Shown: positions 1 through 64,000 of the stretch, piece after piece
How the letters are laid out: each line of letters opens with the position of its first letter
Position numbering within the stretch: position 1 is the stretch's first letter
NCBI GenBank assembly: GCA_963717505.1
Contig: OY970342.1
Coordinates: 1,760,001-1,824,000 of the forward strand
DNA: 64,000 bases
Direction: 5' to 3'
DNA from: Candidatus Eiseniibacteriota bacterium
Lineage (GTDB): Bacteria > Eisenbacteria > RBG-16-71-46
Position numbers and translations under genes: made by a program
Notes under the pieces: model-generated
Told to the model about the DNA's origin: nothing
Seen by the model: only the letters and a program-made list of their open reading frames with translations
Database searches by the model: none

Positions 1-542
1 GCAAGATGGGACTCAAGAGCTCGCCGATGGCCGAAGTTCACCTCGAAGCGTGCCGGGTGCCCGCGGGCAATCTCCTGGGCCTCGAGGGCCGGGGCGTGAC
101 CGTGTTCCACGGGTCCATGGTCTGGGAGCGCGCATGCATCCTTGCCACTTGCGTGGGCTCGATGGCGCGCCAGCTCGAGGAGTGTGTGGCCTATGCGCGC
201 GAGCGATCGCAGTTCGGCAACCCGATCGGGAAGTTCCAGGCGGTCGCCCATCGGATCGTGGACATGAAGATCCGGCTCGACCTCTCGCAGATGCTGGTCT
301 ACCGGGTCGGGCGGCTGATGCAGGCGGGGGAGTCGGCCGACATGGAATCCGCGATCGCCAAGCTGTACATCTCGGAGGCCCACGTCGCTTCGTCGATGGA
401 TGCGGTGCGCATCCACGGCGGGTACGGCTACACCACGGAATATCCTTTCGAGCGCCAGCTACGCGACGCCGTGGGCGGAACCCTCTATTCCGGGACCAGC
501 GACATCCAGCGCAACCTGATCGCCCGCAGCTTGGGTCTGTAA
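1..542 (+). CDS. Acyl-CoA dehydrogenase, C-terminal part (5' end lies outside the window)
   Basis: Motifs KMGLKSS, RSQFGNPIGKFQAV, AVRIHGGYGY and LYSGTSDIQRNLIA; the frame is open to the window edge. Confidence 0.93.
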   Translation, partial: KMGLKSSPMAEVHLEACRVPAGNLLGLEGRGVTVFHGSMVWERACILATCVGSMARQLEECVAYARERSQFGNPIGKFQAVAHRIVDMKIRLDLSQMLVYRVGRLMQAGESADMESAIAKLYISEAHVASSMDAVRIHGGYGYTTEYPFERQLRDAVGGTLYSGTSDIQRNLIARSLGL

Positions 543-583
543 GGGCCCTCACCCGCTGTGAGGACCCCACAGCCCCGTTTCCG

Positions 584-1276
584 CTACCGGCGCGAGGAGC
601 CCGGTTGCGGCACGATCCTCAGGTACGGTCTTGGCGCGTTCCAGCCGTCGGGATAGATCTTCCGGGCTTCGTCGTCCGACACCGACCCGGCGATGATCAC
701 GTCCTCACCCTGCTTCCAATTGACCGGAGTCGCAACCCGGTGCGCCGCGGTCAACTGCATCGAGTCGATCACCCGCAGGACCTCGGCGAAGTTGCGTCCG
801 GTGGTCATCGGATAGACCAGGATCAGCTTGATTTTCTTGTCCGGTCCGATCACGAACACGTTGCGCACCGTCTGATTGTCGGCGGCGGTCCGCCCGTCGC
901 AGGTGCCCTCGAGATCCGCGGGCAGCATGCCGTAGAGCTTGGAGACTTCGAGGTTCGGGTCCCCGATCATCGGGAAGTTCGGCGCCTGTCCCTGGGTCTC
1001 CGCGATGTCATCCGACCACTTCTTGTGCGATGAGACCGGGTCGACGCTCAGCCCGACGATCTTGGTGCGGCGGCGGTCGAACTCGGGCTTGAGCTTGGCC
1101 ATGGCCCCGAGCTCAGTGGTGCACACCGGCGTGAAGTCTTTGGGGTGGGAGAACAAGACCGCCCACGAGTCCCCGATCCAGTCGTGGAAGCGGATGCGGC
1201 CTTCGGTGGTCTCGGCTTCGAAATCCGGCGCCACGCTGCCGATCTGCAGCGCCGTGCTGCCCACTTGAACGCTCAC
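584..1276 (-). CDS. 1-Cys peroxiredoxin (Prx6 subfamily)
   Basis: FSHPKDFTPVCTTE active-site motif, YPMTTGRNF and ATPVNW; GTG start at 1276 follows a GGAGG RBS. Confidence 0.93.
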   Translation of the reverse strand: MSVQVGSTALQIGSVAPDFEAETTEGRIRFHDWIGDSWAVLFSHPKDFTPVCTTELGAMAKLKPEFDRRRTKIVGLSVDPVSSHKKWSDDIAETQGQAPNFPMIGDPNLEVSKLYGMLPADLEGTCDGRTAADNQTVRNVFVIGPDKKIKLILVYPMTTGRNFAEVLRVIDSMQLTAAHRVATPVNWKQGEDVIIAGSVSDDEARKIYPDGWNAPRPYLRIVPQPGSSRR

Positions 1277-1622
1277 GGTGAGCCTCCCTGGTAACAACGT
1301 TCGCTGTGCCCGGAATGGGCGAAGTGGGTGCACTTGCACTACCGCCATTACCGTCGGGGGGACGAAAAGTTGGCCTCGGGAACCCGTGGTTCGGGGGCCG
1401 GGCGCGGTGGCGTCACGGGTTCCGGTCGCCTAGACTCCTATGACTCCTCATGCTCCGACGCACCCTGTCATTCGCCCCGGTCGTGGGCACTCTGGAGCCG
1501 GACTCGATCCGGAAGGTCGAGTTCAATCGAGGAGGGCGTGCGAGATGGCGGCGAACGGCATGTACCACTTCCGGCCTCACCGGCGGGACCGATGCGCACG
1601 TGGTCCGTGCGGTGATGATTCA

Positions 1623-2411
1623 ATGACCACGTTCGGTCGACTGACGTCGTTCACGCTCGCCGGGTGGCTCCTGCTTTCGCCGATCGCCGCGGCCGCGCAG
1701 GACGCGGCGGCGTCCGAAATGTCGCTCGATCAGGCAAAGGAACTGATCAAGAACGGGGACTACGACCGGGCGATCGAAACGCTGCGCGCGGAGCTCGGGC
1801 GTAACCAGGCTCACCCCGAGCAGCTGGGCGACACCTACCTCCAGCTGATCAAGACCTACGTGTTCCTGGGCAACGACTACAAGTTCCGACCGCAGGGACG
1901 CGAGATGTCGAACCTCAACTATCGGGCGGCGCGCGAGTTGATCGTCGAAGCGCTGGAGAAGCCCGAACTGAGGCACCTGAAGCCCGAGCCGGCTTGGGAG
2001 TTCCCGCCCGAGATGATCTCGTTCTTCAGCGAAGTGCGCGCCCAGAAGCTCGGATCGTTCCGAGTGGTGCTGCTGGAGCCGCGGAACGCGGTCGTGCTGT
2101 TCGACGGTGACACGCTGGGAACTTTCCCCGGGGATTCGACGCCCGGGGATACCGACCTGCCGATCGGGACCCATCGTGTCCAAGTGCGTGCCGCCGGTTA
2201 CGAGGAGGTGGTCGAAGACGTCACGATTTCGCCAAGCTCGACGCTCGAGCGGCCCTACGAGATGAAAAGGAAGCGCACCACCTCGTGGTACGTGACGCGC
2301 GGCGGCGCGATGGCATTGGCCGCGGGGGCACTGACCTACTTCCTGCTGCGCGGCGACGACCAGTCCTCCGGAGCCGAGCCGTTGCCGGGACCGCCGCCCC
2401 CCCCGCCCTAG
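1623..2411 (+). CDS. Exported TPR-like/PEGA domain protein with C-terminal hydrophobic segment and poly-Pro tail
   Basis: Signal peptide ending AAAA-Q, helical AKELIKNGDYDRAIETL, PEGA-like LPIGTHRVQVRAAGY, C-terminus PLPGPPPPPP. Confidence 0.7.
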   Translation: MTTFGRLTSFTLAGWLLLSPIAAAAQDAAASEMSLDQAKELIKNGDYDRAIETLRAELGRNQAHPEQLGDTYLQLIKTYVFLGNDYKFRPQGREMSNLNYRAARELIVEALEKPELRHLKPEPAWEFPPEMISFFSEVRAQKLGSFRVVLLEPRNAVVLFDGDTLGTFPGDSTPGDTDLPIGTHRVQVRAAGYEEVVEDVTISPSSTLERPYEMKRKRTTSWYVTRGGAMALAAGALTYFLLRGDDQSSGAEPLPGPPPPPP

Positions 2412-2505
2412 AAGGCTAGGCGCGCCGACACCAACCCCCCTTGAGGGAGAGGGGCAGGTGCTTCTGCCGCGCGCCCAGGAACGTCGATGACAGTGCCGAC
2501 GTCGG

Positions 2506-4686
2506 TCATGGCGTCCGCAGAAGACGGCGGGTCATGGTGTTCCGCGTGAAGTCGTAGATCACGCGCTCCTTGGACCAGACGTCGACCTTGCGGTCGATGG
2601 CCTCGTTGTTGAGTAGGACGACTCGCACCGTGTGTTCTCCGGCGTCCAGCTCACGCACCCCCGAGTTCTGGACATTCTCCACGATCAGCCGGCCGTCGAT
2701 GTAGATCGAGGCCGGAACATCGCCTTGGATCACCAGCTCGCCCGGGGCCGAGCGTGGCAGCGAAATTCCGATTTCACGCGTTGACTCGAGCACGGTCACC
2801 GTGGTCTCTGCGGCGTCGTAGCCGGAGCGCTCGGCGATGATCTGGTGGCGGCCGAGTGCCAAGTCGTCGAGTCGCACCGGCGAACGACCGCGCGGGTCGT
2901 CGTCGACCCGGATCTCGGCGCCCGGCGGATCGGTGATCACCAGTACGTTGCCGCGCCCGACCACGAGCGTCAGGAGCGCGGGGGTCACAGTACCCGGCAC
3001 GAGCTGAAATCGGCCCTCGGCGACGCTGTAGCCGCGGAGGCTGGCGCTCACCACGTGCGGTTCGGCCACCCTCAGGTCGCGCACCAACATCGGGCTGAGC
3101 CCGACTTGCTTGCCGTCGACGCGGATCTCGGCGCCTGTCGGGTTCGTTTGTACCCTGAGGTCGGCGAGCAACGGACGCAAGGCGATCCGGGACTCCGTTG
3201 GCACGCCCGGCTCGAGTCGCAGGGTGAACTCGCTGTCGGCGTAGCCGGGCGCAGAGACCTTCATGTGTTGGTCGGGCCCGGCCGGCATCGCGTCGGTGAA
3301 CGTGCCGATCCCGATCCGGCGGCCGTTGAGCTCGATCACCGCGTGGTCCGGAATCGCGTGCAGCGCGTAGTGCGAGGTCGGCCCGCGAGGTGGTGGCTGT
3401 GGAAGCGGTTTCAACCAGACGATCGCGGCCAGCACGGCGGCCACTCCCGCCGCGAATCCGCCCACGACCAGCGCCTTCCGCTGCTTGAGCGAGGTCGGGG
3501 TGCGGATTTCGAGCCCGGCCTCACGCATGACCTGCCACACCGAGTGCTGGCGCCGGATCCAGAGCCGCCACAGATCCATGCGGAATGCGTAGCCCGGCGG
3601 GCTGTTCGAATCGTCGCGCAGCGCCATCTCGCTCTTGAACAATTTCTCGAGCGCCGTCGAGATCCGTGCGGTGTCTAGATCGAGCGGATACTCCCTGCGG
3701 CGTATCGCGCGCCGCACGTCTTCGACCGAAGCGTGCGCGCCTGGGTCGGGCAGCACCTCGGCCAGCAGAGCCAGCGTCAGCTTCTCGTCCTGCTCGAGCC
3801 CGTCCCACAGGAAGATCATCTGGGGCAGGGGATTGTTGATCAGCGTGCCGACCACGCGGTCGACCGCCCCGTGGATCGCCAGGTTGGTGTGGTTCTCGTT
3901 CAGGTGATCGACCAGGCTCTGACAGATCGCTTGGGTGTAGAACGGCTGCCCGGCCGCCAGGCGATAGATCTTCTCGACCACGCCGTCGTCGTAGCGCACG
4001 CGGCCGGCGACCGGCTGCGTGACCAGCTTGGTCGCGTCGTCGCGCTCGAGGTAGCTGATGGTCTTGAAGATCGACTTGCCGAGGATTTTCCAGTATTCGC
4101 GCCGCCGTTCTTCGAGGTGCTGGGAGCCAGTAAAGACCAGGAAGACCGATTGGTTCTCCATCAGACTCGCGAGGATGTTGAGCACGTCCCGATCCAGGGT
4201 TCCGGAATCGATCTTGTTCTCGAACAGCTCGTACTCGTCGAACAACAGGATCAGCTTCTGCCCCGGCCGGGAGCGCAGGACGGCCTGGATGAAGCTCTCG
4301 AAGGTGGCGGCGTGGCTGGTCCCGGGCGTGAACCGGGGCGGTTCCGGCCGGCCCGGTCCGGGGCCGAGCGCCTTCAGGACCTCGGCCGAGACCTTGCCGA
4401 GGAACTCGGCCTCGCTTCCGGTGGCCATGGACTGCATGTCGATCAGCACCGGGATGAAATCCGGACCCAGCCGCTGGTCGAGGATCTGGAACAGGATCGA
4501 GGTCTTGCCGCTGCGCCGCTCGCCGCAGAACACCAGCAGGGCGCCACGCGCCAGGTGCTCGAAGCGCCGGCGCACCAGCTCGAACTCGGCCTCGCGCCCG
4601 AAGAACATCGCCCGGTCGCGAACCGGGTTGCCCACGATGTACGGGTTGGGGCTGATGGGTGTGAAGCTGTCGGCGGTCGGAGGCAT
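2506..4686 (-). CDS. STAND/AAA-type P-loop ATPase with a transmembrane helix and about four PEGA domains
   Basis: NPYIVGNPV...FFGRE, Walker A GERRSGKTS, Walker B LLFDEYE, AGQPFYTQ, TM helix LVVGGFAAGVAAVLAAIVW, repeats of the type TNPTGAEIRVDG. Confidence 0.85.
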   Translation of the reverse strand: MPPTADSFTPISPNPYIVGNPVRDRAMFFGREAEFELVRRRFEHLARGALLVFCGERRSGKTSILFQILDQRLGPDFIPVLIDMQSMATGSEAEFLGKVSAEVLKALGPGPGRPEPPRFTPGTSHAATFESFIQAVLRSRPGQKLILLFDEYELFENKIDSGTLDRDVLNILASLMENQSVFLVFTGSQHLEERRREYWKILGKSIFKTISYLERDDATKLVTQPVAGRVRYDDGVVEKIYRLAAGQPFYTQAICQSLVDHLNENHTNLAIHGAVDRVVGTLINNPLPQMIFLWDGLEQDEKLTLALLAEVLPDPGAHASVEDVRRAIRRREYPLDLDTARISTALEKLFKSEMALRDDSNSPPGYAFRMDLWRLWIRRQHSVWQVMREAGLEIRTPTSLKQRKALVVGGFAAGVAAVLAAIVWLKPLPQPPPRGPTSHYALHAIPDHAVIELNGRRIGIGTFTDAMPAGPDQHMKVSAPGYADSEFTLRLEPGVPTESRIALRPLLADLRVQTNPTGAEIRVDGKQVGLSPMLVRDLRVAEPHVVSASLRGYSVAEGRFQLVPGTVTPALLTLVVGRGNVLVITDPPGAEIRVDDDPRGRSPVRLDDLALGRHQIIAERSGYDAAETTVTVLESTREIGISLPRSAPGELVIQGDVPASIYIDGRLIVENVQNSGVRELDAGEHTVRVVLLNNEAIDRKVDVWSKERVIYDFTRNTMTRRLLRTP

Positions 4687-4918
4687 GGAGGATCGCCCAG
4701 TCAACAGGCCGGGTCCGGGGCTGTCAACCGCTACCAGCGGTCGTTCCCCAGGACGATGCGCCCGGAGTCAATGATCCGACGCTGGTCACCGCGAGGTTCC
4801 AACGCTTGGCGGATCGGGTATGTCCTATGCCTGAGAAGTCGGTGCCCGCGCAACCCCTGGCTGGCCCCATTCGTAACCGCTGCACAGGCCGTTCGGCCGA
4901 AAGCCCTTCGAGGAACCA

Positions 4919-7186
4919 ATGCTCGACCGTCCTTGCCCCCGACGCGCCATCTTCTTGACTGCGCTGGTCCCCGCCCTTCTGGCGCCGGGGATCGTCCGGG
5001 CCGCGGCTCCCCAGCCCGGCCCCCCGCTCACCATCGTCCGCTCGAATGGACCGATCACCCTGGACGGTGCTCTCACGGATCCCGGCTGGCAGGGCATTCC
5101 CGCCGTCACCCAATGGTTCGAGACTCGCGTCGGCGACAACGTCGAGCCCGCGGTCAAGAACGTCGGCTACCTGGCCTACGACGATCGCTACCTCTACGCG
5201 GCGTTCGAGTTCGAGGATCCCGATCCCAGGACGATTCGGGCTCCGATCGCCGACCACGACCAGCTCTCGGGACTGACCGACTACGGCGGCGTCATCGTCG
5301 ACGCCAGCAACGACGGCAAGACCGCGATTCTCTTTCTCGCGAATGCCAACGGTCTGACCTACGACGCCGTCAGCAACGACGCCTCGGGCGAGGACAGCTC
5401 GCCCGACTACTACTGGGAGTCGCGCGGCCGGATCACCGAGACCGGATGGAACCTCGAGATCCGGATTCCGTTCTCGTCCCTGCGCTACAGCAAGGATCCG
5501 TCGCCGACCTGGGGCATCATGCTCTACCGCAACTATCCGCGGGACCGGCACTATCAGTTCTTCACCGCCCGCCTGCCGCGTGACGTGAGCTGCTTCATCT
5601 GCAACTCGAGCAAGCTCACCGGGCTCAACGACCTGCCTCACGGATCGCACTTCGTCGTGGCGCCGTACGCGAGTGCTCAGCGCACGGACGAGCCGAGCGC
5701 CGGTCTCGGGTCCCCGCTCGAGGACGGTGACATCGACTCCGAGTACGGCGTCGACGCCAAGTGGAGCCCGTTCGCCAACACCGCGATCGACGGAACGATC
5801 AACCCGGACTTCTCGCAGATCGAGTCCGACGTCGCCCAGATCGCCGCCAACGAGCGGTTCGCGCTGTTCTATCCCGAGAAGCGACCCTTCTTCCTCGAGG
5901 GCATCGATCTGTTCTCGACCCCGCTCCAGGCGGTCTACACGCGTAGCGTGACCGCGCCGAAAGCCGGACTGCGTGCCACGGGTCGGCCCGGCACCACGTC
6001 GTTCACCGCGCTCGGCGTGCATGATCGTGGCGGCGGTCTCGTCATCCTTCCGGGCCCTGAGGGTTCGGGTGCGGCCCCGCAAGACTTCGAATCGGACGTC
6101 GGCATCTTCCGGTTGCGCCACGACCTCGGCCAATCGTTCGTGAGCCTGTTGGGCAACGGTCGAGTCATCGACGACGGTGGCGGCTACAATGCGGTCGTCG
6201 GTCCCGACTTCCAGTGGCGGCCACACCCGACCACTGCGATCACCGGCCAGGCGTTGTGGAGCAGCACCGAGACCCCCGATCGCACCGACCTCACGTCGGA
6301 TTGGGACGGCAGGACGCTCGAAGATCACGCCGCCCTGCTCCGCGGCTCGTACAGCACGTCGACCATCGACCTGTTCGTCCAGGGGCAGGACATCGGCGAT
6401 GACTTCCGTGCCGACCAAGGGTTCATGCCTCAGGTCGGATTCCGCGAAATCTACGGCGAAGCCGGCTTCACCATGCGCCCCGAGGACCGGTTCTACTCGC
6501 GCTTGCGCACCTTCACGTTCGGCTGGTACGACACGGACCTGTCGGGTGAGCTGCTGTCGCGCAGGGCATCGGTCGGCGCCGGAATGGACGCGCGCTGGAA
6601 CAGCTTCACGCGGGTCGAAGCCAACATCGAGGAGATCCGCGTCGGGGACGAGATCCTCTCGCGCGTTCGCCCCTACGTCTACGTTCAGACCAGCCCGGGT
6701 CGCGTGGTGAACAACATATCGATCGAGGCGTTCCTGGGGGAGGAGATCGACTTCGCCAACGCCCGCGAAGGCACCGGGACGACCCTCAACGGCAACCTCA
6801 CCGTGCGGCCGGGCAATCACCTCGATTTGCAGGCCAACGTCAGCACACGGTGGCTCAATGTCGACGACCCGGCGCTCGGCTCCGGACGCCTGTTCTTCGC
6901 GCAGGTCGAGCGCCTGCGGGCCGCGTGGTCGTTCAGCTCGCGCTCGTTCATTCGTCTGATCGGCCAGTACGTGCAGACAACTCGCGACCCGGCGCTGTAC
7001 ACGTTCGCGGTTTCCGAGAAAGATGCCGACTTCGGTTTTTCGGGGCTGTTCGCCTACAAGGTGAACTGGCAGACCGTGGTCTACCTCGGCTACGGCGACG
7101 CACAGACGTACAGCGGAACCAGCGATCAGCTGGAGGCCAGCGAGCGGCAGGCGTTCATGAAGCTGTCGTATGCACTCCAACGGTAG
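4919..7186 (+). CDS. CBM9-like plus DUF5916 domain protein (probable outer-membrane beta-barrel)
   Basis: Signal peptide, ITLDGALTDPGW, LEIRIPFSSLRY, TINPDFSQIESD, FYPEKRPFFLEG, C-terminal FMKLSY. Confidence 0.85.
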   Translation: MLDRPCPRRAIFLTALVPALLAPGIVRAAAPQPGPPLTIVRSNGPITLDGALTDPGWQGIPAVTQWFETRVGDNVEPAVKNVGYLAYDDRYLYAAFEFEDPDPRTIRAPIADHDQLSGLTDYGGVIVDASNDGKTAILFLANANGLTYDAVSNDASGEDSSPDYYWESRGRITETGWNLEIRIPFSSLRYSKDPSPTWGIMLYRNYPRDRHYQFFTARLPRDVSCFICNSSKLTGLNDLPHGSHFVVAPYASAQRTDEPSAGLGSPLEDGDIDSEYGVDAKWSPFANTAIDGTINPDFSQIESDVAQIAANERFALFYPEKRPFFLEGIDLFSTPLQAVYTRSVTAPKAGLRATGRPGTTSFTALGVHDRGGGLVILPGPEGSGAAPQDFESDVGIFRLRHDLGQSFVSLLGNGRVIDDGGGYNAVVGPDFQWRPHPTTAITGQALWSSTETPDRTDLTSDWDGRTLEDHAALLRGSYSTSTIDLFVQGQDIGDDFRADQGFMPQVGFREIYGEAGFTMRPEDRFYSRLRTFTFGWYDTDLSGELLSRRASVGAGMDARWNSFTRVEANIEEIRVGDEILSRVRPYVYVQTSPGRVVNNISIEAFLGEEIDFANAREGTGTTLNGNLTVRPGNHLDLQANVSTRWLNVDDPALGSGRLFFAQVERLRAAWSFSSRSFIRLIGQYVQTTRDPALYTFAVSEKDADFGFSGLFAYKVNWQTVVYLGYGDAQTYSGTSDQLEASERQAFMKLSYALQR

Positions 7187-7219
7187 CGGGGTCTCACCCG
7201 AACTCGAGTCAGAGCCACG

Positions 7220-7573
7220 ATGAGAGTGCTTCTAGCGATCTGGATACTCAGTGGCCTTGCGGTCTGCGCCGCCGCGCCGCCACGCGTGGTGCCCTATGCG
7301 GAGAGGACAGTGGCCGACTGGGATCCGGAGAAGGCGGTCGAGGAGGCACGGCGTGACCTCGCGGCAGGCACTCCAAAGATCTACCGCCACGGCGGGATCG
7401 TGATCGTTGAACCCGGCGTCGGTCCGGACCAGTTCGTGTTGACCAAGGGATTGCCGCGTGTCAACGCTGGTGTTGGATGCGTGATCGAGGGTGGCATCGA
7501 AATGCGCACGGCACAGGGCGAGTACGCCCGTCGCTACAACGAGTACGTGGTTCGGCATCTTTCAAAACGGTAG
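7220..7573 (+). CDS. Small exported hypothetical protein
   Basis: Signal peptide and a GCVI...YARRYNEYV motif; the ORF fills the gap between genes. Confidence 0.6.
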   Translation: MRVLLAIWILSGLAVCAAAPPRVVPYAERTVADWDPEKAVEEARRDLAAGTPKIYRHGGIVIVEPGVGPDQFVLTKGLPRVNAGVGCVIEGGIEMRTAQGEYARRYNEYVVRHLSKR

Positions 7574-7617
7574 TTGCGTTCGTCATTGCCGATCGAGTCT
7601 TTCGTAGGAGAATGAAC

Positions 7618-7645
7618 GGCCGGCGAGTTTCCCCGCCGGCCATTT
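7618..7645. terminator. GC-rich hairpin between convergent genes
   Basis: GGCCGGCG-N8-CGCCGGCC followed by ATTT. Confidence 0.45.
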
Positions 7646-7685
7646 GCACATTCCGCGCTTCTAGGCGCGGAACTCCGAGCCCCGT

Positions 7686-9782
<2,097 letters not shown>

Positions 9783-9960
9783 GATTCCTCCGGGGTCGGG
9801 TTCGGACCGAGGTCCGGGCGCGGCACGCCGGGATTTCCGCTCCGGGGGCCCTGCGGACGCAGGGCTCGCCGCACGCTGGTTATTCGATGTCGAAGGTAGC
9901 CCACAGCCCTGCGTCCCTCAACCGCGCTGGTCGTGGGAACCCGGGCGACGGTCGGGTTTC

Positions 9961-10668
9961 CTAGGATTTCTTGGGCTGGCTCGGCCGCATTTCGACCCGA
10001 CTGTAGAGCGCCCGGGTCGGGGAGCGCAGCAGATCGAGGACCACGGCGGCGACATCGGTGGCTTCCAACGCCCAGCCCGACTTCTGTGTGGAGCCGCGTC
10101 CGAACTCGGTGGCAACACTGCCCGGCATCAGGTACGAGACCCGGATGCCATCGTAGCGCACCTCCATCATCAACGCTTCGCTGAAGCCGTTGAGACCGAA
10201 CTTGCTGGCGTTGTATGCGGCGCCGTTTGCGAACGGATTCTTTCCCGCCAGCGACGAGATGTTGAAGATGTAGCCGCCACCGCGGCGCTTCATGTGCGGG
10301 ATCGCCTCGCGGCAGCAATAGAACACGCCGTTCAAGTTGGTCTCGACCACCGCGCGCCAGTCCTCGGGGTCCATCTCGGAGACCGGGTTGAAGATGCCGA
10401 TGCCGGCGTTGTTGACCAGGATGTCGACGCCGCCCGCGCGCTTCTCGACTTCGCGGAAAAGACGTTGGACCATCTCGTAAGAACGAACGTCGCACGCGAC
10501 CCCGAAGGCGTTGCCGCCGATCTCGGCCGCGGCCCGATCCGCCGCCGACTGGCCGCGCGCGGTCAGCGCGACGAGCGCGCCCTCATGGACGAGCGCCTCG
10601 ACGATCGCGCGGCCGATGCCGCGATTGCCGCCGGTGACCACCGCGACCTTGCCGTCGAGGAATCCCAT
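9961..10668 (-). CDS. SDR family oxidoreductase
   Basis: TGGNRGIG, NNAG, NISS and catalytic YNASK. Confidence 0.93.
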   Translation of the reverse strand: MGFLDGKVAVVTGGNRGIGRAIVEALVHEGALVALTARGQSAADRAAAEIGGNAFGVACDVRSYEMVQRLFREVEKRAGGVDILVNNAGIGIFNPVSEMDPEDWRAVVETNLNGVFYCCREAIPHMKRRGGGYIFNISSLAGKNPFANGAAYNASKFGLNGFSEALMMEVRYDGIRVSYLMPGSVATEFGRGSTQKSGWALEATDVAAVVLDLLRSPTRALYSRVEMRPSQPKKS

Positions 10669-10677
10669 GGGGAGATC

Positions 10678-11148
10678 CTACGACGCGGACTGGGCGCGCG
10701 CCACAATACGGCCGCCGGAACCCGATCTTTCGTTGAACTCGACGGCGTGGAGCGAGCAGGGGGCGACCGCCACCGACTGTCCGGTCAGGAGGTCGATCAG
10801 GAGTCCCAACATTGGTTGATGTCCGACCACGACCACGTATTCCCGCTCCTGGGCCGCGGCCGCGATCGCCGCCCACACCGAGGACGCATCGTCCTCGGAG
10901 ATCAGGTCGTCCAGGATCTCGACCGCGATCGTGATCTTCTGCTCCGCCACCAGGTGCGCCGCCGTCTGGCGGGCGCGGGTCAGCGGGCTGGTGAACACGA
11001 CATCGGGGCTCCAGCCCGTGACTCTGAGGCTGCGGGCCAGCGTGCGCGCCGCCGCGATTCCCTCGGTCGACAACTCGCGGCCCGCGTCGCCCTCGGGGCT
11101 CGCGGGCAACGCGTGCGCGTGGCGGATCAGGTCGAGACGGTGGATCAC
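10678..11148 (-). CDS. sixA: SixA-like histidine phosphatase
   Basis: LIRHA, SPLTRARQTA and VVGHQP motifs. Confidence 0.8.
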   Translation of the reverse strand: MIHRLDLIRHAHALPASPEGDAGRELSTEGIAAARTLARSLRVTGWSPDVVFTSPLTRARQTAAHLVAEQKITIAVEILDDLISEDDASSVWAAIAAAAQEREYVVVVGHQPMLGLLIDLLTGQSVAVAPCSLHAVEFNERSGSGGRIVARAQSAS

Positions 11149-11208
11149 CTGGAAATCAGGAGCGGCACGAAGCGCCAGCTCCGTGCCGCCCGATGGTGTG
11201 GACTTGGT

Positions 11209-11988
11209 TCAGTGGCCGCCACCCGAGGCGGGCGGCTCGATGTCGAAGGTGATCATGAAGCCATTGGTGTTCTTGAATTCATACTGCTTGTCGCCAGCGC
11301 GATACGCCTCGATGACGTTGGGCATCATCACGAAACCATCGTTGCTGGTGGCGCCCCAATACTTGAGGTTCTTGAGCACCATCGGCGTGGCCTTGTCGTC
11401 GCGCATCAGGTTCGACGCGTCGAGCCGGACCTCGGCAGTCTTGCCGCCGTCGAGCGTTGCGTAGGCGATGTCGCCCTTGTGCGTCCACTCCATGGCGCCT
11501 TCCGAGGTGGTCATCGAGTTCCACTTCACGGGGAACAGGGCGCCGCAGATCTCGCCGATCGCCTTGCGCTGCTCGGGGGTCGTGGCCTTGTCGAAGGTGA
11601 CTACCGCCCAGTCCATCTGGCCGTGCGAGAAGTCGCCCCCGAGGTCGCCGGCGATCCAGAACATCGCGCCGTCCAGCTTCACGTCGCCGTGATGACCCTT
11701 GTTGACCTTGTAGGCGTTGTTGAAGCGGCAGAAGTGCTCGCCGCCGCCGCCGTGATCGTGACCGGCTTCAGCGTGGTCTTGCCCGGCGGTTTCGGCCTGC
11801 TCGCCATGCGCCGCGGGCTTGGTGTTGAAGTAGCACTGGCAGAACATGGGGCACGAACAGGCCTCGATCACACTGGCGTTCATCGACCAGGCCTTCTTGC
11901 TTCCCTTTTCCTTGGCCTCCGCGCCGGCCGCCAGCGTGCCGACAGCGACCAGGATTCCAAGGGCGACCCCCAGGGAACGGAACTTCAT
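11209..11988 (-). CDS. Exported DUF1326 (Cys-rich putative metal-binding) protein with His-rich insert
   Basis: Signal peptide, IEACSCPMFCQCYF...HFC, GHHGDVKLDG; GGAGGA RBS. Confidence 0.75.
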   Translation of the reverse strand: MKFRSLGVALGILVAVGTLAAGAEAKEKGSKKAWSMNASVIEACSCPMFCQCYFNTKPAAHGEQAETAGQDHAEAGHDHGGGGEHFCRFNNAYKVNKGHHGDVKLDGAMFWIAGDLGGDFSHGQMDWAVVTFDKATTPEQRKAIGEICGALFPVKWNSMTTSEGAMEWTHKGDIAYATLDGGKTAEVRLDASNLMRDDKATPMVLKNLKYWGATSNDGFVMMPNVIEAYRAGDKQYEFKNTNGFMITFDIEPPASGGGH

Positions 11989-12164
11989 CGGTCCTCCTCC
12001 TTGTTGGGGAACGAGAAAAAACGGTGAACGGGCAGGAATGCTAGGCGCATGGCCGCCGCCAATCAACGCGAATCGGCCGTCTCGGAGGACCGGCGGGGTG
12101 CCCCGGCGGCCCCGGCCCGCGCACTGCCGGCCCGGGCCCGCAAGCGGCGTCTCTGCTAACCTGT

Positions 12165-15100
12165 GTGGCCCAAATGAGCTTTCCGTTCCTCGATTCCCTG
12201 AGACGCCAGGTGCTGGTCTTCGACGGCGCCATGGGCACCCAGCTGCAGGCCGCGAACCTGGGGCCCGACGACTTTGGTGGTGCCCGCTGGGAAGGGTGCA
12301 TCGACTACCTGTCGGTCACCCGTCCCGACGTGGTCGCCGGGGTCCACGACGCCTACTTCGAAGCCGGTGCCGACATCATCGAAACCAATTCGTTCCAGGC
12401 CTCGAGGCTCAGGCTCGATGAGTGGGACCTGGGCGAGCGCACGCGCGAGATCAACCACGCCGCGGCGTCGATCGCGCGCGCCGCCGCCGACCGCCACACC
12501 ACCGACGGGCGCCCGCGCTTCGTCGCGGGGTCGATGGGCCCTTCGGGACTCCTGCCTTCGTCGGAAGACCCGGACCTCGGGAAATTCGGCTTCGAGCAGA
12601 TCCTGGCCGGCTTCCTCGACCAGGCCCTGGGTCTGGTCGAAGGCGGCGCCGACGTTCTGATCCTCGAAACCTGCCAGGACATGCTCGAGATGAAGGCGCA
12701 GATCCTGGCGGCGCGCGAAGCGATGAAGCAGCTCGGACGACAGGTGCCGATCCAGGCGTCGGTCACGCTCGATCCGACCGGTCGCATGCTGCTCGGCACC
12801 GACATTCGTGGCGCGCTGGCGACGCTCGAGGCGATGAGCGTGGACGTGATCGGGCTCAACTGCTCGACCGGCCCCGACCTCATGCGCGACGCGATTCGAT
12901 ATCTGTCGCAGAACGCGAGCACGCCGATCCATTGCATTCCCAACGCCGGGCTGCCTATCAACGACGGCGGCCGCACGCTCTACCCGATGCGGCCGGCGCC
13001 GATGGCCGACACGTTGCGCGAGTTCGTCACCGAACTGGGCGTCAATGCGGTCGGCGGCTGCTGCGGCACGACACCCGACCACATTAGGGCAGTGGTGGCG
13101 GCGATCGGCCGCGGCCGATCGCCGTCGCCGCGCCCCGGGCGCAGCGGCTGGTTCCTGTCGAGCGGCATGACCGCGACTGCGCTCCAGCAGGAGCCGCGCC
13201 CGCTCCTGATCGGCGAGCGGCTCAACACCCAGGGCTCGCGGGCGATCAAACGGTTGGCGCTCGAAGACAAGATCGACGAGATGGTGCCGATCGCGCGTTC
13301 GCAGGTCGAGGGTGGCGCTCATGCGCTGGATATCTGTATGGCGCTCACCGAGCGAACCGACGAGGCGTCTCAGTTGCGCCGGCTGGTCAAGAAGCTGTCG
13401 CTAACCACCGAGGCGCCATTGGTCATCGATTCGACCGAGGCGCCGGCGATCGAACAGGCGCTGCTCGCCTGCCCGGGATCGGCGCTGGTGAACTCCATCA
13501 ATCTCGAGAATGGCCGCGAGCGCGTCGATGCGGTCATGCCGCTGGTGGTTCGCTACGGCGCCTCGGTGATCGCGCTGACCATCGACGAACAAGGGATGGC
13601 CAAGACCGCGGAGCGCAAGCTCGAGGTCGCGCGCCGCATCCACGACATCGTCACCGGCGAGTTCGGCCTGCCCGCCGAGCGCCTGGTGTTCGACGACCTG
13701 ACCTTTACGCTCGCCACTGGCGACGAGGAGTTCACGCGCTCAGGTATCGAGACCATCGAGGGGATTCGCGCGATCAAGAAGGGCCTGCCGGGTGTGCTCA
13801 CCAGCCTCGGCGTGTCGAACGTGTCGTTCGGCCTGGGCGTCGAAGCGCGCGCGGTGCTCAATTCGGTGTTCCTCTACCACTGCGTCCAGGCCGGACTCGA
13901 CATGGCGATCGTCAACCCCGCACACGTCTATCCGTACGCCGAGATCGCCGAGGAGGACCGCCGGCTGGCCGAGGACCTGATCTTCGCCCGCGATCCGCGT
14001 GCACTCGAGTTCTACATCGCGCACTTCGAGGGTCGCACTCCCGAGGATCGTGCGCGCGAGGAGGACGCGGCCGAGGCGGCGATGAGCCTGGAGCAGAAGA
14101 TCCACTTCCAGATCCTGCACCGAAAGCCGGCCGGGATCGAGGCCCTGATCGACGAGGCCGTGAAGCGCCAGGACCCCGTCACCGTGCTCAACACCGTGCT
14201 GTTGCCGGCAATGAAGGAGGTCGGCGACAAGTTCGGTGCCGGCGAGCTGATCCTGCCGTTCGTGCTGCAGAGCGCCGAGGTCATGAAGAAGGCGGTCAGC
14301 CAGCTCGAAAACTACCTCGAGAAGAACGCCGACGTTTCCAAAGGCAAGGTGGTGCTGGCGACCGTCTACGGCGACGTCCACGACATCGGCAAGAACCTGG
14401 TGAAGACGATTCTGTCGAACAACGGCTACACGGTGTTCGACCTGGGCAAGCAGGTGCCGGTGCAGAAGATCCTCGACAAGGCGCGCGAGGTGGATGCTTC
14501 GGCGATTGGGCTGTCGGCGCTGCTGGTCTCGACCAGCCGCCAGATGCCGATCTGCGTCGCCGAGCTGCATCGTCAGGGCATGCAGGTGCCGGTGCTGCTC
14601 GGCGGGGCGGCGATCAACCGCAATTTCGGGCGGCGCGCGGCACTGGTCGATGGCGAGGTATTCCATGCGCCCGGCGTGTTCTATTGCAAGGACGCGTTCG
14701 AGGGCCTCGACACGGTGAACGCGCTGGGGGATGCCAAGGTGCGTGCGGAGCTGGTCGAGCGCGTGAAGCGCGAAGCGTTCGAGTTCAAGACCCAGGCCGC
14801 GGCGCAGGAGTCGCGCGCGGCCGCGGCGTCCGCGCAGCAGCAGGACTTCAAGGTCAAGGTGTCGCGTGCCGTCAGCATTCCGGCGCCGCCGTTCTGGGGG
14901 CCGCGGGCGACGGCGACCTCGTCGATCCCGTTCGCCGGGATGTTCGCGGGCATGGACCTGAAAACGCTCTACCGGTTGCACTGGGGTGCGCGCGGCAGCG
15001 GCGCCGAGTTCGACAAGCTGATTCGCGAGGACTTCGAGCCGAGGCGGCTGCGTCTCCAGCAAGAAGCCGAGAGCAAAGGCTGGCTGCGCCCGCAGGCGGC

Positions 15101-15674
15101 ATATGGCTACTTCCCGGTCCAGAGCGAAGGCCAGGACCTCGTGGTCTACGATCCCGCGAGCTTCACGCCCGGTACGCTGACGCCGCGCGGCAAGCTCGAG
15201 GAAGTCGTGCGCTTCAACTTCCCGCGTCAGGCCGAGCGCGAGGGCCTGTGTTTGTCGGACTACTTCGCACCCGCCGACGCCAGCAAGTTCGACGTGCTAG
15301 CCCTGCAGGTGGTCACGGTCGGGCCCAACGCCGACGAGTACCGCGCGGCTCTCGACAAACGCGGCGAGTACGCGCAGGCGCTGTTCGTCCATGGCCTGGC
15401 GGTCTCGGCCGCGGAGGGACTGGCCGAGTGGCACCACCAGAAGATCCGTGCCGAGCTGGGTCTCGATGCCGAGCGCGGCAAGCGCTATTCGTTCGGCTAC
15501 AGCGCATGCCCGGATCTGGCCGACCAGGCCAAGCTGTTCCAACTCCTGAAGCCCGAGGACGCGATCGGCGTGACGCTGACCAGCGCCTATCAGTTGGTAC
15601 CCGAAGCTTCGACCAGTGCGGTGATCGTTCATCACCCGGAGGCGATGTACTACATGGTGCGGGAGATGTCGTGA
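12165..15674 (+). CDS. metH: Cobalamin-dependent methionine synthase
   Basis: DGAMGT, GLNC, GGCCGT, IGERLN, GVSNVSFG, B12 motif GDVHDIGKN, RYSFGYSACPDL. Confidence 0.97.
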   Translation: MAQMSFPFLDSLRRQVLVFDGAMGTQLQAANLGPDDFGGARWEGCIDYLSVTRPDVVAGVHDAYFEAGADIIETNSFQASRLRLDEWDLGERTREINHAAASIARAAADRHTTDGRPRFVAGSMGPSGLLPSSEDPDLGKFGFEQILAGFLDQALGLVEGGADVLILETCQDMLEMKAQILAAREAMKQLGRQVPIQASVTLDPTGRMLLGTDIRGALATLEAMSVDVIGLNCSTGPDLMRDAIRYLSQNASTPIHCIPNAGLPINDGGRTLYPMRPAPMADTLREFVTELGVNAVGGCCGTTPDHIRAVVAAIGRGRSPSPRPGRSGWFLSSGMTATALQQEPRPLLIGERLNTQGSRAIKRLALEDKIDEMVPIARSQVEGGAHALDICMALTERTDEASQLRRLVKKLSLTTEAPLVIDSTEAPAIEQALLACPGSALVNSINLENGRERVDAVMPLVVRYGASVIALTIDEQGMAKTAERKLEVARRIHDIVTGEFGLPAERLVFDDLTFTLATGDEEFTRSGIETIEGIRAIKKGLPGVLTSLGVSNVSFGLGVEARAVLNSVFLYHCVQAGLDMAIVNPAHVYPYAEIAEEDRRLAEDLIFARDPRALEFYIAHFEGRTPEDRAREEDAAEAAMSLEQKIHFQILHRKPAGIEALIDEAVKRQDPVTVLNTVLLPAMKEVGDKFGAGELILPFVLQSAEVMKKAVSQLENYLEKNADVSKGKVVLATVYGDVHDIGKNLVKTILSNNGYTVFDLGKQVPVQKILDKAREVDASAIGLSALLVSTSRQMPICVAELHRQGMQVPVLLGGAAINRNFGRRAALVDGEVFHAPGVFYCKDAFEGLDTVNALGDAKVRAELVERVKREAFEFKTQAAAQESRAAAASAQQQDFKVKVSRAVSIPAPPFWGPRATATSSIPFAGMFAGMDLKTLYRLHWGARGSGAEFDKLIREDFEPRRLRLQQEAESKGWLRPQAAYGYFPVQSEGQDLVVYDPASFTPGTLTPRGKLEEVVRFNFPRQAEREGLCLSDYFAPADASKFDVLALQVVTVGPNADEYRAALDKRGEYAQALFVHGLAVSAAEGLAEWHHQKIRAELGLDAERGKRYSFGYSACPDLADQAKLFQLLKPEDAIGVTLTSAYQLVPEASTSAVIVHHPEAMYYMVREMS

Positions 15675-16303
15675 TCGACGTGACTCCGGTGATGCTCGAG
15701 GGCCGGCGCGTCCGGATGGAAACGCTGAACCTCGCGCTGCACTGGGAAGGCCTGCTGGCGATCGGACTCGACCCCGATCTCTGGCGCTGGACGCTGAACT
15801 CGATCACCTCGCCGGAAGAGCTGCGCGCCTACCTCGAGACCGCGGTCGAGGAGCATCGCAGCGCGCGCTCGCTGCCGTTCGCCACCCGCGACCTTGCGAG
15901 CGGCCGGATCGCAGGCTGCACGCGGTTCAGCTCGATCGACCACGGGAACCGGCGGGTCGAGATCGGCTGGACCTGGGTCGGCCAGTCGTACCGGCGCACC
16001 TACGTCAACACCGAGGCCAAGTACCTGATGCTCGGGCACGCGTTCGAGCGCTGGGAGTGCAAGCGAGTCGAATTGAAGACGCACGTCAACAACGAGCGCT
16101 CGCGTAATGCCATGCTGCGGATCGGCTGTACCTTCGAAGGCGTGCTGCGCAACTACCAGACCGGCGACAAAGGCACGCGCGACACCGCAATATTCAGCAT
16201 CACCGACGGCGAGTGGCCCGAGGTGAAGGCCCGGCTCGAGCGCATGATGGAGCGCGAACCGACGGCCGGCGCGTCGGTCCAGAGCGGCACACCCACGCGG
16301 TGA
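15671..16303 (+). CDS. GNAT (RimJ/RimL-like) N-acetyltransferase
   Basis: GTG start overlaps the metH stop; VEIGWTW, NTEAKYLMLGHAFE, NERSRNAMLRIG, RDTAIFSI. Confidence 0.9.
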   Translation: MIDVTPVMLEGRRVRMETLNLALHWEGLLAIGLDPDLWRWTLNSITSPEELRAYLETAVEEHRSARSLPFATRDLASGRIAGCTRFSSIDHGNRRVEIGWTWVGQSYRRTYVNTEAKYLMLGHAFERWECKRVELKTHVNNERSRNAMLRIGCTFEGVLRNYQTGDKGTRDTAIFSITDGEWPEVKARLERMMEREPTAGASVQSGTPTR

Positions 16304-16615
16304 TCGCCGTCGTCACAGGCGCCACCGGCTCGCTTCGCGCGTCTGACAGCGCCGGCGTCCGCGGAGTGAAGTGATTGGGGGCGCGCAGCCGGTTCTGCCA
16401 AGGCGAGCCTCGGCGGTCCCAGCTCCCTCAATAACGCGCCCCACGCCAGCGCTTACAGCAATGGGCGTGCCTCGTTCCGGATGTCGAATGAGAGGCGCTA
16501 TCTTGCGCATTGAGCAGCATGTAGCCCGGGTCGACTGTCCGCCGCCGAGCCCGATGCGAGCGACGGAAGATGAAGGACTGGCGGATCCACCTGACGTGAT
16601 GTCAGGCATCGAGTG

Positions 16616-17587
16616 CTACCGTTCGAGGGCGCGCGCCAACTGGAACAAGTAAGGATCGATGGCCCGAGTGCGCCCGGCGACCTCGCTGAGCGGCGTGCGC
16701 GCGATCGCGCCGCGCAGCCAGCCAATCAGCACGCCATGGGCGCCTTCGTAGAGCGCGTCCACCGCGCCGGCTCCCAGGCGGGTCGCCAACAAACGGTCGA
16801 ACGCCGTAGGCGCGCCGCCGCGCTGAACGTGGCCCAGGGTGGTTGCGCGCAGCGTGAAACCGACGTTCTCGTGGTTCTGCTTCATGTGGGCGACCAGAGC
16901 TTCCGCATTCATCTTGGCGCCCTCGGCGACCACGGCCAGCGCATGGGTCTTGCCCCGCTGGTAGGCCCGGCGCAACGTGGCGATCACTTCTTCGGCGGTG
17001 TACTCCAGCTCGGGAATCACCACCGTCTCGGCGCCACCAGCGATGCCGGCCATCAGTGCCAGCATGCCGCATTCCCTACCCATGACCTCGACCAGGAACG
17101 CGCGCTGGTGCGACGAGGCGGTGACCTTGAGCCGGTCGATCGCTTCGAGCGCGATGTTGAGCGCGGTATCGAATCCGATCGTGGTGTCGGTGCCGACCAA
17201 GTCGTTGTCGATGGTCGAGGCCACGCCGACCACCGGCACCCCCATACGTGAAAGCTCGAGGGCCCCGGTCTGGGAGCCGTTGCCGCCGATCACCACCAGC
17301 GCGTCGATACCGCGCTGTTCGATCACGCGAGCGGCGCGCTGACGGCCGGCCTCGGTCTGGAATTCCTCCGAGCGGGCGCTGTGCAGCATCGTTCCGCCGA
17401 GCTGGATGATGCCGCCGACTGCCCGGACGTCGAGCGGAACCAGGTCGTCTTCGATCAGGCCGGCGTATCCCCGCCGCACGCCGTAGACATCCCAGTCGCG
17501 ATCGATTGCGCAGCGGGTCACGGCGCGGATCGCCGCATTCATCCCCGGGGCGTCGCCCCCCGAGGTCAGAACGGCGATCTGCTTCAT
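16616..17587 (-). CDS. pfkA: ATP-dependent 6-phosphofructokinase
   Basis: TSGGDAPGMN, GGNGS, TIDND, VEVMGR, LGHVQRGG. Confidence 0.96.
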   Translation of the reverse strand: MKQIAVLTSGGDAPGMNAAIRAVTRCAIDRDWDVYGVRRGYAGLIEDDLVPLDVRAVGGIIQLGGTMLHSARSEEFQTEAGRQRAARVIEQRGIDALVVIGGNGSQTGALELSRMGVPVVGVASTIDNDLVGTDTTIGFDTALNIALEAIDRLKVTASSHQRAFLVEVMGRECGMLALMAGIAGGAETVVIPELEYTAEEVIATLRRAYQRGKTHALAVVAEGAKMNAEALVAHMKQNHENVGFTLRATTLGHVQRGGAPTAFDRLLATRLGAGAVDALYEGAHGVLIGWLRGAIARTPLSEVAGRTRAIDPYLFQLARALER

Positions 17588-17591
17588 CGGG

Positions 17592-17936
17592 TCATTGCAC
17601 TCGGATCGTGCCGTGATACATGTCCATGCCGCACGCGTAGGTCAGCTCACCCGCGTGCTCCGGCGTGAACGTGATCTCGACTTCCTCGTTGAGCGGCAGC
17701 GGTTGGTTGATGCCGTGCTCCTTGAGCACCAACTCGGTGGCGCAGGTGCGCGACTCGGTGCGCTTGACCACCAGCGTCACGGGCGAGCCAGCGTGGACGT
17801 TTACCACCGCGGGTTGGAAGCCCTTGTCGGTGACTTGGATCGACACGCGCTGCGGCCCTCCGGGCGTCGCCGATTTCGAGGCGCAACCGGCCAGCAGAAC
17901 GGCGGCGAACAGGGCGAGGGTGAGCATCGTGCGCAT
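17592..17936 (-). CDS. Cupredoxin-domain lipoprotein
   Basis: Lipobox LAGC, GFQPAVV, RTCATE, YACGMDMYHG; AAGGAGG RBS. Confidence 0.88.
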   Translation of the reverse strand: MRTMLTLALFAAVLLAGCASKSATPGGPQRVSIQVTDKGFQPAVVNVHAGSPVTLVVKRTESRTCATELVLKEHGINQPLPLNEEVEITFTPEHAGELTYACGMDMYHGTIRVQ

Positions 17937-17998
17937 GGGTGAATCCTCCTTGGGCGTCCTGCCAACGGCAGGAGCGAGGTGAGGGGTGGAAGCTATCA

Positions 17999-20900
17999 CT
18001 ATTGAGAACCGGGTTCAGCCCGCTGCGCGCGGGCTTGCTCACGGCGGAGCTGCGCGTAACGCCAGTAGGTGTAGATCACGGGAATGATTTCGAGCGTCAG
18101 GAACGCCGAGGTGACGAGCCCGCCGACCATGGGGGCCGCCACTCGCTTCATGACGTCGGCGCCGGCGCCCTGCGACCAGAGCAACGGCACCAGACCGATC
18201 ATCATGGTGGCCACCGTCATCAGCTTGGGGCGGACTCGCTGCACCGAGCCCTCGAGTGTCGCCGCGATGATGTCGTCGAGACCGCGAATGCGACCCTCGG
18301 CGCGCCTGCGATGGTAGGCCGAATCGCAGTAGACGAGCATGACGACTCCGGTCTGAGCCGCGAGCCCGACCAGCGCGATGATCCCGACCCACACCGCGGT
18401 CGAAAGGTTGTAGCCGAGCAGCGCCAAGAGCCAGATGCTGCCGACCAGCGCGAACGGCACCGACGCCAGCACGATCAGGGCCGCTGCCAGGTTGCCGAAG
18501 CTGAAGTAGAGCAGCATCAGAACGAGGCCGATGGTGAGCGGCACCAGCACCGCCATGCGGCGCTGCATCTGCTCCAGCAGCTCGTACTGGCCGGTCCACT
18601 TGAGCGAAGTAGCCCGGTGGCAGGCGCAGCTCGTGCGCGACCCGCTGCTTGGCGTCGTCGACGTAGCCACCGATGTCGCGTCTCGCAGCGTCGATGTCGA
18701 CGTACACGTAGCCGGCGAGCAAACCGCCTTCGTCGCGGATCATGGGCGGGCCGGTCACGATGCGCAGGTCGGCGACCTGGCCGAGCGGCACGTGTCCGCC
18801 GCCGACCGGTTCGGCCGTCCGGCGCGGGCGTCGACGCCATGCCCGTGCCGCCGGACATCTCGCCGTCGACCGCGTCGGTCGAGTGGGACCAGCACGCGCT
18901 TCAGACTGCTCCAAGTCCTGACGCAGCTCGCGCGGGTAGCGCACGTTGATGGTGTAGCGGGCGCGCCCGTCGACCGCGACCTCGAGCGGCTGGCCGCCGA
19001 TCGCCGCCTCGATGACTTCCTGAACGTCGCCCAGGCGTCAGGCCATAGCGCGCCAGCGCCTCGCGATTCGGGACGATGTCGAGGTAGAAGCCGCCGGTGT
19101 TGCGGTCGGAGTAGACGCTGCGCGTGCCGGGCGCCCGCGACACGATGCGCTCGAGATCGATCCCGATCCGCTCGATCGTGTCCAGGCTGGCGCCGAAGAT
19201 CTTGATCCCGATCGGCGTGCGAATCCCGGTCGAGAGCATGTCGATGCGGGTCTTGATCGGCATGGTCCAGGCATTGGTCCAGCCCGGAAGTCGCACGCGC
19301 TCGGTTCAGCTCGGCGACCAGCTCGTCCCAGGTGATGCGGCGGCGGTCGGGCCAGAACGGCCGAAGCACGGCCGCGAGCCAGGGCGGCGCCCAAGCCGAG
19401 TACCAGCGCGGGGTGTCGACCATGCGCCACTGCTCGCGCGGCTTGAGCTGGACCACGGTCTCGACCATCGACAGCGGCGCCGGATCGGTCGGCGTCTCGG
19501 CGCGCCCGGCCTTGCCGAACACGCGGCTCGACCTCGGGGAACCGAACGAATCAGCCGGTCCTGGACCTGAAGGTGTCGCTTGACCTCCTCGATCGAGATG
19601 TTGGGCAAGGTGGTCGGCATGTAGAGGAGGTCGCCCTCGTTGAGCGGCGGCATGAACTCGTGGCCGAGTCGGAACGCCATCGGCACCGCCGACAGCACGG
19701 CGATCAGGCCGATCGCGATCGTGGTGCTGCGGGTTCTTGAGCGCCACCCAGGCGAACGGCCGGTAGAGGCGATCAGCGCGCGCGACACCGGGTGTTCGTC
19801 CTCGTGGCGGATGCGGCCGCGCACGAACAGACGTCATCAGCGCCGGCGCCAGCGTGATCGAGACCAGCGCCGCGAACGCCATGGCGAAGGTCTTGGTGTA
19901 CGCCAGCGGCTTGAACAGCCGCCCGGCCTGGCCGTTGAGCGCGAAGATCGGCAGGAACGCGACGGTGATGATCAGCAGCGAGAAGAAGATCGGCGGCCCG
20001 ACTTCCTTCGCGGCGTCGATCAGGACGCGCCGGCGGTCGGCGCCGGCGGGCGCCGTCTCCAGGTGCTTGTGCGCGTTCTCGACCAGCACGATCGCGGCGT
20101 CGACCATGGCGCCGATCGCGATCGCGATACCGCCCAGGCTCATGATGTTCGAATTGATCCCGAGCAGCGCCATCGGCACGAACGCCAGGCCGACCGCCAC
20201 CGGCAGCGACGATCACCGGCACCAGCGTGCTCCGGAAGTGGAGCAGGAAACACGAAGATCACGAGGCTGACGACGATCATCTCCTCGATCAGCGTGTGGC
20301 GCAGGGTGTCGATCGCGCGGTGGATCAGGCTCGAGCGGTCGTAGACGATCTCGGACCTGCGACGCCCGTCGGGGAAGCGAGGGCTCGAGCTCGCGCGAGC
20401 CGCTGCTTGCACGCGGTCGATGACCCGGAGCGCGTTCTCGCCGTAGCGCATGACCACGATGCCGCCCACCGCTTCGCCGTCGCCGTCCAGCTCGCCGAGT
20501 CGCCGCGGCGGATGTCGGGGCCGAAGGCGACGGTGCCGACGTCGGCGACGCGGATCGGCGTGCCGGTGCGCGCGGTCGGCGCCGAGCGCGACCTGACGCA
20601 GGTCGTCGAGGTCGTGGACGTAGCCGCGGCCGCGCACGAAGTACTCGCGGCCCGACATCTCGATCACGCGTCCGCCGACGTCCGCGTTGCTGCGCCGGAT
20701 CGCCGCCGGTGACGTCGGCGAGCGACAGTCCGTACGCGTGCAGCCGCGCCGGGATCGACCTCGACCTGGTACTGGCGCTCGATAGCCGCCGACCGACGCC
20801 ACCTCGGCGACGCCCGGCACGCTCGCGAGCGCGTAGCGCAGGTGGAAGTCCTGGAACGTGCGCAGGTCGGCGAGGTCGTGGCGCCCGCTGCGGTCCACGA

Positions 20901-21332
20901 GCGCGTACTGGAACACCCAGCCGACCGAAGTCGCGTCGGGCCCGAGCTGCGGGCTGACGCCCTCCGGCAAGCGCGCCGCGGATCGTGCTCAGGTACTCGA
21001 GCACGCGGCTGCGCGCCCAGTAGAGGTCGGTGCCTTCCTCGAAGATCACGTAGATGAAGCTCATGCCGAACATCGACTGGCCGCGCACCGCCTCGACCTG
21101 CGGCGCGGCGAGCAGCGACGAGACGATCGGATAGGTGATCTGGTCCTCGACCAGGTCGGGGCTCCGGCCCATCCACTCGGTGAACACGATCACCTGCGGA
21201 TCGCGAGAGATCCGGGATGGCGTCGAGCGGCACGCGCCGCATCGCGACCAGCGAGCCGAGCACCGCGAACGCGGTGAAGAGGAACACCAGCGCGCGATGG
21301 GTCGCGCAGTACTCGATGATCCGGCCGATCAC
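17999..21332 (-). pseudogene. cusA: CusA/SilA-type heavy-metal RND permease, multiply frameshifted (probably sequencing error)
   Basis: Collinear fragments in alternating frames: [88 protein letters not shown]. Confidence 0.9.
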
Positions 21333-22687
21333 GGGCGCTGTCCTTCGGTCTGCGACGGCGCGCTCATTCCCGCCATCGCGGCCTTGAGCCGGCTCTCGGA
21401 GTCGATCAGGAACGAGGCGCTCGGCAACCACCGTGTCGCCCGCCGCCAGCCCCTGGCAGGATCTCGGTGCGTTCGCCTTCGCGCGCACCAGTCCCGACGC
21501 GGCGCGGCTCGAAGCGGCCGCCGGCGCGCGCCAGGAACACGTAGCTCTTCGGTCGCCGGTGCGGATCACCGCCTCGCTCGGCACGGTCAGCGATGGCGCG
21601 GCGCGGCCCTGCACCTGGACGTCGCCCGTACATGCCCGGGCGCAATGCGCCATCCCGGTTGGCCAGTTCGATCCACGCCTGCGCGGTGCGCGTCTCGCGT
21701 CGACACCATCGGCTAGACGAATTCGATCTGGGATTCGAAACGGCGGCCAGGCAGCGCGTCTGAGGTAAACACCGCGCGGTCGCCCACGCGCACCCGTCCC
21801 AAGTCCATCTCGTAGAGGTCGGCGAGCACCCACACGCGGGACAGGTCTGCCACGGTCAGCAGCGGCATGTCGGCGGCGACGAACTGGCCTTCGGTGACGT
21901 GGCGCTCGAGCACCGTGCCGGTGACTGGCGACGGCAGCGTTAGTTGCGACACTGCGCGCTGCTCGCGCTCGAGCCGAGCGATCTCGGATTCGTGGACCCC
22001 TAGCAAGCGCAACCGCTCTCGACCGGCGACAAGTTCGCCGACGTTGTGTGATGCCTTGCGACGCGGCGCGGGTGGGCCGTGCCCCCTGGCCGAGTCGTCA
22101 ACCGCACCCAGCGAGATCAGGAACTCGAGCTCACTCTGATAGAGCTCGGGACTGTAGATCGTCAGCAGCGGCTGACCCTCGAGGACCGTAGCACCGGTCC
22201 GAGTCACGTTCATCGTCTGCACCCAGCCCGAAACCCGAAGCTGCACGCGCCTAACGCGCGACTCGTCCGCTGCGACGAACGCGACCAATGGTGTCTGCGA
22301 CCCGAGTGGCGTGCGTTCGACCACCGCGGTGCGCACGCCGATCAACTGCAAACGCTCGGGGCCGATCGCGACCACCGAAAGTCCCGGCACATTGCCGCCC
22401 GAGGCGGTGGAGTCGACGGTCGGCGCTGGCTCGAGATCCATGCCGCAGATCGGACACTCGCCCGGACGGTCGGACGTGTACGAAGGATGCATCGGGCAGT
22501 AATAAGCAGAGGCGACCGCGACGCCCGAGCGTCCGGCCGAATGCGACATCCACCACGCCGCGCCGCTGCCGAGCGCCAGAACCGCGAGGCCGACCAACAA
22601 CACGCGCCGGAACACGTTCATCGCTGCCGCCCCGGGCGGCGACGCCGACTCGGGAGATTCCGGACCCAGATCACGCGGTTCGTTCAC
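21329..22687 (-). pseudogene. cusB: CusB-like RND periplasmic adaptor with N-terminal heavy-metal-binding domain; 3' part frameshifted
   Basis: YYCPMHP...GECPICGMDL, IYSPEL, ADLSRVWV, LRPGM, VPSEAVI, FLIDSES; GTGA overlaps with tolC and cusA. Confidence 0.88.
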
Positions 22688-24015
22688 GGCTTCCTCCTCG
22701 ACGTCGCGTCCGGCAACGTCACGCCCAGCAGCTCCGGACGACCGGTGAGACTCAGCAGCTCGGCTTGCGCCATCGCCAACTCGCGACCCGCGTCGGCGAC
22801 TTCGAGCGCGCTGGTGTAGTGGGTGTGTGCGGCTTCGAGAGCTTCGGCGAGGTCGCTGCCGCCCGAGGAATAGGCGCTCCACGCCGCGGCCAACGAGCGT
22901 TCGCGCAACACCAGCACGGTGTCGGCAAGCAGCGTCAGCACGCGCTCACCGCCGCGCGCGCGCGCGTGCGCCGACTCGACCATCTCGAGCAGCTCTAGCT
23001 CCACTTGGGCGCGCTCGGATTCCTCGGCGTTTGCCATCGCCTCCATCGCGCGCGCTTCGGCCTGCTCGCGTCCGCCCGCGAACAGCGGCAGCGAGAACGC
23101 GACGCTCGCGCTGATCATGTTCTCCTGAACCACGCCGCCATGTGCGGCCGCAAACTCAGGATCGAGGTTGTCACGAAAGCCATACGACGCGCGCACGTCG
23201 AGATCAGGCCACTGCTCGCGCCGTGCGGCGCGGGCCGCCAGGTCGAAACGCTCTTGCGACGCGGCGCGCGCGCGTAGTCGCGGATGATCGGCGACCGCCT
23301 GCCGCCACGGTGCGAGCTCACCGACTTTCGCGTTCTCGGGTAGCGGATCGAGGGGACCAAACGCACGCCCTGTAGGGAAGCCCGACACCGTCGCCAGCCG
23401 TGCGCGCGCGGCGGACTCCATGGCTTCGAACTTCGCCATGTCTGCGGCGATCTCTGCTGCTTCTGCCTCAGCGGCTAGTGGCTCGCCCAGCCGACCGCGA
23501 CCCGCCTCGTAGCGCGCGCGCGCCGCCTCGGCCATCCGGCGCATCGCGCCCTGATGGCTGCGCGCCGCCGCGACCTTCTCGACCGCGGCCACCGCTTCGG
23601 CGTACGCGTTCCACGTCTGTCCCAGCACATCGCGGCGTGTCGCCGCCAGCTCTGCGGAGTCCGCGGCCGCCGCGCGCGCGCCCGACTGGCGCGCAAGGCC
23701 GTTGGCGCCAAAGATCGGAACACGCTGCATCACGCCGACCATCTTCTGCGTCATCGGATCCTGGTCGAAGCGCATCGTCGTCGGCAGGTCGACGATGCCG
23801 ACTTCGAGCACTGGCGCTTCCCACGCGCCGGCGCGTACCGCCTGTTCGCGCGACACGCCGATCCGCGCTTCGGCGACGCGCAGTCGCGGGCTGTTGGCGA
23901 GCGCGTCTGCTATGAAGTCCACGACCCCGGCCGCGCTCGCCGGGAATGGAATCAGCGCCAGCCACGCGGCGGCGGCGCCCAGCACCAACGCCCTGCTCGA
24001 TGTCGATGAATGCAC
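22684..24015 (-). CDS. TolC/CusC family outer-membrane efflux protein
   Basis: Signal peptide, ALANSPRL, QRVPIFG, HPRLRA, WPDLDV, FSLPLF; CAGGAG RBS before the GTG at 24015. Confidence 0.9.
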   Translation of the reverse strand: MHSSTSSRALVLGAAAAWLALIPFPASAAGVVDFIADALANSPRLRVAEARIGVSREQAVRAGAWEAPVLEVGIVDLPTTMRFDQDPMTQKMVGVMQRVPIFGANGLARQSGARAAAADSAELAATRRDVLGQTWNAYAEAVAAVEKVAAARSHQGAMRRMAEAARARYEAGRGRLGEPLAAEAEAAEIAADMAKFEAMESAARARLATVSGFPTGRAFGPLDPLPENAKVGELAPWRQAVADHPRLRARAASQERFDLAARAARREQWPDLDVRASYGFRDNLDPEFAAAHGGVVQENMISASVAFSLPLFAGGREQAEARAMEAMANAEESERAQVELELLEMVESAHARARGGERVLTLLADTVLVLRERSLAAAWSAYSSGGSDLAEALEAAHTHYTSALEVADAGRELAMAQAELLSLTGRPELLGVTLPDATSRRKP

Positions 24016-24021
24016 TGCACA

Positions 24022-24146
24022 CGCTCCTGTGCCTGAAGTTCCATGTAACGCAGGCTTCGCCAACGCGAAGTGCGACGGTGGAACGACGGATCCGAACGGA
24101 CGCCGTCCGGCCATCGGACGACGTCAGTGACCGAGGATCAGGAGCG
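24022..24146 (-). promoter_or_regulatory. Putative translational attenuator: anti-SD in the leader ORF end pairs with the tolC SD
   Basis: On the mRNA, CGCUCCUG (24146-24139) is exactly complementary to CAGGAGCG (24029-24022). Nested hairpins lie at 24038-24084 and 24104-24120. Confidence 0.6.
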
Positions 24147-24569
24147 AGGCGGGGCTCGGTCGGAGGAGGGACTGCCCGCGTGACGTGCGGTCGGTGGCGG
24201 ACTGTCGTCGAGCGTGAAGACTTCGGAAGGAAGGTCGGTGACCGAGGTGATGAGTGCGACGTCGATGATCGCAGGCATCGGCACCGAAGGTGCGAGCTTG
24301 TCGAGTGCGACCGCCGACACCGAGGTCAGCAACATGCAGCACGGGGATCCACCGGACGGACTCGGCGCTGGCGTGTCGTCGGCAACCGGATGACAGCAGG
24401 AGCCGCCGCTCTCCGCCGCGGGCGTACGCGCGTGACAGTCGACACCCGAGCGCTCGGAAGTCGGAGTCGCGAACGCGCTCACCAGGCAGTAGTTGCTGCC
24501 GAACAGGAACAGCGCGAGCGTCGCCGTGAGGGCCGTGCGCCACGAAGTATGGGTATGGGGCGTCAACAT
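24138..24569 (-). CDS. Cys/His-rich exported leader protein with C-terminal RAPP motif (DUF2946/CutF/CruR-like)
   Basis: 143 aa after an AAGGAG RBS; hydrophobic N-terminus; YC, DCH, SCCH and PCC motifs; ends SSDRAPPRS. Confidence 0.8.
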   Translation of the reverse strand: MLTPHTHTSWRTALTATLALFLFGSNYCLVSAFATPTSERSGVDCHARTPAAESGGSCCHPVADDTPAPSPSGGSPCCMLLTSVSAVALDKLAPSVPMPAIIDVALITSVTDLPSEVFTLDDSPPPTARHAGSPSSDRAPPRS

Positions 24570-24788
24570 GAGTGCTCCTTCGGCGATCAAAGGCTCGGAC
24601 TTGAGCGTGGTCGCGGTTCGCCGACCGGCCGGGATTGTGCCAGAACCGGCCGGTGGCCCCAACCAAGCCCAGCGACTGCAAGCCGAAACCAAGGCGGCCC
24701 TGGCGGTTCGCGCAGGCCAAACTGCCTGGCCCGTCGCACCGGCCGGCCCGTCTGCAACGTCCTCGACCCGGGGCGGGCTGAGTGGTCT

Positions 24789-24812
24789 ACAAACCCCTTG
24801 ACCGGGGTTTGT
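24789..24812. promoter_or_regulatory. Perfect inverted repeat, possible operator in the divergent promoter region
   Basis: ACAAACCCC-TTGACC-GGGGTTTGT. Confidence 0.4.
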
Positions 24813-24897
24813 CGGCAGGCGTCTCCTTATAGACCTGCGGGCCCTCGAGCCTGCCATGAATGTCCCTCGGGCATTAGACCCCTACCGGAGGTGATTC

Positions 24898-27800
24898 ATG
24901 CCGCCGCACGTGAACTCAATTCGTGCTTTTCGAACGCCTTCTCTTCTTCTGATTCCAAGTCTGATCCTGGCGGCAGTCGCTGTAGCCATGCCTGCCGGCG
25001 CCAGCGACTACAACGTCAAGGGTCGGTGGCAATGGGTGACGGAGAGCAAATGGGATGTGATGAATGGCTCGAACCTCGAGAAAGGCGGCGGCACGCACAT
25101 GGCGTTGTTACGGGGAGCCAGCGACGAGCACTGGGTGTTGCACTGGCATCTGGGCGAACAGGCACGGCTGTGGCGGCCGACCTCTGCGACGGACGTCGAT
25201 GGCGTGGCGGAAGACGTGCCGTTCCTATCCTTCGAGACCTTTTGCTCGGGGCACGCAACGCTGGGCAACGGCAAGTTGCTGGTCGTGGGCGGCACGATAG
25301 GTGTGACGACCGGTGAGCGGCGTTGCGTGACGTTTGACCCGACGGAATACACGCTAGCCAGCAAGGGCTGGACCCAGGTCAACTCGAGCGCGGCCGGGCA
25401 CTGGTACCCGACGGTGACGACCCTCGGGGACGGAAAGGTGTTGGCGGTGGCCGGGGCGCAGCACGAGAACATCGTTATGTTCGGCGGCGCCGTCGGGAGC
25501 AGCGACACGGTCACGAACGAAGCTGGATTCCTGAACATGGCAGAGGACGAGAACTGGAACCGGGATCCGACCACAAGCGGCAGGCCCGCGAAAAGACAGG
25601 GCCACAGCGCCGTCTACTGGAACGGCTTTGCCGTGGTGTTCGGCGGCGAAAGCATGAACAACGACATCCACAGGCTGTGGGGGCCGGATAAGGACCCAGG
25701 GCGTCGACGGCAGTGGGAAGCGGCCCTGACCCCCTCGAACCCTCCGTCTGCGCGTAGTTGGCACTCGGCGGTGGTGTTGGGTGACACGCTGTACGTCTTT
25801 GGAGGAAAGGACAACACCAGCGGCAGTGCGCTGAACGAGCTGTGGTGGATCAACCTCAAGAGCCCAAGTGCGTGGAACCAAGTGTCCGTACAGGGAACGT
25901 GGCCCGAGGCTCGATGGGACCATACGGCAGTGCTCGCCAAGGACGATCGAGCGCAGCCCGTGATGATCGTCTACGGTGGGCGAAAGAACGCGACCGAGCT
26001 TGCTGACGACGATGTCTGGGTGCTGACGATCCCCCGATATGTGAATCAGGGAGGGGGTGGCGCGGCCACGTCATTCGCTTGGCGTGGGCTAGAACTATCG
26101 TCGCCGGAGCCCGGGCCCCTGGAAGGACACAGTGCGGTGCTGGTGGCTCGCGGGTATCCGAACCCTCGTACCCATCGAATTCAAGTCTTCGGTGGGCGGA
26201 AAGCGAACGGAGACCTGACCAACTCACTTTGGGAGTTGAGGCAGGTCGAGGTTGCAGATTCTTCTGCCATTTGGACGTTCTTCGATCCGGGCCTCGGCGA
26301 CACGATCCCGCGGCGGATGCGGCACGCTGCAGTCTATGACAAGGAGTGGACCCGGATGATTGTCCACGGCGGCGACACGACACCGACTGCGGCTGGCGGC
26401 AACCTAGGAGATCTTTGGGAGCTGGACTTGGAGAACGCCGACTGGTCGCCGATTACGATCACGCCGACGGACTCGGTGCCCCTGGCGCGCTCCGGCCACA
26501 AGATGGTAATCGACTCTAGACCGATCCAGGTGCACGTGCCGGAGATCTACGATCCGGACAATGGCGCGTCCGGCACGTGGACGTCGAAGCCTGATGGGCC
26601 CAAGTACCAGCCCTACTACCCGTTCATGTTCACGCTGCCGGATGGCAACGTGTTCTTCGCTGGCAATGGGCCAGAGCACAGCGTTCCGCCGACGACCGAG
26701 AGTTACATCTACAACCCGGCCGCGCAGGAGTGGACAAACCAGAAGACCAGCGGGTCCCTGGGTGGCTCGGCGGTGTATTGGCCCGACCTCAACAAGGTGA
26801 TGAAGTGCGGTGGGGATGATGACGTTACGAATTCGGATGAGCAAGAAACCCGTGTGCTGACGATTGGATCGGGAAACTGGATCGAAGCTGCTGACATGCC
26901 GGAGTCGCGCACATTTCACAACCTTACACAGCTTCCGGATGGTCGTGTGCTCTTGTCCGGTGGAAAGACTCGGTCTTATGGAGGAGCATTCAACAATGTC
27001 GCCCGCATGTGGGATCCGACGCAGTCGGTTCCAGAGTGGGGCCCGTCGCTCGCGTCCGATCCTGCAAACCGCGGTTATCATTCCAGTGCGCTACTCTTGC
27101 CTGACGCGCGAATTCTGTGCGCCGGGGGACCAGGCGGCGCAGATAGGGAGGGTACGTGGCGAGCGACGATCTACTCACCGCCGTACCTCTACAAGAGCAA
27201 CGGAGTCGACTTGGCTGACCGCCCGACGATCACGAGTTCTCCAAACTACACGGTGCACTACAACGAACCGTTCTACGTGAATGTCGATGTCGATCCTGGG
27301 ACCACGCCGATTGACTCGATCAAGATCTTCTGCCTGATTCGTCCTGGGGCCCCCACCCACGGGTTCGACCAGAACCAAAGATACGTGTCGCTCGCGCCAT
27401 ACACCATGACGCACGGCATGCTCCGAACGGTGCTGACCGACAACCCCAACAAGGTTCCGCCCGGTGACTACCTGCTGTTCGCTGTACGAACTGGCGTGGC
27501 TGGTGTGCCCTCGGTGGCGAAATGGATAAAGATCCAAAATGAGGCCGGCGGGGTCGACAATACTGCACCAGCATCCGCGGGGCTGACCTACTCCGACGTC
27601 CAGTCCAATTCCGTAGTCCTCAAGTGGAATGCCCCCGGGGACGATGGCACGACAGGCACGGCGACCCAATACAGCTTGCGCAAGCGGCTGAGCACGGCCG
27701 GAGCGATCACCGACGCGAACTTCTTCGAGAACCCAGCCGTGGGCTTCAGCGGCCTCCCACGCCCTGCAGGGGCGCAGGAGCAAGCGTTGGCTGAGACTCT

Positions 27801-28977
27801 ATCGACCTGCACCACCTACTTCTTCGGGCTCAAGACGCGCGATGAGCGAACCAACGGCTGGTCAGCGGTGAGCGTCGTGACTGTCGGCACGAGCGGCTGT
27901 GGCGGTGGTGGAGGAGGCGAGCTTCCAGAATCCGCGCGTCCGGTCGGAGGCGGGCCGGTAGTAGCCCGAGAGCAGATTCTGCGGCTGGGGTCGTCGACCG
28001 GCGGTACAGCGGGCCTGACCATCGCGCATTCGGGGCCGACCGCGCAGGTGGACTCAGCGGCGATCCTACTGGCGCCGCGATCTGGGAACTCGATGACATT
28101 GGTGTCGGGAAACCAGCTGGAGGTTGTCGCGCGTCGTGAAGCCGAGCAGCTATTGCTGAATGGCACGGAGGTCAGCCTGTCGAACCTCGAGACGGCTCCG
28201 GGAGATCGTCTCATCGCCCGTTTCACCGACTCCGACGCGGTGCGAGGGATTGTGGTCGAGACTGGGGCGTCGGACTCGGACAACACGCCCGAGCGTCGTG
28301 GGTTCCGCGTACTCGTTCCCAATTCGCAAGGACAGTGGGTTCTGTCTACCGAGGTGGTGCCCGACTTCGACTGGGACGAGCTCGTGCTGCGGACGACAAC
28401 CGACAGTGTCTGCGTGGAGCTGGTCGGTGGGCACACGATCCTTGCCATCGATCGCCTGGTCGCGTCGGCCATGGAGCCATCCGTAGTCTCGATGGTTGGG
28501 ACTGAGGCGCGCCATTCCGAAGCGGGCAACCTCGCAGGCTTAGCCGAGTCAGTGGAACTGGCGGATGGGCAGTCTTTAGAAATCCACGCTGGCCTGCCTG
28601 CGACGGGCCAGCGCGCCGACGTGTTTCTCTACCTGAAGACGTCGGCGGCGAGCGGCCAGGGCCTGCGCAGTGAGCTTGATGCTGGTCGGAAGCTGCCGGC
28701 CGCATTCACACTGTCTCAGAACGAGCCCAACCCGTTCGGCGAAGGAACGCTCATCCGCTTCGCGGTGCCTATCAAGACCCAAGTAATGCTCGAGGTATTC
28801 GACATCCACGGCCGCAGGGTCAGGACTTTGAGTCAAAGCGAGTGGCCTGCTGGAGAACACACCCTTGAATGGAACGGACGAGACGAGCAGGGCCAGCGCG
28901 TCGCCCCCGGCGTCTATCTCTACCGCATGGAGGCGGGATCGTTCCGGGCCAGCCGCAAACTCGTCATGTCGCCTTGA
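24898..28977 (+). CDS. Secreted galactose/glyoxal oxidase-like copper radical oxidase with extra kelch propeller, Fn3 and FlgD-type C-terminal domain
   Basis: GGAGG RBS and signal peptide; FCSGH, WYPT, GYHSS and THGFDQNQR motifs; kelch repeats (R.GHS, FGG); LKWNAPGDDG; QNEPNPF...PGVYLYRM. Confidence 0.85.
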   Translation: MPPHVNSIRAFRTPSLLLIPSLILAAVAVAMPAGASDYNVKGRWQWVTESKWDVMNGSNLEKGGGTHMALLRGASDEHWVLHWHLGEQARLWRPTSATDVDGVAEDVPFLSFETFCSGHATLGNGKLLVVGGTIGVTTGERRCVTFDPTEYTLASKGWTQVNSSAAGHWYPTVTTLGDGKVLAVAGAQHENIVMFGGAVGSSDTVTNEAGFLNMAEDENWNRDPTTSGRPAKRQGHSAVYWNGFAVVFGGESMNNDIHRLWGPDKDPGRRRQWEAALTPSNPPSARSWHSAVVLGDTLYVFGGKDNTSGSALNELWWINLKSPSAWNQVSVQGTWPEARWDHTAVLAKDDRAQPVMIVYGGRKNATELADDDVWVLTIPRYVNQGGGGAATSFAWRGLELSSPEPGPLEGHSAVLVARGYPNPRTHRIQVFGGRKANGDLTNSLWELRQVEVADSSAIWTFFDPGLGDTIPRRMRHAAVYDKEWTRMIVHGGDTTPTAAGGNLGDLWELDLENADWSPITITPTDSVPLARSGHKMVIDSRPIQVHVPEIYDPDNGASGTWTSKPDGPKYQPYYPFMFTLPDGNVFFAGNGPEHSVPPTTESYIYNPAAQEWTNQKTSGSLGGSAVYWPDLNKVMKCGGDDDVTNSDEQETRVLTIGSGNWIEAADMPESRTFHNLTQLPDGRVLLSGGKTRSYGGAFNNVARMWDPTQSVPEWGPSLASDPANRGYHSSALLLPDARILCAGGPGGADREGTWRATIYSPPYLYKSNGVDLADRPTITSSPNYTVHYNEPFYVNVDVDPGTTPIDSIKIFCLIRPGAPTHGFDQNQRYVSLAPYTMTHGMLRTVLTDNPNKVPPGDYLLFAVRTGVAGVPSVAKWIKIQNEAGGVDNTAPASAGLTYSDVQSNSVVLKWNAPGDDGTTGTATQYSLRKRLSTAGAITDANFFENPAVGFSGLPRPAGAQEQALAETLSTCTTYFFGLKTRDERTNGWSAVSVVTVGTSGCGGGGGGELPESARPVGGGPVVAREQILRLGSSTGGTAGLTIAHSGPTAQVDSAAILLAPRSGNSMTLVSGNQLEVVARREAEQLLLNGTEVSLSNLETAPGDRLIARFTDSDAVRGIVVETGASDSDNTPERRGFRVLVPNSQGQWVLSTEVVPDFDWDELVLRTTTDSVCVELVGGHTILAIDRLVASAMEPSVVSMVGTEARHSEAGNLAGLAESVELADGQSLEIHAGLPATGQRADVFLYLKTSAASGQGLRSELDAGRKLPAAFTLSQNEPNPFGEGTLIRFAVPIKTQVMLEVFDIHGRRVRTLSQSEWPAGEHTLEWNGRDEQGQRVAPGVYLYRMEAGSFRASRKLVMSP

Positions 28978-31900
28978 ACTTGCCGATCGGGCGGCGCGGC
29001 CCCAACAAGCACAGTATACGACGCGCATCACTTGTGGCCGTGCTCTTTGTTGGGTGCCACTTGGTTACCGCACCTTCCGATGGATCGGCGCAGATCGTGG
29101 GTTCCATCATCGACATTTCCGGCGGCGTCAATCCGGAACTCGACCACTCACCCTCGATCGCGACAAGTGGTCGGAACGTGGTCGCGGTCTGGTATGACAA
29201 GGGTCGCGAGAACCTTCGTGGCTCGGTTTCTCGTGACGGCGGTGTCACATGGTCGGCTTCGATCATTGGCCCAGGCCGCCTGAGCCGGCCATCGACATGC
29301 ATCGACAGCAGACAGTCAGCATTCTGTGCGGTGGACGGAGTGGATGTTGGCGGATATACGATCCTGATTTTCAAGGCGTCGTTTCAGGATCCTGTCTGGC
29401 AATGGCAACGACAACAAAACGCCGTGCCTCCGATCTCGTTTGGTGCCGATGTGCCGGAAGGTGTACGCATCCTGAGCGACCACACAAACGATGTGCTCTA
29501 CCTGGTCTATACGCTCAGACCCGAGCGCTACCAGGGTCGCATCCAGTTCGTGCGCTCCACCAATGGAGGGGCGAGCTGGTCCCCTCCCGTTGAACTGAGC
29601 GGCAGCCAATGCAACACCGCGCAGTTCGCGCTCGGTCCCAATGGTGAGCTGTACGTGGTGTGGGAGGACTATGCTCAGGGAGCCATCGTCGGTCGAAAGT
29701 CCACGGATCAAGGCGTAAGCTTCAACGTTCCCTTTACGCTAGGGGCAATCCGCGACAACGTCAGCTTCGGGCCGCCGGGGTGGCAGGATGGTTCCCGCAG
29801 CGCGATGTTGGACAACGTCGAGTGCATGGACTTCCCGGCGTTCCTCGGGGTGGCAGTCGACACCGGCGCCGGGCCACGGCGCGGAGCGATCTACGGGGTA
29901 TGGAGCGAGTACGCCCTCGGCACGGTGGACCCCGACCCGATTCGCACCGTGGTTGAGACCGAGCCGAACGGCGATTTTGCCAGCGCCACGCCGATTCAGA
30001 TCGGTGACGATGTCAGTGGCGGGATGGTGGGAACTGACACCTCGGGCGACTGCGATGTGTTTACGTTCGGAGCCACGGCCGGTACGACGATTCAGATTAC
30101 CGGTGGAGCCACTTACTGTCACCCAGTAGGCGGGTGCACGAATCCGTCGTTCGGCATCTCGCTACTATGCGGAGATGATCCCTCGAACCTGACTCAGGTC
30201 GGGTGTGGTTCGCTCTACAACAGAACCTCGATCCCCCCGGTGGTCTACACGCTGCCGGCCACCGGACGCTACTATCTGGACCTATGCGGGGGCGTGGGGA
30301 CGTTCGTCTACGAACTCCAGTTCCGCGAGTACGTGATAACTCCCGGGCAGGGAGCTCTCGACCACCGCGATGTTGTACTAGTGCGTTCGACCGACGGCGG
30401 CGCGACGTGGTCGGACAAGGTGCGGGTCAACGATGATGCGCCGAGTTACGACAACGCGATGCCGGCGGTGGCGGTGGACGCCTCGGGCCGGGTGTACGTG
30501 GCGTGGTATGACCGGCGTGAGGATCCGGAGTGCGGAGCACAGGTGCACACACGTTGGACCTACTCTGAGGATGGCGGTGCGACATTCGCCTCTTCGCTGA
30601 GAGCGAGCGAACAGCCAAGCGGGGGTGGTCGTCACTACGACGGCCGGGGGCTGCAGAACACCTGGCAAGTGGGGGACCACCTCGCGCTACGTGCCGAAGG
30701 AGAGCGGGCTTACCTGCTGTGGACCCACATTCCGATTGGAGCTGCCTGTCCCCAATTGCCCTGCGACGGGGACATCTTCGGGTCGGTGATCGGCTTCGAG
30801 ACTGATCGGCCCGAGATCCTGGACGTGGAGCCGGATGTTGGGGCTCCCGGAATCGGCGTCGAGATCCGCGGGCGCAATCTGTCGGACGCGACGGCGGTTC
30901 TGTTTCGAGACCAGTCGGTTTCCTTCACGGTGGTCTCGGACTCGCTGATCACCACCGAGGTTCCGGTCGACGGGCGCACCGGGTATGTGACGGTGGTGAA
31001 CCCCCCGCTGGCCGGCGTGAGTGCGGGGCTGTTCTACGTGACGCCGCGGATTGGCTCGGTGCTGCCGTCGCGGGGGCTGGTGGGACAAGCAGTCAAGCTC
31101 GTCGGGGCCAACTTCACCGGTGCAAGCCAGGTGCGCTTCAATGGCGTGCCGTCATCGTTCACCGTGGTCTCTGACACCTTGATCACGACCATGGTGCCGG
31201 GGGGAGCAAACGAGGGTCCGATCGAGGTCGTGGCCCCAGGTGGAACCGTCGCGTCGGACCCGTTCCTGATCGGGCACCTCAACAGCGGGATTAACCTGGC
31301 GTGGGACGACTGCGGAGCCAACGGGGTGACACTGAAGCGGTTTGCGTGCGACACGAATCTGGGGCCGATGTTCACGCTGGTCGGCTCGTTCACACCGCCC
31401 GTGGGAGTCGATCGGTTCACTGGGATCACCGCCGATCTCCGGGTGATCAACCCCTCCGGCCAGCCGCTGCCGGACTGGTGGCGGGTCTCGACCGGCGGAT
31501 GCCGTCCTGACGCGCTAGGGACGAGCTATGACTTCACTGCTGGTCCCACCACGTGCCGTGACTTCTACCAGGGGCCTCTGAGCAACAGCATTTCATACGA
31601 GCCCGCGTACGGAGGGCCCGCACATGCCCGCCTACTGATGAGCGCGACAATCCCTACCGAGGGTGTCGGGCCGCTCGATGCGGGGACCGAGTACTACGCA
31701 TTCAAGGTCCATGTCGCGCGGGTACAGAGCATCGGCAAGGAGAGCTGTGCGGGCTGTAGCTCGACGATGCGCCTCGAGCTTCGATCAATCCAATTGCACC
31801 AGCCGGTCGAGAGCGGTTTCGCCCCAGTGCTGACCACGCCGCTGATTCGGCAAGTCGCCTACTGGCAGAACTCTGGGCCCGACATTGTGAGCTTCCTGCC

Positions 31901-33257
31901 CCGACAGGCACCAGCTGGCGCGCAGGTGGGTCTTCGTGGCCTGGGTTTCACTGGCGCAACCATGGTGACGTTGAGCGGTATCAACGCACCTTTCACTGTA
32001 GTCAGCGACAGCCTAATCCTAGCCAGCTTGCCCACCGGCGCGACCAGCGGGCCCATCACGGTGATCAACCCTTACGGCTCGGACACGAGTGACGAACCTC
32101 TTACCATCGGTCCGCGTCTGGGGAGCATCAACCTCTCGTGGAGCGACTGCGGCACCTACGGAGATGCGCTGCATCGGTTCGCGTGCGACAGCAACGCCGG
32201 TACCCCGTTTGACCTAGTCGCCTCGTTCCGGCCGCCGCCGGAAGTTGCACGGGCCACCGGTCTCACGGCGGTCCTAACGATAGCGAATCCCAACGGCGTG
32301 CTGCCCGACTGGTGGAAACATGGTGCCGGCGGGTGTCGTGTGGCGTTCGCAAGCAGCTTTGACTTTACGTCCGGCCCATTCTCCTGCGTTGACTTGTTTC
32401 AGGGCATCGCGGTCGGCGGTGGGTTGGGCTACCTGGCCGGCGGTTCCGACCCCTCGCGTGCTCGTGTCGTCGTCCAGGCCGGGATTCCTGAAGAGCTGGC
32501 GGGGTCGCTAGACCCGAATGTTGAGTACTACGCGGCGATCGTGCGGGTACGGCGAAGCAACACCGTGGGTACGGAAGCTTGTGCTGGCTGCGAGACGCCC
32601 GTATGCATCGGGCTCGAGTCGGTGACAATCTCCCAGCCGCCCGAGTTCGGCTACGACCCCATGATCGACATGCCGGCCGACAACACAGCGGTGGCCTGGC
32701 AGAACTTGGATCCGGCGTGCTTGGCGATCGTGCCGGTGCACGTGGTGGTGGTGGTGGCCGAGGCCGACGTCGACCGCATCCGGATCGTCTGGGAACTGCC
32801 GGGGGCTGAGGGTGCAACCCTCTATCGCCGCGAGATCGATGGCGAGTGGCGTCGTCTGGAGCGGCTGGTTCCTGATGGCGCGCACCGAATCGAGTACGTG
32901 GATCACGACGTGCGTGCGGGCGTCACATATGGCTACCGGCTCCAACTCGATGGTGAAGAGGTCTTCGTTGGCGAGACATCGCTGGCGGTGCCCAACCGGG
33001 CGTGGACGCTCGCGCTCGGCGGGCTGAGTTGGAGCAGCGGTAGCGTACGAGGGACCATTACGCTGCCTGCAGCCGGCCCCGCGGCGCTCGAGATCTTCGA
33101 CCTGGTCGGGCGTCGCCGCGCGACCGAGCGGCTCGACGGGCTCGACGCCGGCGAACACCGTGTGGATGTGCGCACGGCGCTCCGCCCGGGGGTTTACTTC
33201 GGGCGCCTCACACAGGGGCGTGCAGCGGTCACACGCCGGTTCGTCGTGGTGGAATAA
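28974..33257 (+). CDS. Large secreted protein: BNR/sialidase-like propeller, PPC-like insert, 3 IPT/TIG domains, 2 Cys-rich domains, C-terminal sorting-type domain
   Basis: Asp-boxes SRDGGVTW, STNGGASW, STDGGATW, SEDGGATF; ETEPNG; FTVVSDSLI-type repeats; PGVYF tail; TTG start overlaps the upstream TGA. Confidence 0.82.
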   Translation: MNLPIGRRGPNKHSIRRASLVAVLFVGCHLVTAPSDGSAQIVGSIIDISGGVNPELDHSPSIATSGRNVVAVWYDKGRENLRGSVSRDGGVTWSASIIGPGRLSRPSTCIDSRQSAFCAVDGVDVGGYTILIFKASFQDPVWQWQRQQNAVPPISFGADVPEGVRILSDHTNDVLYLVYTLRPERYQGRIQFVRSTNGGASWSPPVELSGSQCNTAQFALGPNGELYVVWEDYAQGAIVGRKSTDQGVSFNVPFTLGAIRDNVSFGPPGWQDGSRSAMLDNVECMDFPAFLGVAVDTGAGPRRGAIYGVWSEYALGTVDPDPIRTVVETEPNGDFASATPIQIGDDVSGGMVGTDTSGDCDVFTFGATAGTTIQITGGATYCHPVGGCTNPSFGISLLCGDDPSNLTQVGCGSLYNRTSIPPVVYTLPATGRYYLDLCGGVGTFVYELQFREYVITPGQGALDHRDVVLVRSTDGGATWSDKVRVNDDAPSYDNAMPAVAVDASGRVYVAWYDRREDPECGAQVHTRWTYSEDGGATFASSLRASEQPSGGGRHYDGRGLQNTWQVGDHLALRAEGERAYLLWTHIPIGAACPQLPCDGDIFGSVIGFETDRPEILDVEPDVGAPGIGVEIRGRNLSDATAVLFRDQSVSFTVVSDSLITTEVPVDGRTGYVTVVNPPLAGVSAGLFYVTPRIGSVLPSRGLVGQAVKLVGANFTGASQVRFNGVPSSFTVVSDTLITTMVPGGANEGPIEVVAPGGTVASDPFLIGHLNSGINLAWDDCGANGVTLKRFACDTNLGPMFTLVGSFTPPVGVDRFTGITADLRVINPSGQPLPDWWRVSTGGCRPDALGTSYDFTAGPTTCRDFYQGPLSNSISYEPAYGGPAHARLLMSATIPTEGVGPLDAGTEYYAFKVHVARVQSIGKESCAGCSSTMRLELRSIQLHQPVESGFAPVLTTPLIRQVAYWQNSGPDIVSFLPRQAPAGAQVGLRGLGFTGATMVTLSGINAPFTVVSDSLILASLPTGATSGPITVINPYGSDTSDEPLTIGPRLGSINLSWSDCGTYGDALHRFACDSNAGTPFDLVASFRPPPEVARATGLTAVLTIANPNGVLPDWWKHGAGGCRVAFASSFDFTSGPFSCVDLFQGIAVGGGLGYLAGGSDPSRARVVVQAGIPEELAGSLDPNVEYYAAIVRVRRSNTVGTEACAGCETPVCIGLESVTISQPPEFGYDPMIDMPADNTAVAWQNLDPACLAIVPVHVVVVVAEADVDRIRIVWELPGAEGATLYRREIDGEWRRLERLVPDGAHRIEYVDHDVRAGVTYGYRLQLDGEEVFVGETSLAVPNRAWTLALGGLSWSSGSVRGTITLPAAGPAALEIFDLVGRRRATERLDGLDAGEHRVDVRTALRPGVYFGRLTQGRAAVTRRFVVVE

Positions 33258-33259
33258 TC

Positions 33260-33559
33260 ATGAACTCCGGCGCGTAGCCGGGCGATTTCTCGCTTGGGCA
33301 GAACGAGCCGAACCCGTTCGGAGAGGGGACGCTCATTCGCTTTACAGTGCCACTCAAGACTCAAGTGAAACTCGAGGTGTTCGACATCCATGGACGCAAG
33401 ATCAGAACTCTCGCGCGAAGCGAGTGGCCTGCCGGCGAACACACCGTCGAGTGGAGTGGGCGCGACGAGCAGGGGCAGCGCGTGAGCCCGGGTGTCTACA
33501 TGTATCGGATGGAGGCCGGATCATTTACCTCCAGCCGCAAACTGGTGATGTCGCCATGA
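33260..33559 (+). pseudogene. Stand-alone FlgD-type domain duplicated from the 3' end of the oxidase gene, with an in-frame TAG at codon 6
   Basis: ATG AAC TCC GGC GCG TAG CCG..., then QNEPNPFGEGTLIRF...SRKLVMSP, closely matching 28696-28977. Confidence 0.75.
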
Positions 33560-36492
33560 CTCGTGCAGTGACCGCCGGCGACCGCCAACAGTCCAGATGG
33601 ATCGGCCGTGGTTGCGCTTGGATCGCGACTTGGTTTGTCCTGGCTAGTACCGTGGACGCCTCAGCGCCTGTGGTACGGGCCAGAATGGATGTGTCTGGTG
33701 GCAACCCGTACCTCGAAAACTCGCCATTGATCGCGACTAGCGGGCGCGACCTGGCTGCGGTGTGGTTTGACCTCGGCCTGGAAAAACTTCGCGGCGCAGT
33801 TTCTCGTGATGGTGGCGTCACCTGGTCGGGTTCGGTCATTCAGCCAGGACCAACCGAGAGAATACGAGCAGGCGGATCAACGTGCATCGATGGAAGTGGC
33901 ACCGCTTTCTGTGCTGCTTACGGGGACGACGGCACGCTGGGTGAAAGTATCTTTGTGTTCAGCGGTTCCTTCGATGACGCCTCGTGGCAGTGGAGACGCC
34001 GACCAAATGCTATTCCCTACGTACTCTTCGACCATGACCTAGACGGCGTTCGCATTCTCAGCGATCGCTCGAGCGACGTGCTCTACCTGGTGTATACCTT
34101 TAGGCCAGAGCGCTATCAGGGTCGCGTCCAGTTCGTTCGCTCGACCGATGCGGGTGCGAGCTGGTCCCCTCCTATGGAATTGAGCGGCAGCCAGTGCAAC
34201 ACGGCGCAACTCGCGCTCGGACCGGACGGCGAGCTTTACGTCGTGTGGGAAGACTATGTCGAACGAGCGATCATCGGCCGCAAGTCCACGGATCTTGGGG
34301 TGAGCTTCGGCGCGCCATTCACGCTGGGGACTATTCGCGACAATCTCAGCTTCGGACCGCCCGGGTGGGATAATCCTTACAGCAGAGAAGTGCTGGACAA
34401 TGTGGAATGCATGGACTTCCCGGCGTTCCTCGGCGTTGCCGTGGACACAAGCAACGGACCGCGTCGGGGGACCATCTACGGGGTGTGGAGCGAGTATGCC
34501 CTCGGAACGGTGGACCCTGACCCATTGCGCACCGTAGTCGAGACCGAGCCGAACGGCAGTTTCGTGAACGCCACCCCGATTCAGATCGGGGACGATGTCA
34601 GTGGTGCGATGGTGGGGTCGGACGTCAGCAGCGACAACGACGTTTTCACGTTCGAGGCCACGGCCGGTACGACCATCCAGATCACCGGTAGCGCCACCTA
34701 TTGCCAACCGGTGGCCGGGTGCATGCAGCCGTCGTTCGGTATCGGGTTGGTGTGTGGCGACGATCCCGCGAACCTGACTCCAGTCGGGTGCGGGTCGCTG
34801 TATGACACGAGCTCGATCCCGCCGGCGATCTACACGCTGCCGACCAGCACGCGCTACTACCTGGGATTGGTTGGCAGTCGAGGTACGTTTGACTACGACC
34901 TCCAGATTCGCGAGTACATGGTGACTCCGGGGGAGGGGGCGCAAGACCACCGCGACGTGGTGTTGGTCCGCTCGACCGACGGTGGCGCGACGTGGTCGGA
35001 CAAGGTGCGGGTCAACGACGATGCGCCGAGTTACGACAACGCGATGCCGGCGGTGACGGTCGACCACAACGGTCGGGTGTACGTGGCGTGGTACGACCGG
35101 CGCGACGAGCCGGAGTGCAGCGCGCAGGTGCAGACGTATTGGACCTGGTCGGAGGATGGCGGTACGAGATTCGCCCCATCGCAACGGGGGAGCGAGCAAC
35201 CCAGCGATGGCCGAAGTGGTGTGTGGCAAGTTGGAGACCACCTTGCGCTGACCGCTGACGGCGACCTCACCTACCTGTTGTGGACGCACATCCCGGTCGG
35301 AGGCGAGGGGGAGGTCCTGGGGGTGGTGATCGGTGATCCGATCCCCGGCGGTATCAACCTATCGTGGGACGACTGCGGCGCGGCGGGTGGCGCGATCAAG
35401 ACTTTCGCGTGCGACAGCAATACGGGTCTACCGGCGGTGGCGGTGGCGTCGTTCGTGCCGCCGCCGGGCATCGGGCAGTTCCTCGGCGCCAGTGCGGAGC
35501 TGCGGATCGGCACCGACGGCTCGACCCTGCCCGACTGGTGGCGTCACGGCACGGGCCAGTGCCGTGGCGGCACGGGGTTGGCGCTCGCCTACACGTTCTC
35601 TGAGGGACCGTTCACCTGTACGGAGTACGGGCTAGGCCAGGCGGGAGGAACGCATTTCTACGAAGTGGGCTACGGAGGTGCCAACCGGGCGCGCTTGCTG
35701 GTGCAGTACGTGGTGCCGAAGGAAGACCAGGGCCCGCTGGACCCCGGCACCGAGTACTACGCGTTCCGCGTCAACCTGCTGCGCACCAAGACCACCGGCG
35801 CTGGGAGTTGTGCGGGGTGTGATGTGCCGGCGTGCATCGAGCTTCAATCGCTCCAGATCCACCAGCCACAGGAGCAGTACTACAGCCCGGTTTTGATCCA
35901 GCCCCTCAACCGGAACTTCGTGTCGTGGCAGGGCCCGGCGTGGGTGTGCGACGTGGCGACGCCGGTGCTGGCTTCGTTGGTGTCGGCGGAAGCGAGCGCT
36001 TATGAAGTGCGCATCGTGTGGCAGCTGCAGGCGCCGGAGGCCGCGGTCTACCGTCGCTCCGGTACCGAGGACTGGGCGCTACGTGCCCGGCTGACGCCGG
36101 ATGGCTTGGGCCGGATCGGTTACGTGGACCGCGACGTGGTGCCCGGCGAGCACTACGGCTATCGGCTCGGAGTGGCGGCCGAGGGAGGCGAGGTCTACGT
36201 CGCCGAGACGGAAGTCACGGTGCCGCTCGCCGAGCTGGCGGTGCGTTGGCTGCGCCGAGCCGGGAGTGGGCACGGCGCGGTGTTGATGTTCACGCTCGCG
36301 AGCAGCGAGCCGGCGAGCGTCGAAGTCTACGATGTGGCCGGGCGCAAGTGGGGATCGCGGAAGCTCGAAGGTCTGTCCCCCGGGCAGCACGAGGTTACGG
36401 TCTCCGGGCAGCAGCGGCCGAGCCCCGGGGTGTATTTCGTCCGGCTCGCGCAGGGATCGAGAACCACGACGGCACGCTTCCCGCTGCCGTGA
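33556..36492 (+). CDS. Paralog of 28974-33257: BNR propeller, PPC-like insert, one Cys-rich domain, C-terminal sorting-type domain
   Basis: Long identical peptides such as LDNVECMDFPAFLGVAVDT and DHRDVVLVRSTDGGATWSDKVRVNDDAPSYDNAMPAV; ATGA overlap start. Confidence 0.82.
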   Translation: MTRAVTAGDRQQSRWIGRGCAWIATWFVLASTVDASAPVVRARMDVSGGNPYLENSPLIATSGRDLAAVWFDLGLEKLRGAVSRDGGVTWSGSVIQPGPTERIRAGGSTCIDGSGTAFCAAYGDDGTLGESIFVFSGSFDDASWQWRRRPNAIPYVLFDHDLDGVRILSDRSSDVLYLVYTFRPERYQGRVQFVRSTDAGASWSPPMELSGSQCNTAQLALGPDGELYVVWEDYVERAIIGRKSTDLGVSFGAPFTLGTIRDNLSFGPPGWDNPYSREVLDNVECMDFPAFLGVAVDTSNGPRRGTIYGVWSEYALGTVDPDPLRTVVETEPNGSFVNATPIQIGDDVSGAMVGSDVSSDNDVFTFEATAGTTIQITGSATYCQPVAGCMQPSFGIGLVCGDDPANLTPVGCGSLYDTSSIPPAIYTLPTSTRYYLGLVGSRGTFDYDLQIREYMVTPGEGAQDHRDVVLVRSTDGGATWSDKVRVNDDAPSYDNAMPAVTVDHNGRVYVAWYDRRDEPECSAQVQTYWTWSEDGGTRFAPSQRGSEQPSDGRSGVWQVGDHLALTADGDLTYLLWTHIPVGGEGEVLGVVIGDPIPGGINLSWDDCGAAGGAIKTFACDSNTGLPAVAVASFVPPPGIGQFLGASAELRIGTDGSTLPDWWRHGTGQCRGGTGLALAYTFSEGPFTCTEYGLGQAGGTHFYEVGYGGANRARLLVQYVVPKEDQGPLDPGTEYYAFRVNLLRTKTTGAGSCAGCDVPACIELQSLQIHQPQEQYYSPVLIQPLNRNFVSWQGPAWVCDVATPVLASLVSAEASAYEVRIVWQLQAPEAAVYRRSGTEDWALRARLTPDGLGRIGYVDRDVVPGEHYGYRLGVAAEGGEVYVAETEVTVPLAELAVRWLRRAGSGHGAVLMFTLASSEPASVEVYDVAGRKWGSRKLEGLSPGQHEVTVSGQQRPSPGVYFVRLAQGSRTTTARFPLP

Positions 36493-36565
36493 CGATGCCC
36501 GAGTTGTACAGCCCCTACGGACTCGAACCGGCCCGTATCGCGAGCCCGAGACCCGTCGTCGTCCC

Positions 36566-36943
36566 CTAGCGATCAAGCGCCTTTCGGCTCGCCGGCCGCC
36601 GGAACGCCGCCCGCACCGCGGCCACCAACTCGTCCGGCTCGACCGGAGTGAGGGCGAAGTAGGTCGGCCGCAGGCTCTGGAGCGCCCGTTGGTCTTCGAG
36701 CGACGCCGGATCGGAGATCAGGATCAGGGGCAGGTCGGGCGCCACCCGGCGCAACAGGTTCAGCACACCCATCTGGTGGTCGCCGTGACCGATCTGGCAG
36801 ATGACCGCACCCGGCCGCTCGCGCAACGCGTGCTCGATCAGGTCCTCGCTGTCCTTGCAATGGACGATGGTGTGCCCGTCGGCTTCCAGCCGGGCCACGG
36901 CCGGGTCATCGGGTGCCAGACAGTGTTCGCAAAGCAGCACCAT
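36566..36943 (-). CDS. Single-domain atypical receiver (pseudo-receiver) protein
   Basis: REC-like pattern ERPGAVICQI, LRRVAPDLPLILIS, TPVEPDELVAAVRAA; the phospho-Asp and conserved Lys are missing. Confidence 0.65.
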   Translation of the reverse strand: MVLLCEHCLAPDDPAVARLEADGHTIVHCKDSEDLIEHALRERPGAVICQIGHGDHQMGVLNLLRRVAPDLPLILISDPASLEDQRALQSLRPTYFALTPVEPDELVAAVRAAFRRPASRKALDR

Positions 36944-37215
36944 GGCCAAGAGACCTTCCCTCCGCGCCTCGACCGCGGCGGAGTGGCGATGAGGTTTCGC
37001 GCGGCAGCATGCCTTGGTGTACCGCCTACACCAGAGGTCGCGACCACGGGTGTGGCCCCGGCTGCCGCGCAAGCCAGTACGCAGCAACCGTCGTGCCGAG
37101 GAGTCCGGGCCTTCCGCGAGACCGCAAACCGATGCGGGATCTCGCCGAAACGTCGCGGAGCCGTGGCGGGAGGGCGGCGCTACCTGACAGGCCGTGCCTC
37201 GAGGCTGCCTCGATG

Positions 37216-38595
<1,380 letters not shown>

Positions 38596-38603
<8 letters not shown>

Positions 38604-39784
38604 CCTCGCCTCCCGGTCCATTGCGCGGCAGCGTCGACCACGAAACGGGCGCCCTGCCCGGGAGCGCTCTCGACCGCGATCGTGCCTCCGTGCTTCTCGA
38701 TGATCGTGCGGGTGATGCTGAGGCCGAGGCCGGTGCCCTGGCCCGGCGGTTTGGTGGTGAAGAAGGGATCCCAGATCCGATCGCGATGCGCGGGCGGGAT
38801 CCCGGGGCCGGTGTCGCACACTTCCAGACGTACCGAGCGGCCCTCGGGCGCCGGTGCGAACGGTCAGAACTCCCCCGGCCGGCATGGCCTGGACCGCGTT
38901 CAAGCACAGGTTCAACCAGGCGCCGCGAATCCCGCTCTCCCGCCCCCAGATCGGCTCGACATCCGGGTCGAACTCCTCGACCGACTCGGATCCCCTGCTT
39001 GCGCAGGGGGTGGCCGAGCAGCGTGACCGTGTCGTGACCGGCGCGATTGACGTCGACCCAGGTCGAGGAACCGGTGTACGGCTGCGCCGAGGAGCAGCAG
39101 CTTGTCGGTGGTCTCGCGACTGCGCATCGGTCTCGCGCTCGAGCGTCTCGAGCACCTCGGCCGCTTCCGACGAAGCGCCCGGCGTCAGCTCGGCCGTCCG
39201 TTGTCAGCCAGCGCTGCAGGCTCTCGACTCCGGCCAGGATCGAGGCCAGAGGGTTGTTGATCTCGTGCGCCACGCCGGCCGCCAGCATCCCGAGCGCCGC
39301 CAGCCGCTCGCTGTGCGAGAGCTGGCCCTCGAGCTGACTGCGGTCGGTGATGTCGCGCCACACCTCGACCACGTGACTGACCTGGCTCGGACGCGTCGAG
39401 GATCGGGTTCATGACGACCTCCCAGCGCCGCAGCGCGCCCTGATCGTCGGGGATGGCGTGAAGCGCGCGGCTGGGCTGGCCTTGGGCGATGACGTCGCAG
39501 GCGGCGCACGACGACGAACCCTGCCCGGACCCGTGGAGTGGGCAGTGCACCGCGTCGTGGCACTCGTGTCCGACCACGGCTTCACCCCGGGCGCCGAAGA
39601 CCTCGACGTAGCGGCGATTGGCGGCGACCACCCGGCGATTGCGGTCCACCACCAGCACCGCGTCGTTCAGCCCGTCGATGAGCTGGGGCAGGATCGCCTG
39701 GATCCCGTCCAGGTCGTAGCGAGAGGGCGCTTCGATGGACGCGTGCACGGTGGAGCGTCTGGTCTCAGGCTCGTGAGGAGTCAT
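38596..39784 (-). pseudogene. Cytoplasmic PAS sensor histidine kinase, frameshifted (probably sequencing error)
   Basis: PAS with CHDAVHC...CAAC, H-box AHEINNPL, N-box NLCLNA, DTGPGI, DPFFTTK, GTGLGL; no TM helix. Confidence 0.88.
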
Positions 39785-39842
39785 AGGTCGGGCGTCGCTT
39801 TGCGATTTGGCAGCCTTGGACGTCGTAAGAAACCGACGTTCT

Positions 39843-39878
39843 GGCACGTTCGCACGTGCCGATCATGTCAGGTTGACA
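39843..39878. promoter_or_regulatory. Two inverted repeats, candidate enhancer (UAS) for the sigma54 activator
   Basis: GGCACG-N6-CGTGCC and TGTCA-N3-TGACA, about 100-130 bp upstream of the -24 element. Confidence 0.45.
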
Positions 39879-39975
39879 GCCGCGAATCCACGTCGATCTT
39901 GGGCAGATCGAGGACCGGCAGGGTCCGCTCGTTGTGCGCCAGAGGGTTGCGGGTCCGTCACCCGGGGCGAAGCCG

Positions 39976-39990
39976 TGGCACGGCGCATGC
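39976..39990 (+). promoter_or_regulatory. Sigma54 -24/-12 promoter of hsp20
   Basis: TGGCAC-GGCGC-ATGC (GG-N10-GC). Confidence 0.65.
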
Positions 39991-40097
39991 GGATCCTGTC
40001 CGTCGGAGCCGCGGGTCCGCCCGACCCGTGGGCAGTGTCGCGGAGGCGCCGAGCGCGCCCGGCCTTCGCGGAGAACTCAGGCGCGGGAGGGAAAGCC

Positions 40098-40538
40098 ATG
40101 AGAGCCCTGATGGCACCCGAACGAGGGTTCGCGAACCTCCGTCGCGAGATGGATCGCATGCTCGAGAGGATGTGGGAGCCCGACGTCTTCGACATGGAAC
40201 GAATCGGGGAATGGCTCCCGCAGATGGACGTCTCGGAGACTCCGGACGCGGTCAAAGTCCGCGCCGAGATTCCCGGGATCGACCCGAAGGACATCCAGGT
40301 CACCCTGGAAGGTCAGCTCCTGACCGTCAAAGGTGCAAAGAATCAGGAGCAAGAGGAGAAGGGCGAGCGCTTCTATCGGAGCGAGCGCAACTACGGTTCG
40401 TTCGTGCGGACGATCCGCCTGCCGGCGCCCATCGAGGGCTTGAAGGTGGAGGCCACCTTCAAGAACGGAATCCTGACGATCAGGATGCCGAAGGCGGCGG
40501 CTCGGCACGAGCAGGTGATCCCGGTCAAGGTCGAATAG
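40098..40538 (+). CDS. Hsp20/alpha-crystallin small heat shock protein
   Basis: WLPQMDVSET, AEIPGI, ERNYGSFVRTIRLP, ATFKNGILTI. Confidence 0.95.
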   Translation: MRALMAPERGFANLRREMDRMLERMWEPDVFDMERIGEWLPQMDVSETPDAVKVRAEIPGIDPKDIQVTLEGQLLTVKGAKNQEQEEKGERFYRSERNYGSFVRTIRLPAPIEGLKVEATFKNGILTIRMPKAAARHEQVIPVKVE

Positions 40539-40630
40539 CCGCGCCAGGCCGCGCGCGGAGGCCCGGCGAGGCTCCCCGCACGCGGTTCGTCGCTTGGGAC
40601 GCGGCCCCGGCTCAACCGGAATCCCCGACG

Positions 40631-40668
40631 CGGGGCGGACGATGAGGTCCGCCCCGTCGTCGTTTCTC
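40631..40668. terminator. Hairpin between the convergent hsp20 and cytochrome c genes
   Basis: CGGGGCGGAC-GATGAG-GTCCGCCCCG followed by a pyrimidine-rich tract. Confidence 0.55.
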
Positions 40669-40687
40669 TACCTGATCGAAAAAACGC

Positions 40688-41278
40688 CTAGCTGCCGGTC
40701 GCCGGAGTGCTGGGCGGCGGTGGCATGTTCTGCGCGTCCCAGGCCGGCGGCGGCGGCAAGACGACGATCGGGGTCGTCGGCTTCCCGCCCGGGGGAACCA
40801 CGGCGGGAAGCTGATGCGGGATCGGCGGCAAGCTCTTGAGGTAGGCCGCGAGCGCGTAGGCGTCTTCGTCGCTCATGTGCGCAAAGCCCGGCCACGGCAT
40901 GGGCGGCAGGATCGGCGATTTGTCCGGCCGATGGCCGGCACGAAATGCGGTGACGATGTCGTCCTCGCTCCAGCTCCCGATGCCGGTTTCCGGGTCGGGA
41001 GTCAGGTTGCGCGCATAGCTGGTACCCCACGGACCCTGCCAACCCAGATCACTGCCCGAAAGCATGCGGGTGGTGTCCGGCGCACCATAGAACGCGCCCG
41101 GCGTGTGGCAATCGACGCATCCCGACGTGTAGGCCATGACCTTGCCGCGCGCCACCTTCTCGGCGGCGGTCATCTCTGCGGGCACCTGAGCCGTGGTGTT
41201 GGTACACGACAGCCCGGTCACAGCCAACAGCGCTACAGCCAGCCAGGATCCGACTGCGGTCCATCGAGTCCAGCGCAT
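40688..41278 (-). CDS. Monoheme cytochrome c lipoprotein
   Basis: Lipobox GLSC, CVDCHTPG, ARNLTPDPETGIGSWS, PPMPW. Confidence 0.88.
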   Translation of the reverse strand: MRWTRWTAVGSWLAVALLAVTGLSCTNTTAQVPAEMTAAEKVARGKVMAYTSGCVDCHTPGAFYGAPDTTRMLSGSDLGWQGPWGTSYARNLTPDPETGIGSWSEDDIVTAFRAGHRPDKSPILPPMPWPGFAHMSDEDAYALAAYLKSLPPIPHQLPAVVPPGGKPTTPIVVLPPPPAWDAQNMPPPPSTPATGS

Positions 41279-41368
41279 CTTTCCCCCTCGAGAGGTACGT
41301 GATTCGGTTGACGTTCTGTGTTGGGTCAACGTGCTGCTGCCGCCGGACGATGGCGGAAGCGCGACCCT

Positions 41369-43630
41369 TCAGGCGGACGATATCGCGACCGCGATTCGCG
41401 CGTCCACGATGGTGCAGCCTTGTCCGGGGGGTAGGACCTTCACCGGGTTCAGGTCCATCTCGACCACCCCGGGATGGTCCTCGACCAGTTGCGAGACGCG
41501 CAGCAGCAGCCCTTCGAGCGCAGGCACGTCTCCGGGTGGCGCGCCGCGCCAGCCCTCGAATAGTCGCGCGCCCCGGATTTCGCGGATCATGTGCTGTGCG
41601 TCGCGATCGGTGAGCGGATGCACGCGGAACGCCACGTCTTTCAGCAGCTCCACGTAGATGCCGCCGAGCCCGAACATGATCAACGGTCCGAACGAGCGGT
41701 CAGTGGTGACGCCGACGGCGGCTTCGATGCCCTCCGTGATCATCGGTTGCACGGTGACGCCCGCCATGGCCGCGGCCAGCCCGCGTGCGTGCAGCCGCTC
41801 GGCGATGCCGTCCCAGGCGCGATGCACCTCGGCCTCGCTGCGCACGTCGAGCACGACGCCGCCGACGTCGGACTTGTGGGTCAGCGTGTCCGACGCCAGC
41901 TTGATGGCGACCGGGAAGCCGTAGCGGCGGGCGAGTGCTGCCGCCGACGAGGCGTCCGTGGCGACCTCGGTGGGCGGCATGACGATGCCGTAGGCCGCGA
42001 GCACCGCGCGCACCTCGTCCGGGCGAAGCCACGCGGTCGCGGCGGCCGGGGCGTGGCCCGACGACCCGGGTTCGGCCGCACCTCGCCGCGCGGCTTCGGA
42101 CAGGACTTTGGCCGCACGTTCTTCGTCGACGTCGTCGAAGCGAACCCGCTGCCCTTCCGGTTCCTCGAGCCAACGGCCGTAGCGCGCGGCGCGCGCCAGG
42201 GCCATGACCGCCGATTCCGGAAACGGGTAGGAGGGGATGTGACCCTGCTGCAGGGATTCGAGCCCTTCCGAAATTCCGTGGGCGCCGAGGAAGCACGACA
42301 AGACGGGCTTGGGCGCCATTTTCCGTTGGCTGGCCGCGGCGGCCGCGGCCGTCGCACCCCGCACGATCGCGCGTGCCACGTCGAGCGGTCGGGTGACGAC
42401 CGGCGGCACGTAGATCGCTAGCACCGCGTCGACGTTGGGATCCTCGTAGACCAGCCGGATCGCCTTCTCGAACGACTCGGGCACGGCTGAAGCGATCATG
42501 TCGACCGGGTTCCGCGTGCTCGCCTCGACCGGGAGGAAGGCGCGCAGGGCTTCGACCGTGGCCGGGGTCAGCCCCGGAACTTCGAGACCGTGCATCTCAC
42601 ACGCGTCGGACGCCATGATCCCCGGGCCGCCGGCGTTGGTCACGATCCCGACCCGCGAGCCGCGTGGCACCGGCTGGTTCGCGAACAACATCGCGACGTC
42701 GAACAACTCTTCGATCGTATCGGTGCGAATGACGCCTGATTGCAGGCACAGGGCCTCGACCGCGACATCGGCGCCGGCGAGCGAGCCGGTGTGCGAGGCG
42801 GCCGCTCGTTCGCCGGCCGCGGTGCGGCCGCTCTTGACCGCGACGATCGGTTTGGCGCGCGCCACGCGTCGCGCGATCTGCGAGAAGCGCCGCGGATTCC
42901 CGAACGACTCGAGGTAGAGCAGGATCACGCGCGTACCGGCGTCCTGCTCCCAGAACTCGAGCAGGTCGTTGCCCGAGACGTCGGCCTTGTTGCCGATGCT
43001 CGCGAAATGGGAAATCCCGATATTGAGCTGTGCCGCGAGATCGAGGATCGCGAGACCCAGGGCGCCGCTCTGCGAGGAGAACGCCACTCGGCCGGCAGGC
43101 GGGTAGATCGGCGCGAACGTCGCGTCCATGCTCACGGCGGACTCGGTGTTCACCACGCCGAGGCAATTGGGGCCCACCAGACGCATGCCGTGGCCGCGGG
43201 CGCACTCCAGCAGTGCGCGCTCGCGCGAAGCTCCCTCGGCGCCGGTCTCCTTGAAACCGGCGCTGATCACGACCGCGGCCCGGACCTTCGCGCGCCCGCA
43301 GGCGTCGAGCACCGCGAGCACGTGCGCCGCCGGCACCACGATCACGGCCAGGTCGACCGGGCCCGGTACGTCGGCGATCGTCGGATAGGCGCGCACGGAT
43401 TGCACGGCGTCGGCTTTCGCGTTCACCGGATAGACCGGGCCGTTGAAGCCGTGCTCGAGCAGATTGTGGAAGATCTCGGCGCCGACCGAGCCGCGCTCGC
43501 GCGAGGCGCCGATCACGGCCACCGAGCGCGGGCGGAAGACCGCGTCGAGACCGTGAATGCCCTTGAGCGTCGGGGACACTGTTTCGACGCGTCGTGCGGG
43601 AGTCGCTTCTGCGATTCGCGGAGTGGTCAA
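41369..43630 (-). CDS. Acetate--CoA ligase (ADP-forming) family, fused CoA-binding and ATP-grasp domains, no GNAT domain
   Basis: PRSVAVIGAS, GPNCLG, SQSGAL, GNKADV, AASHTG, NPVD, HKSDVGGV, DLNPV; TTG start after GGAG. Confidence 0.92.
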   Translation of the reverse strand: MTTPRIAEATPARRVETVSPTLKGIHGLDAVFRPRSVAVIGASRERGSVGAEIFHNLLEHGFNGPVYPVNAKADAVQSVRAYPTIADVPGPVDLAVIVVPAAHVLAVLDACGRAKVRAAVVISAGFKETGAEGASRERALLECARGHGMRLVGPNCLGVVNTESAVSMDATFAPIYPPAGRVAFSSQSGALGLAILDLAAQLNIGISHFASIGNKADVSGNDLLEFWEQDAGTRVILLYLESFGNPRRFSQIARRVARAKPIVAVKSGRTAAGERAAASHTGSLAGADVAVEALCLQSGVIRTDTIEELFDVAMLFANQPVPRGSRVGIVTNAGGPGIMASDACEMHGLEVPGLTPATVEALRAFLPVEASTRNPVDMIASAVPESFEKAIRLVYEDPNVDAVLAIYVPPVVTRPLDVARAIVRGATAAAAAASQRKMAPKPVLSCFLGAHGISEGLESLQQGHIPSYPFPESAVMALARAARYGRWLEEPEGQRVRFDDVDEERAAKVLSEAARRGAAEPGSSGHAPAAATAWLRPDEVRAVLAAYGIVMPPTEVATDASSAAALARRYGFPVAIKLASDTLTHKSDVGGVVLDVRSEAEVHRAWDGIAERLHARGLAAAMAGVTVQPMITEGIEAAVGVTTDRSFGPLIMFGLGGIYVELLKDVAFRVHPLTDRDAQHMIREIRGARLFEGWRGAPPGDVPALEGLLLRVSQLVEDHPGVVEMDLNPVKVLPPGQGCTIVDARIAVAISSA

Positions 43631-43806
43631 GGCGGGTTTCTCCAATCGAGACTTGGGTTCGGGTGCCGGCGGCCACCCGACTCCGGTTTTCGAGACCGGA
43701 GGCGCTATCGTACCGGAGTCGACGCGAGATGCCGCCTCGCGCGATCCGGACCCGTATCCGCCGAGCCCGACGCGGTCCGTGCCGCCAGCCGGCCGAGGGA
43801 CCGACC

Positions 43807-45957
43807 GTGGCCTCCCGTCGAAGCCCAGCATCCGCCCGCCCGGCGCGAGGGCGCCGCGCCGGAACCCAGCGCGCGCGCGCCGCGCGAACCCGCCGAACGT
43901 TGGACGCACGCCCCGACACCGTCGACTTCCGCGATCTCATGTACCGGACCACGCTGGTCGAGGTGCCGCGCGAGCGACCGCTCGCCGATTACCGCCGGAT
44001 CAGCGCCCCGATTCTCAATCAGGGCCAGGAGGGGGCCTGCACCGGATTCGGGCTCGCCACCGTCGTCCACTACCTGTTGCGCACGCGCGAACCGAGCGGC
44101 GATCCGCCGGCGCGACGCGGCGAGCGCGGGTTCAACCGGATCGCGGTGAGCCCGCACATGCTCTACCGCATGTCGCGCCGGTACGACGAATGGGCGGGCG
44201 AGGACGACGACGGCTCGAGCGCTCGCGGGGCCATGAAGGGCTGGCACAAGCACGGGGTGTGCGCGCTGTCGGCGTGGAAGTCGGCGGGCGCCGGCACCTC
44301 CGACACCCTGCTCACCGCGGAACGTTCCGGCGACGCGCTCGCCCGACCGCTGGGGGGATACTTCAGGGTCAACCACCAGGACCTGGTCGCCATGCATGCC
44401 GCCCTCGCCGAGGTCGGCATCCTGTTCGCCACCTCCTGGGTACACCGGGGATGGGACGAGGTCAAGAGCGACGGGCGCATCCGCTTTCGTTCCGGCAACG
44501 ACGGCGGGCACGCGTTCGCGATCATCGCGTGGGACCGCGACGGTTTCTGGATCCAGAACTCGTGGGGACCGACGTGGGGGAAACTCGGCTTCGGTCACGT
44601 CGCCTACGACGACTGGCTCGAGAACGGCACCGACGTCTGGGTCGCCCGACTGGGTTCGCCGGTCGGGCTCGCGTCGCGCGCCGAAGCCGATTCGACGACC
44701 GGTCGCTCGACGGCGGGTGTCCGGTCGCCGCGTGCGCTGTCGGAGCTGCGGCCGCACGTGATCAGCCTGGGCAACCAGGGACGACTGCGGACCACCGGCT
44801 CCCTGGGGACCGACGAGCAGGCGGTGACGGGAATCTTCAATCACGATTTTCCGCAGATCACAAAAGGCTGGAAGCGGAAGCGCCTGCTGCTCTACGCGCA
44901 CGGCGGACTTGTCGCCGAGGAAGGCGCACTCCAGCGCGTTCAGGACTATCGCCAGGCGTTCCTGCCCGCCGAGGTCTACCCGCTCGCGTTCGTGTGGAAG
45001 AGCGACTACTGGACCACGATCAAGAACGCGCTCGAGGACGCGCAGAATCGCCGGAAGCCGGAAGGGTTCCTCGACAAGACGCGAGACTTCCTGCTCAACC
45101 GGCTCGACGACACACTCGAGCCGATCGCGCGTTTCGGCACCGGCAAGCTCGAGTGGGACGAGATGAAGGAGAACGCGACCCAGGCCACCGTTGCGCCCGA
45201 CGGCGGCGCGCGACTCGTGGCGCAGCACGTCGCGGCCCTGGCGCGGCAAGGGGTCGAGATCCACGTTGCGGCGCACAGCGCCGGCGCCATCCTCATGGCA
45301 TGGCTGGTCCGGTTGCTCACGACCTCGGGCGCGATCGCCGACGGCGAGCTGTTCGGTTCGACCGGGCATGGCGCCAGCATTCAGTCGTGCTCCTTGTGGG
45401 CGCCCGCCTGCACGCTCGACGTATTCCGCGAAGCGTACCTGCCGGCGGTCGATTCCGGACGGCTCCGTCAATTCAATCTGTTCACGCTCACCGACAGGGC
45501 CGAGCAGGGCGACCACTGCGCGAACATCTATCGGAAGTCCCTGCTCTATCTGGTGTCGCACGCGTTCGAGAAACGCATGCGCAACCCGCTGGTGCCGGCG
45601 AGCGTCAATCCCCGCGCCGCCGGCGAGCCGATCCTCGGCATGGAGTGGTGGCTGTCGCGGGACCGCGCGCTGGCCGCGCGGTTCAAGGTGCCGACCGGAG
45701 TCGAGGCCAGCTCGAAGAAAGAGGGCCCGTTGGTCTGGATCCAGTCGCCCAACACATTCCCTGAAGGATCGTGCCTGGCATCCGCGGCGCGGGGGCACGG
45801 CGCCTTCGACGACGACGTCGCGACCGTCAAGGCGACGTTGGCTCGCATCCTCGGGCGGGTCGAACTACCCAGAGGAACCCGGGTGGCGTTCGAGCGTTCC
45901 GACGCGTCCAACCGCGACCGTCGCGAGCAAATCATGCGGAGCACCAAGCCGGCCTAG
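43807..45957 (+). CDS. Papain-like C1 peptidase fused to an alpha/beta-hydrolase-like domain
   Basis: QGQEGACTGF, GGHAF and QNSWG, then YAHGGL, AHSAG and HGAFDDD. The start is uncertain (43729 or 43807). Confidence 0.85.
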   Translation: MASRRSPASARPARGRRAGTQRARAARTRRTLDARPDTVDFRDLMYRTTLVEVPRERPLADYRRISAPILNQGQEGACTGFGLATVVHYLLRTREPSGDPPARRGERGFNRIAVSPHMLYRMSRRYDEWAGEDDDGSSARGAMKGWHKHGVCALSAWKSAGAGTSDTLLTAERSGDALARPLGGYFRVNHQDLVAMHAALAEVGILFATSWVHRGWDEVKSDGRIRFRSGNDGGHAFAIIAWDRDGFWIQNSWGPTWGKLGFGHVAYDDWLENGTDVWVARLGSPVGLASRAEADSTTGRSTAGVRSPRALSELRPHVISLGNQGRLRTTGSLGTDEQAVTGIFNHDFPQITKGWKRKRLLLYAHGGLVAEEGALQRVQDYRQAFLPAEVYPLAFVWKSDYWTTIKNALEDAQNRRKPEGFLDKTRDFLLNRLDDTLEPIARFGTGKLEWDEMKENATQATVAPDGGARLVAQHVAALARQGVEIHVAAHSAGAILMAWLVRLLTTSGAIADGELFGSTGHGASIQSCSLWAPACTLDVFREAYLPAVDSGRLRQFNLFTLTDRAEQGDHCANIYRKSLLYLVSHAFEKRMRNPLVPASVNPRAAGEPILGMEWWLSRDRALAARFKVPTGVEASSKKEGPLVWIQSPNTFPEGSCLASAARGHGAFDDDVATVKATLARILGRVELPRGTRVAFERSDASNRDRREQIMRSTKPA

Positions 45958-45967
45958 TCTTTGCGGG

Positions 45968-46408
45968 CTACTCCTTGATCTTGACCACCAACACGCTGCA
46001 CGGCGCATGCGTCACGATGTGCGAGGCGACGCTGCCGAGCAGCAGCTTGGCAACACCGCTACGGCCATGCGAGCCGACCACGATCAGGTCGGCCGCTTCC
46101 GCCCGCGCGAGGTCGACGATCACCGTGCGGGCATCGCCCTGCAGCACCTTGGCCTCGGTCTGGAACCCCGCCCCCTGCAGCGCCTTCTCGGCGTCGGACG
46201 CGATCTCCTGGTGGAACTTGAACAGCTCGTCCATCGCACGGTCCGAGTAGGCCGGCGACGCCACATAGACTTCGGTGTATGCGGGCACCACGTCACGGAC
46301 GGCGGAAACGACGACCACCCGCGTGCCCTTCGGCCAGGTGGCCTTCTTGACGTACTCGAGCGCGGCGCGCGAGTGCTTCGAGTCATCGACTCCGATCAGG
46401 ATCTTCAT
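45968..46408 (-). CDS. Universal stress protein
   Basis: ILIGVDDS, ADLIVVGSHGRSG, LLGSVA, APCSVLVV; AGGAGG RBS. Confidence 0.95.
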   Translation of the reverse strand: MKILIGVDDSKHSRAALEYVKKATWPKGTRVVVVSAVRDVVPAYTEVYVASPAYSDRAMDELFKFHQEIASDAEKALQGAGFQTEAKVLQGDARTVIVDLARAEAADLIVVGSHGRSGVAKLLLGSVASHIVTHAPCSVLVVKIKE

Positions 46409-46489
46409 GGCTTCCTCCTGGTGCGCTTGAACGGCACCGGACGTGGGCGCCGCGGGCAGCGGCGTCCGCCGTCTTCATTCGCCAATACC

Positions 46490-46504
46490 GCAATGCCTGT
46501 GCCA
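46490..46504 (-). promoter_or_regulatory. Sigma54 -24/-12 promoter of the USP gene
   Basis: TGGCAC-AGGCA-TTGC on the minus strand, a full consensus match about 80 bp upstream of the ATG. Confidence 0.8.
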
Positions 46505-46698
46505 TTGAATCCGGGGCCACGAACGGTGCGGCGCTTGACGTTGCTGCGCTCCCGGATCGCCCGGGCGTGACAGAAGTTCAGGCGGGACTGCCAGCGACGA
46601 CCAGGGTCGCCCGACCTGATTCGCGCCGTCGGGCGGAACGGCCCCCCAATCCCATGCCCCGACTGCCACTTGGGCCTCCTGTGAGGACGCCGCGCCCT

Positions 46699-46713
46699 CG
46701 GCACGCCGGTTGC
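46699..46713 (+). promoter_or_regulatory. Sigma54 -24/-12 promoter of the nos operon
   Basis: CGGCAC-GCCGG-TTGC, about 70 bp upstream of the cytochrome c ATG. Confidence 0.72.
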
Positions 46714-46781
46714 GGAGTCCGTCACCAAAGCCACGGCGGGTGTTCATCCCGCTCGCGTTGTCGTGAAACAGGAGGCCTTCC

Positions 46782-47297
46782 ATGAAAACCGCCAATCGCC
46801 TCTTTTTGGTCTTTTCCCTGATTGCGCTCTGGGGCTGCGGTGCGAAGTCCGGCGATTCCCCGTCGAATCCGCCGGCAAACGCCGCCCCCAGCGCATCGTC
46901 CACTGGCTCCAAGTACGACTCGGGACCCCGCGCCGGCGCCCAGCCGGCCGACGAGACGCTGGCCAAGTCCGGCGAACAGCTGTTCAAGGACAAGGGCTGC
47001 TCCGCGTGCCACGCGTTCGGCGCCAAGCTCTCAGGCCCCGATCTCACGGGGGTCACCCAGCGACGCACCGCGCAGTGGATGGAGAACCAGATCCTTCACC
47101 CCGAGGTGATGGTGAAGGAGGATCCGATCTCGCGTCAGCTGATGGCGACACACATGCTGCAGATGCCGAACCAAGGGCTCAAGACCGAGGAAGCTCGCGC
47201 GGTAATCGAGTTCCTGAAGCACCGTGATCACGAGGCTGCCGAGGCGGCCGCCGAGGCCGCAGAGGACGCCTCCGAGAAAGAAGGAGGGGGATCATGA
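46782..47297 (+). CDS. nos-associated monoheme cytochrome c lipoprotein
   Basis: Lipobox LWGC, CSACH, GPDLTGVTQRR, MPNQ; ATGA overlap with nosZ. Confidence 0.9.
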   Translation: MKTANRLFLVFSLIALWGCGAKSGDSPSNPPANAAPSASSTGSKYDSGPRAGAQPADETLAKSGEQLFKDKGCSACHAFGAKLSGPDLTGVTQRRTAQWMENQILHPEVMVKEDPISRQLMATHMLQMPNQGLKTEEARAVIEFLKHRDHEAAEAAAEAAEDASEKEGGGS

Positions 47298-49210
47298 AAC
47301 GTTGGCTGCTGGTCGGGGTCGCCATGCTCGCGCTGTGGGGCATCACTTCACAGGGCTGCACGGCCCTTCGGGGCGGTGCCGGCAACGCCGGCTCGGCGGC
47401 ACAGAAAGTTTACGTGAAGCCCGGTGAGCTCGACTCCTATTACGCGTTCCTTTCCGGCGGGCATCACGGCAATGTCTACGTGTACGGCATGCCGTCGTGC
47501 CGGCACATCACGACGATTCCGGTGTTCACACCCGAGCCCGCGGTCGGCTACGGCAACGACGAAGAGTCGAAGGCCATGCTCGGCGGCTTCACCTGGGGCG
47601 ATGCCCATCACCCGGGCCTGTCGGAGACCGACGGCAACTACGACGGTCGCTGGCTGTTCATCAACGACATGCCAAACGCGCGCATCGCGCGCATCGATCT
47701 CAAGGACTTCAAGACCCGCCAGATCTACGGGCCGATTCCGAACCTGTCGGCGGCGCACGCCTGCCCGTTCCCCTCGCCCAACACCGAGTACGTGTTCGCG
47801 GCCTCGCGCTTCTCGACTCCGGTGCCGAATCGTCCGGTCAAGGTCGAGGACTACGGCAAGGACTTCCGCGGAATCATCGCCGGGATCAAGGTCGACCCGC
47901 AGAGCGGCACGATGTCGATGGGCTTCGAAATCCTGATGCCGCCGTTCGACTGGGATCTCGCCGATGCCGGCAAGGGCCCCAGCCACGGCTGGGTGTTCTT
48001 CACCTGCTACAACAGCGAGATGGCGTTCGACTCGCTGGAGGTCAAGGCGTCCCAGCACGAGATGGACTACGTCGCGGTCGTGGACTGGCGCGCCGCGCAG
48101 AAGGCCGTCGACGAGGGCAAGGCGACCACCATCGGCGGCGCTCCCGTGCTCGACCCGGCCAAGGTTCCGGGCGTCGTCTACCTGGTGCCGGTGCCCAAGA
48201 GCCCGCACGGCGTCGACGTCAATCCGACCGGCGAGTACATCTGCGCGTCCGGCAAGCTGCAGGCCGAAGTCACCGTCCTCAACTTTGCCAAGATCCAGTC
48301 CGCGATCCAGGCCGGAAACTTCGACGGCGACCGCATGGGCGTGCCGGTGATCCGCTTCGACGACGCGTTCGAGGCCAAGATCCCGGTCGGGCTCGGCCCG
48401 CTGCATACCCAGTTCGACGACAAGGGCTACGCGTACACCTCGCTGTTCCTCGACTCGCAGATCGCCAAGTGGAAGGTCGGAGCACCCTGGGACGTGGTGG
48501 ACAAGATCGACGTCTACTACTCGATCGGCCACCTGATGGCGTCCGAGGGCGACACGCGGAATCCGACCGGCGAATACGTCGTGGCGCTCGACAAGCTGTC
48601 CAAGGATCGCTATCTGAACGTCGGCCCGACGCATCCCGAGGCGGCTCAGCTGATCGATCTGCGCGGCCCGAAGATGGAGCTGCTGTACGACTTCCCGACC
48701 TACCTCGAGCCGCACTACGCGCAGATGATCCGCGCCGAGAAGATCAAGCCGATCACGGTGTATCCGATCGGCGAGAACAACAAGCCCGGCGCGGTGAAGC
48801 GCGCCGAGGACGCGCGGATCGAGCGCAAGGGCAACCGCGTCGACGTCTACGGCATCGTGGTCCGCACGCACTTCCTGCCCGACATCGTGCGGGTCAACGA
48901 AGGCGACGAAGTCTTCTTCCACTGGACCAATCTCGAGCAGGACGACGACATCGCGCACGGTTTCGGCATCCTGTGGTCGAGCAAGAACATGCAGGTGGAG
49001 CCGGGCGAGACCAAGACCATCCACTGGAAGGCGGAGAAGGCCGGGATCGTGCCGTTCTACTGCTCGAACTTCTGCAGCGCGCTGCATCAGGAGATGCAGG
49101 GCTACATCCAGGTGCAGCCGCGCGGCACGCCGGTCGCGGGAGTCCAGCGGCCGGATCCGGAGCGGATCGAATCGGTGAACGCCGAAATGGCGGCGTTGAC
49201 CCGCAACTGA
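47294..49210 (+). CDS. nosZ: Sec-dependent (clade II) nitrous-oxide reductase
   Basis: CuZ His motifs DAHH, AAH, SPHG, GPLH, SIGH and EPHY; CuA motif HGF...CSNFCSALHQEM; lipoprotein-type Sec signal with no twin-Arg. Confidence 0.96.
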   Translation: MKRWLLVGVAMLALWGITSQGCTALRGGAGNAGSAAQKVYVKPGELDSYYAFLSGGHHGNVYVYGMPSCRHITTIPVFTPEPAVGYGNDEESKAMLGGFTWGDAHHPGLSETDGNYDGRWLFINDMPNARIARIDLKDFKTRQIYGPIPNLSAAHACPFPSPNTEYVFAASRFSTPVPNRPVKVEDYGKDFRGIIAGIKVDPQSGTMSMGFEILMPPFDWDLADAGKGPSHGWVFFTCYNSEMAFDSLEVKASQHEMDYVAVVDWRAAQKAVDEGKATTIGGAPVLDPAKVPGVVYLVPVPKSPHGVDVNPTGEYICASGKLQAEVTVLNFAKIQSAIQAGNFDGDRMGVPVIRFDDAFEAKIPVGLGPLHTQFDDKGYAYTSLFLDSQIAKWKVGAPWDVVDKIDVYYSIGHLMASEGDTRNPTGEYVVALDKLSKDRYLNVGPTHPEAAQLIDLRGPKMELLYDFPTYLEPHYAQMIRAEKIKPITVYPIGENNKPGAVKRAEDARIERKGNRVDVYGIVVRTHFLPDIVRVNEGDEVFFHWTNLEQDDDIAHGFGILWSSKNMQVEPGETKTIHWKAEKAGIVPFYCSNFCSALHQEMQGYIQVQPRGTPVAGVQRPDPERIESVNAEMAALTRN

Positions 49211-49222
49211 CCTTCACGGCGT

Positions 49223-49251
49223 GGGCGCCGGGCGTTTCTCGCCCGGCGCCC
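49223..49251 (+). terminator. 12-bp hairpin between nosZ and nosB (partial terminator or mRNA stabiliser)
   Basis: GGGCGCCGGGCG-TTTCT-CGCCCGGCGCCC. Confidence 0.55.
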
Positions 49252-49265
49252 TTCGGGAGCCCCTC

Positions 49266-49916
49266 GTGAACTACCTGATCGGACGATTCGGCGGCCCCGA
49301 GCGGCGGCTGATCCTGCTCGCGGCCCTGGTGCTCTTGCCGATCTTCTTTCTGCCGGTGCTCCCCATCTGGCAGATCAAGATGTGGGCTCCCCAGTATCGC
49401 GAGGGGCTGACGCTGACGATCTACACCAACACGATCAAGGGCGACATCGACAAGATCAACATCCTGAACCACTATGTCGGCATGAAGGCGATCACCGCCG
49501 ACGATTTCCACGAGTTCAGCTACATGCCGCAACTGCTCACGCTGTTCGGAATCATGGCGCTGCTCGCGGCGCTGACCGGCTGGCGATGGCTGGCGGTGCT
49601 CGGCTGGCTCGGCTTCACCACCTTCGCTGCGGTGATGTTCACCGACTACATACGCTGGTTGTGGGCCTACGGCCACGAGCTGGATCCGCGCGCGGCAATC
49701 ACCCTCGACACCTTCATGCCGCCGGTGATCGGCTTTCAGAAGATGGCCAACTTCAAGGTCCTGAGCATCCCCGGTCCCGGGACGCTGTTGCTCGGCGCCG
49801 CTTGGATCCTGGGGCCGGTGATCCTGTGGCTCGAGCGCCGTGGCCGGAAGGCCAGTGCACGCGTCGTCGAGGGTCGGGCCGAACCCGCGGCACGCACGGC
49901 GGCCGGGGGCGAGTGA
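49266..49916 (+). CDS. nosB: NosB-like clade II membrane protein
   Basis: [39 protein letters not shown]; four TM segments; directly after nosZ. Confidence 0.85.
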
Positions 49917-49917
49917 G

Positions 49918-51232
49918 ATGCTCGCCGCCGTGATCGCGGGCGCGGCGGCGGCGGCGATCGCCGCCGCCAGCCCGGGCGACACGGTGACCCTGGCCGCGGG
50001 GATCCACTCGGGCCCGCTGCTCGTGGGGCGCGCGATCGTGGTTCGCGGCGAGCCCGGCGCAATCGTGGATGGGGCCGGCACTGGCACCGTGATCACGGTG
50101 ACCGGCGATGGCGCGGTGATCGAGGACCTCGAGATTCGGGCCAGCGGCCGCGACGTGATGGCCGCCGACGCCGGCATCCACGTGCGATCGTGCGCCGGCG
50201 CCCGCCTCCAGCGACTTCGGATTCACGACGTGCTCTACGGCGTCCACGCCGAGCGTGCCACCGGTCTCGAGATTCGCGACTGCCGTCTGACCGGACGGGT
50301 GGCGCCCCTGAACGAGCGTGGCGACGGCAACGGCCTCCACTTCTGGTACTGCAGCCGAGGTCACGCTCGCCGGCAACCAGGTCGAGCGCTTCCTCGACGC
50401 CATCTACCTCTCGTTCACCCATCACAGCCGGGTCGAGGGCAATCGGCTGCAGTGGAGCGGACGCTACGGGCTCCACACCATGTACTGCCAGGACAACCGG
50501 CTCGAGCGCAACGTCTTCACGCTCAATGTCGCCGGCTGCGCCCTGATGTTCTCGAACGGACTCGTGGTCGAAAACAACGACTTCGTCCGCAACCGAGGCC
50601 CACGGACCTACGGACTGTTGTTGCGCGACTGCTCGGCGGGCACCTTCACCGGAAACCGCCTGGCCGACAACACCATCGCCTTGTTCATGGACGGCTCGAA
50701 TCGGAATCGGTTTCGCGGCAACCAGTTTCAGAACAACGGCTGGGGGCTGCTGTTGTTCTCCTCGTGCGCGGCGAACGAGTTCGCCGACAACCAGTTCATC
50801 CACAACGACTACCCGGTCGCACTCGACATGCGCCGCACCAGCAACCGTTTCGACGATGGCGCCACCGGCAACTACTGGAGCGACAACGCCGCGTTCGACC
50901 TCGATGGCGACGGTGTGAGCGACGTGCCCTATGGCCCGGTGACCGCGTTCGCGTTCGTGTCCAAGCAGTATCCCGACCTGACGATCCTGGCCAAGAGTCC
51001 GGCGGTGGCGGCACTCGCCGTGGCCGAGCGCGTGTTTCCGTCGTTGCGCCCGAGCGAGGCGGTGGACCGGTTCCCTCGGGTTGCACCCGCGCCGGCCGTG
51101 AACTCCAACCACTTCGGGGCGGCGGCGCCCGTTCGCCGTCCGGCGTGGGGTGCGGCCCTCGCGTTCGGGGCGTTGGCAGCCGCCGGTGCGGTCGGGCTCG
51201 TGCGGCCACTGCGCGCGCGAGGTGCGTCATGA
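49918..51232 (+). CDS. nosD: NosD maturation protein (one frameshift near 50355)
   Basis: [23 protein letters not shown], then in the next frame [17 protein letters not shown] and [12 protein letters not shown]. Confidence 0.9.
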
Positions 51233-52006
51233 CGCCGATGGTCGAGGCCAGCGGGCTCTTCAAGCGCTACGGCGATGTGGTCGCGGTGGACGGCCTGTCG
51301 TTCTCGGTCGAGCCGGGGGAGACATTCGCCCTGATCGGTCCCAACGGCGCCGGCAAGACGACCACGCTCAAGCTCCTGCTCGGACTCGCGCGCCCCGACC
51401 GCGGCACGATCGGGATCGGCCCGGATCGTCTCGCGCCCGGGAGACCCGCGCGCGCGCCGCCAGCTCGGCTACGTCCCGCAGCGTGTCGAGTTCCCGGCCG
51501 GCCGGACGGTCGGCGAAGTCCTGGAGTTCTTCTCGGACCTGAGAGGGCTCGAGCGCTCCGCCGTCGGGCGGGCGCTCGATCGTGCCGGCCTCGGTACCCT
51601 CGCGAACCGCCGAGCCAGCGAGCTGTCGGGCGGCTACACGCAGCGCCTGTCGTTGGCGCAGGCCGTCCTCGGCGACCCGGCGCTGCTCGTGCTCGACGAG
51701 CCGACCGCGAGCCTCGACCCCGAGGCCACCTGGGAATTTCGCACGCTCACCCAGCAACTCCGCCGCGAGGGCGTCACGATCGTCCTGTGCTCGCACCTGT
51801 TGGCCGAGGTCGAGCGCGTGGCGGATCGAGTGCTGATTCTCTCCGAGGGGCGCTGTGCGGCGATCGAGCCAATGGCCGCGTTGCGCGAGCGCCAGGCGCA
51901 GGCGACGCGGATCGCGATGGCCGCGAGCGAGGGCGACCCATCGAAGAACGAGCTACCGACGCTCGAGGACGTCTTCCTCGACGCCGTGCGGGGTAAGTCG
52001 CGATGA
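51229..52006 (+). CDS. nosF: NosF ABC ATPase (one frameshift near 51440)
   Basis: GPNGAGKTT, then in the next frame [19 protein letters not shown] and SHLLAEVE. Confidence 0.85.
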
Positions 52007-52410
52007 CCCGTCGCTACGGAATCCTGTTCGTGGTCATGGTGGGGATCGCGCTCGTGGCGATCGCGGTGAGCCGCCTGCCGCGCGCGAGCCGCTCGGTCGC
52101 CAACGCGGTCGAGGCCGCCGAACCGTTGGCGCTCGACGTGTTCCAGGATCGCGTCGTGACCACGCCGGCCGTGATCCCGGTGGGCTCGCGCGTCGAGTTG
52201 ACCGTGGTGAATCACACGATGGCGACGGCGCGAGTCGAGCTGGCGGGCTACGAGGATCGCGTGAGCCACCCGGGGCTCGGGCCTGACAGCACGTGGACGA
52301 CGGCGTTCGTGGCCGACCGTCCCGGCGAGCAATTCGCGTGGATCGTGAATGGCGAACCCCGCGGCCGGCTCGACGTGACCGGGTCGCACCTGGTGGAGGG
52401 GCACCGATGA
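52003..52410 (+). CDS. Membrane-anchored cupredoxin-fold-like protein lacking Cys
   Basis: N-terminal TM helix, IPVGSRVELTVVN, FVADRPG; ATGA overlaps on both sides. Confidence 0.65.
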   Translation: MTRRYGILFVVMVGIALVAIAVSRLPRASRSVANAVEAAEPLALDVFQDRVVTTPAVIPVGSRVELTVVNHTMATARVELAGYEDRVSHPGLGPDSTWTTAFVADRPGEQFAWIVNGEPRGRLDVTGSHLVEGHR

Positions 52411-53294
52411 GCGCGGGAGCCGAAGTCGTGCCGAGGGTCGAGGCCCAGGTCGCGCTCGCGGGTTCCGGACGCGTTCGCCGCATTGTGGTCATCGCGCGCG
52501 AGGAGTATCGCCGCGCGCTCGAGAGCCGCTGGCTGTTCGGCTCGGCGGCGTTGCTCGCGGTGCTCATTCTCGGGCTGTCGTTCTTCGGTCTCGGCCAGAG
52601 CCGCGAAGTCGGGTTCCAGGGCTTCGCGCGCGTGACGCTGAGCCTCATGAACCTGGTGCTGATCATCGTGCCGCTCGCCGGGCTCATGCTCGGGGTCGCG
52701 AGCATCACCGGCGCGAGCGGAACCTTGCCGTTGCTGCTGGCGCAGCCGGTCGGCCGCGGCGAGGTGTTCGTCGGCAAGTTCGTCGGGCTGGCGCTCGCCC
52801 TGACCGTTGCGCAGGCCGTCGGTTTTGGAGTCGGCGGCGCGGTGATCGCGGTTCAGGCCGGAATCGAGCAGGTGCCCGCCTTCGCGACACTGACCGTCCT
52901 GTCGTTCGTGCTCGGCTGGGTGACGACCGCGGCGGCGATGTTCCTGGCCGCGTGCTGGCCCGATCGCCTGAAAGCCACCTCGGCCGCACTCGCCCTGTGG
53001 CTGCTGATGGTCATCGCCTACGACCTCGCAGTACTCGGCGCGACCGCGTTGTTCCGCGGGATTCCACTTCAGTCGATTCTGCTGCCGGCGCTGCTGCTCA
53101 ATCCCGTGGACCTGGCGCGAGTGCTGACCATTCTCGCCACCGGATCGGGTGCACTGTTCGGGCCGACGTCGGCCGTGCTGGTGCGCTTCCTGGGCTCCAC
53201 CGGCGGAGTGGCGCTCGGGATCGGCGTCCTGGCCCTGCAGTTGGCGGTGCCGCTGGTGGCAGGCGCCTGGGTGTTCCGCCGCCGCGATTGGTAG
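52407..53294 (+). CDS. nosY: NosY ABC permease
   Basis: SLMNLVLIIVPL, LLLAQPVGR, GKFVG, YDL, LLNPVDLAR. Confidence 0.9.
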   Translation: MSAGAEVVPRVEAQVALAGSGRVRRIVVIAREEYRRALESRWLFGSAALLAVLILGLSFFGLGQSREVGFQGFARVTLSLMNLVLIIVPLAGLMLGVASITGASGTLPLLLAQPVGRGEVFVGKFVGLALALTVAQAVGFGVGGAVIAVQAGIEQVPAFATLTVLSFVLGWVTTAAAMFLAACWPDRLKATSAALALWLLMVIAYDLAVLGATALFRGIPLQSILLPALLLNPVDLARVLTILATGSGALFGPTSAVLVRFLGSTGGVALGIGVLALQLAVPLVAGAWVFRRRDW

Positions 53295-53373
53295 GAACAT
53301 GAAGTTGCCATAGAGTGGCGTGGTCGCCGGGGGCGATGACGCCGGGAGAATCGCGAGAGGACGAGGAGGAATC

Positions 53374-53894
53374 ATGTTCGGTCTTCCCCTGCACCCGTCG
53401 GTGGTTCACGTGCCCCTGGGCATTGCCTTGGTCCTGCCGTTGGTGGCGGTCCTCATGTTCCTCGGGATCCTCCGCGGCCTGCTGCCGGCGCGGTCCTGGT
53501 GGGTGATCCTCGTGTTGCAGGCGGTGATGCTGACCGCTGGATTCGTCGCGCAGTCGAGCGGCGAGAAGGACGAGGAGGTGGTCGAAGAGATCGTGCCGGA
53601 AGAGGCGATCCACGATCACGAGACCAAGGCCAAGCAATTCATTCTGACCATGGACCTCGCGGTGCTCCTGTCGATCGGGGCGCTGGCCACGGCGGCAGCC
53701 AAAGTCGGGAGGCTGGTGCTGATTCTCGCCACGCTCGCGACGTTCCTGACCGCGGGGATGGCCATGCGGACCGGCCACGCCGGCGGCGAGTGCTGGTGTA
53801 CGTGCACGGCGCGGCGACGGCGCACACCGACGAAGGCGTGCCCGCGGTGGATGAGCATGGCGAGACGCCGGAGGCGGAACCCGCGCGAGACTAG
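53374..53894 (+). CDS. DUF2231-like His-rich membrane protein (frameshift near 53790)
   Basis: PLHPSVVHVP, IHDHE, TGHAGGE continuing as LVYVHGA in another frame; GAGGAGG RBS. Confidence 0.75.
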
Positions 53895-53913
53895 CGCGGC
53901 CGGTCGCTGAGCC

Positions 53914-55767
53914 ATGGCGAAAGCGGTGGATTCGAACCGGATCCCCCGCTGGTTGTTCGCCGACGCCCTGGTCTTCCTGGTCGCACTCGCATTCCGGTGG
54001 TCGTTCATCCTGCGGGTTCAGGGCTCGGTGCTCGCCGGCAGTCTGATCAGCGACGAAGAGATCTACTGGCGCTGGAGCGATCACATCCTGGCCGCGGGAC
54101 CGGTGGGGCCCCATCCGTTCTTCATGGGGCCGCTCTATCCCTACCTGCTGGCCCTGGGGCGGGACTTCTTCGCCATCTCCCGGCCGGAAACCGTCGTGTT
54201 GATTCAAGGCGTGCTCGGCGCTCTGGCGTGCGCGCTGCTCACCGATGCCTGTCGCCGCTTCGTTTCGCTCGTGCCCGCGGTCGCGATCGGAATCCTGGCC
54301 GCGGGGTACTCGATGGCCATACTGCACGACGGTCTCGTGTTGATGGAGTCGATGGTCTTCCTCCTCAGTGCGCTCTTGATCTGGACGGTCGCGCGATTCG
54401 ATTCCCTGGGGACGTCCCCGAAATGGACCGCCGTCGCAGGCCTCGTCCTCGGTCTGCTGACCCTGTGCCGCGGCACCTTCGCGATCGCGCTGCTCCCGCT
54501 GGCGCTCGCGATCCGAACCGCCGGCGGACGGTGGACGAGCCGCGCGACGCTGGCCCTCGCCGGCTCGTTCCTCGCTGTGTGCTTGCCGGCGACGATTCAC
54601 AACTACGTCGCCAGTCGTGAGTTCATCCCGCTGACCTACAACCTGGGCTTCAACTTCTGCGTCGGGAACAATCCGGACGCAACCGGGAGCTTCGTCGTCA
54701 TGGGTCGCCCGACCCCGCAGGTCCTGGAACACGCGGCATTCCAGGGGGGAGCGGTGGCGGACGGGCGCGGCGATCTGGAGGCGAAAATCGGCCGTCTGAT
54801 CTCGCCGCGCGAAAGCTCCGAGATCTGGCTCCGATCCGGTATCGACTTCGTCCTCCAACATCCTGTCGACGCCCTGGTCCTCACGCTCAACAAACTGGCG
54901 ATGATGCTCAATCATCGTGAATACCATCAGATCGAGGCACTGGCCGTGTTCGAACGAACCGTGGGGCGGGCCGGCTTCGCGCCGTTCGCGGTGGTTGCGC
55001 TGCTGTCGTTCCCGGTGTTCGGGATGGGTTCGGTCCCGATGCTGTGCGGTTTCGCGCGCGGGGTGGCGATCCTGCTGGTGATCGCCACCGTGCCGTTCTT
55101 CGTGACCGACCGATATCGACTGCAGATCGTTCCCTATCTCCTGGTGCTGGCGGCGTTCGCCATCGATCGCGGCATGCTGCTCTTGAGGAAACCTCGGCGG
55201 CCGGCGCTGCGCGGTCCGCTGCTGGCCGCGACCGTGGGGACGGTGGTCCTGTTCCTGCCCCTGCGCTATCCGAGCATTCATCGGCAGGACTGGGCGATCG
55301 CGGGCGATCTCGGCGACCGATGGCTGGAAAAGGGTGATCCGGAGGCCGCGCTGCGTCAGTACGCGGTGGCGCTCGATATCGAGGAGCGGGGACTGCTGCC
55401 CGCAGGCGGAGGAGCAACGGCGACCAACGCGCGCGCCGGTCTACGCGAGAACATCTCGATCGCGCTGCTCGCGATCGGCGACACGACCGGAGCGCTGTTC
55501 GCGGCGGAGGAGGCCTGGCTCATGGCGCCCGAGGAGCCGTCGTTGCGCTGGCGTCGCGGCCTCCTGTTGGCGCTGACCGGCGACTGCGTCGAGGCCCGGC
55601 GCATGGCGGGCTCCGCGGCCACGGCGCAGCAGTGGTCGGAGCGAATTCGGGAGGCGGCGAAGAGTATGGAAGAAATGGAGAAAGCCAGGCACATCCAGGC
55701 CAGCCGCTGTCTGGAGCACGCGATGAACGCTGTTACGCCGGAAAGCGGTCAGGCAGCGCAAGAATAG
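53914..55767 (+). CDS. GT-C fold (GT39/83, ArnT/PMT-like) glycosyltransferase with TPR-like C-terminus
   Basis: SDEEIY, PFFMGPLYPY, many TM helices, GFNFCVGNNP, FFVTDRYR. Confidence 0.85.
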   Translation: MAKAVDSNRIPRWLFADALVFLVALAFRWSFILRVQGSVLAGSLISDEEIYWRWSDHILAAGPVGPHPFFMGPLYPYLLALGRDFFAISRPETVVLIQGVLGALACALLTDACRRFVSLVPAVAIGILAAGYSMAILHDGLVLMESMVFLLSALLIWTVARFDSLGTSPKWTAVAGLVLGLLTLCRGTFAIALLPLALAIRTAGGRWTSRATLALAGSFLAVCLPATIHNYVASREFIPLTYNLGFNFCVGNNPDATGSFVVMGRPTPQVLEHAAFQGGAVADGRGDLEAKIGRLISPRESSEIWLRSGIDFVLQHPVDALVLTLNKLAMMLNHREYHQIEALAVFERTVGRAGFAPFAVVALLSFPVFGMGSVPMLCGFARGVAILLVIATVPFFVTDRYRLQIVPYLLVLAAFAIDRGMLLLRKPRRPALRGPLLAATVGTVVLFLPLRYPSIHRQDWAIAGDLGDRWLEKGDPEAALRQYAVALDIEERGLLPAGGGATATNARAGLRENISIALLAIGDTTGALFAAEEAWLMAPEEPSLRWRRGLLLALTGDCVEARRMAGSAATAQQWSERIREAAKSMEEMEKARHIQASRCLEHAMNAVTPESGQAAQE

Positions 55768-55858
55768 TCATTGAGATCGCAGGGCGGAGGACTATCCTTA
55801 TTGGCGTTGGACGGCCAACGGCGCTGGTGATGCTCGCCGAAGCGAGAGGAGGCGTTCT

Positions 55859-58315
55859 GTGTTTCGTGCACCCTCGTCCCCGTCAGGTGTCCTGATCGCG
55901 GTCGTTACCCTCGGTTCGCCGCTGCTCGCGCTGGCACTCGCGTCACAGGACGTCTCGGCTCGCACGCGATTCGAGTCCCGAGCAACGATTCTCGTGACCG
56001 GAAAGATTCCAGTCAGCGTCGAGCGCGGAGACCTCGACGGCGATGGCCGGCCGGACCTCGTTGCAGCGGAGGCGCGGGACGGAACGGTATCGGTGTGGCT
56101 CAACCAGGGGCAGCGCCGCTTTGCCAAAGGCGCGTCGTACGCCACCGGGTCGTTTCCGACATCACTGGCGCTCGGCGATTGCGACGGCGATGGGTGGCTC
56201 GACCTGGCTGTCGCGCACAACGGCGATGCGACCCTTCGTGTGTTGAGCGGCAACGGTGACGGAACATTCGACGCACCAATCACCGTCGGCGCCTTTCCGC
56301 AGGTTCGCAAGATCGCCCTCCACGATCTGAATGCGGACGGCAATCTGGATCTCGTCGCCGTTGGCGACGCGGACTCGCTGGTGGTTTTTGGTGGCAGCGG
56401 GACCGGGACATTCCCCGCGCGGACGTCCTACGTGGTGAATGATAATCCCTACGCGATCGACTTCGGGGATGTCGACACCAACGGCCAGGTCGACATCGCA
56501 GTGGCGCACATCGGTAGTAGTCTCGTGTCGATGCTGTTCGGACAGGGCGGCGGCGCATTCGCGCCGCGAGTCGATCTCGACGTCGGCGGCATCCAGTTCG
56601 CGGTTTCCGTGGCGGATCTCGACGGTGATTCCAAGTTGGACCTCTTGGTCTCACGGAGTTCTGGGGTGGCATGGCGGGCCGGCAATGGATCCGGCGGTTT
56701 CGGGGGCATCGTCGCGTTGCCCATCCCACCCGCCAACAACCTGTTTGTCGCAGACCTGGATGGCGACGGGCATCAGGACGTCATCACGGAGAAGAACACC
56801 CTGTTGCGCCATGGAGATGGCTCGACCAAGATCGTCCACCACGCAATCGGGCGTGATCCGGTCGACGGCGCCGCCGGCGATCTCGACGGTGACGGCAAGC
56901 TGGACCTCGCATTCGGTCACTCGCCCAATGCCCATCTGTGGCTCCACTTTGGCAACGGCGACGGTACCTTCGGGACCGACAGCGAGTACCCGGCGGCGTT
57001 CTCTCCTGGGGCACTCGCACTCGGTGATCTCAACCGCGACGGCTGGCTGGACGTGGTGACGGTCAGCGACTACGACGTGGGGAATAGCACTTTTTCGGTC
57101 AGCCTCGGCGTCGGCGGAGGCGCCCTGGGCCCCAAGACCGACTATCCCATTCCCTACTATCCAATGGACGCAGCCCTCGGCGACGTCAACGGCGACGAGG
57201 TCCTGGACGTAGCGTTGGTCAGGAGGAGCCCGCACGCGCTGATCGTCAGGCTGGGGCTGGGCAACGGGACGTTCGGTCCGGATACTGTATATCCGTCGAT
57301 CGTGGAGCCTCTCTCGGTCGAAATTGCCGACCTGGACCACGATGGCCTTCAGGATTTTGTCGTGGGGGGAACAGCTTCGTCGTCGGGCCAAGTGTCCGTT
57401 CATCGCGGCGGAGCCTTCGGCGGGTACATCACCCACACGGAGTATCCAGGTGGCCCTTACGTGACGTTGGGGGACTGGAACTCGGACGGCCATCTGGACT
57501 TCGTGGGTCCTTACATATCGATTGGATTGAACGTGGGTTTGGGGATTGGCAACGGAGCGTTCTCGAGCCAGGTCGGCCCGCCGGTTCGGGGATACTCCAT
57601 GGTGGCGGCAGATCTGAATCTCGATGGCGCACTCGACCTTGCCGGCGGCATCCCCAATGCCGCGCTCGATTACTTCGACGAAGACAGCGTGGCGATCTTC
57701 CAAGGCCACGGCGACGGCACGTTCGAGCTTCAGGCCACGCTCCCGGTGGGTATGGAGCCCCAGTTTGGTGCCAGCGGCGACCTCGACCGGGATGGGGATT
57801 TCGATCTCGTGTTCGCAAACAGATCTTCGAATTCCATCACGGTTCTCTACAACACCCCGGCCGGCATCGGCACCGACGTCGAGCACCTTGCGACCGCCGG
57901 AACCCCTCACACGATTGCCGTCGGGGACATGGATGCCGACGGGTGGCCGGACCTCGTCGTCACCACCTCGTTCAACAGCTCGGTCTCGGTGATGCGCAAT
58001 CTGGGTGCGACGGTGGTAGATGCACCGCGAGACTTGCGCGGAGGATTGCGAATGGTCGCCGGTCCCAATCCGGCCCAGCGTGACGTTCGTTTCGCAATCA
58101 CTCTGCCCAGGACGGGTCATGTGTCCCTGCGCATCTACGATGTGATGGGCCGGGTCGTCCGAGAGCTGTGGACGGGTCCGCTCGACGCCGGGGCACGGGT
58201 GATGGCTTGGGACCGGCGCACGACCCAGGGCCATCGTGTTCCCGCAGGTGTCTACCTGGCCGAGTTGGCGATGGGCGCCGAGCGAGCGACGGGCCGGATC
58301 GTCGTCCTGCCCTAG
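55859..58315 (+). CDS. Secreted FG-GAP/VCBS repeat protein with FlgD-type C-terminal domain
   Basis: More than a dozen DLDGDG..D-type repeats; PNPAQ...IYDVMGRVVR...PAGVYL tail; start uncertain. Confidence 0.88.
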   Translation: MFRAPSSPSGVLIAVVTLGSPLLALALASQDVSARTRFESRATILVTGKIPVSVERGDLDGDGRPDLVAAEARDGTVSVWLNQGQRRFAKGASYATGSFPTSLALGDCDGDGWLDLAVAHNGDATLRVLSGNGDGTFDAPITVGAFPQVRKIALHDLNADGNLDLVAVGDADSLVVFGGSGTGTFPARTSYVVNDNPYAIDFGDVDTNGQVDIAVAHIGSSLVSMLFGQGGGAFAPRVDLDVGGIQFAVSVADLDGDSKLDLLVSRSSGVAWRAGNGSGGFGGIVALPIPPANNLFVADLDGDGHQDVITEKNTLLRHGDGSTKIVHHAIGRDPVDGAAGDLDGDGKLDLAFGHSPNAHLWLHFGNGDGTFGTDSEYPAAFSPGALALGDLNRDGWLDVVTVSDYDVGNSTFSVSLGVGGGALGPKTDYPIPYYPMDAALGDVNGDEVLDVALVRRSPHALIVRLGLGNGTFGPDTVYPSIVEPLSVEIADLDHDGLQDFVVGGTASSSGQVSVHRGGAFGGYITHTEYPGGPYVTLGDWNSDGHLDFVGPYISIGLNVGLGIGNGAFSSQVGPPVRGYSMVAADLNLDGALDLAGGIPNAALDYFDEDSVAIFQGHGDGTFELQATLPVGMEPQFGASGDLDRDGDFDLVFANRSSNSITVLYNTPAGIGTDVEHLATAGTPHTIAVGDMDADGWPDLVVTTSFNSSVSVMRNLGATVVDAPRDLRGGLRMVAGPNPAQRDVRFAITLPRTGHVSLRIYDVMGRVVRELWTGPLDAGARVMAWDRRTTQGHRVPAGVYLAELAMGAERATGRIVVLP

Positions 58316-58335
58316 GTCGGTCGCCGGACGATTCC

Positions 58336-61081
58336 CTACGCCTCGCGCGGCTCCGTCGCCTCGGGGTTGATCCCGAACTCCTGGATCGCGCGCGCCACCA
58401 CGCCCGGCGCCACGAGACTCTGCTCGCACAGCGCCGACAGCGTCGCAACCACGATGTGCTCGGCGTCGATCTCGAAGTGCCGGCGCAGCGCGTCGCGCGT
58501 GTCGCTGCGGCCGAAGCCGTCGGTGCCAAGCGGCACGAACGGGCGCGGCACCCAGCGCGCCACCATGTCGGGCACCGACTTCATGAAGTCGGTCACCGCG
58601 ACCACCGGTCCGGTCGCCTGGGCCAGGGCGCGGGTCACGTACGGCACGCGCGCGGTCTCGCCCGGATGCAGGCGGTTCCAGCGCTCGGCCGAAAGCGCGT
58701 CGTTGCGCAACTGCTGGTAGCTGGTCACGCTCCACACGTCGGCGGCGACGTCGAAGCGCTCGGCCAGGATTTCCTGCGCACGCAACGCCGCCAGCACGGT
58801 GACGCCGCTGCCCAGGATCTGCGCGCGATGCTGCGCCTTCTGCACTGCGGCGCGGTACAGGTAGATGCCGCGCACGATGCCGTCCTCGACGTCCGACGGC
58901 ATGGCCGGCATCGAGTAGTCCTGGTTGTAGAGCGTCAGGTAGTAGAAGACGTCTTCGCCGTCGACGTACATGCGCTTGAGACCGTCGCGGATGATGGTCG
59001 CGACTTCGTACGCGAACGCCGGGTCGTAGGCCTTGATGCACGGAATGGTCGAGGCCAGCACGTGGCTATGACCGTCCTCGTGCTGCAGGCCTTCGCCGTT
59101 CAGCGTCGTGCGTCCGGCGGTGGCGCCGAGCAGGAAGCCGCGGCCGCGCGCGTCGCCGAACGCCCAGGCGAGGTCGCCGATCCGCTGGAAACCGAACATG
59201 GAATAGAAGATGTAGAACGGAATCATCGGCTCGCCATGCGTCGCGTAGCTGGTGCCGGCGGCGGTGAATGACGCCATCGAGCCGGCCTCGGTGATCCCTT
59301 CCTCGAGCAGCTGGCCGTCGGCCTTCTCGGTGTACGACAGCACCAGCTTGGAGTCGACCGACTCGTACTTCTGACCGAACGGCGCATAGATGCCGATCTC
59401 GCGGAACAGCACCTCCATGCCGAACGTGCGCGCCTCGTCGGGGATGATCGGCACGACCCGCTTGCCCCAGTTGGTGTCGCGCAACAGATTGCGCAGCAGC
59501 TTGGCGAACACCATGGTGGTCGAGACCGCCTGAGTCCCAGCGGTGCCCTGCGCGAACTCGGTGAAGACCTTGTCGGACGCGACCGGCAGCGGCTTGGACC
59601 GCACGACGCGGTGCGGCACGAACCCGCCGAGCGCCTGGCGCCGCTCCTGCACGTAGCGGAACTCGTCGCTGTGCTCGCCCGGATGGTAGAAGGGCGGATC
59701 GTCGAGCTTGCGATCCGGAATCGGCAGCTCGAGCCGGTCGCGGAACTTCTTCAGCTCGTCGAGCTTTATCTTCTTCAGCTGGTGGGTCATGTTGCGCGCT
59801 TCGGCGCCGGGAATGCGTCCAGCCCTTGACCGTTTTGGCGAGGATCGCGGTCGGCTGGCCCGTGTGCTGGACCGCGGCCGCGTAGGCGGCGTAGACCTTG
59901 CGATAGTCGTGGCCGCCGCGGCGGAGCGCGCGGATCTCTTCGTCGCTCAGATGCTCGACCATCTTGAGCGTGCGCGGATCCTTGCCGAAGAAGTGCTCGC
60001 GAATGTAGGCGCCGCTCTCGAGCGAATAGCGCTGCCATTCGCCGTCGACCGTGTCGTTCATGTTCTCGACCAGCGCCCCGTCGTAGTCCTGGGCGAGCAG
60101 GGCGTCCCACTCACGGCCCCAGACCACCTTGATCACGTTCCAGCCGGCGCCGGTGAAGATCGACTCCAGCTCCTGGATGACCTTGCCGTTGCCGCGCACC
60201 GGGCCGTCGAGCCGCTGCAGGTTGCAGTTGACCACGAACGTCAGGTTGTCGAGCTGCTCGCGCGCGGCAAGCGACAGAGCACCCGTCGCCTCGGGCTCGT
60301 CCATCTCGCCGTCGCCGAGGAACGCCCACACGCGGCTGTGCGAGGTGTCCTTGATCTTGCGAGCATTGAGGTAACGGTTGAAGCGCGCCTGGTAGATTGC
60401 GTTGATCGGGCCGAGCCCCATCGACACCGTCGGGAACTCCCAGAATTCGGGCATCAGTCGCGGATGCGGGTAGGACGACAGCCCCTTGCCGGACTCGATC
60501 TCGCGGCGGAAGTGCTCGAGGTGGTCTTGCGTCAGGCGGCCTTCGAGGAACGCGCGGCCGTAGATCCCGGGTGCGGCGTGACCCTGGAAGAAGACCTGGT
60601 CGCCGAAGCGGCCCTCGGACTTGCCGTGGAAGAAGTGGTTGAATCCGACTTCGTAGAGGCTGGCGCTCGAAGCGTAGGTCGAAAGGTGCCCGCCGATCCC
60701 GGCGAAACGCTGGTTCGCGCGCAACACCATGACCGCGGCGTTCCAGCGAATGATCCGCCGGATGCGCAGCTCCATGGCTTCGTCGCCCGGGAACTCCGGT
60801 TCCTGCTCGGGCGAGATCGTGTTGATGTAGCGCGACTGGACGAGCCCCGGCAGCCCGACTCGCAGTTGGCGGGCGCGCTTGAGCAGACGCCGCAGAATGA
60901 ACTCGGCGCGCTCGTGACTCACGCCCTGGGCGATGTCGTCGAGGGCGTCGAGCCACTCCTGGGTTTCTTGTGGATCCAGGTCCGGGAGCTGGCGCTTGAA
61001 ACTCTCGAGGTCGATGCGCGGGATCTGGTACTCCTCGGGTGGTTCCGGGGTGTAGGTCTCGTTGCGGGTCTCGGTGCTCAT
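58336..61081 (-). CDS. aceE: Pyruvate dehydrogenase E1, homodimeric type (one frameshift near 59815)
   Basis: [62 protein letters not shown]. Confidence 0.95.
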
Positions 61082-61307
61082 TTGGGTCTCATCGGGGTCG
61101 TCGTGTCCTCGGTGGGCCAGGAAGGGGTTGGCGGCCCGGCCCCAGGCATTAGCTTTCGGCCTCTTCAGTGCCATGGAATATACCGCGATTGCGGAGGTGC
61201 CCAAAGTCCCGCCGCCACAAGCCGATAACTCCTGTTGCCGCGAGATGATCCGACAGCGAGAGGAAAGGTGAGATTCGGCCGCGCAAAGCCCCCGATAAGA
61301 TCGAGTC

Positions 61308-61629
61308 ATGCGAACGCTCTTCCTTCAAATCCTCGGCGCGATTCTCCTTACCTTGGCCGGCGGGCACGTGGCACGGGCCAACGCCGACATCATCTTCGAC
61401 ACCTTCGATGAAGGCGGAGCATTCCACCCGACAGACAACGCGGTTGCCGCCAAAAGCCAGCGGCCAGAACCCGGTGCCAACTACCGTTCGGTTGGCTGCC
61501 CAGTTCCGCGTGGTGGGTGGCGACTATGCACTCAGCGTCAAGGGCCGCCGTGTCGCGCCCGGGATCTACACCGTGCGGGTCCTGGCGGACGGTGGAGAAG
61601 CGCGTCGCAGAGTCGTGGTGATCCCGTAG
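61308..61629 (+). pseudogene. Remnant of a secreted protein: signal peptide and short N-terminal segment joined to only the last strands of an FlgD-type tail
   Basis: [14 protein letters not shown]...ANA-DIIFDTF, a frameshift, then AAQFRVVGGDYALS and GRRVAPGIYTVRV...RRVVVIP. Confidence 0.5.
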
Positions 61630-61704
61630 TAGTCAGGGCCGAGAGCGCAGGTGTATCCTCCCAGGCCCGCAGTCGCCACGGTCCCTGATGGAGGAGCCTC
61701 CCCA

Positions 61705-63702
61705 ATGAGCGTCCTCGAGACCCCCGCTACCACGCTGTATCCATCGCGCGCCGGCACTCGTCCGATGACCGCGGAAGACCTGTGGGCGCTGCCGCGCGTT
61801 GGGGCACCCGTGCCCGCGCACGACGGATCGTGGTGTGTCGTGCCGGTGACCACTTACGACATGGCAAAGAACGCCGGCACCACGCGACTGTGGCGGGTCA
61901 CGCCGCAGGGCGCTCCGACGCCGCTGACTTCGCCCGAGCACTCGAGCACCGATCCGGCGCTGTCGCCTGACGGCCGGAAGCTCGCGTTCTGTCGCAAGGT
62001 GGGCAGCGGCAAGCCGCAGCTCCACGTGATGGCGCTCGATGGCGGCGAAGCCGAGAAGCTCACCGATCTGCCGCTCGCGGTGTTCGATCCCAAATGGCTG
62101 CCGGATGGTTCGGGCATCGTGTTCGGTTCCTACGTCCTCAAAGGTCACTTCACGCCCGAAGCGGTCAAAGCCGAGCTGGAGCGGCGCGAGAAGGATCCGG
62201 TCAAGGCGCACATCACCGAGGATCGCTTCTTCCGTCACTGGGACACCTGGCTGACCACCGGTGAGGTGCCGCACCTGTTCGTGATCGATCTCGCGACCAA
62301 TGCGGTGCGCGACCTGACGCCCGAGTCCGCGCTGTGGTTCGACTTCATGGAGCCGCAGGGCGTCTACGACATCTCACCCGACGGCAAGGAGATCGCTTTC
62401 TCGGCGATGGGTTGGGTCGAACACATACCGACGGTGCGGTCCGCGGTGTACACGATCCCCGTAGCCGGCGGCCCGATGCACTGCCTGACGCCCGACAATC
62501 CCTCCGACGACTCGCGTCCACGCTACAGCCCCGACGGCAAGCGCATCGTCTACGGCATGCAGCACGACCCGTTCTTCTACGCCGACCGCGTGCGCGTCAT
62601 GAGCATTGACCGCGCCAGCGGCGTGCACTCGGAACTCGCTTCGAGCTGGGATCGCTCGCCGTCGCACTGGAGCTTCGGCCGCGACGGCACCCTGTATCTC
62701 GAAACCGAGGACGCGGGGCGCGTTTCGCTGTTCGCGCTCGCGGCTGCGGGCGAGCCCAAGACGATCCTGCGCGGGGGTTGGGTGTCGGGGGCGCGTGCCG
62801 CCGGCGGCAAAGTGTTCTTCGCGCTTCAGTCGCTATCGCAGCCGTCGGAGGTCTTTGCCTGCGGTCCGGACGGCAGCGGACTCAGCCGCTGGACGTCGTT
62901 CACCGAACCGATCCTGTCGCGCTGCGCGCTGGGCGAAGTCCGCGAGTTGACGTTCGCGGGCGCCGGTGACGAGACCGTGCAGATGTTCGTCGTGTTCCCG
63001 CCGGGCTACAAAGAGGGTCAGAAGCTGCCCCTGGTGCAGGTGGTGCACGGTGGCCCGCACGCCACCAGCGGCGACATGTTCCACATGCGCTGGAACCCGC
63101 ATCTGTTTGCGGCACCCGGCTACGTGGCGGCGATGGTCAACTTCCAGGGTTCGACTTCGTGGGGCCAGGACTTCGCGCAGCGCATTCAGGGGGAGTGGGC
63201 CGAGCGCCCGTACAACGACGTCATGCGCTCGACCGACGTGCTGGTCGCCGCAGGAATTGCGGATCCCAAGCGCATGGCCGCGATCGGTGGGTCCTATGGC
63301 GGATACATGGTGGCCTGGATCGCCGGCCACACCGATCGGTTCCGCTGCATCGTCAACCACGCAGGGGTGTTCGACGCGCTCGGCCAGTACGCGAGCGACT
63401 GGACCATGGGGCGCGGGCGCGCGTGGGGCGGCGAAGCCTGGGACGGCCTCGAGAACATCGACCGCTGTAACCCGGCGCGGTTCGCGGCTGGCATGAGCAC
63501 GCCGATGCTGGTGATCCACGGCGAGCGCGACTACCGGGTTCCGGTCAACCATGGCCTCCAGTGCTACGGCATCCTCAAAGCCAAGGGTGTGCCGGCCCGG
63601 CTCGTCTACTTTCCCGACGAGAACCACTGGGTGCTCAAGCCACGCAACTCGATCGTCTGGTATCGCGAAGTCCACGCCTGGCTGACGCGCTACCTGACGT
63701 AG
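61705..63702 (+). CDS. S9 family (dipeptidyl peptidase/acylaminoacyl peptidase-like) serine peptidase
   Basis: PD40-like SPDG repeats, HGGP, GGSYGG, HGERDYRV, FPDENH; GGAGG RBS. Confidence 0.94.
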   Translation: MSVLETPATTLYPSRAGTRPMTAEDLWALPRVGAPVPAHDGSWCVVPVTTYDMAKNAGTTRLWRVTPQGAPTPLTSPEHSSTDPALSPDGRKLAFCRKVGSGKPQLHVMALDGGEAEKLTDLPLAVFDPKWLPDGSGIVFGSYVLKGHFTPEAVKAELERREKDPVKAHITEDRFFRHWDTWLTTGEVPHLFVIDLATNAVRDLTPESALWFDFMEPQGVYDISPDGKEIAFSAMGWVEHIPTVRSAVYTIPVAGGPMHCLTPDNPSDDSRPRYSPDGKRIVYGMQHDPFFYADRVRVMSIDRASGVHSELASSWDRSPSHWSFGRDGTLYLETEDAGRVSLFALAAAGEPKTILRGGWVSGARAAGGKVFFALQSLSQPSEVFACGPDGSGLSRWTSFTEPILSRCALGEVRELTFAGAGDETVQMFVVFPPGYKEGQKLPLVQVVHGGPHATSGDMFHMRWNPHLFAAPGYVAAMVNFQGSTSWGQDFAQRIQGEWAERPYNDVMRSTDVLVAAGIADPKRMAAIGGSYGGYMVAWIAGHTDRFRCIVNHAGVFDALGQYASDWTMGRGRAWGGEAWDGLENIDRCNPARFAAGMSTPMLVIHGERDYRVPVNHGLQCYGILKAKGVPARLVYFPDENHWVLKPRNSIVWYREVHAWLTRYLT

Positions 63703-63705
63703 CGC

Positions 63706-63999
63706 TCACTCCCAGGGTGCGCGCAGCAGCACGCCCCGGTAGGCGAGGTCGCGCGCCGGCTCGGAGTCGAGCCTCAGATACGCGATGAAGCGCAGGGTGC
63801 GCCGCTCGGCGTCCAGCAACTCGCGGATCCGCGGATGGTCGGCTTCGGCGCTGTCGACCGGCGCGCGGAAGCCGAAGGGTGCGTAGTTCGAGCGGAACTC
63901 GGCCGACTCGATGAGCTGGTAGTCGGTCAGCGACCACGCCGTCGGCGGATCCCCCAGGTAGCCTTCGGCCGGACCGAGGACGATCAGGTCCGGGCGGCG
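63706..63999 (-). CDS. 3' end of an unidentified protein (possibly the periplasmic tail of a membrane glycosyltransferase)
   Basis: Open frame RRPDLIVLGPAEGYLG...LRAPWE-stop with genome-typical codon usage; runs off the window edge. Confidence 0.55.
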   Translation of the reverse strand, partial: RRPDLIVLGPAEGYLGDPPTAWSLTDYQLIESAEFRSNYAPFGFRAPVDSAEADHPRIRELLDAERRTLRFIAYLRLDSEPARDLAYRGVLLRAPWE

Positions 64000-64000
64000 C

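Follow-up and report, generated by a model that had tools for sequence, protein, structure and literature searches.

The leader gene and its peptide

Cus-type pumps are a classic case of control at the level of transcription by two-component systems such as CusRS. The 64,000-nucleotide stretch of DNA analysed here (the window) carries genes of a Cus-type efflux pump which are headed by a small Cys-rich ORF, and this raises the question of whether translation of that ORF regulates production of the pump. A preliminary description of the locus had interpreted it as a switch of this kind, and the interpretation is partly supported by our analysis, in which all computational checks that it had suggested turned out favourably or close to it. 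The leader and its parts are as follows:

24575–24580, minus strand: Shine–Dalgarno sequence (SD) AAGGAG of the leader, 5 nt before its ATG (read from the sequence)
24138–24569, minus strand: leader ORF P0001, Cys-rich and RAPP-terminal, 143 aa plus stop codon; 74 relatives align end to end
24471–24551, minus strand: N-terminal hydrophobic helix (residues 7–33), presumed signal peptide or anchor (AlphaFold2 and column conservation)
24336–24488, minus strand: Cys/His region, proposed sensor (column conservation)
24488–24486, 24437–24432, 24398–24390 and 24341–24336, minus strand: codons of C28, C45-H46, C58-C59-H60 and C77-C78, respectively
24147–24158, minus strand: RAPP codons (R138, A139, P140, P141), presumed arrest site (conservation; stall position after CruR)

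Translation of 24138–24569 (minus strand) confirmed the peptide as previously described: 143 residues which contain the motifs YC, DCH, SCCH and PCC and terminate with ...SSDRAPPRS. The distance of 122 nt from the leader stop codon to the GTG at 24015 of the tolC-like gene was also reproduced. It had been noted that the potential ligands are of the CC/CH rather than the CxxC type; this is correct, the conserved cysteines being C28, C45, C58 (C59) and C77-C78, and neither CxxC nor CxxxC was encountered upon inspection of the P0001 sequence. AlphaFold2, supplied with 69 sequences, predicted a single helix (residues 7–33) and coil for the rest (mean pLDDT 65.7), with no folded domain outside the N-terminal helix. 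The tripeptide V-S-A precedes F33. Within the helix, G24 and C28 are invariant and F21 and N26 near-invariant; the presence of G24, N26 and C28 at these positions is unusual for a cleaved signal.

A scan of 23900–24950 for sigma-70 promoters returned no site, with a consensus that may not be that of this phylum, and Rfam gave no match at E ≤ 1 within 23800–24900. Two DNA runs contained only 5–7% of the sampled words; their contigs were mostly less than 95% alike and did not extend over 24048–24495, and are thus uninformative about the leader.

Conservation of the leader family

The locus set was obtained by a profile search of the phylum genomes with a 69-sequence alignment (A2); a contig scan with alignment A1 gave three loci and a metagenome scan seven. 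At E ≤ 1e-3, the family has 74 cluster representatives which align end to end, and, of the 206 phylum genomes that make up the range surveyed, 55 contain it. Neither Pfam nor NCBIfam assigned the leader or any of 69 relatives to a family. Judged by their sequences, the leader peptides constitute a real, unnamed protein family.

That the RAPP end of the leader is conserved family-wide is evident from 70 of 79 family proteins, in which a RAPP-like motif is followed by exactly two residues and the stop codon. In the columns of A2, R138, P140 and P141 are invariant and A139 is found in 66 of 69 sequences, despite a mean column identity of only 31%. The same holds for the cysteines, with C28, C77 and C78 being present in 69/69 and C45 and C58 in 68/69 sequences. 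The distance between CC and RAPP is 57–63 residues (mode 59–61) in all 69 sequences, and the linker between them is otherwise unconserved, Pro-rich and predicted to be coil. No conserved stretch of 7–10 columns exists in A2.

The end of the leader is complementary to the ribosome binding site of the pump operon

The tolC-like gene has its SD (AGGAG) at 24028–24024 and its GTG start codon at 24015–24013 (minus strand). The RNA elements between the end of the leader and this gene are:

24139–24146, minus strand: anti-SD CGCUCCUG, spanning the R142 and S143 codons plus two nucleotides (the first two) of the stop codon; part of the 16-bp helix 24157–24139
24096–24128, minus strand: predicted intergenic hairpin 1, 13 bp (RNAfold)
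24038–24084, minus strand: predicted intergenic hairpin 2, 6 + 10 bp, nested (RNAfold)
24009–24029, minus strand: predicted 3' arm of the closing helix, from the SD region CAGGAGCG through the GTG start (RNAfold)

An exact complementarity of 8 nt between the codons following RAPP and the SD region of tolC had been claimed, and it is indeed present: CGCTCCTG (24146–24139, codons R142-S143-stop) matches the reverse complement of CAGGAGCG (24029–24022) at every position. It is the sole 8-nt complement of the 20-nt SD region within 301 nt upstream. The duplex between the tail and the SD window has a computed energy of −20.6 kcal/mol, and none of 1090 other windows of the locus is as good. Upon folding of 24000–24170 (minus strand) with RNAfold, the tail pairs with the SD (MFE −70.6 kcal/mol, z = −2.88; one of 200 shuffles was as good). 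The closing helix consists of 16 bp (24157–24139 with 24029–24009) and, because it extends to 24009, the GTG start is predicted to be covered as well as the SD. Two nested hairpins had also been proposed; RNAfold recovers both and places them at 24128–24096 and 24084–24038, in agreement with the coordinates proposed earlier.

In this model, masking of 24167–24137 as an in silico footprint of a stalled ribosome raises the unpaired probability of the SD to 0.59, from 0.00 in free mRNA. The SD is thus predicted to be sequestered in a structure which a stalled ribosome would disrupt, with such pairing occurring in 19 of 33 loci rather than in all of them. When the mask is placed at the leader stop codon, the unpaired probability is 0.53. 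Any ribosome that finishes the leader would briefly open the helix, and plain translational coupling would also fit.

Pairing in related loci

The pairing of SD and anti-SD had been expected to co-vary in homologous loci, and this expectation is borne out in part. MFE folds pair at least three of the four SD-core bases with nt 0–27 from the R codon in 19 of 33 non-redundant loci, while composition-preserving shuffles of the tail lead to an expectation of 8.6/33; in the other 14, the MFE fold lacks SD-tail pairing. Cognate tail/SD duplexes (mean −17.05 kcal/mol) are more stable than swapped ones (−15.4 kcal/mol), and the cognate mean is reached by 9 of 20,000 permutations. For the SD of the window, none of the 32 other tails binds better than its own.

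Registers and sequences vary by locus, with CUCCUCUCGC pairing with GCGAGAGGAG in loci that have a RAPPLA terminus and CGCUCCUG with CAGGAGCG in the window. In loci with CCC or CCG as Pro codons, pairing is by UUCCUC or UCCCAC, located after the stop codon. RNAalifold, applied to 12 RAPPLA loci, returned the tail-SD helix as the sole consensus helix (10 pairs, none with a compensatory change). Since the helix is invariant in this largest class and lacks compensatory pairs, the covariation rests on the comparison between classes, which is a comparison of related, non-independent genomes. A match of 4–5 bp between tail and SD is cheap, as CCUCC comes from Pro-Pro codons and GGAG is found in any SD.

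The rare codon CCU is used for the first Pro of RAPP in 18 of 29 loci and for the second in 10 of 29; elsewhere, it accounts for 49 of 522 other Pro codons of the leaders and for 18 of 575 in the downstream gene. This enrichment could serve slow decoding instead of pairing.

Duplexes are weak (−8 to −10 kcal/mol) in the RAPPRI sub-clade (L003 and L036–L038; intergenic regions of 216–237 nt). In four of the 14 unpaired loci (L010, L025, L029 and L036), the SD pairs instead with a site located 21–25 nt upstream of the R codon, beyond the footprint of a single stalled ribosome.

The downstream operon

Three genes follow the leader on the same strand:

22684–24015, minus strand: outer-membrane factor gene (TolC/CusC-like), 443 aa, intact (PF02321 OEP, 4.3e-34)
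21359–22621, minus strand: CusB-like membrane-fusion protein gene with HMBD (PF16576, 2.2e-50; PF19335, 7.9e-15; tblastn)
18060–21332, minus strand: CusA-type RND pump gene (TIGR00914), spread over all three frames

The gene called tolC in the preliminary description is correctly placed within the OEP family, and an OEP/TolC gene is directly downstream of the leader in 27 of 33 locus rows; the TIGR01844 match of the outer-membrane factor (2.3e-27) is below the cut-off of that model. In the two non-OEP loci with enough sequence, a cupredoxin-domain protein and a Met/Gly-rich secreted protein, respectively, are encoded downstream. Genes for sec, yidC or dsb functions do not occur downstream in any of the 33 locus rows. 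The downstream contexts seen are all linked to copper (Cus-type pump, HMBD adaptor, cupredoxin, Met-rich protein).

The components of a CusCBA system are all encoded in the window: an outer-membrane factor (OEP), a membrane-fusion protein (HlyD_D23 and HMBD) and a CusA-type pump with the three-methionine site (TIGR00914). Intact reading frames for cusA and cusB are not present in this assembly. The cusB frame is broken between ca. 21715 and 21420, where translation reveals a stop codon and an out-of-frame stretch before the frame is regained. In cusA, there are at least six frame switches, and the three Met-bearing motifs are present in different frames. The frame breaks in both genes are probably assembly indels.

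An intact operon exists in the related locus L003, with the order leader, OEP, membrane-fusion protein with HMBD, and RND pump. The best solved relative of the L003 pump is CusA from E. coli (4.6e-257), with ZneA at 2e-114. It retains Met in LLYMP, PLSMVET and RIDMLST, which correspond to chain positions 580, 630 and 679 of 3t51_A. We take these positions to be M573, M623 and M672 of native CusA. The domains in the window and the closeness of the L003 pump to CusA corroborate the earlier assignment as a Cus-type RND operon.

Relation to known arrest peptides

The preliminary description had pointed to leaders of the DUF2946 type and had suggested an HMM comparison. By HMM and by profile comparison, the peptide is not a member of DUF2946. 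P0001 does not match any Pfam model even at E ≤ 10. When PF11162 was compared to 69 family members, one reached E = 0.59 and none passed the gathering score. A six-frame search of the leader's own genome with PF11162 found nothing at the leader locus and nothing over the cut-off, and none of the 206 genomes of the phylum has a match over the cut-off. In an hhalign comparison, A2 and a profile of nine Eisenbacteria sequences which are named DUF2946 by NCBI and carry CxxC (A3, a narrow set which is itself sub-threshold for PF11162, with 22 vs. 23.7 bits) obtained a probability of 6%, and the alignment was confined to the RAPP tail (13 C-terminal columns). The leader family thus differs from DUF2946 by the HMM, the profile-profile comparison, the CXXC motif and the ca. 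45-residue spacing. Shared with DUF2946 are a C-terminal RAPP near the stop codon, a location at the start of an operon related to copper, and the considerable length of the intergenic region that follows. Both families have a conserved Cys-RAPP spacing, which is 57–63 residues in the leader family and ca. 45, conserved to within 1–2 residues, in DUF2946 (PMC9426467).

For CutF from Rhodobacter capsulatus (cutFOG), Cu-dependent stalling has been described to melt a stem-loop over the cutO ribosome binding site (10.1101/2025.02.05.636593). The leader resembles CutF in being small, Cys-bearing and presumably exported, with a C-terminal proline stall motif and a stem-loop shielding a ribosome binding site. 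The output in both cases is copper detoxification, and the CutF logic is that metal switches expression ON (10.1101/2025.02.05.636593). CutF is reported to belong to DUF2946, to have a CXXXC motif and an EF-P-dependent stall at PPP, and to act on a multicopper oxidase (10.1101/2025.02.05.636593), whereas the leader described here is without a DUF2946 match, has CC/CH motifs and RAPP plus two residues, and precedes a tripartite RND pump. Unlike in CutF, the arrest and tail codons of the leader serve directly as its anti-SD.

CruR (Bp2923) from Bordetella pertussis involves Rho-dependent termination; copper relieves the stall, which switches expression OFF, and the target is a TonB-dependent importer (PMC9426467). 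It arrests at RAPP in vitro, and the stall position has been determined by toeprinting (PMC12992588). Shared with the leader are RAPP near the C-terminus, a fixed Cys-RAPP spacing, an N-terminal export signal (presumed here) and the first position in a copper-related operon, followed by a long intergenic region (PMC9426467). CruR is distinguished by a CXXC located 45 residues from RAPP and by three residues after RAPP (PMC9426467), while the leader has a spacing of 57–63 residues, two residues after RAPP, a predicted SD-sequestering helix and an efflux pump as target. Homology fails both the HMM and the profile-profile test.

As in SecM, ApdA and ApdP (PMC7897499, PMC10951233), the leader combines a C-terminal RAPP/RAGP-type motif with an N-terminal localisation signal (presumed here) and unmasking of an SD (proposed here). 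Those peptides have Sec/YidC targets and no conserved cysteines; the leader has five invariant or near-invariant cysteines and precedes a metal efflux pump. The RAPP/RGPP set of Fujiwara et al. 2025 (PMC12992588) belongs to the same general class: its members are small, are secreted or located in the membrane, carry RAPP at the C-terminus and have metal-homeostasis genes downstream, and some have conserved Cys/His, as does the leader. The downstream classes named in the text of that report are TonB receptors, YcnI, PCu(A)C, PepSY, DsbA/thioredoxin and cases from S. lividans. The terms "efflux" and "TolC" have no occurrence in its main text, to which this count applies; its figures and supplements may list the family. 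The supplementary lists of downstream gene classes in PMC9426467 may likewise include efflux or TolC genes. A literature search on RAPP motifs in connection with efflux led only to Roy 2022, and one on ribosome-stalling leader peptides for CusA returned nothing relevant. The switch is probably of a known kind, but the protein family undescribed.

A proposed translational switch and its alternatives

As the last leader codons pair with the ribosome binding site of the pump operon, the leader is probably a translational on-switch. By analogy to SecM and CutF, we consider it likely, with a probability of roughly 60%, that it is an arrest-type switch which unmasks the pump SD, probably under control of Cu/Ag. 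This reading builds on the anatomy of the locus, the family-wide conservation, the RNA complementarity with its co-variation, and the identity of the Cus-type pump, all of which are shown by our analysis. What we infer is that the ribosome stalls, that the peptide is exported, that metal is the cue, and in which direction the system responds. A ribosome would stall on RAPP during synthesis, and presumably export, of the leader; P140 would then occupy the P-site and P141 the A-site. The stalled ribosome would cover the codons that form the 5' arm of the helix which hides both the SD and the GTG start of the tolC/cusC-like gene, so that the SD would be freed and translation of the outer-membrane factor switched on. 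The CusB and CusA genes behind it would probably be switched on too, by coupling or by mRNA stabilisation. We propose that C28, C45, C58 and CC77-78 detect a thiophilic metal, Cu(I) or Ag(I), on the nascent chain. Metal binding may prolong the arrest, e.g. by blocking disulfide formation or folding that pulls the chain out, as suggested by the CutF analogy. The pump would thus be made when metal is present, a direction of response taken from CutF and opposite to that in CruR.

A rather unlikely alternative is attenuation as in CruR, where the RAPP-stalled ribosome would deny Rho access to the intergenic RNA and, once the stall is released, Rho would terminate transcription before the tolC-like gene, the SD helix being secondary or both acting together. 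This is the mechanism of the only genetically dissected RAPP/Cys leader (CruR, PMC9426467), the intergenic regions are long (109–383 nt), and a scan of 23900–24950 for intrinsic terminators had no hit. However, the C/G ratio is 0.90–1.30 over 29 intergenic regions (1.03 in the window), and these regions are predicted to be highly structured, without a clear C-rich, G-poor unstructured stretch; nor does attenuation explain the complementarity of tail and SD, the preference for the cognate tail, and the CCU bias.

Two further explanations concern the role of the peptide and its input, and both appear improbable to us. The leader product might mainly be a periplasmic metal-binding accessory of the pump, with a CusF-like chaperone role, and its RAPP end and the helix would then represent coupling only. 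This role would suit a product that is small, rich in Cys and His, carries a hydrophobic helix at its N-terminus and is encoded first in a Cus-type operon, and any terminating ribosome opens the helix (unpaired probability of 0.53 with the mask at the stop codon), but the AlphaFold2 model gives no fold beyond the N-terminal helix, an invariant RAPP at a fixed distance from both the stop codon and CC is left unexplained, and RAPP is strongly avoided in proteomes unless used for arrest (PMC12992588). Alternatively, the leader might be an arrest peptide that monitors a non-metal input, either Sec translocation or periplasmic disulfide/redox capacity, and thereby tunes synthesis of the outer-membrane factor. 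Localisation of proteins is what the classic RAPP peptides ApdA and ApdP monitor, genes for DsbA and thioredoxin are among those preceded by RAPP/RGPP leaders (PMC12992588), and the conserved ligands are all cysteines. Against this stand the copper-linked nature of every downstream context seen and the lack of sec, yidC or dsb genes downstream in the 33 locus rows.

Returning to the metal-responsive on-switch, a wider reading falls somewhat short of even odds: a family unrelated to DUF2946 may have independently joined a Cys-rich exported sensor to RAPP arrest, and in Eisenbacteria the result may be a dedicated metal switch for CusCBA which is free of a protein regulator and whose anti-SD is supplied by the arrest codons together with the two codons of the tail. 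If so, the stall site and a riboswitch-like helix would be one element, and selection at the RNA level would act on the rare CCU codons as well as on the residues of the tail (LA, RS, LS, others). Such an overlap of arrest codons and anti-SD would be a compact design, in which synonymous changes should break regulation while leaving the peptide untouched. Nascent-chain metal sensing at the ribosome binding site of the pump would be a different and faster layer of control for an efflux pump, and would add tripartite efflux pumps to the oxidases and importers that are targets of this type of sensing. The RAPP arrest module would have been recruited by at least two unrelated families of Cys-bearing sensors. 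The fixed CC-RAPP distance of ca. 60 residues may be a ruler for the point on the ribosome-translocon path at which metal is read. In an uncultivated phylum, a set of proteins annotated as "hypothetical" would gain a function. In the ESM Atlas, only unnamed clusters resemble the leader, one of which (score 0.94) has DUF2946 on 23% of its members and is considered a lead only.

A Cys/His-rich leader upstream of a Cus-type efflux operon

The leader ORF of the window ends 122 nt before the GTG start codon of a tolC-like gene, and both frames are intact in this assembly. Our reading of the sequence agrees with the preliminary description of a 143-aa Cys/His leader with a RAPPRS end at this position. 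The N-terminus of the peptide is basic at first and hydrophobic thereafter; the peptide also has Cys/His clusters (YC28, DC45H, SC58C59H, and PC77C78) and SSDRAPPRS as its C-terminal end.

Features of the leader and the efflux operon (all on the minus strand)
24580-24575: leader SD AAGGAG, preceding the leader ATG
24569-24138: leader ORF, 143 codons, from the sequence (ATG at 24569, stop TGA at 24140-24138)
24128-24096: hairpin 1 inside the closing helix (RNAfold)
24084-24038: hairpin 2 inside the closing helix (RNAfold)
24028-24024: SD core AGGAG of the tolC-like gene, 8 nt upstream of GTG
24015: GTG start of the tolC-like gene, 443-aa outer-membrane efflux protein (PF02321, 4.3e-34)
18060-22621: broken pump genes cusA and cusB (frame analysis)

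The operon has the same genes and Met motifs as L003, a related locus with intact frames and the order leader, OEP, MFP (with HMBD and CusB-type domains), and RND pump. The best solved relative of the L003 pump is CusA from E. coli (4.6e-257; ZneA, 2e-114), and the pump keeps the Met residues of LLYMP, PLSMVET, and RIDMLST, which we take to be the Cu(I)/Ag(I) methionine triad. The earlier assignment of a Cus-type RND pump to this operon is thus upheld.

In the window, cusA runs through three frames and switches between them six or more times, and cusB is broken between about 21715 and 21420 by a stop and a stretch that is out of frame. The fact that four of the five RND loci of this genome are fragmented, its completeness of 86.7% (single 4.16-Mb contig), and the absence of single bases (21203, 19829, and 19303, near frame switches) from contigs of related organisms make assembly indels a more probable cause than specific decay. 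This suggests that indel errors run throughout the assembly and may also have distorted other ORF calls in the window.

No regulator gene is adjacent to the leader/pump operon in the window. A Kelch/galactose-oxidase-like gene is located divergently upstream of the leader, and pfk is found downstream of the operon. The divergent ORF (24898-28977, plus strand, 1359 aa) combines Kelch/galactose-oxidase-like repeats with a GO-like E-set domain and, at its C-terminus, a FlgD-Ig domain. Beyond it come two large ORFs with BNR/TIG repeats (28869-33257 and 33160-36492); all three probably code for secreted or surface proteins. In L003, the Eisenbacteria relative, an NnrS-family gene (4498-5766, minus strand) is located divergently upstream of the leader.

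The leader peptide family

A word-indexed search retrieved five metagenomic relatives, 36-80% identical to the window leader in the alignment and all ending in RAPP plus two residues; three independent metagenomic proteins confirm the RAPPRS end of the window leader. At E<=1e-3, a profile search of 1.84 billion representatives yielded 74 proteins, of which 25 also pass E<=1e-10; almost all of the 74 are 130-155 aa long and aligned through their last residue. Among 79 proteins, 70 have exactly two residues between R(A/G/S)PP and the stop codon, seven have 3-7 residues after the motif, and two lack it. RAPPLA is the commonest end (31 proteins), and the RAPPRS type of the window occurs in five.

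An alignment of 69 sequences (mean column identity 31%) has G24, C28, C77, C78, R138, P140, and P141 as invariant positions, with F21, N26, C45, C58, P125, and A139 conserved in at least 90%. The CC-to-RAPP stretch is 57-63 residues long in all 69 sequences and is unconserved in sequence. With this alignment, AlphaFold2 predicts only one helix (residues 7-33) and otherwise coil at low confidence (mean pLDDT 65.7), which fits a tethered sensor or spacer peptide better than a folded protein. In a six-frame profile search of 206 genomes from the phylum, 55 carried a member of the leader family; among the 88 genomes from the taxonomic family of the window, 50 did. One leader locus is titled Candidatus Eisenbacteria, and NCBI names the members "hypothetical protein". 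Judged from these sequence comparisons, the leader peptides make up a real family.

The presumed signal segment (residues 7-33; 24471-24551, minus strand) is unusually conserved (F21, G24, N26, and C28; consensus FLxGSNYCLVxA), and the invariant Cys28 falls in its apparent c-region. Cys28 may be a ligand, or residues 7-33 may form an uncleaved anchor.

Pairing of the leader tail with the SD of the tolC-like gene

The R142-S143-stop codons read CGCUCCUG, which is the exact complement of CAGGAGCG over the tolC-like SD, as had been described, and is the sole 8-nt complement to the 20-nt SD region within 301 nt upstream. The tail binds the SD window better than does any of the 1090 other windows of the locus. 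The RNAfold structure of the leader-end/intergenic RNA (MFE -70.6 kcal/mol, z = -2.88) joins 24157-24139 with 24029-24009 in a 16-bp interrupted helix, the arm of which also covers the GTG, and contains the two hairpins reported earlier between tail and SD. To mimic a ribosome that holds Pro140 in its P-site, its footprint (24167-24137) was barred from pairing; the unpaired probability averaged over AGGAG then rose from 0.00 to 0.59, which reproduces in the model the predicted release of the SD by a stalled ribosome.

The tail of most relatives is CGC GCN CCU CC(U/G) CUC GCC stop, and their SD region is GCGAGAGGAG. Because CUCCUCUCGC exactly complements GCGAGAGGAG, the Pro-Pro-Leu-Ala codons are the anti-SD in RAPPLA loci. 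RAPPSA loci have CUCCUUC with GAAGGAG, RAPPLS loci have CUCUCUCC with GGGAGG...GAGAGAG, and loci with CCC or CCG proline codons have UUCCUC or UCCCAC just 3' of the stop codon. CCU is used at the first RAPP proline in 18 of 29 loci and at the second in 10 of 29; elsewhere in the leaders it accounts for 49 of 522 Pro codons, and in the next gene for 18 of 575.

The SD core pairs with nt 0-27 from the R codon in the MFE fold of 19 of the 33 non-redundant loci (within nt 0-22 in 16 of these) versus 8.6 of 33 with shuffled tails, counts which overstate independence because the genomes are related. Cognate tail/SD duplexes (-17.05 kcal/mol) are more stable than swapped ones (-15.4 kcal/mol), a value reached by 9 of 20,000 permutations. 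For 12 RAPPLA loci, the long-range tail/SD helix is the only consensus structure found by RNAalifold; the 8-nt GAGAGGAG is invariant in these loci while other intergenic columns are little conserved. Conservation of the pairing, which had been proposed as a check, thus holds in part: the 14 remaining loci lack it in their MFE fold, and the 10 pairs of the RAPPLA helix are all invariant or broken, with none compensatory. In four of the 14, the pairing partner of the SD lies 21-25 nt upstream of the R codon. Pairing is weak in the RAPPRI sub-clade (L003, L036, L037, and L038; intergenic regions of 216-237 nt), where a short CCUCC/CCUUC right after the stop codon may be the anti-SD or another mechanism may act.

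A TolC-like gene is next after the leader in 27 of the 33 locus rows (tblastn, the query being the TolC-like protein of the window; seven matches are weak, with 26-32% identity). For four of the other six rows, no more than 327 nt is available downstream. The remaining two have a cupredoxin-domain protein (L033:2124-2480, plus strand; PF13473, 4.1e-16) and a 193-aa Met/Gly-rich secreted protein without a Pfam family (L029:728-1306, minus strand), which are further copper-linked outputs of the leader family. An ORF starting with MLKDPVCGMQV comes next in L029.

A candidate arrest-controlled switch

Nascent-chain copper sensing by RAPP or PPP arrest has been described for CruR (2022, PMC9426467) and CutF (2023, 2025). 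CruR arrests while its two RAPP prolines occupy the P-site and A-site, and arrest at RAPP withstands EF-P (PMC12992588). [quoted passage not shown]

By analogy, we infer that arrest at Pro140/Pro141 would cover the anti-SD, which is positioned 1-8 nt past the A-site codon in the window and, in RAPPLA loci, lies within the codons of the P-site, the A-site, and the two after them. This would free the start codon of the OMF gene together with its SD. The leader cysteines are at least 62 residues from the peptidyl-transferase centre and thus outside the ribosome; metal bound to them would prolong the arrest, so that the pump is made. Sensing could be periplasmic, as for CutF (10.1101/2025.02.05.636593), or cytoplasmic, as proposed for CruR (PMC9426467).

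A CruR-like Rho mechanism is an unlikely substitute for SD unmasking, though a Rho route could well act in addition to it. We consider it still less probable that the peptide is a chaperone with plain translational coupling, and equally improbable that it monitors secretion or redox state. The copper-linked contexts combined with the cognate tail/SD complementarity are explained by none of these three.

According to the 2025 survey (PMC12992588), metal-homeostasis genes are found downstream of RAPP/RGPP small secretory proteins. Across the main texts covered, we found no RND efflux operon as an arrest-peptide target, no CC/CH leader family, and no anti-SD built from arrest and tail codons.

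Relation to DUF2946 and other RAPP peptides

The preliminary description had set the leader beside the DUF2946 leaders CutF and CruR. The profile search did not bear out membership: the window leader has no PF11162 match even at E<=10, none of its 69 relatives exceeds the cut-off (best E=0.59, in one of the 69), and neither does any match in the 206 genomes of the phylum. The same phylum has an NCBI-named DUF2946 group with CxxC and a RAPP end, which is sub-threshold at 22 bits; hhalign aligned the leader family with it over the last 13 columns only (probability 6%). CxxC is absent from the window leader, which has CC77-78, C45H, and C58C59H, the CC/CH pattern noted earlier. The Cys-to-RAPP spacing is about 60 in the leader family but 45 in DUF2946. 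Because the profile, hhalign, CxxC, and spacing tests all fail, we regard the likeness to CruR and CutF as one of architecture, without homology detectable from sequence.

Locus L043 (G148:C87:4951-8139) has two more small ORFs with RAPP-like tails, on opposite strands. That on the minus strand (86 aa from MQLGV, with CAVC and the end SRAPPLG) is DUF2946 by NCBI name, and that on the plus strand carries CFCAGLH and ends in TRAPPPA. The phylum thus has several kinds of RAPP-terminal Cys peptides.
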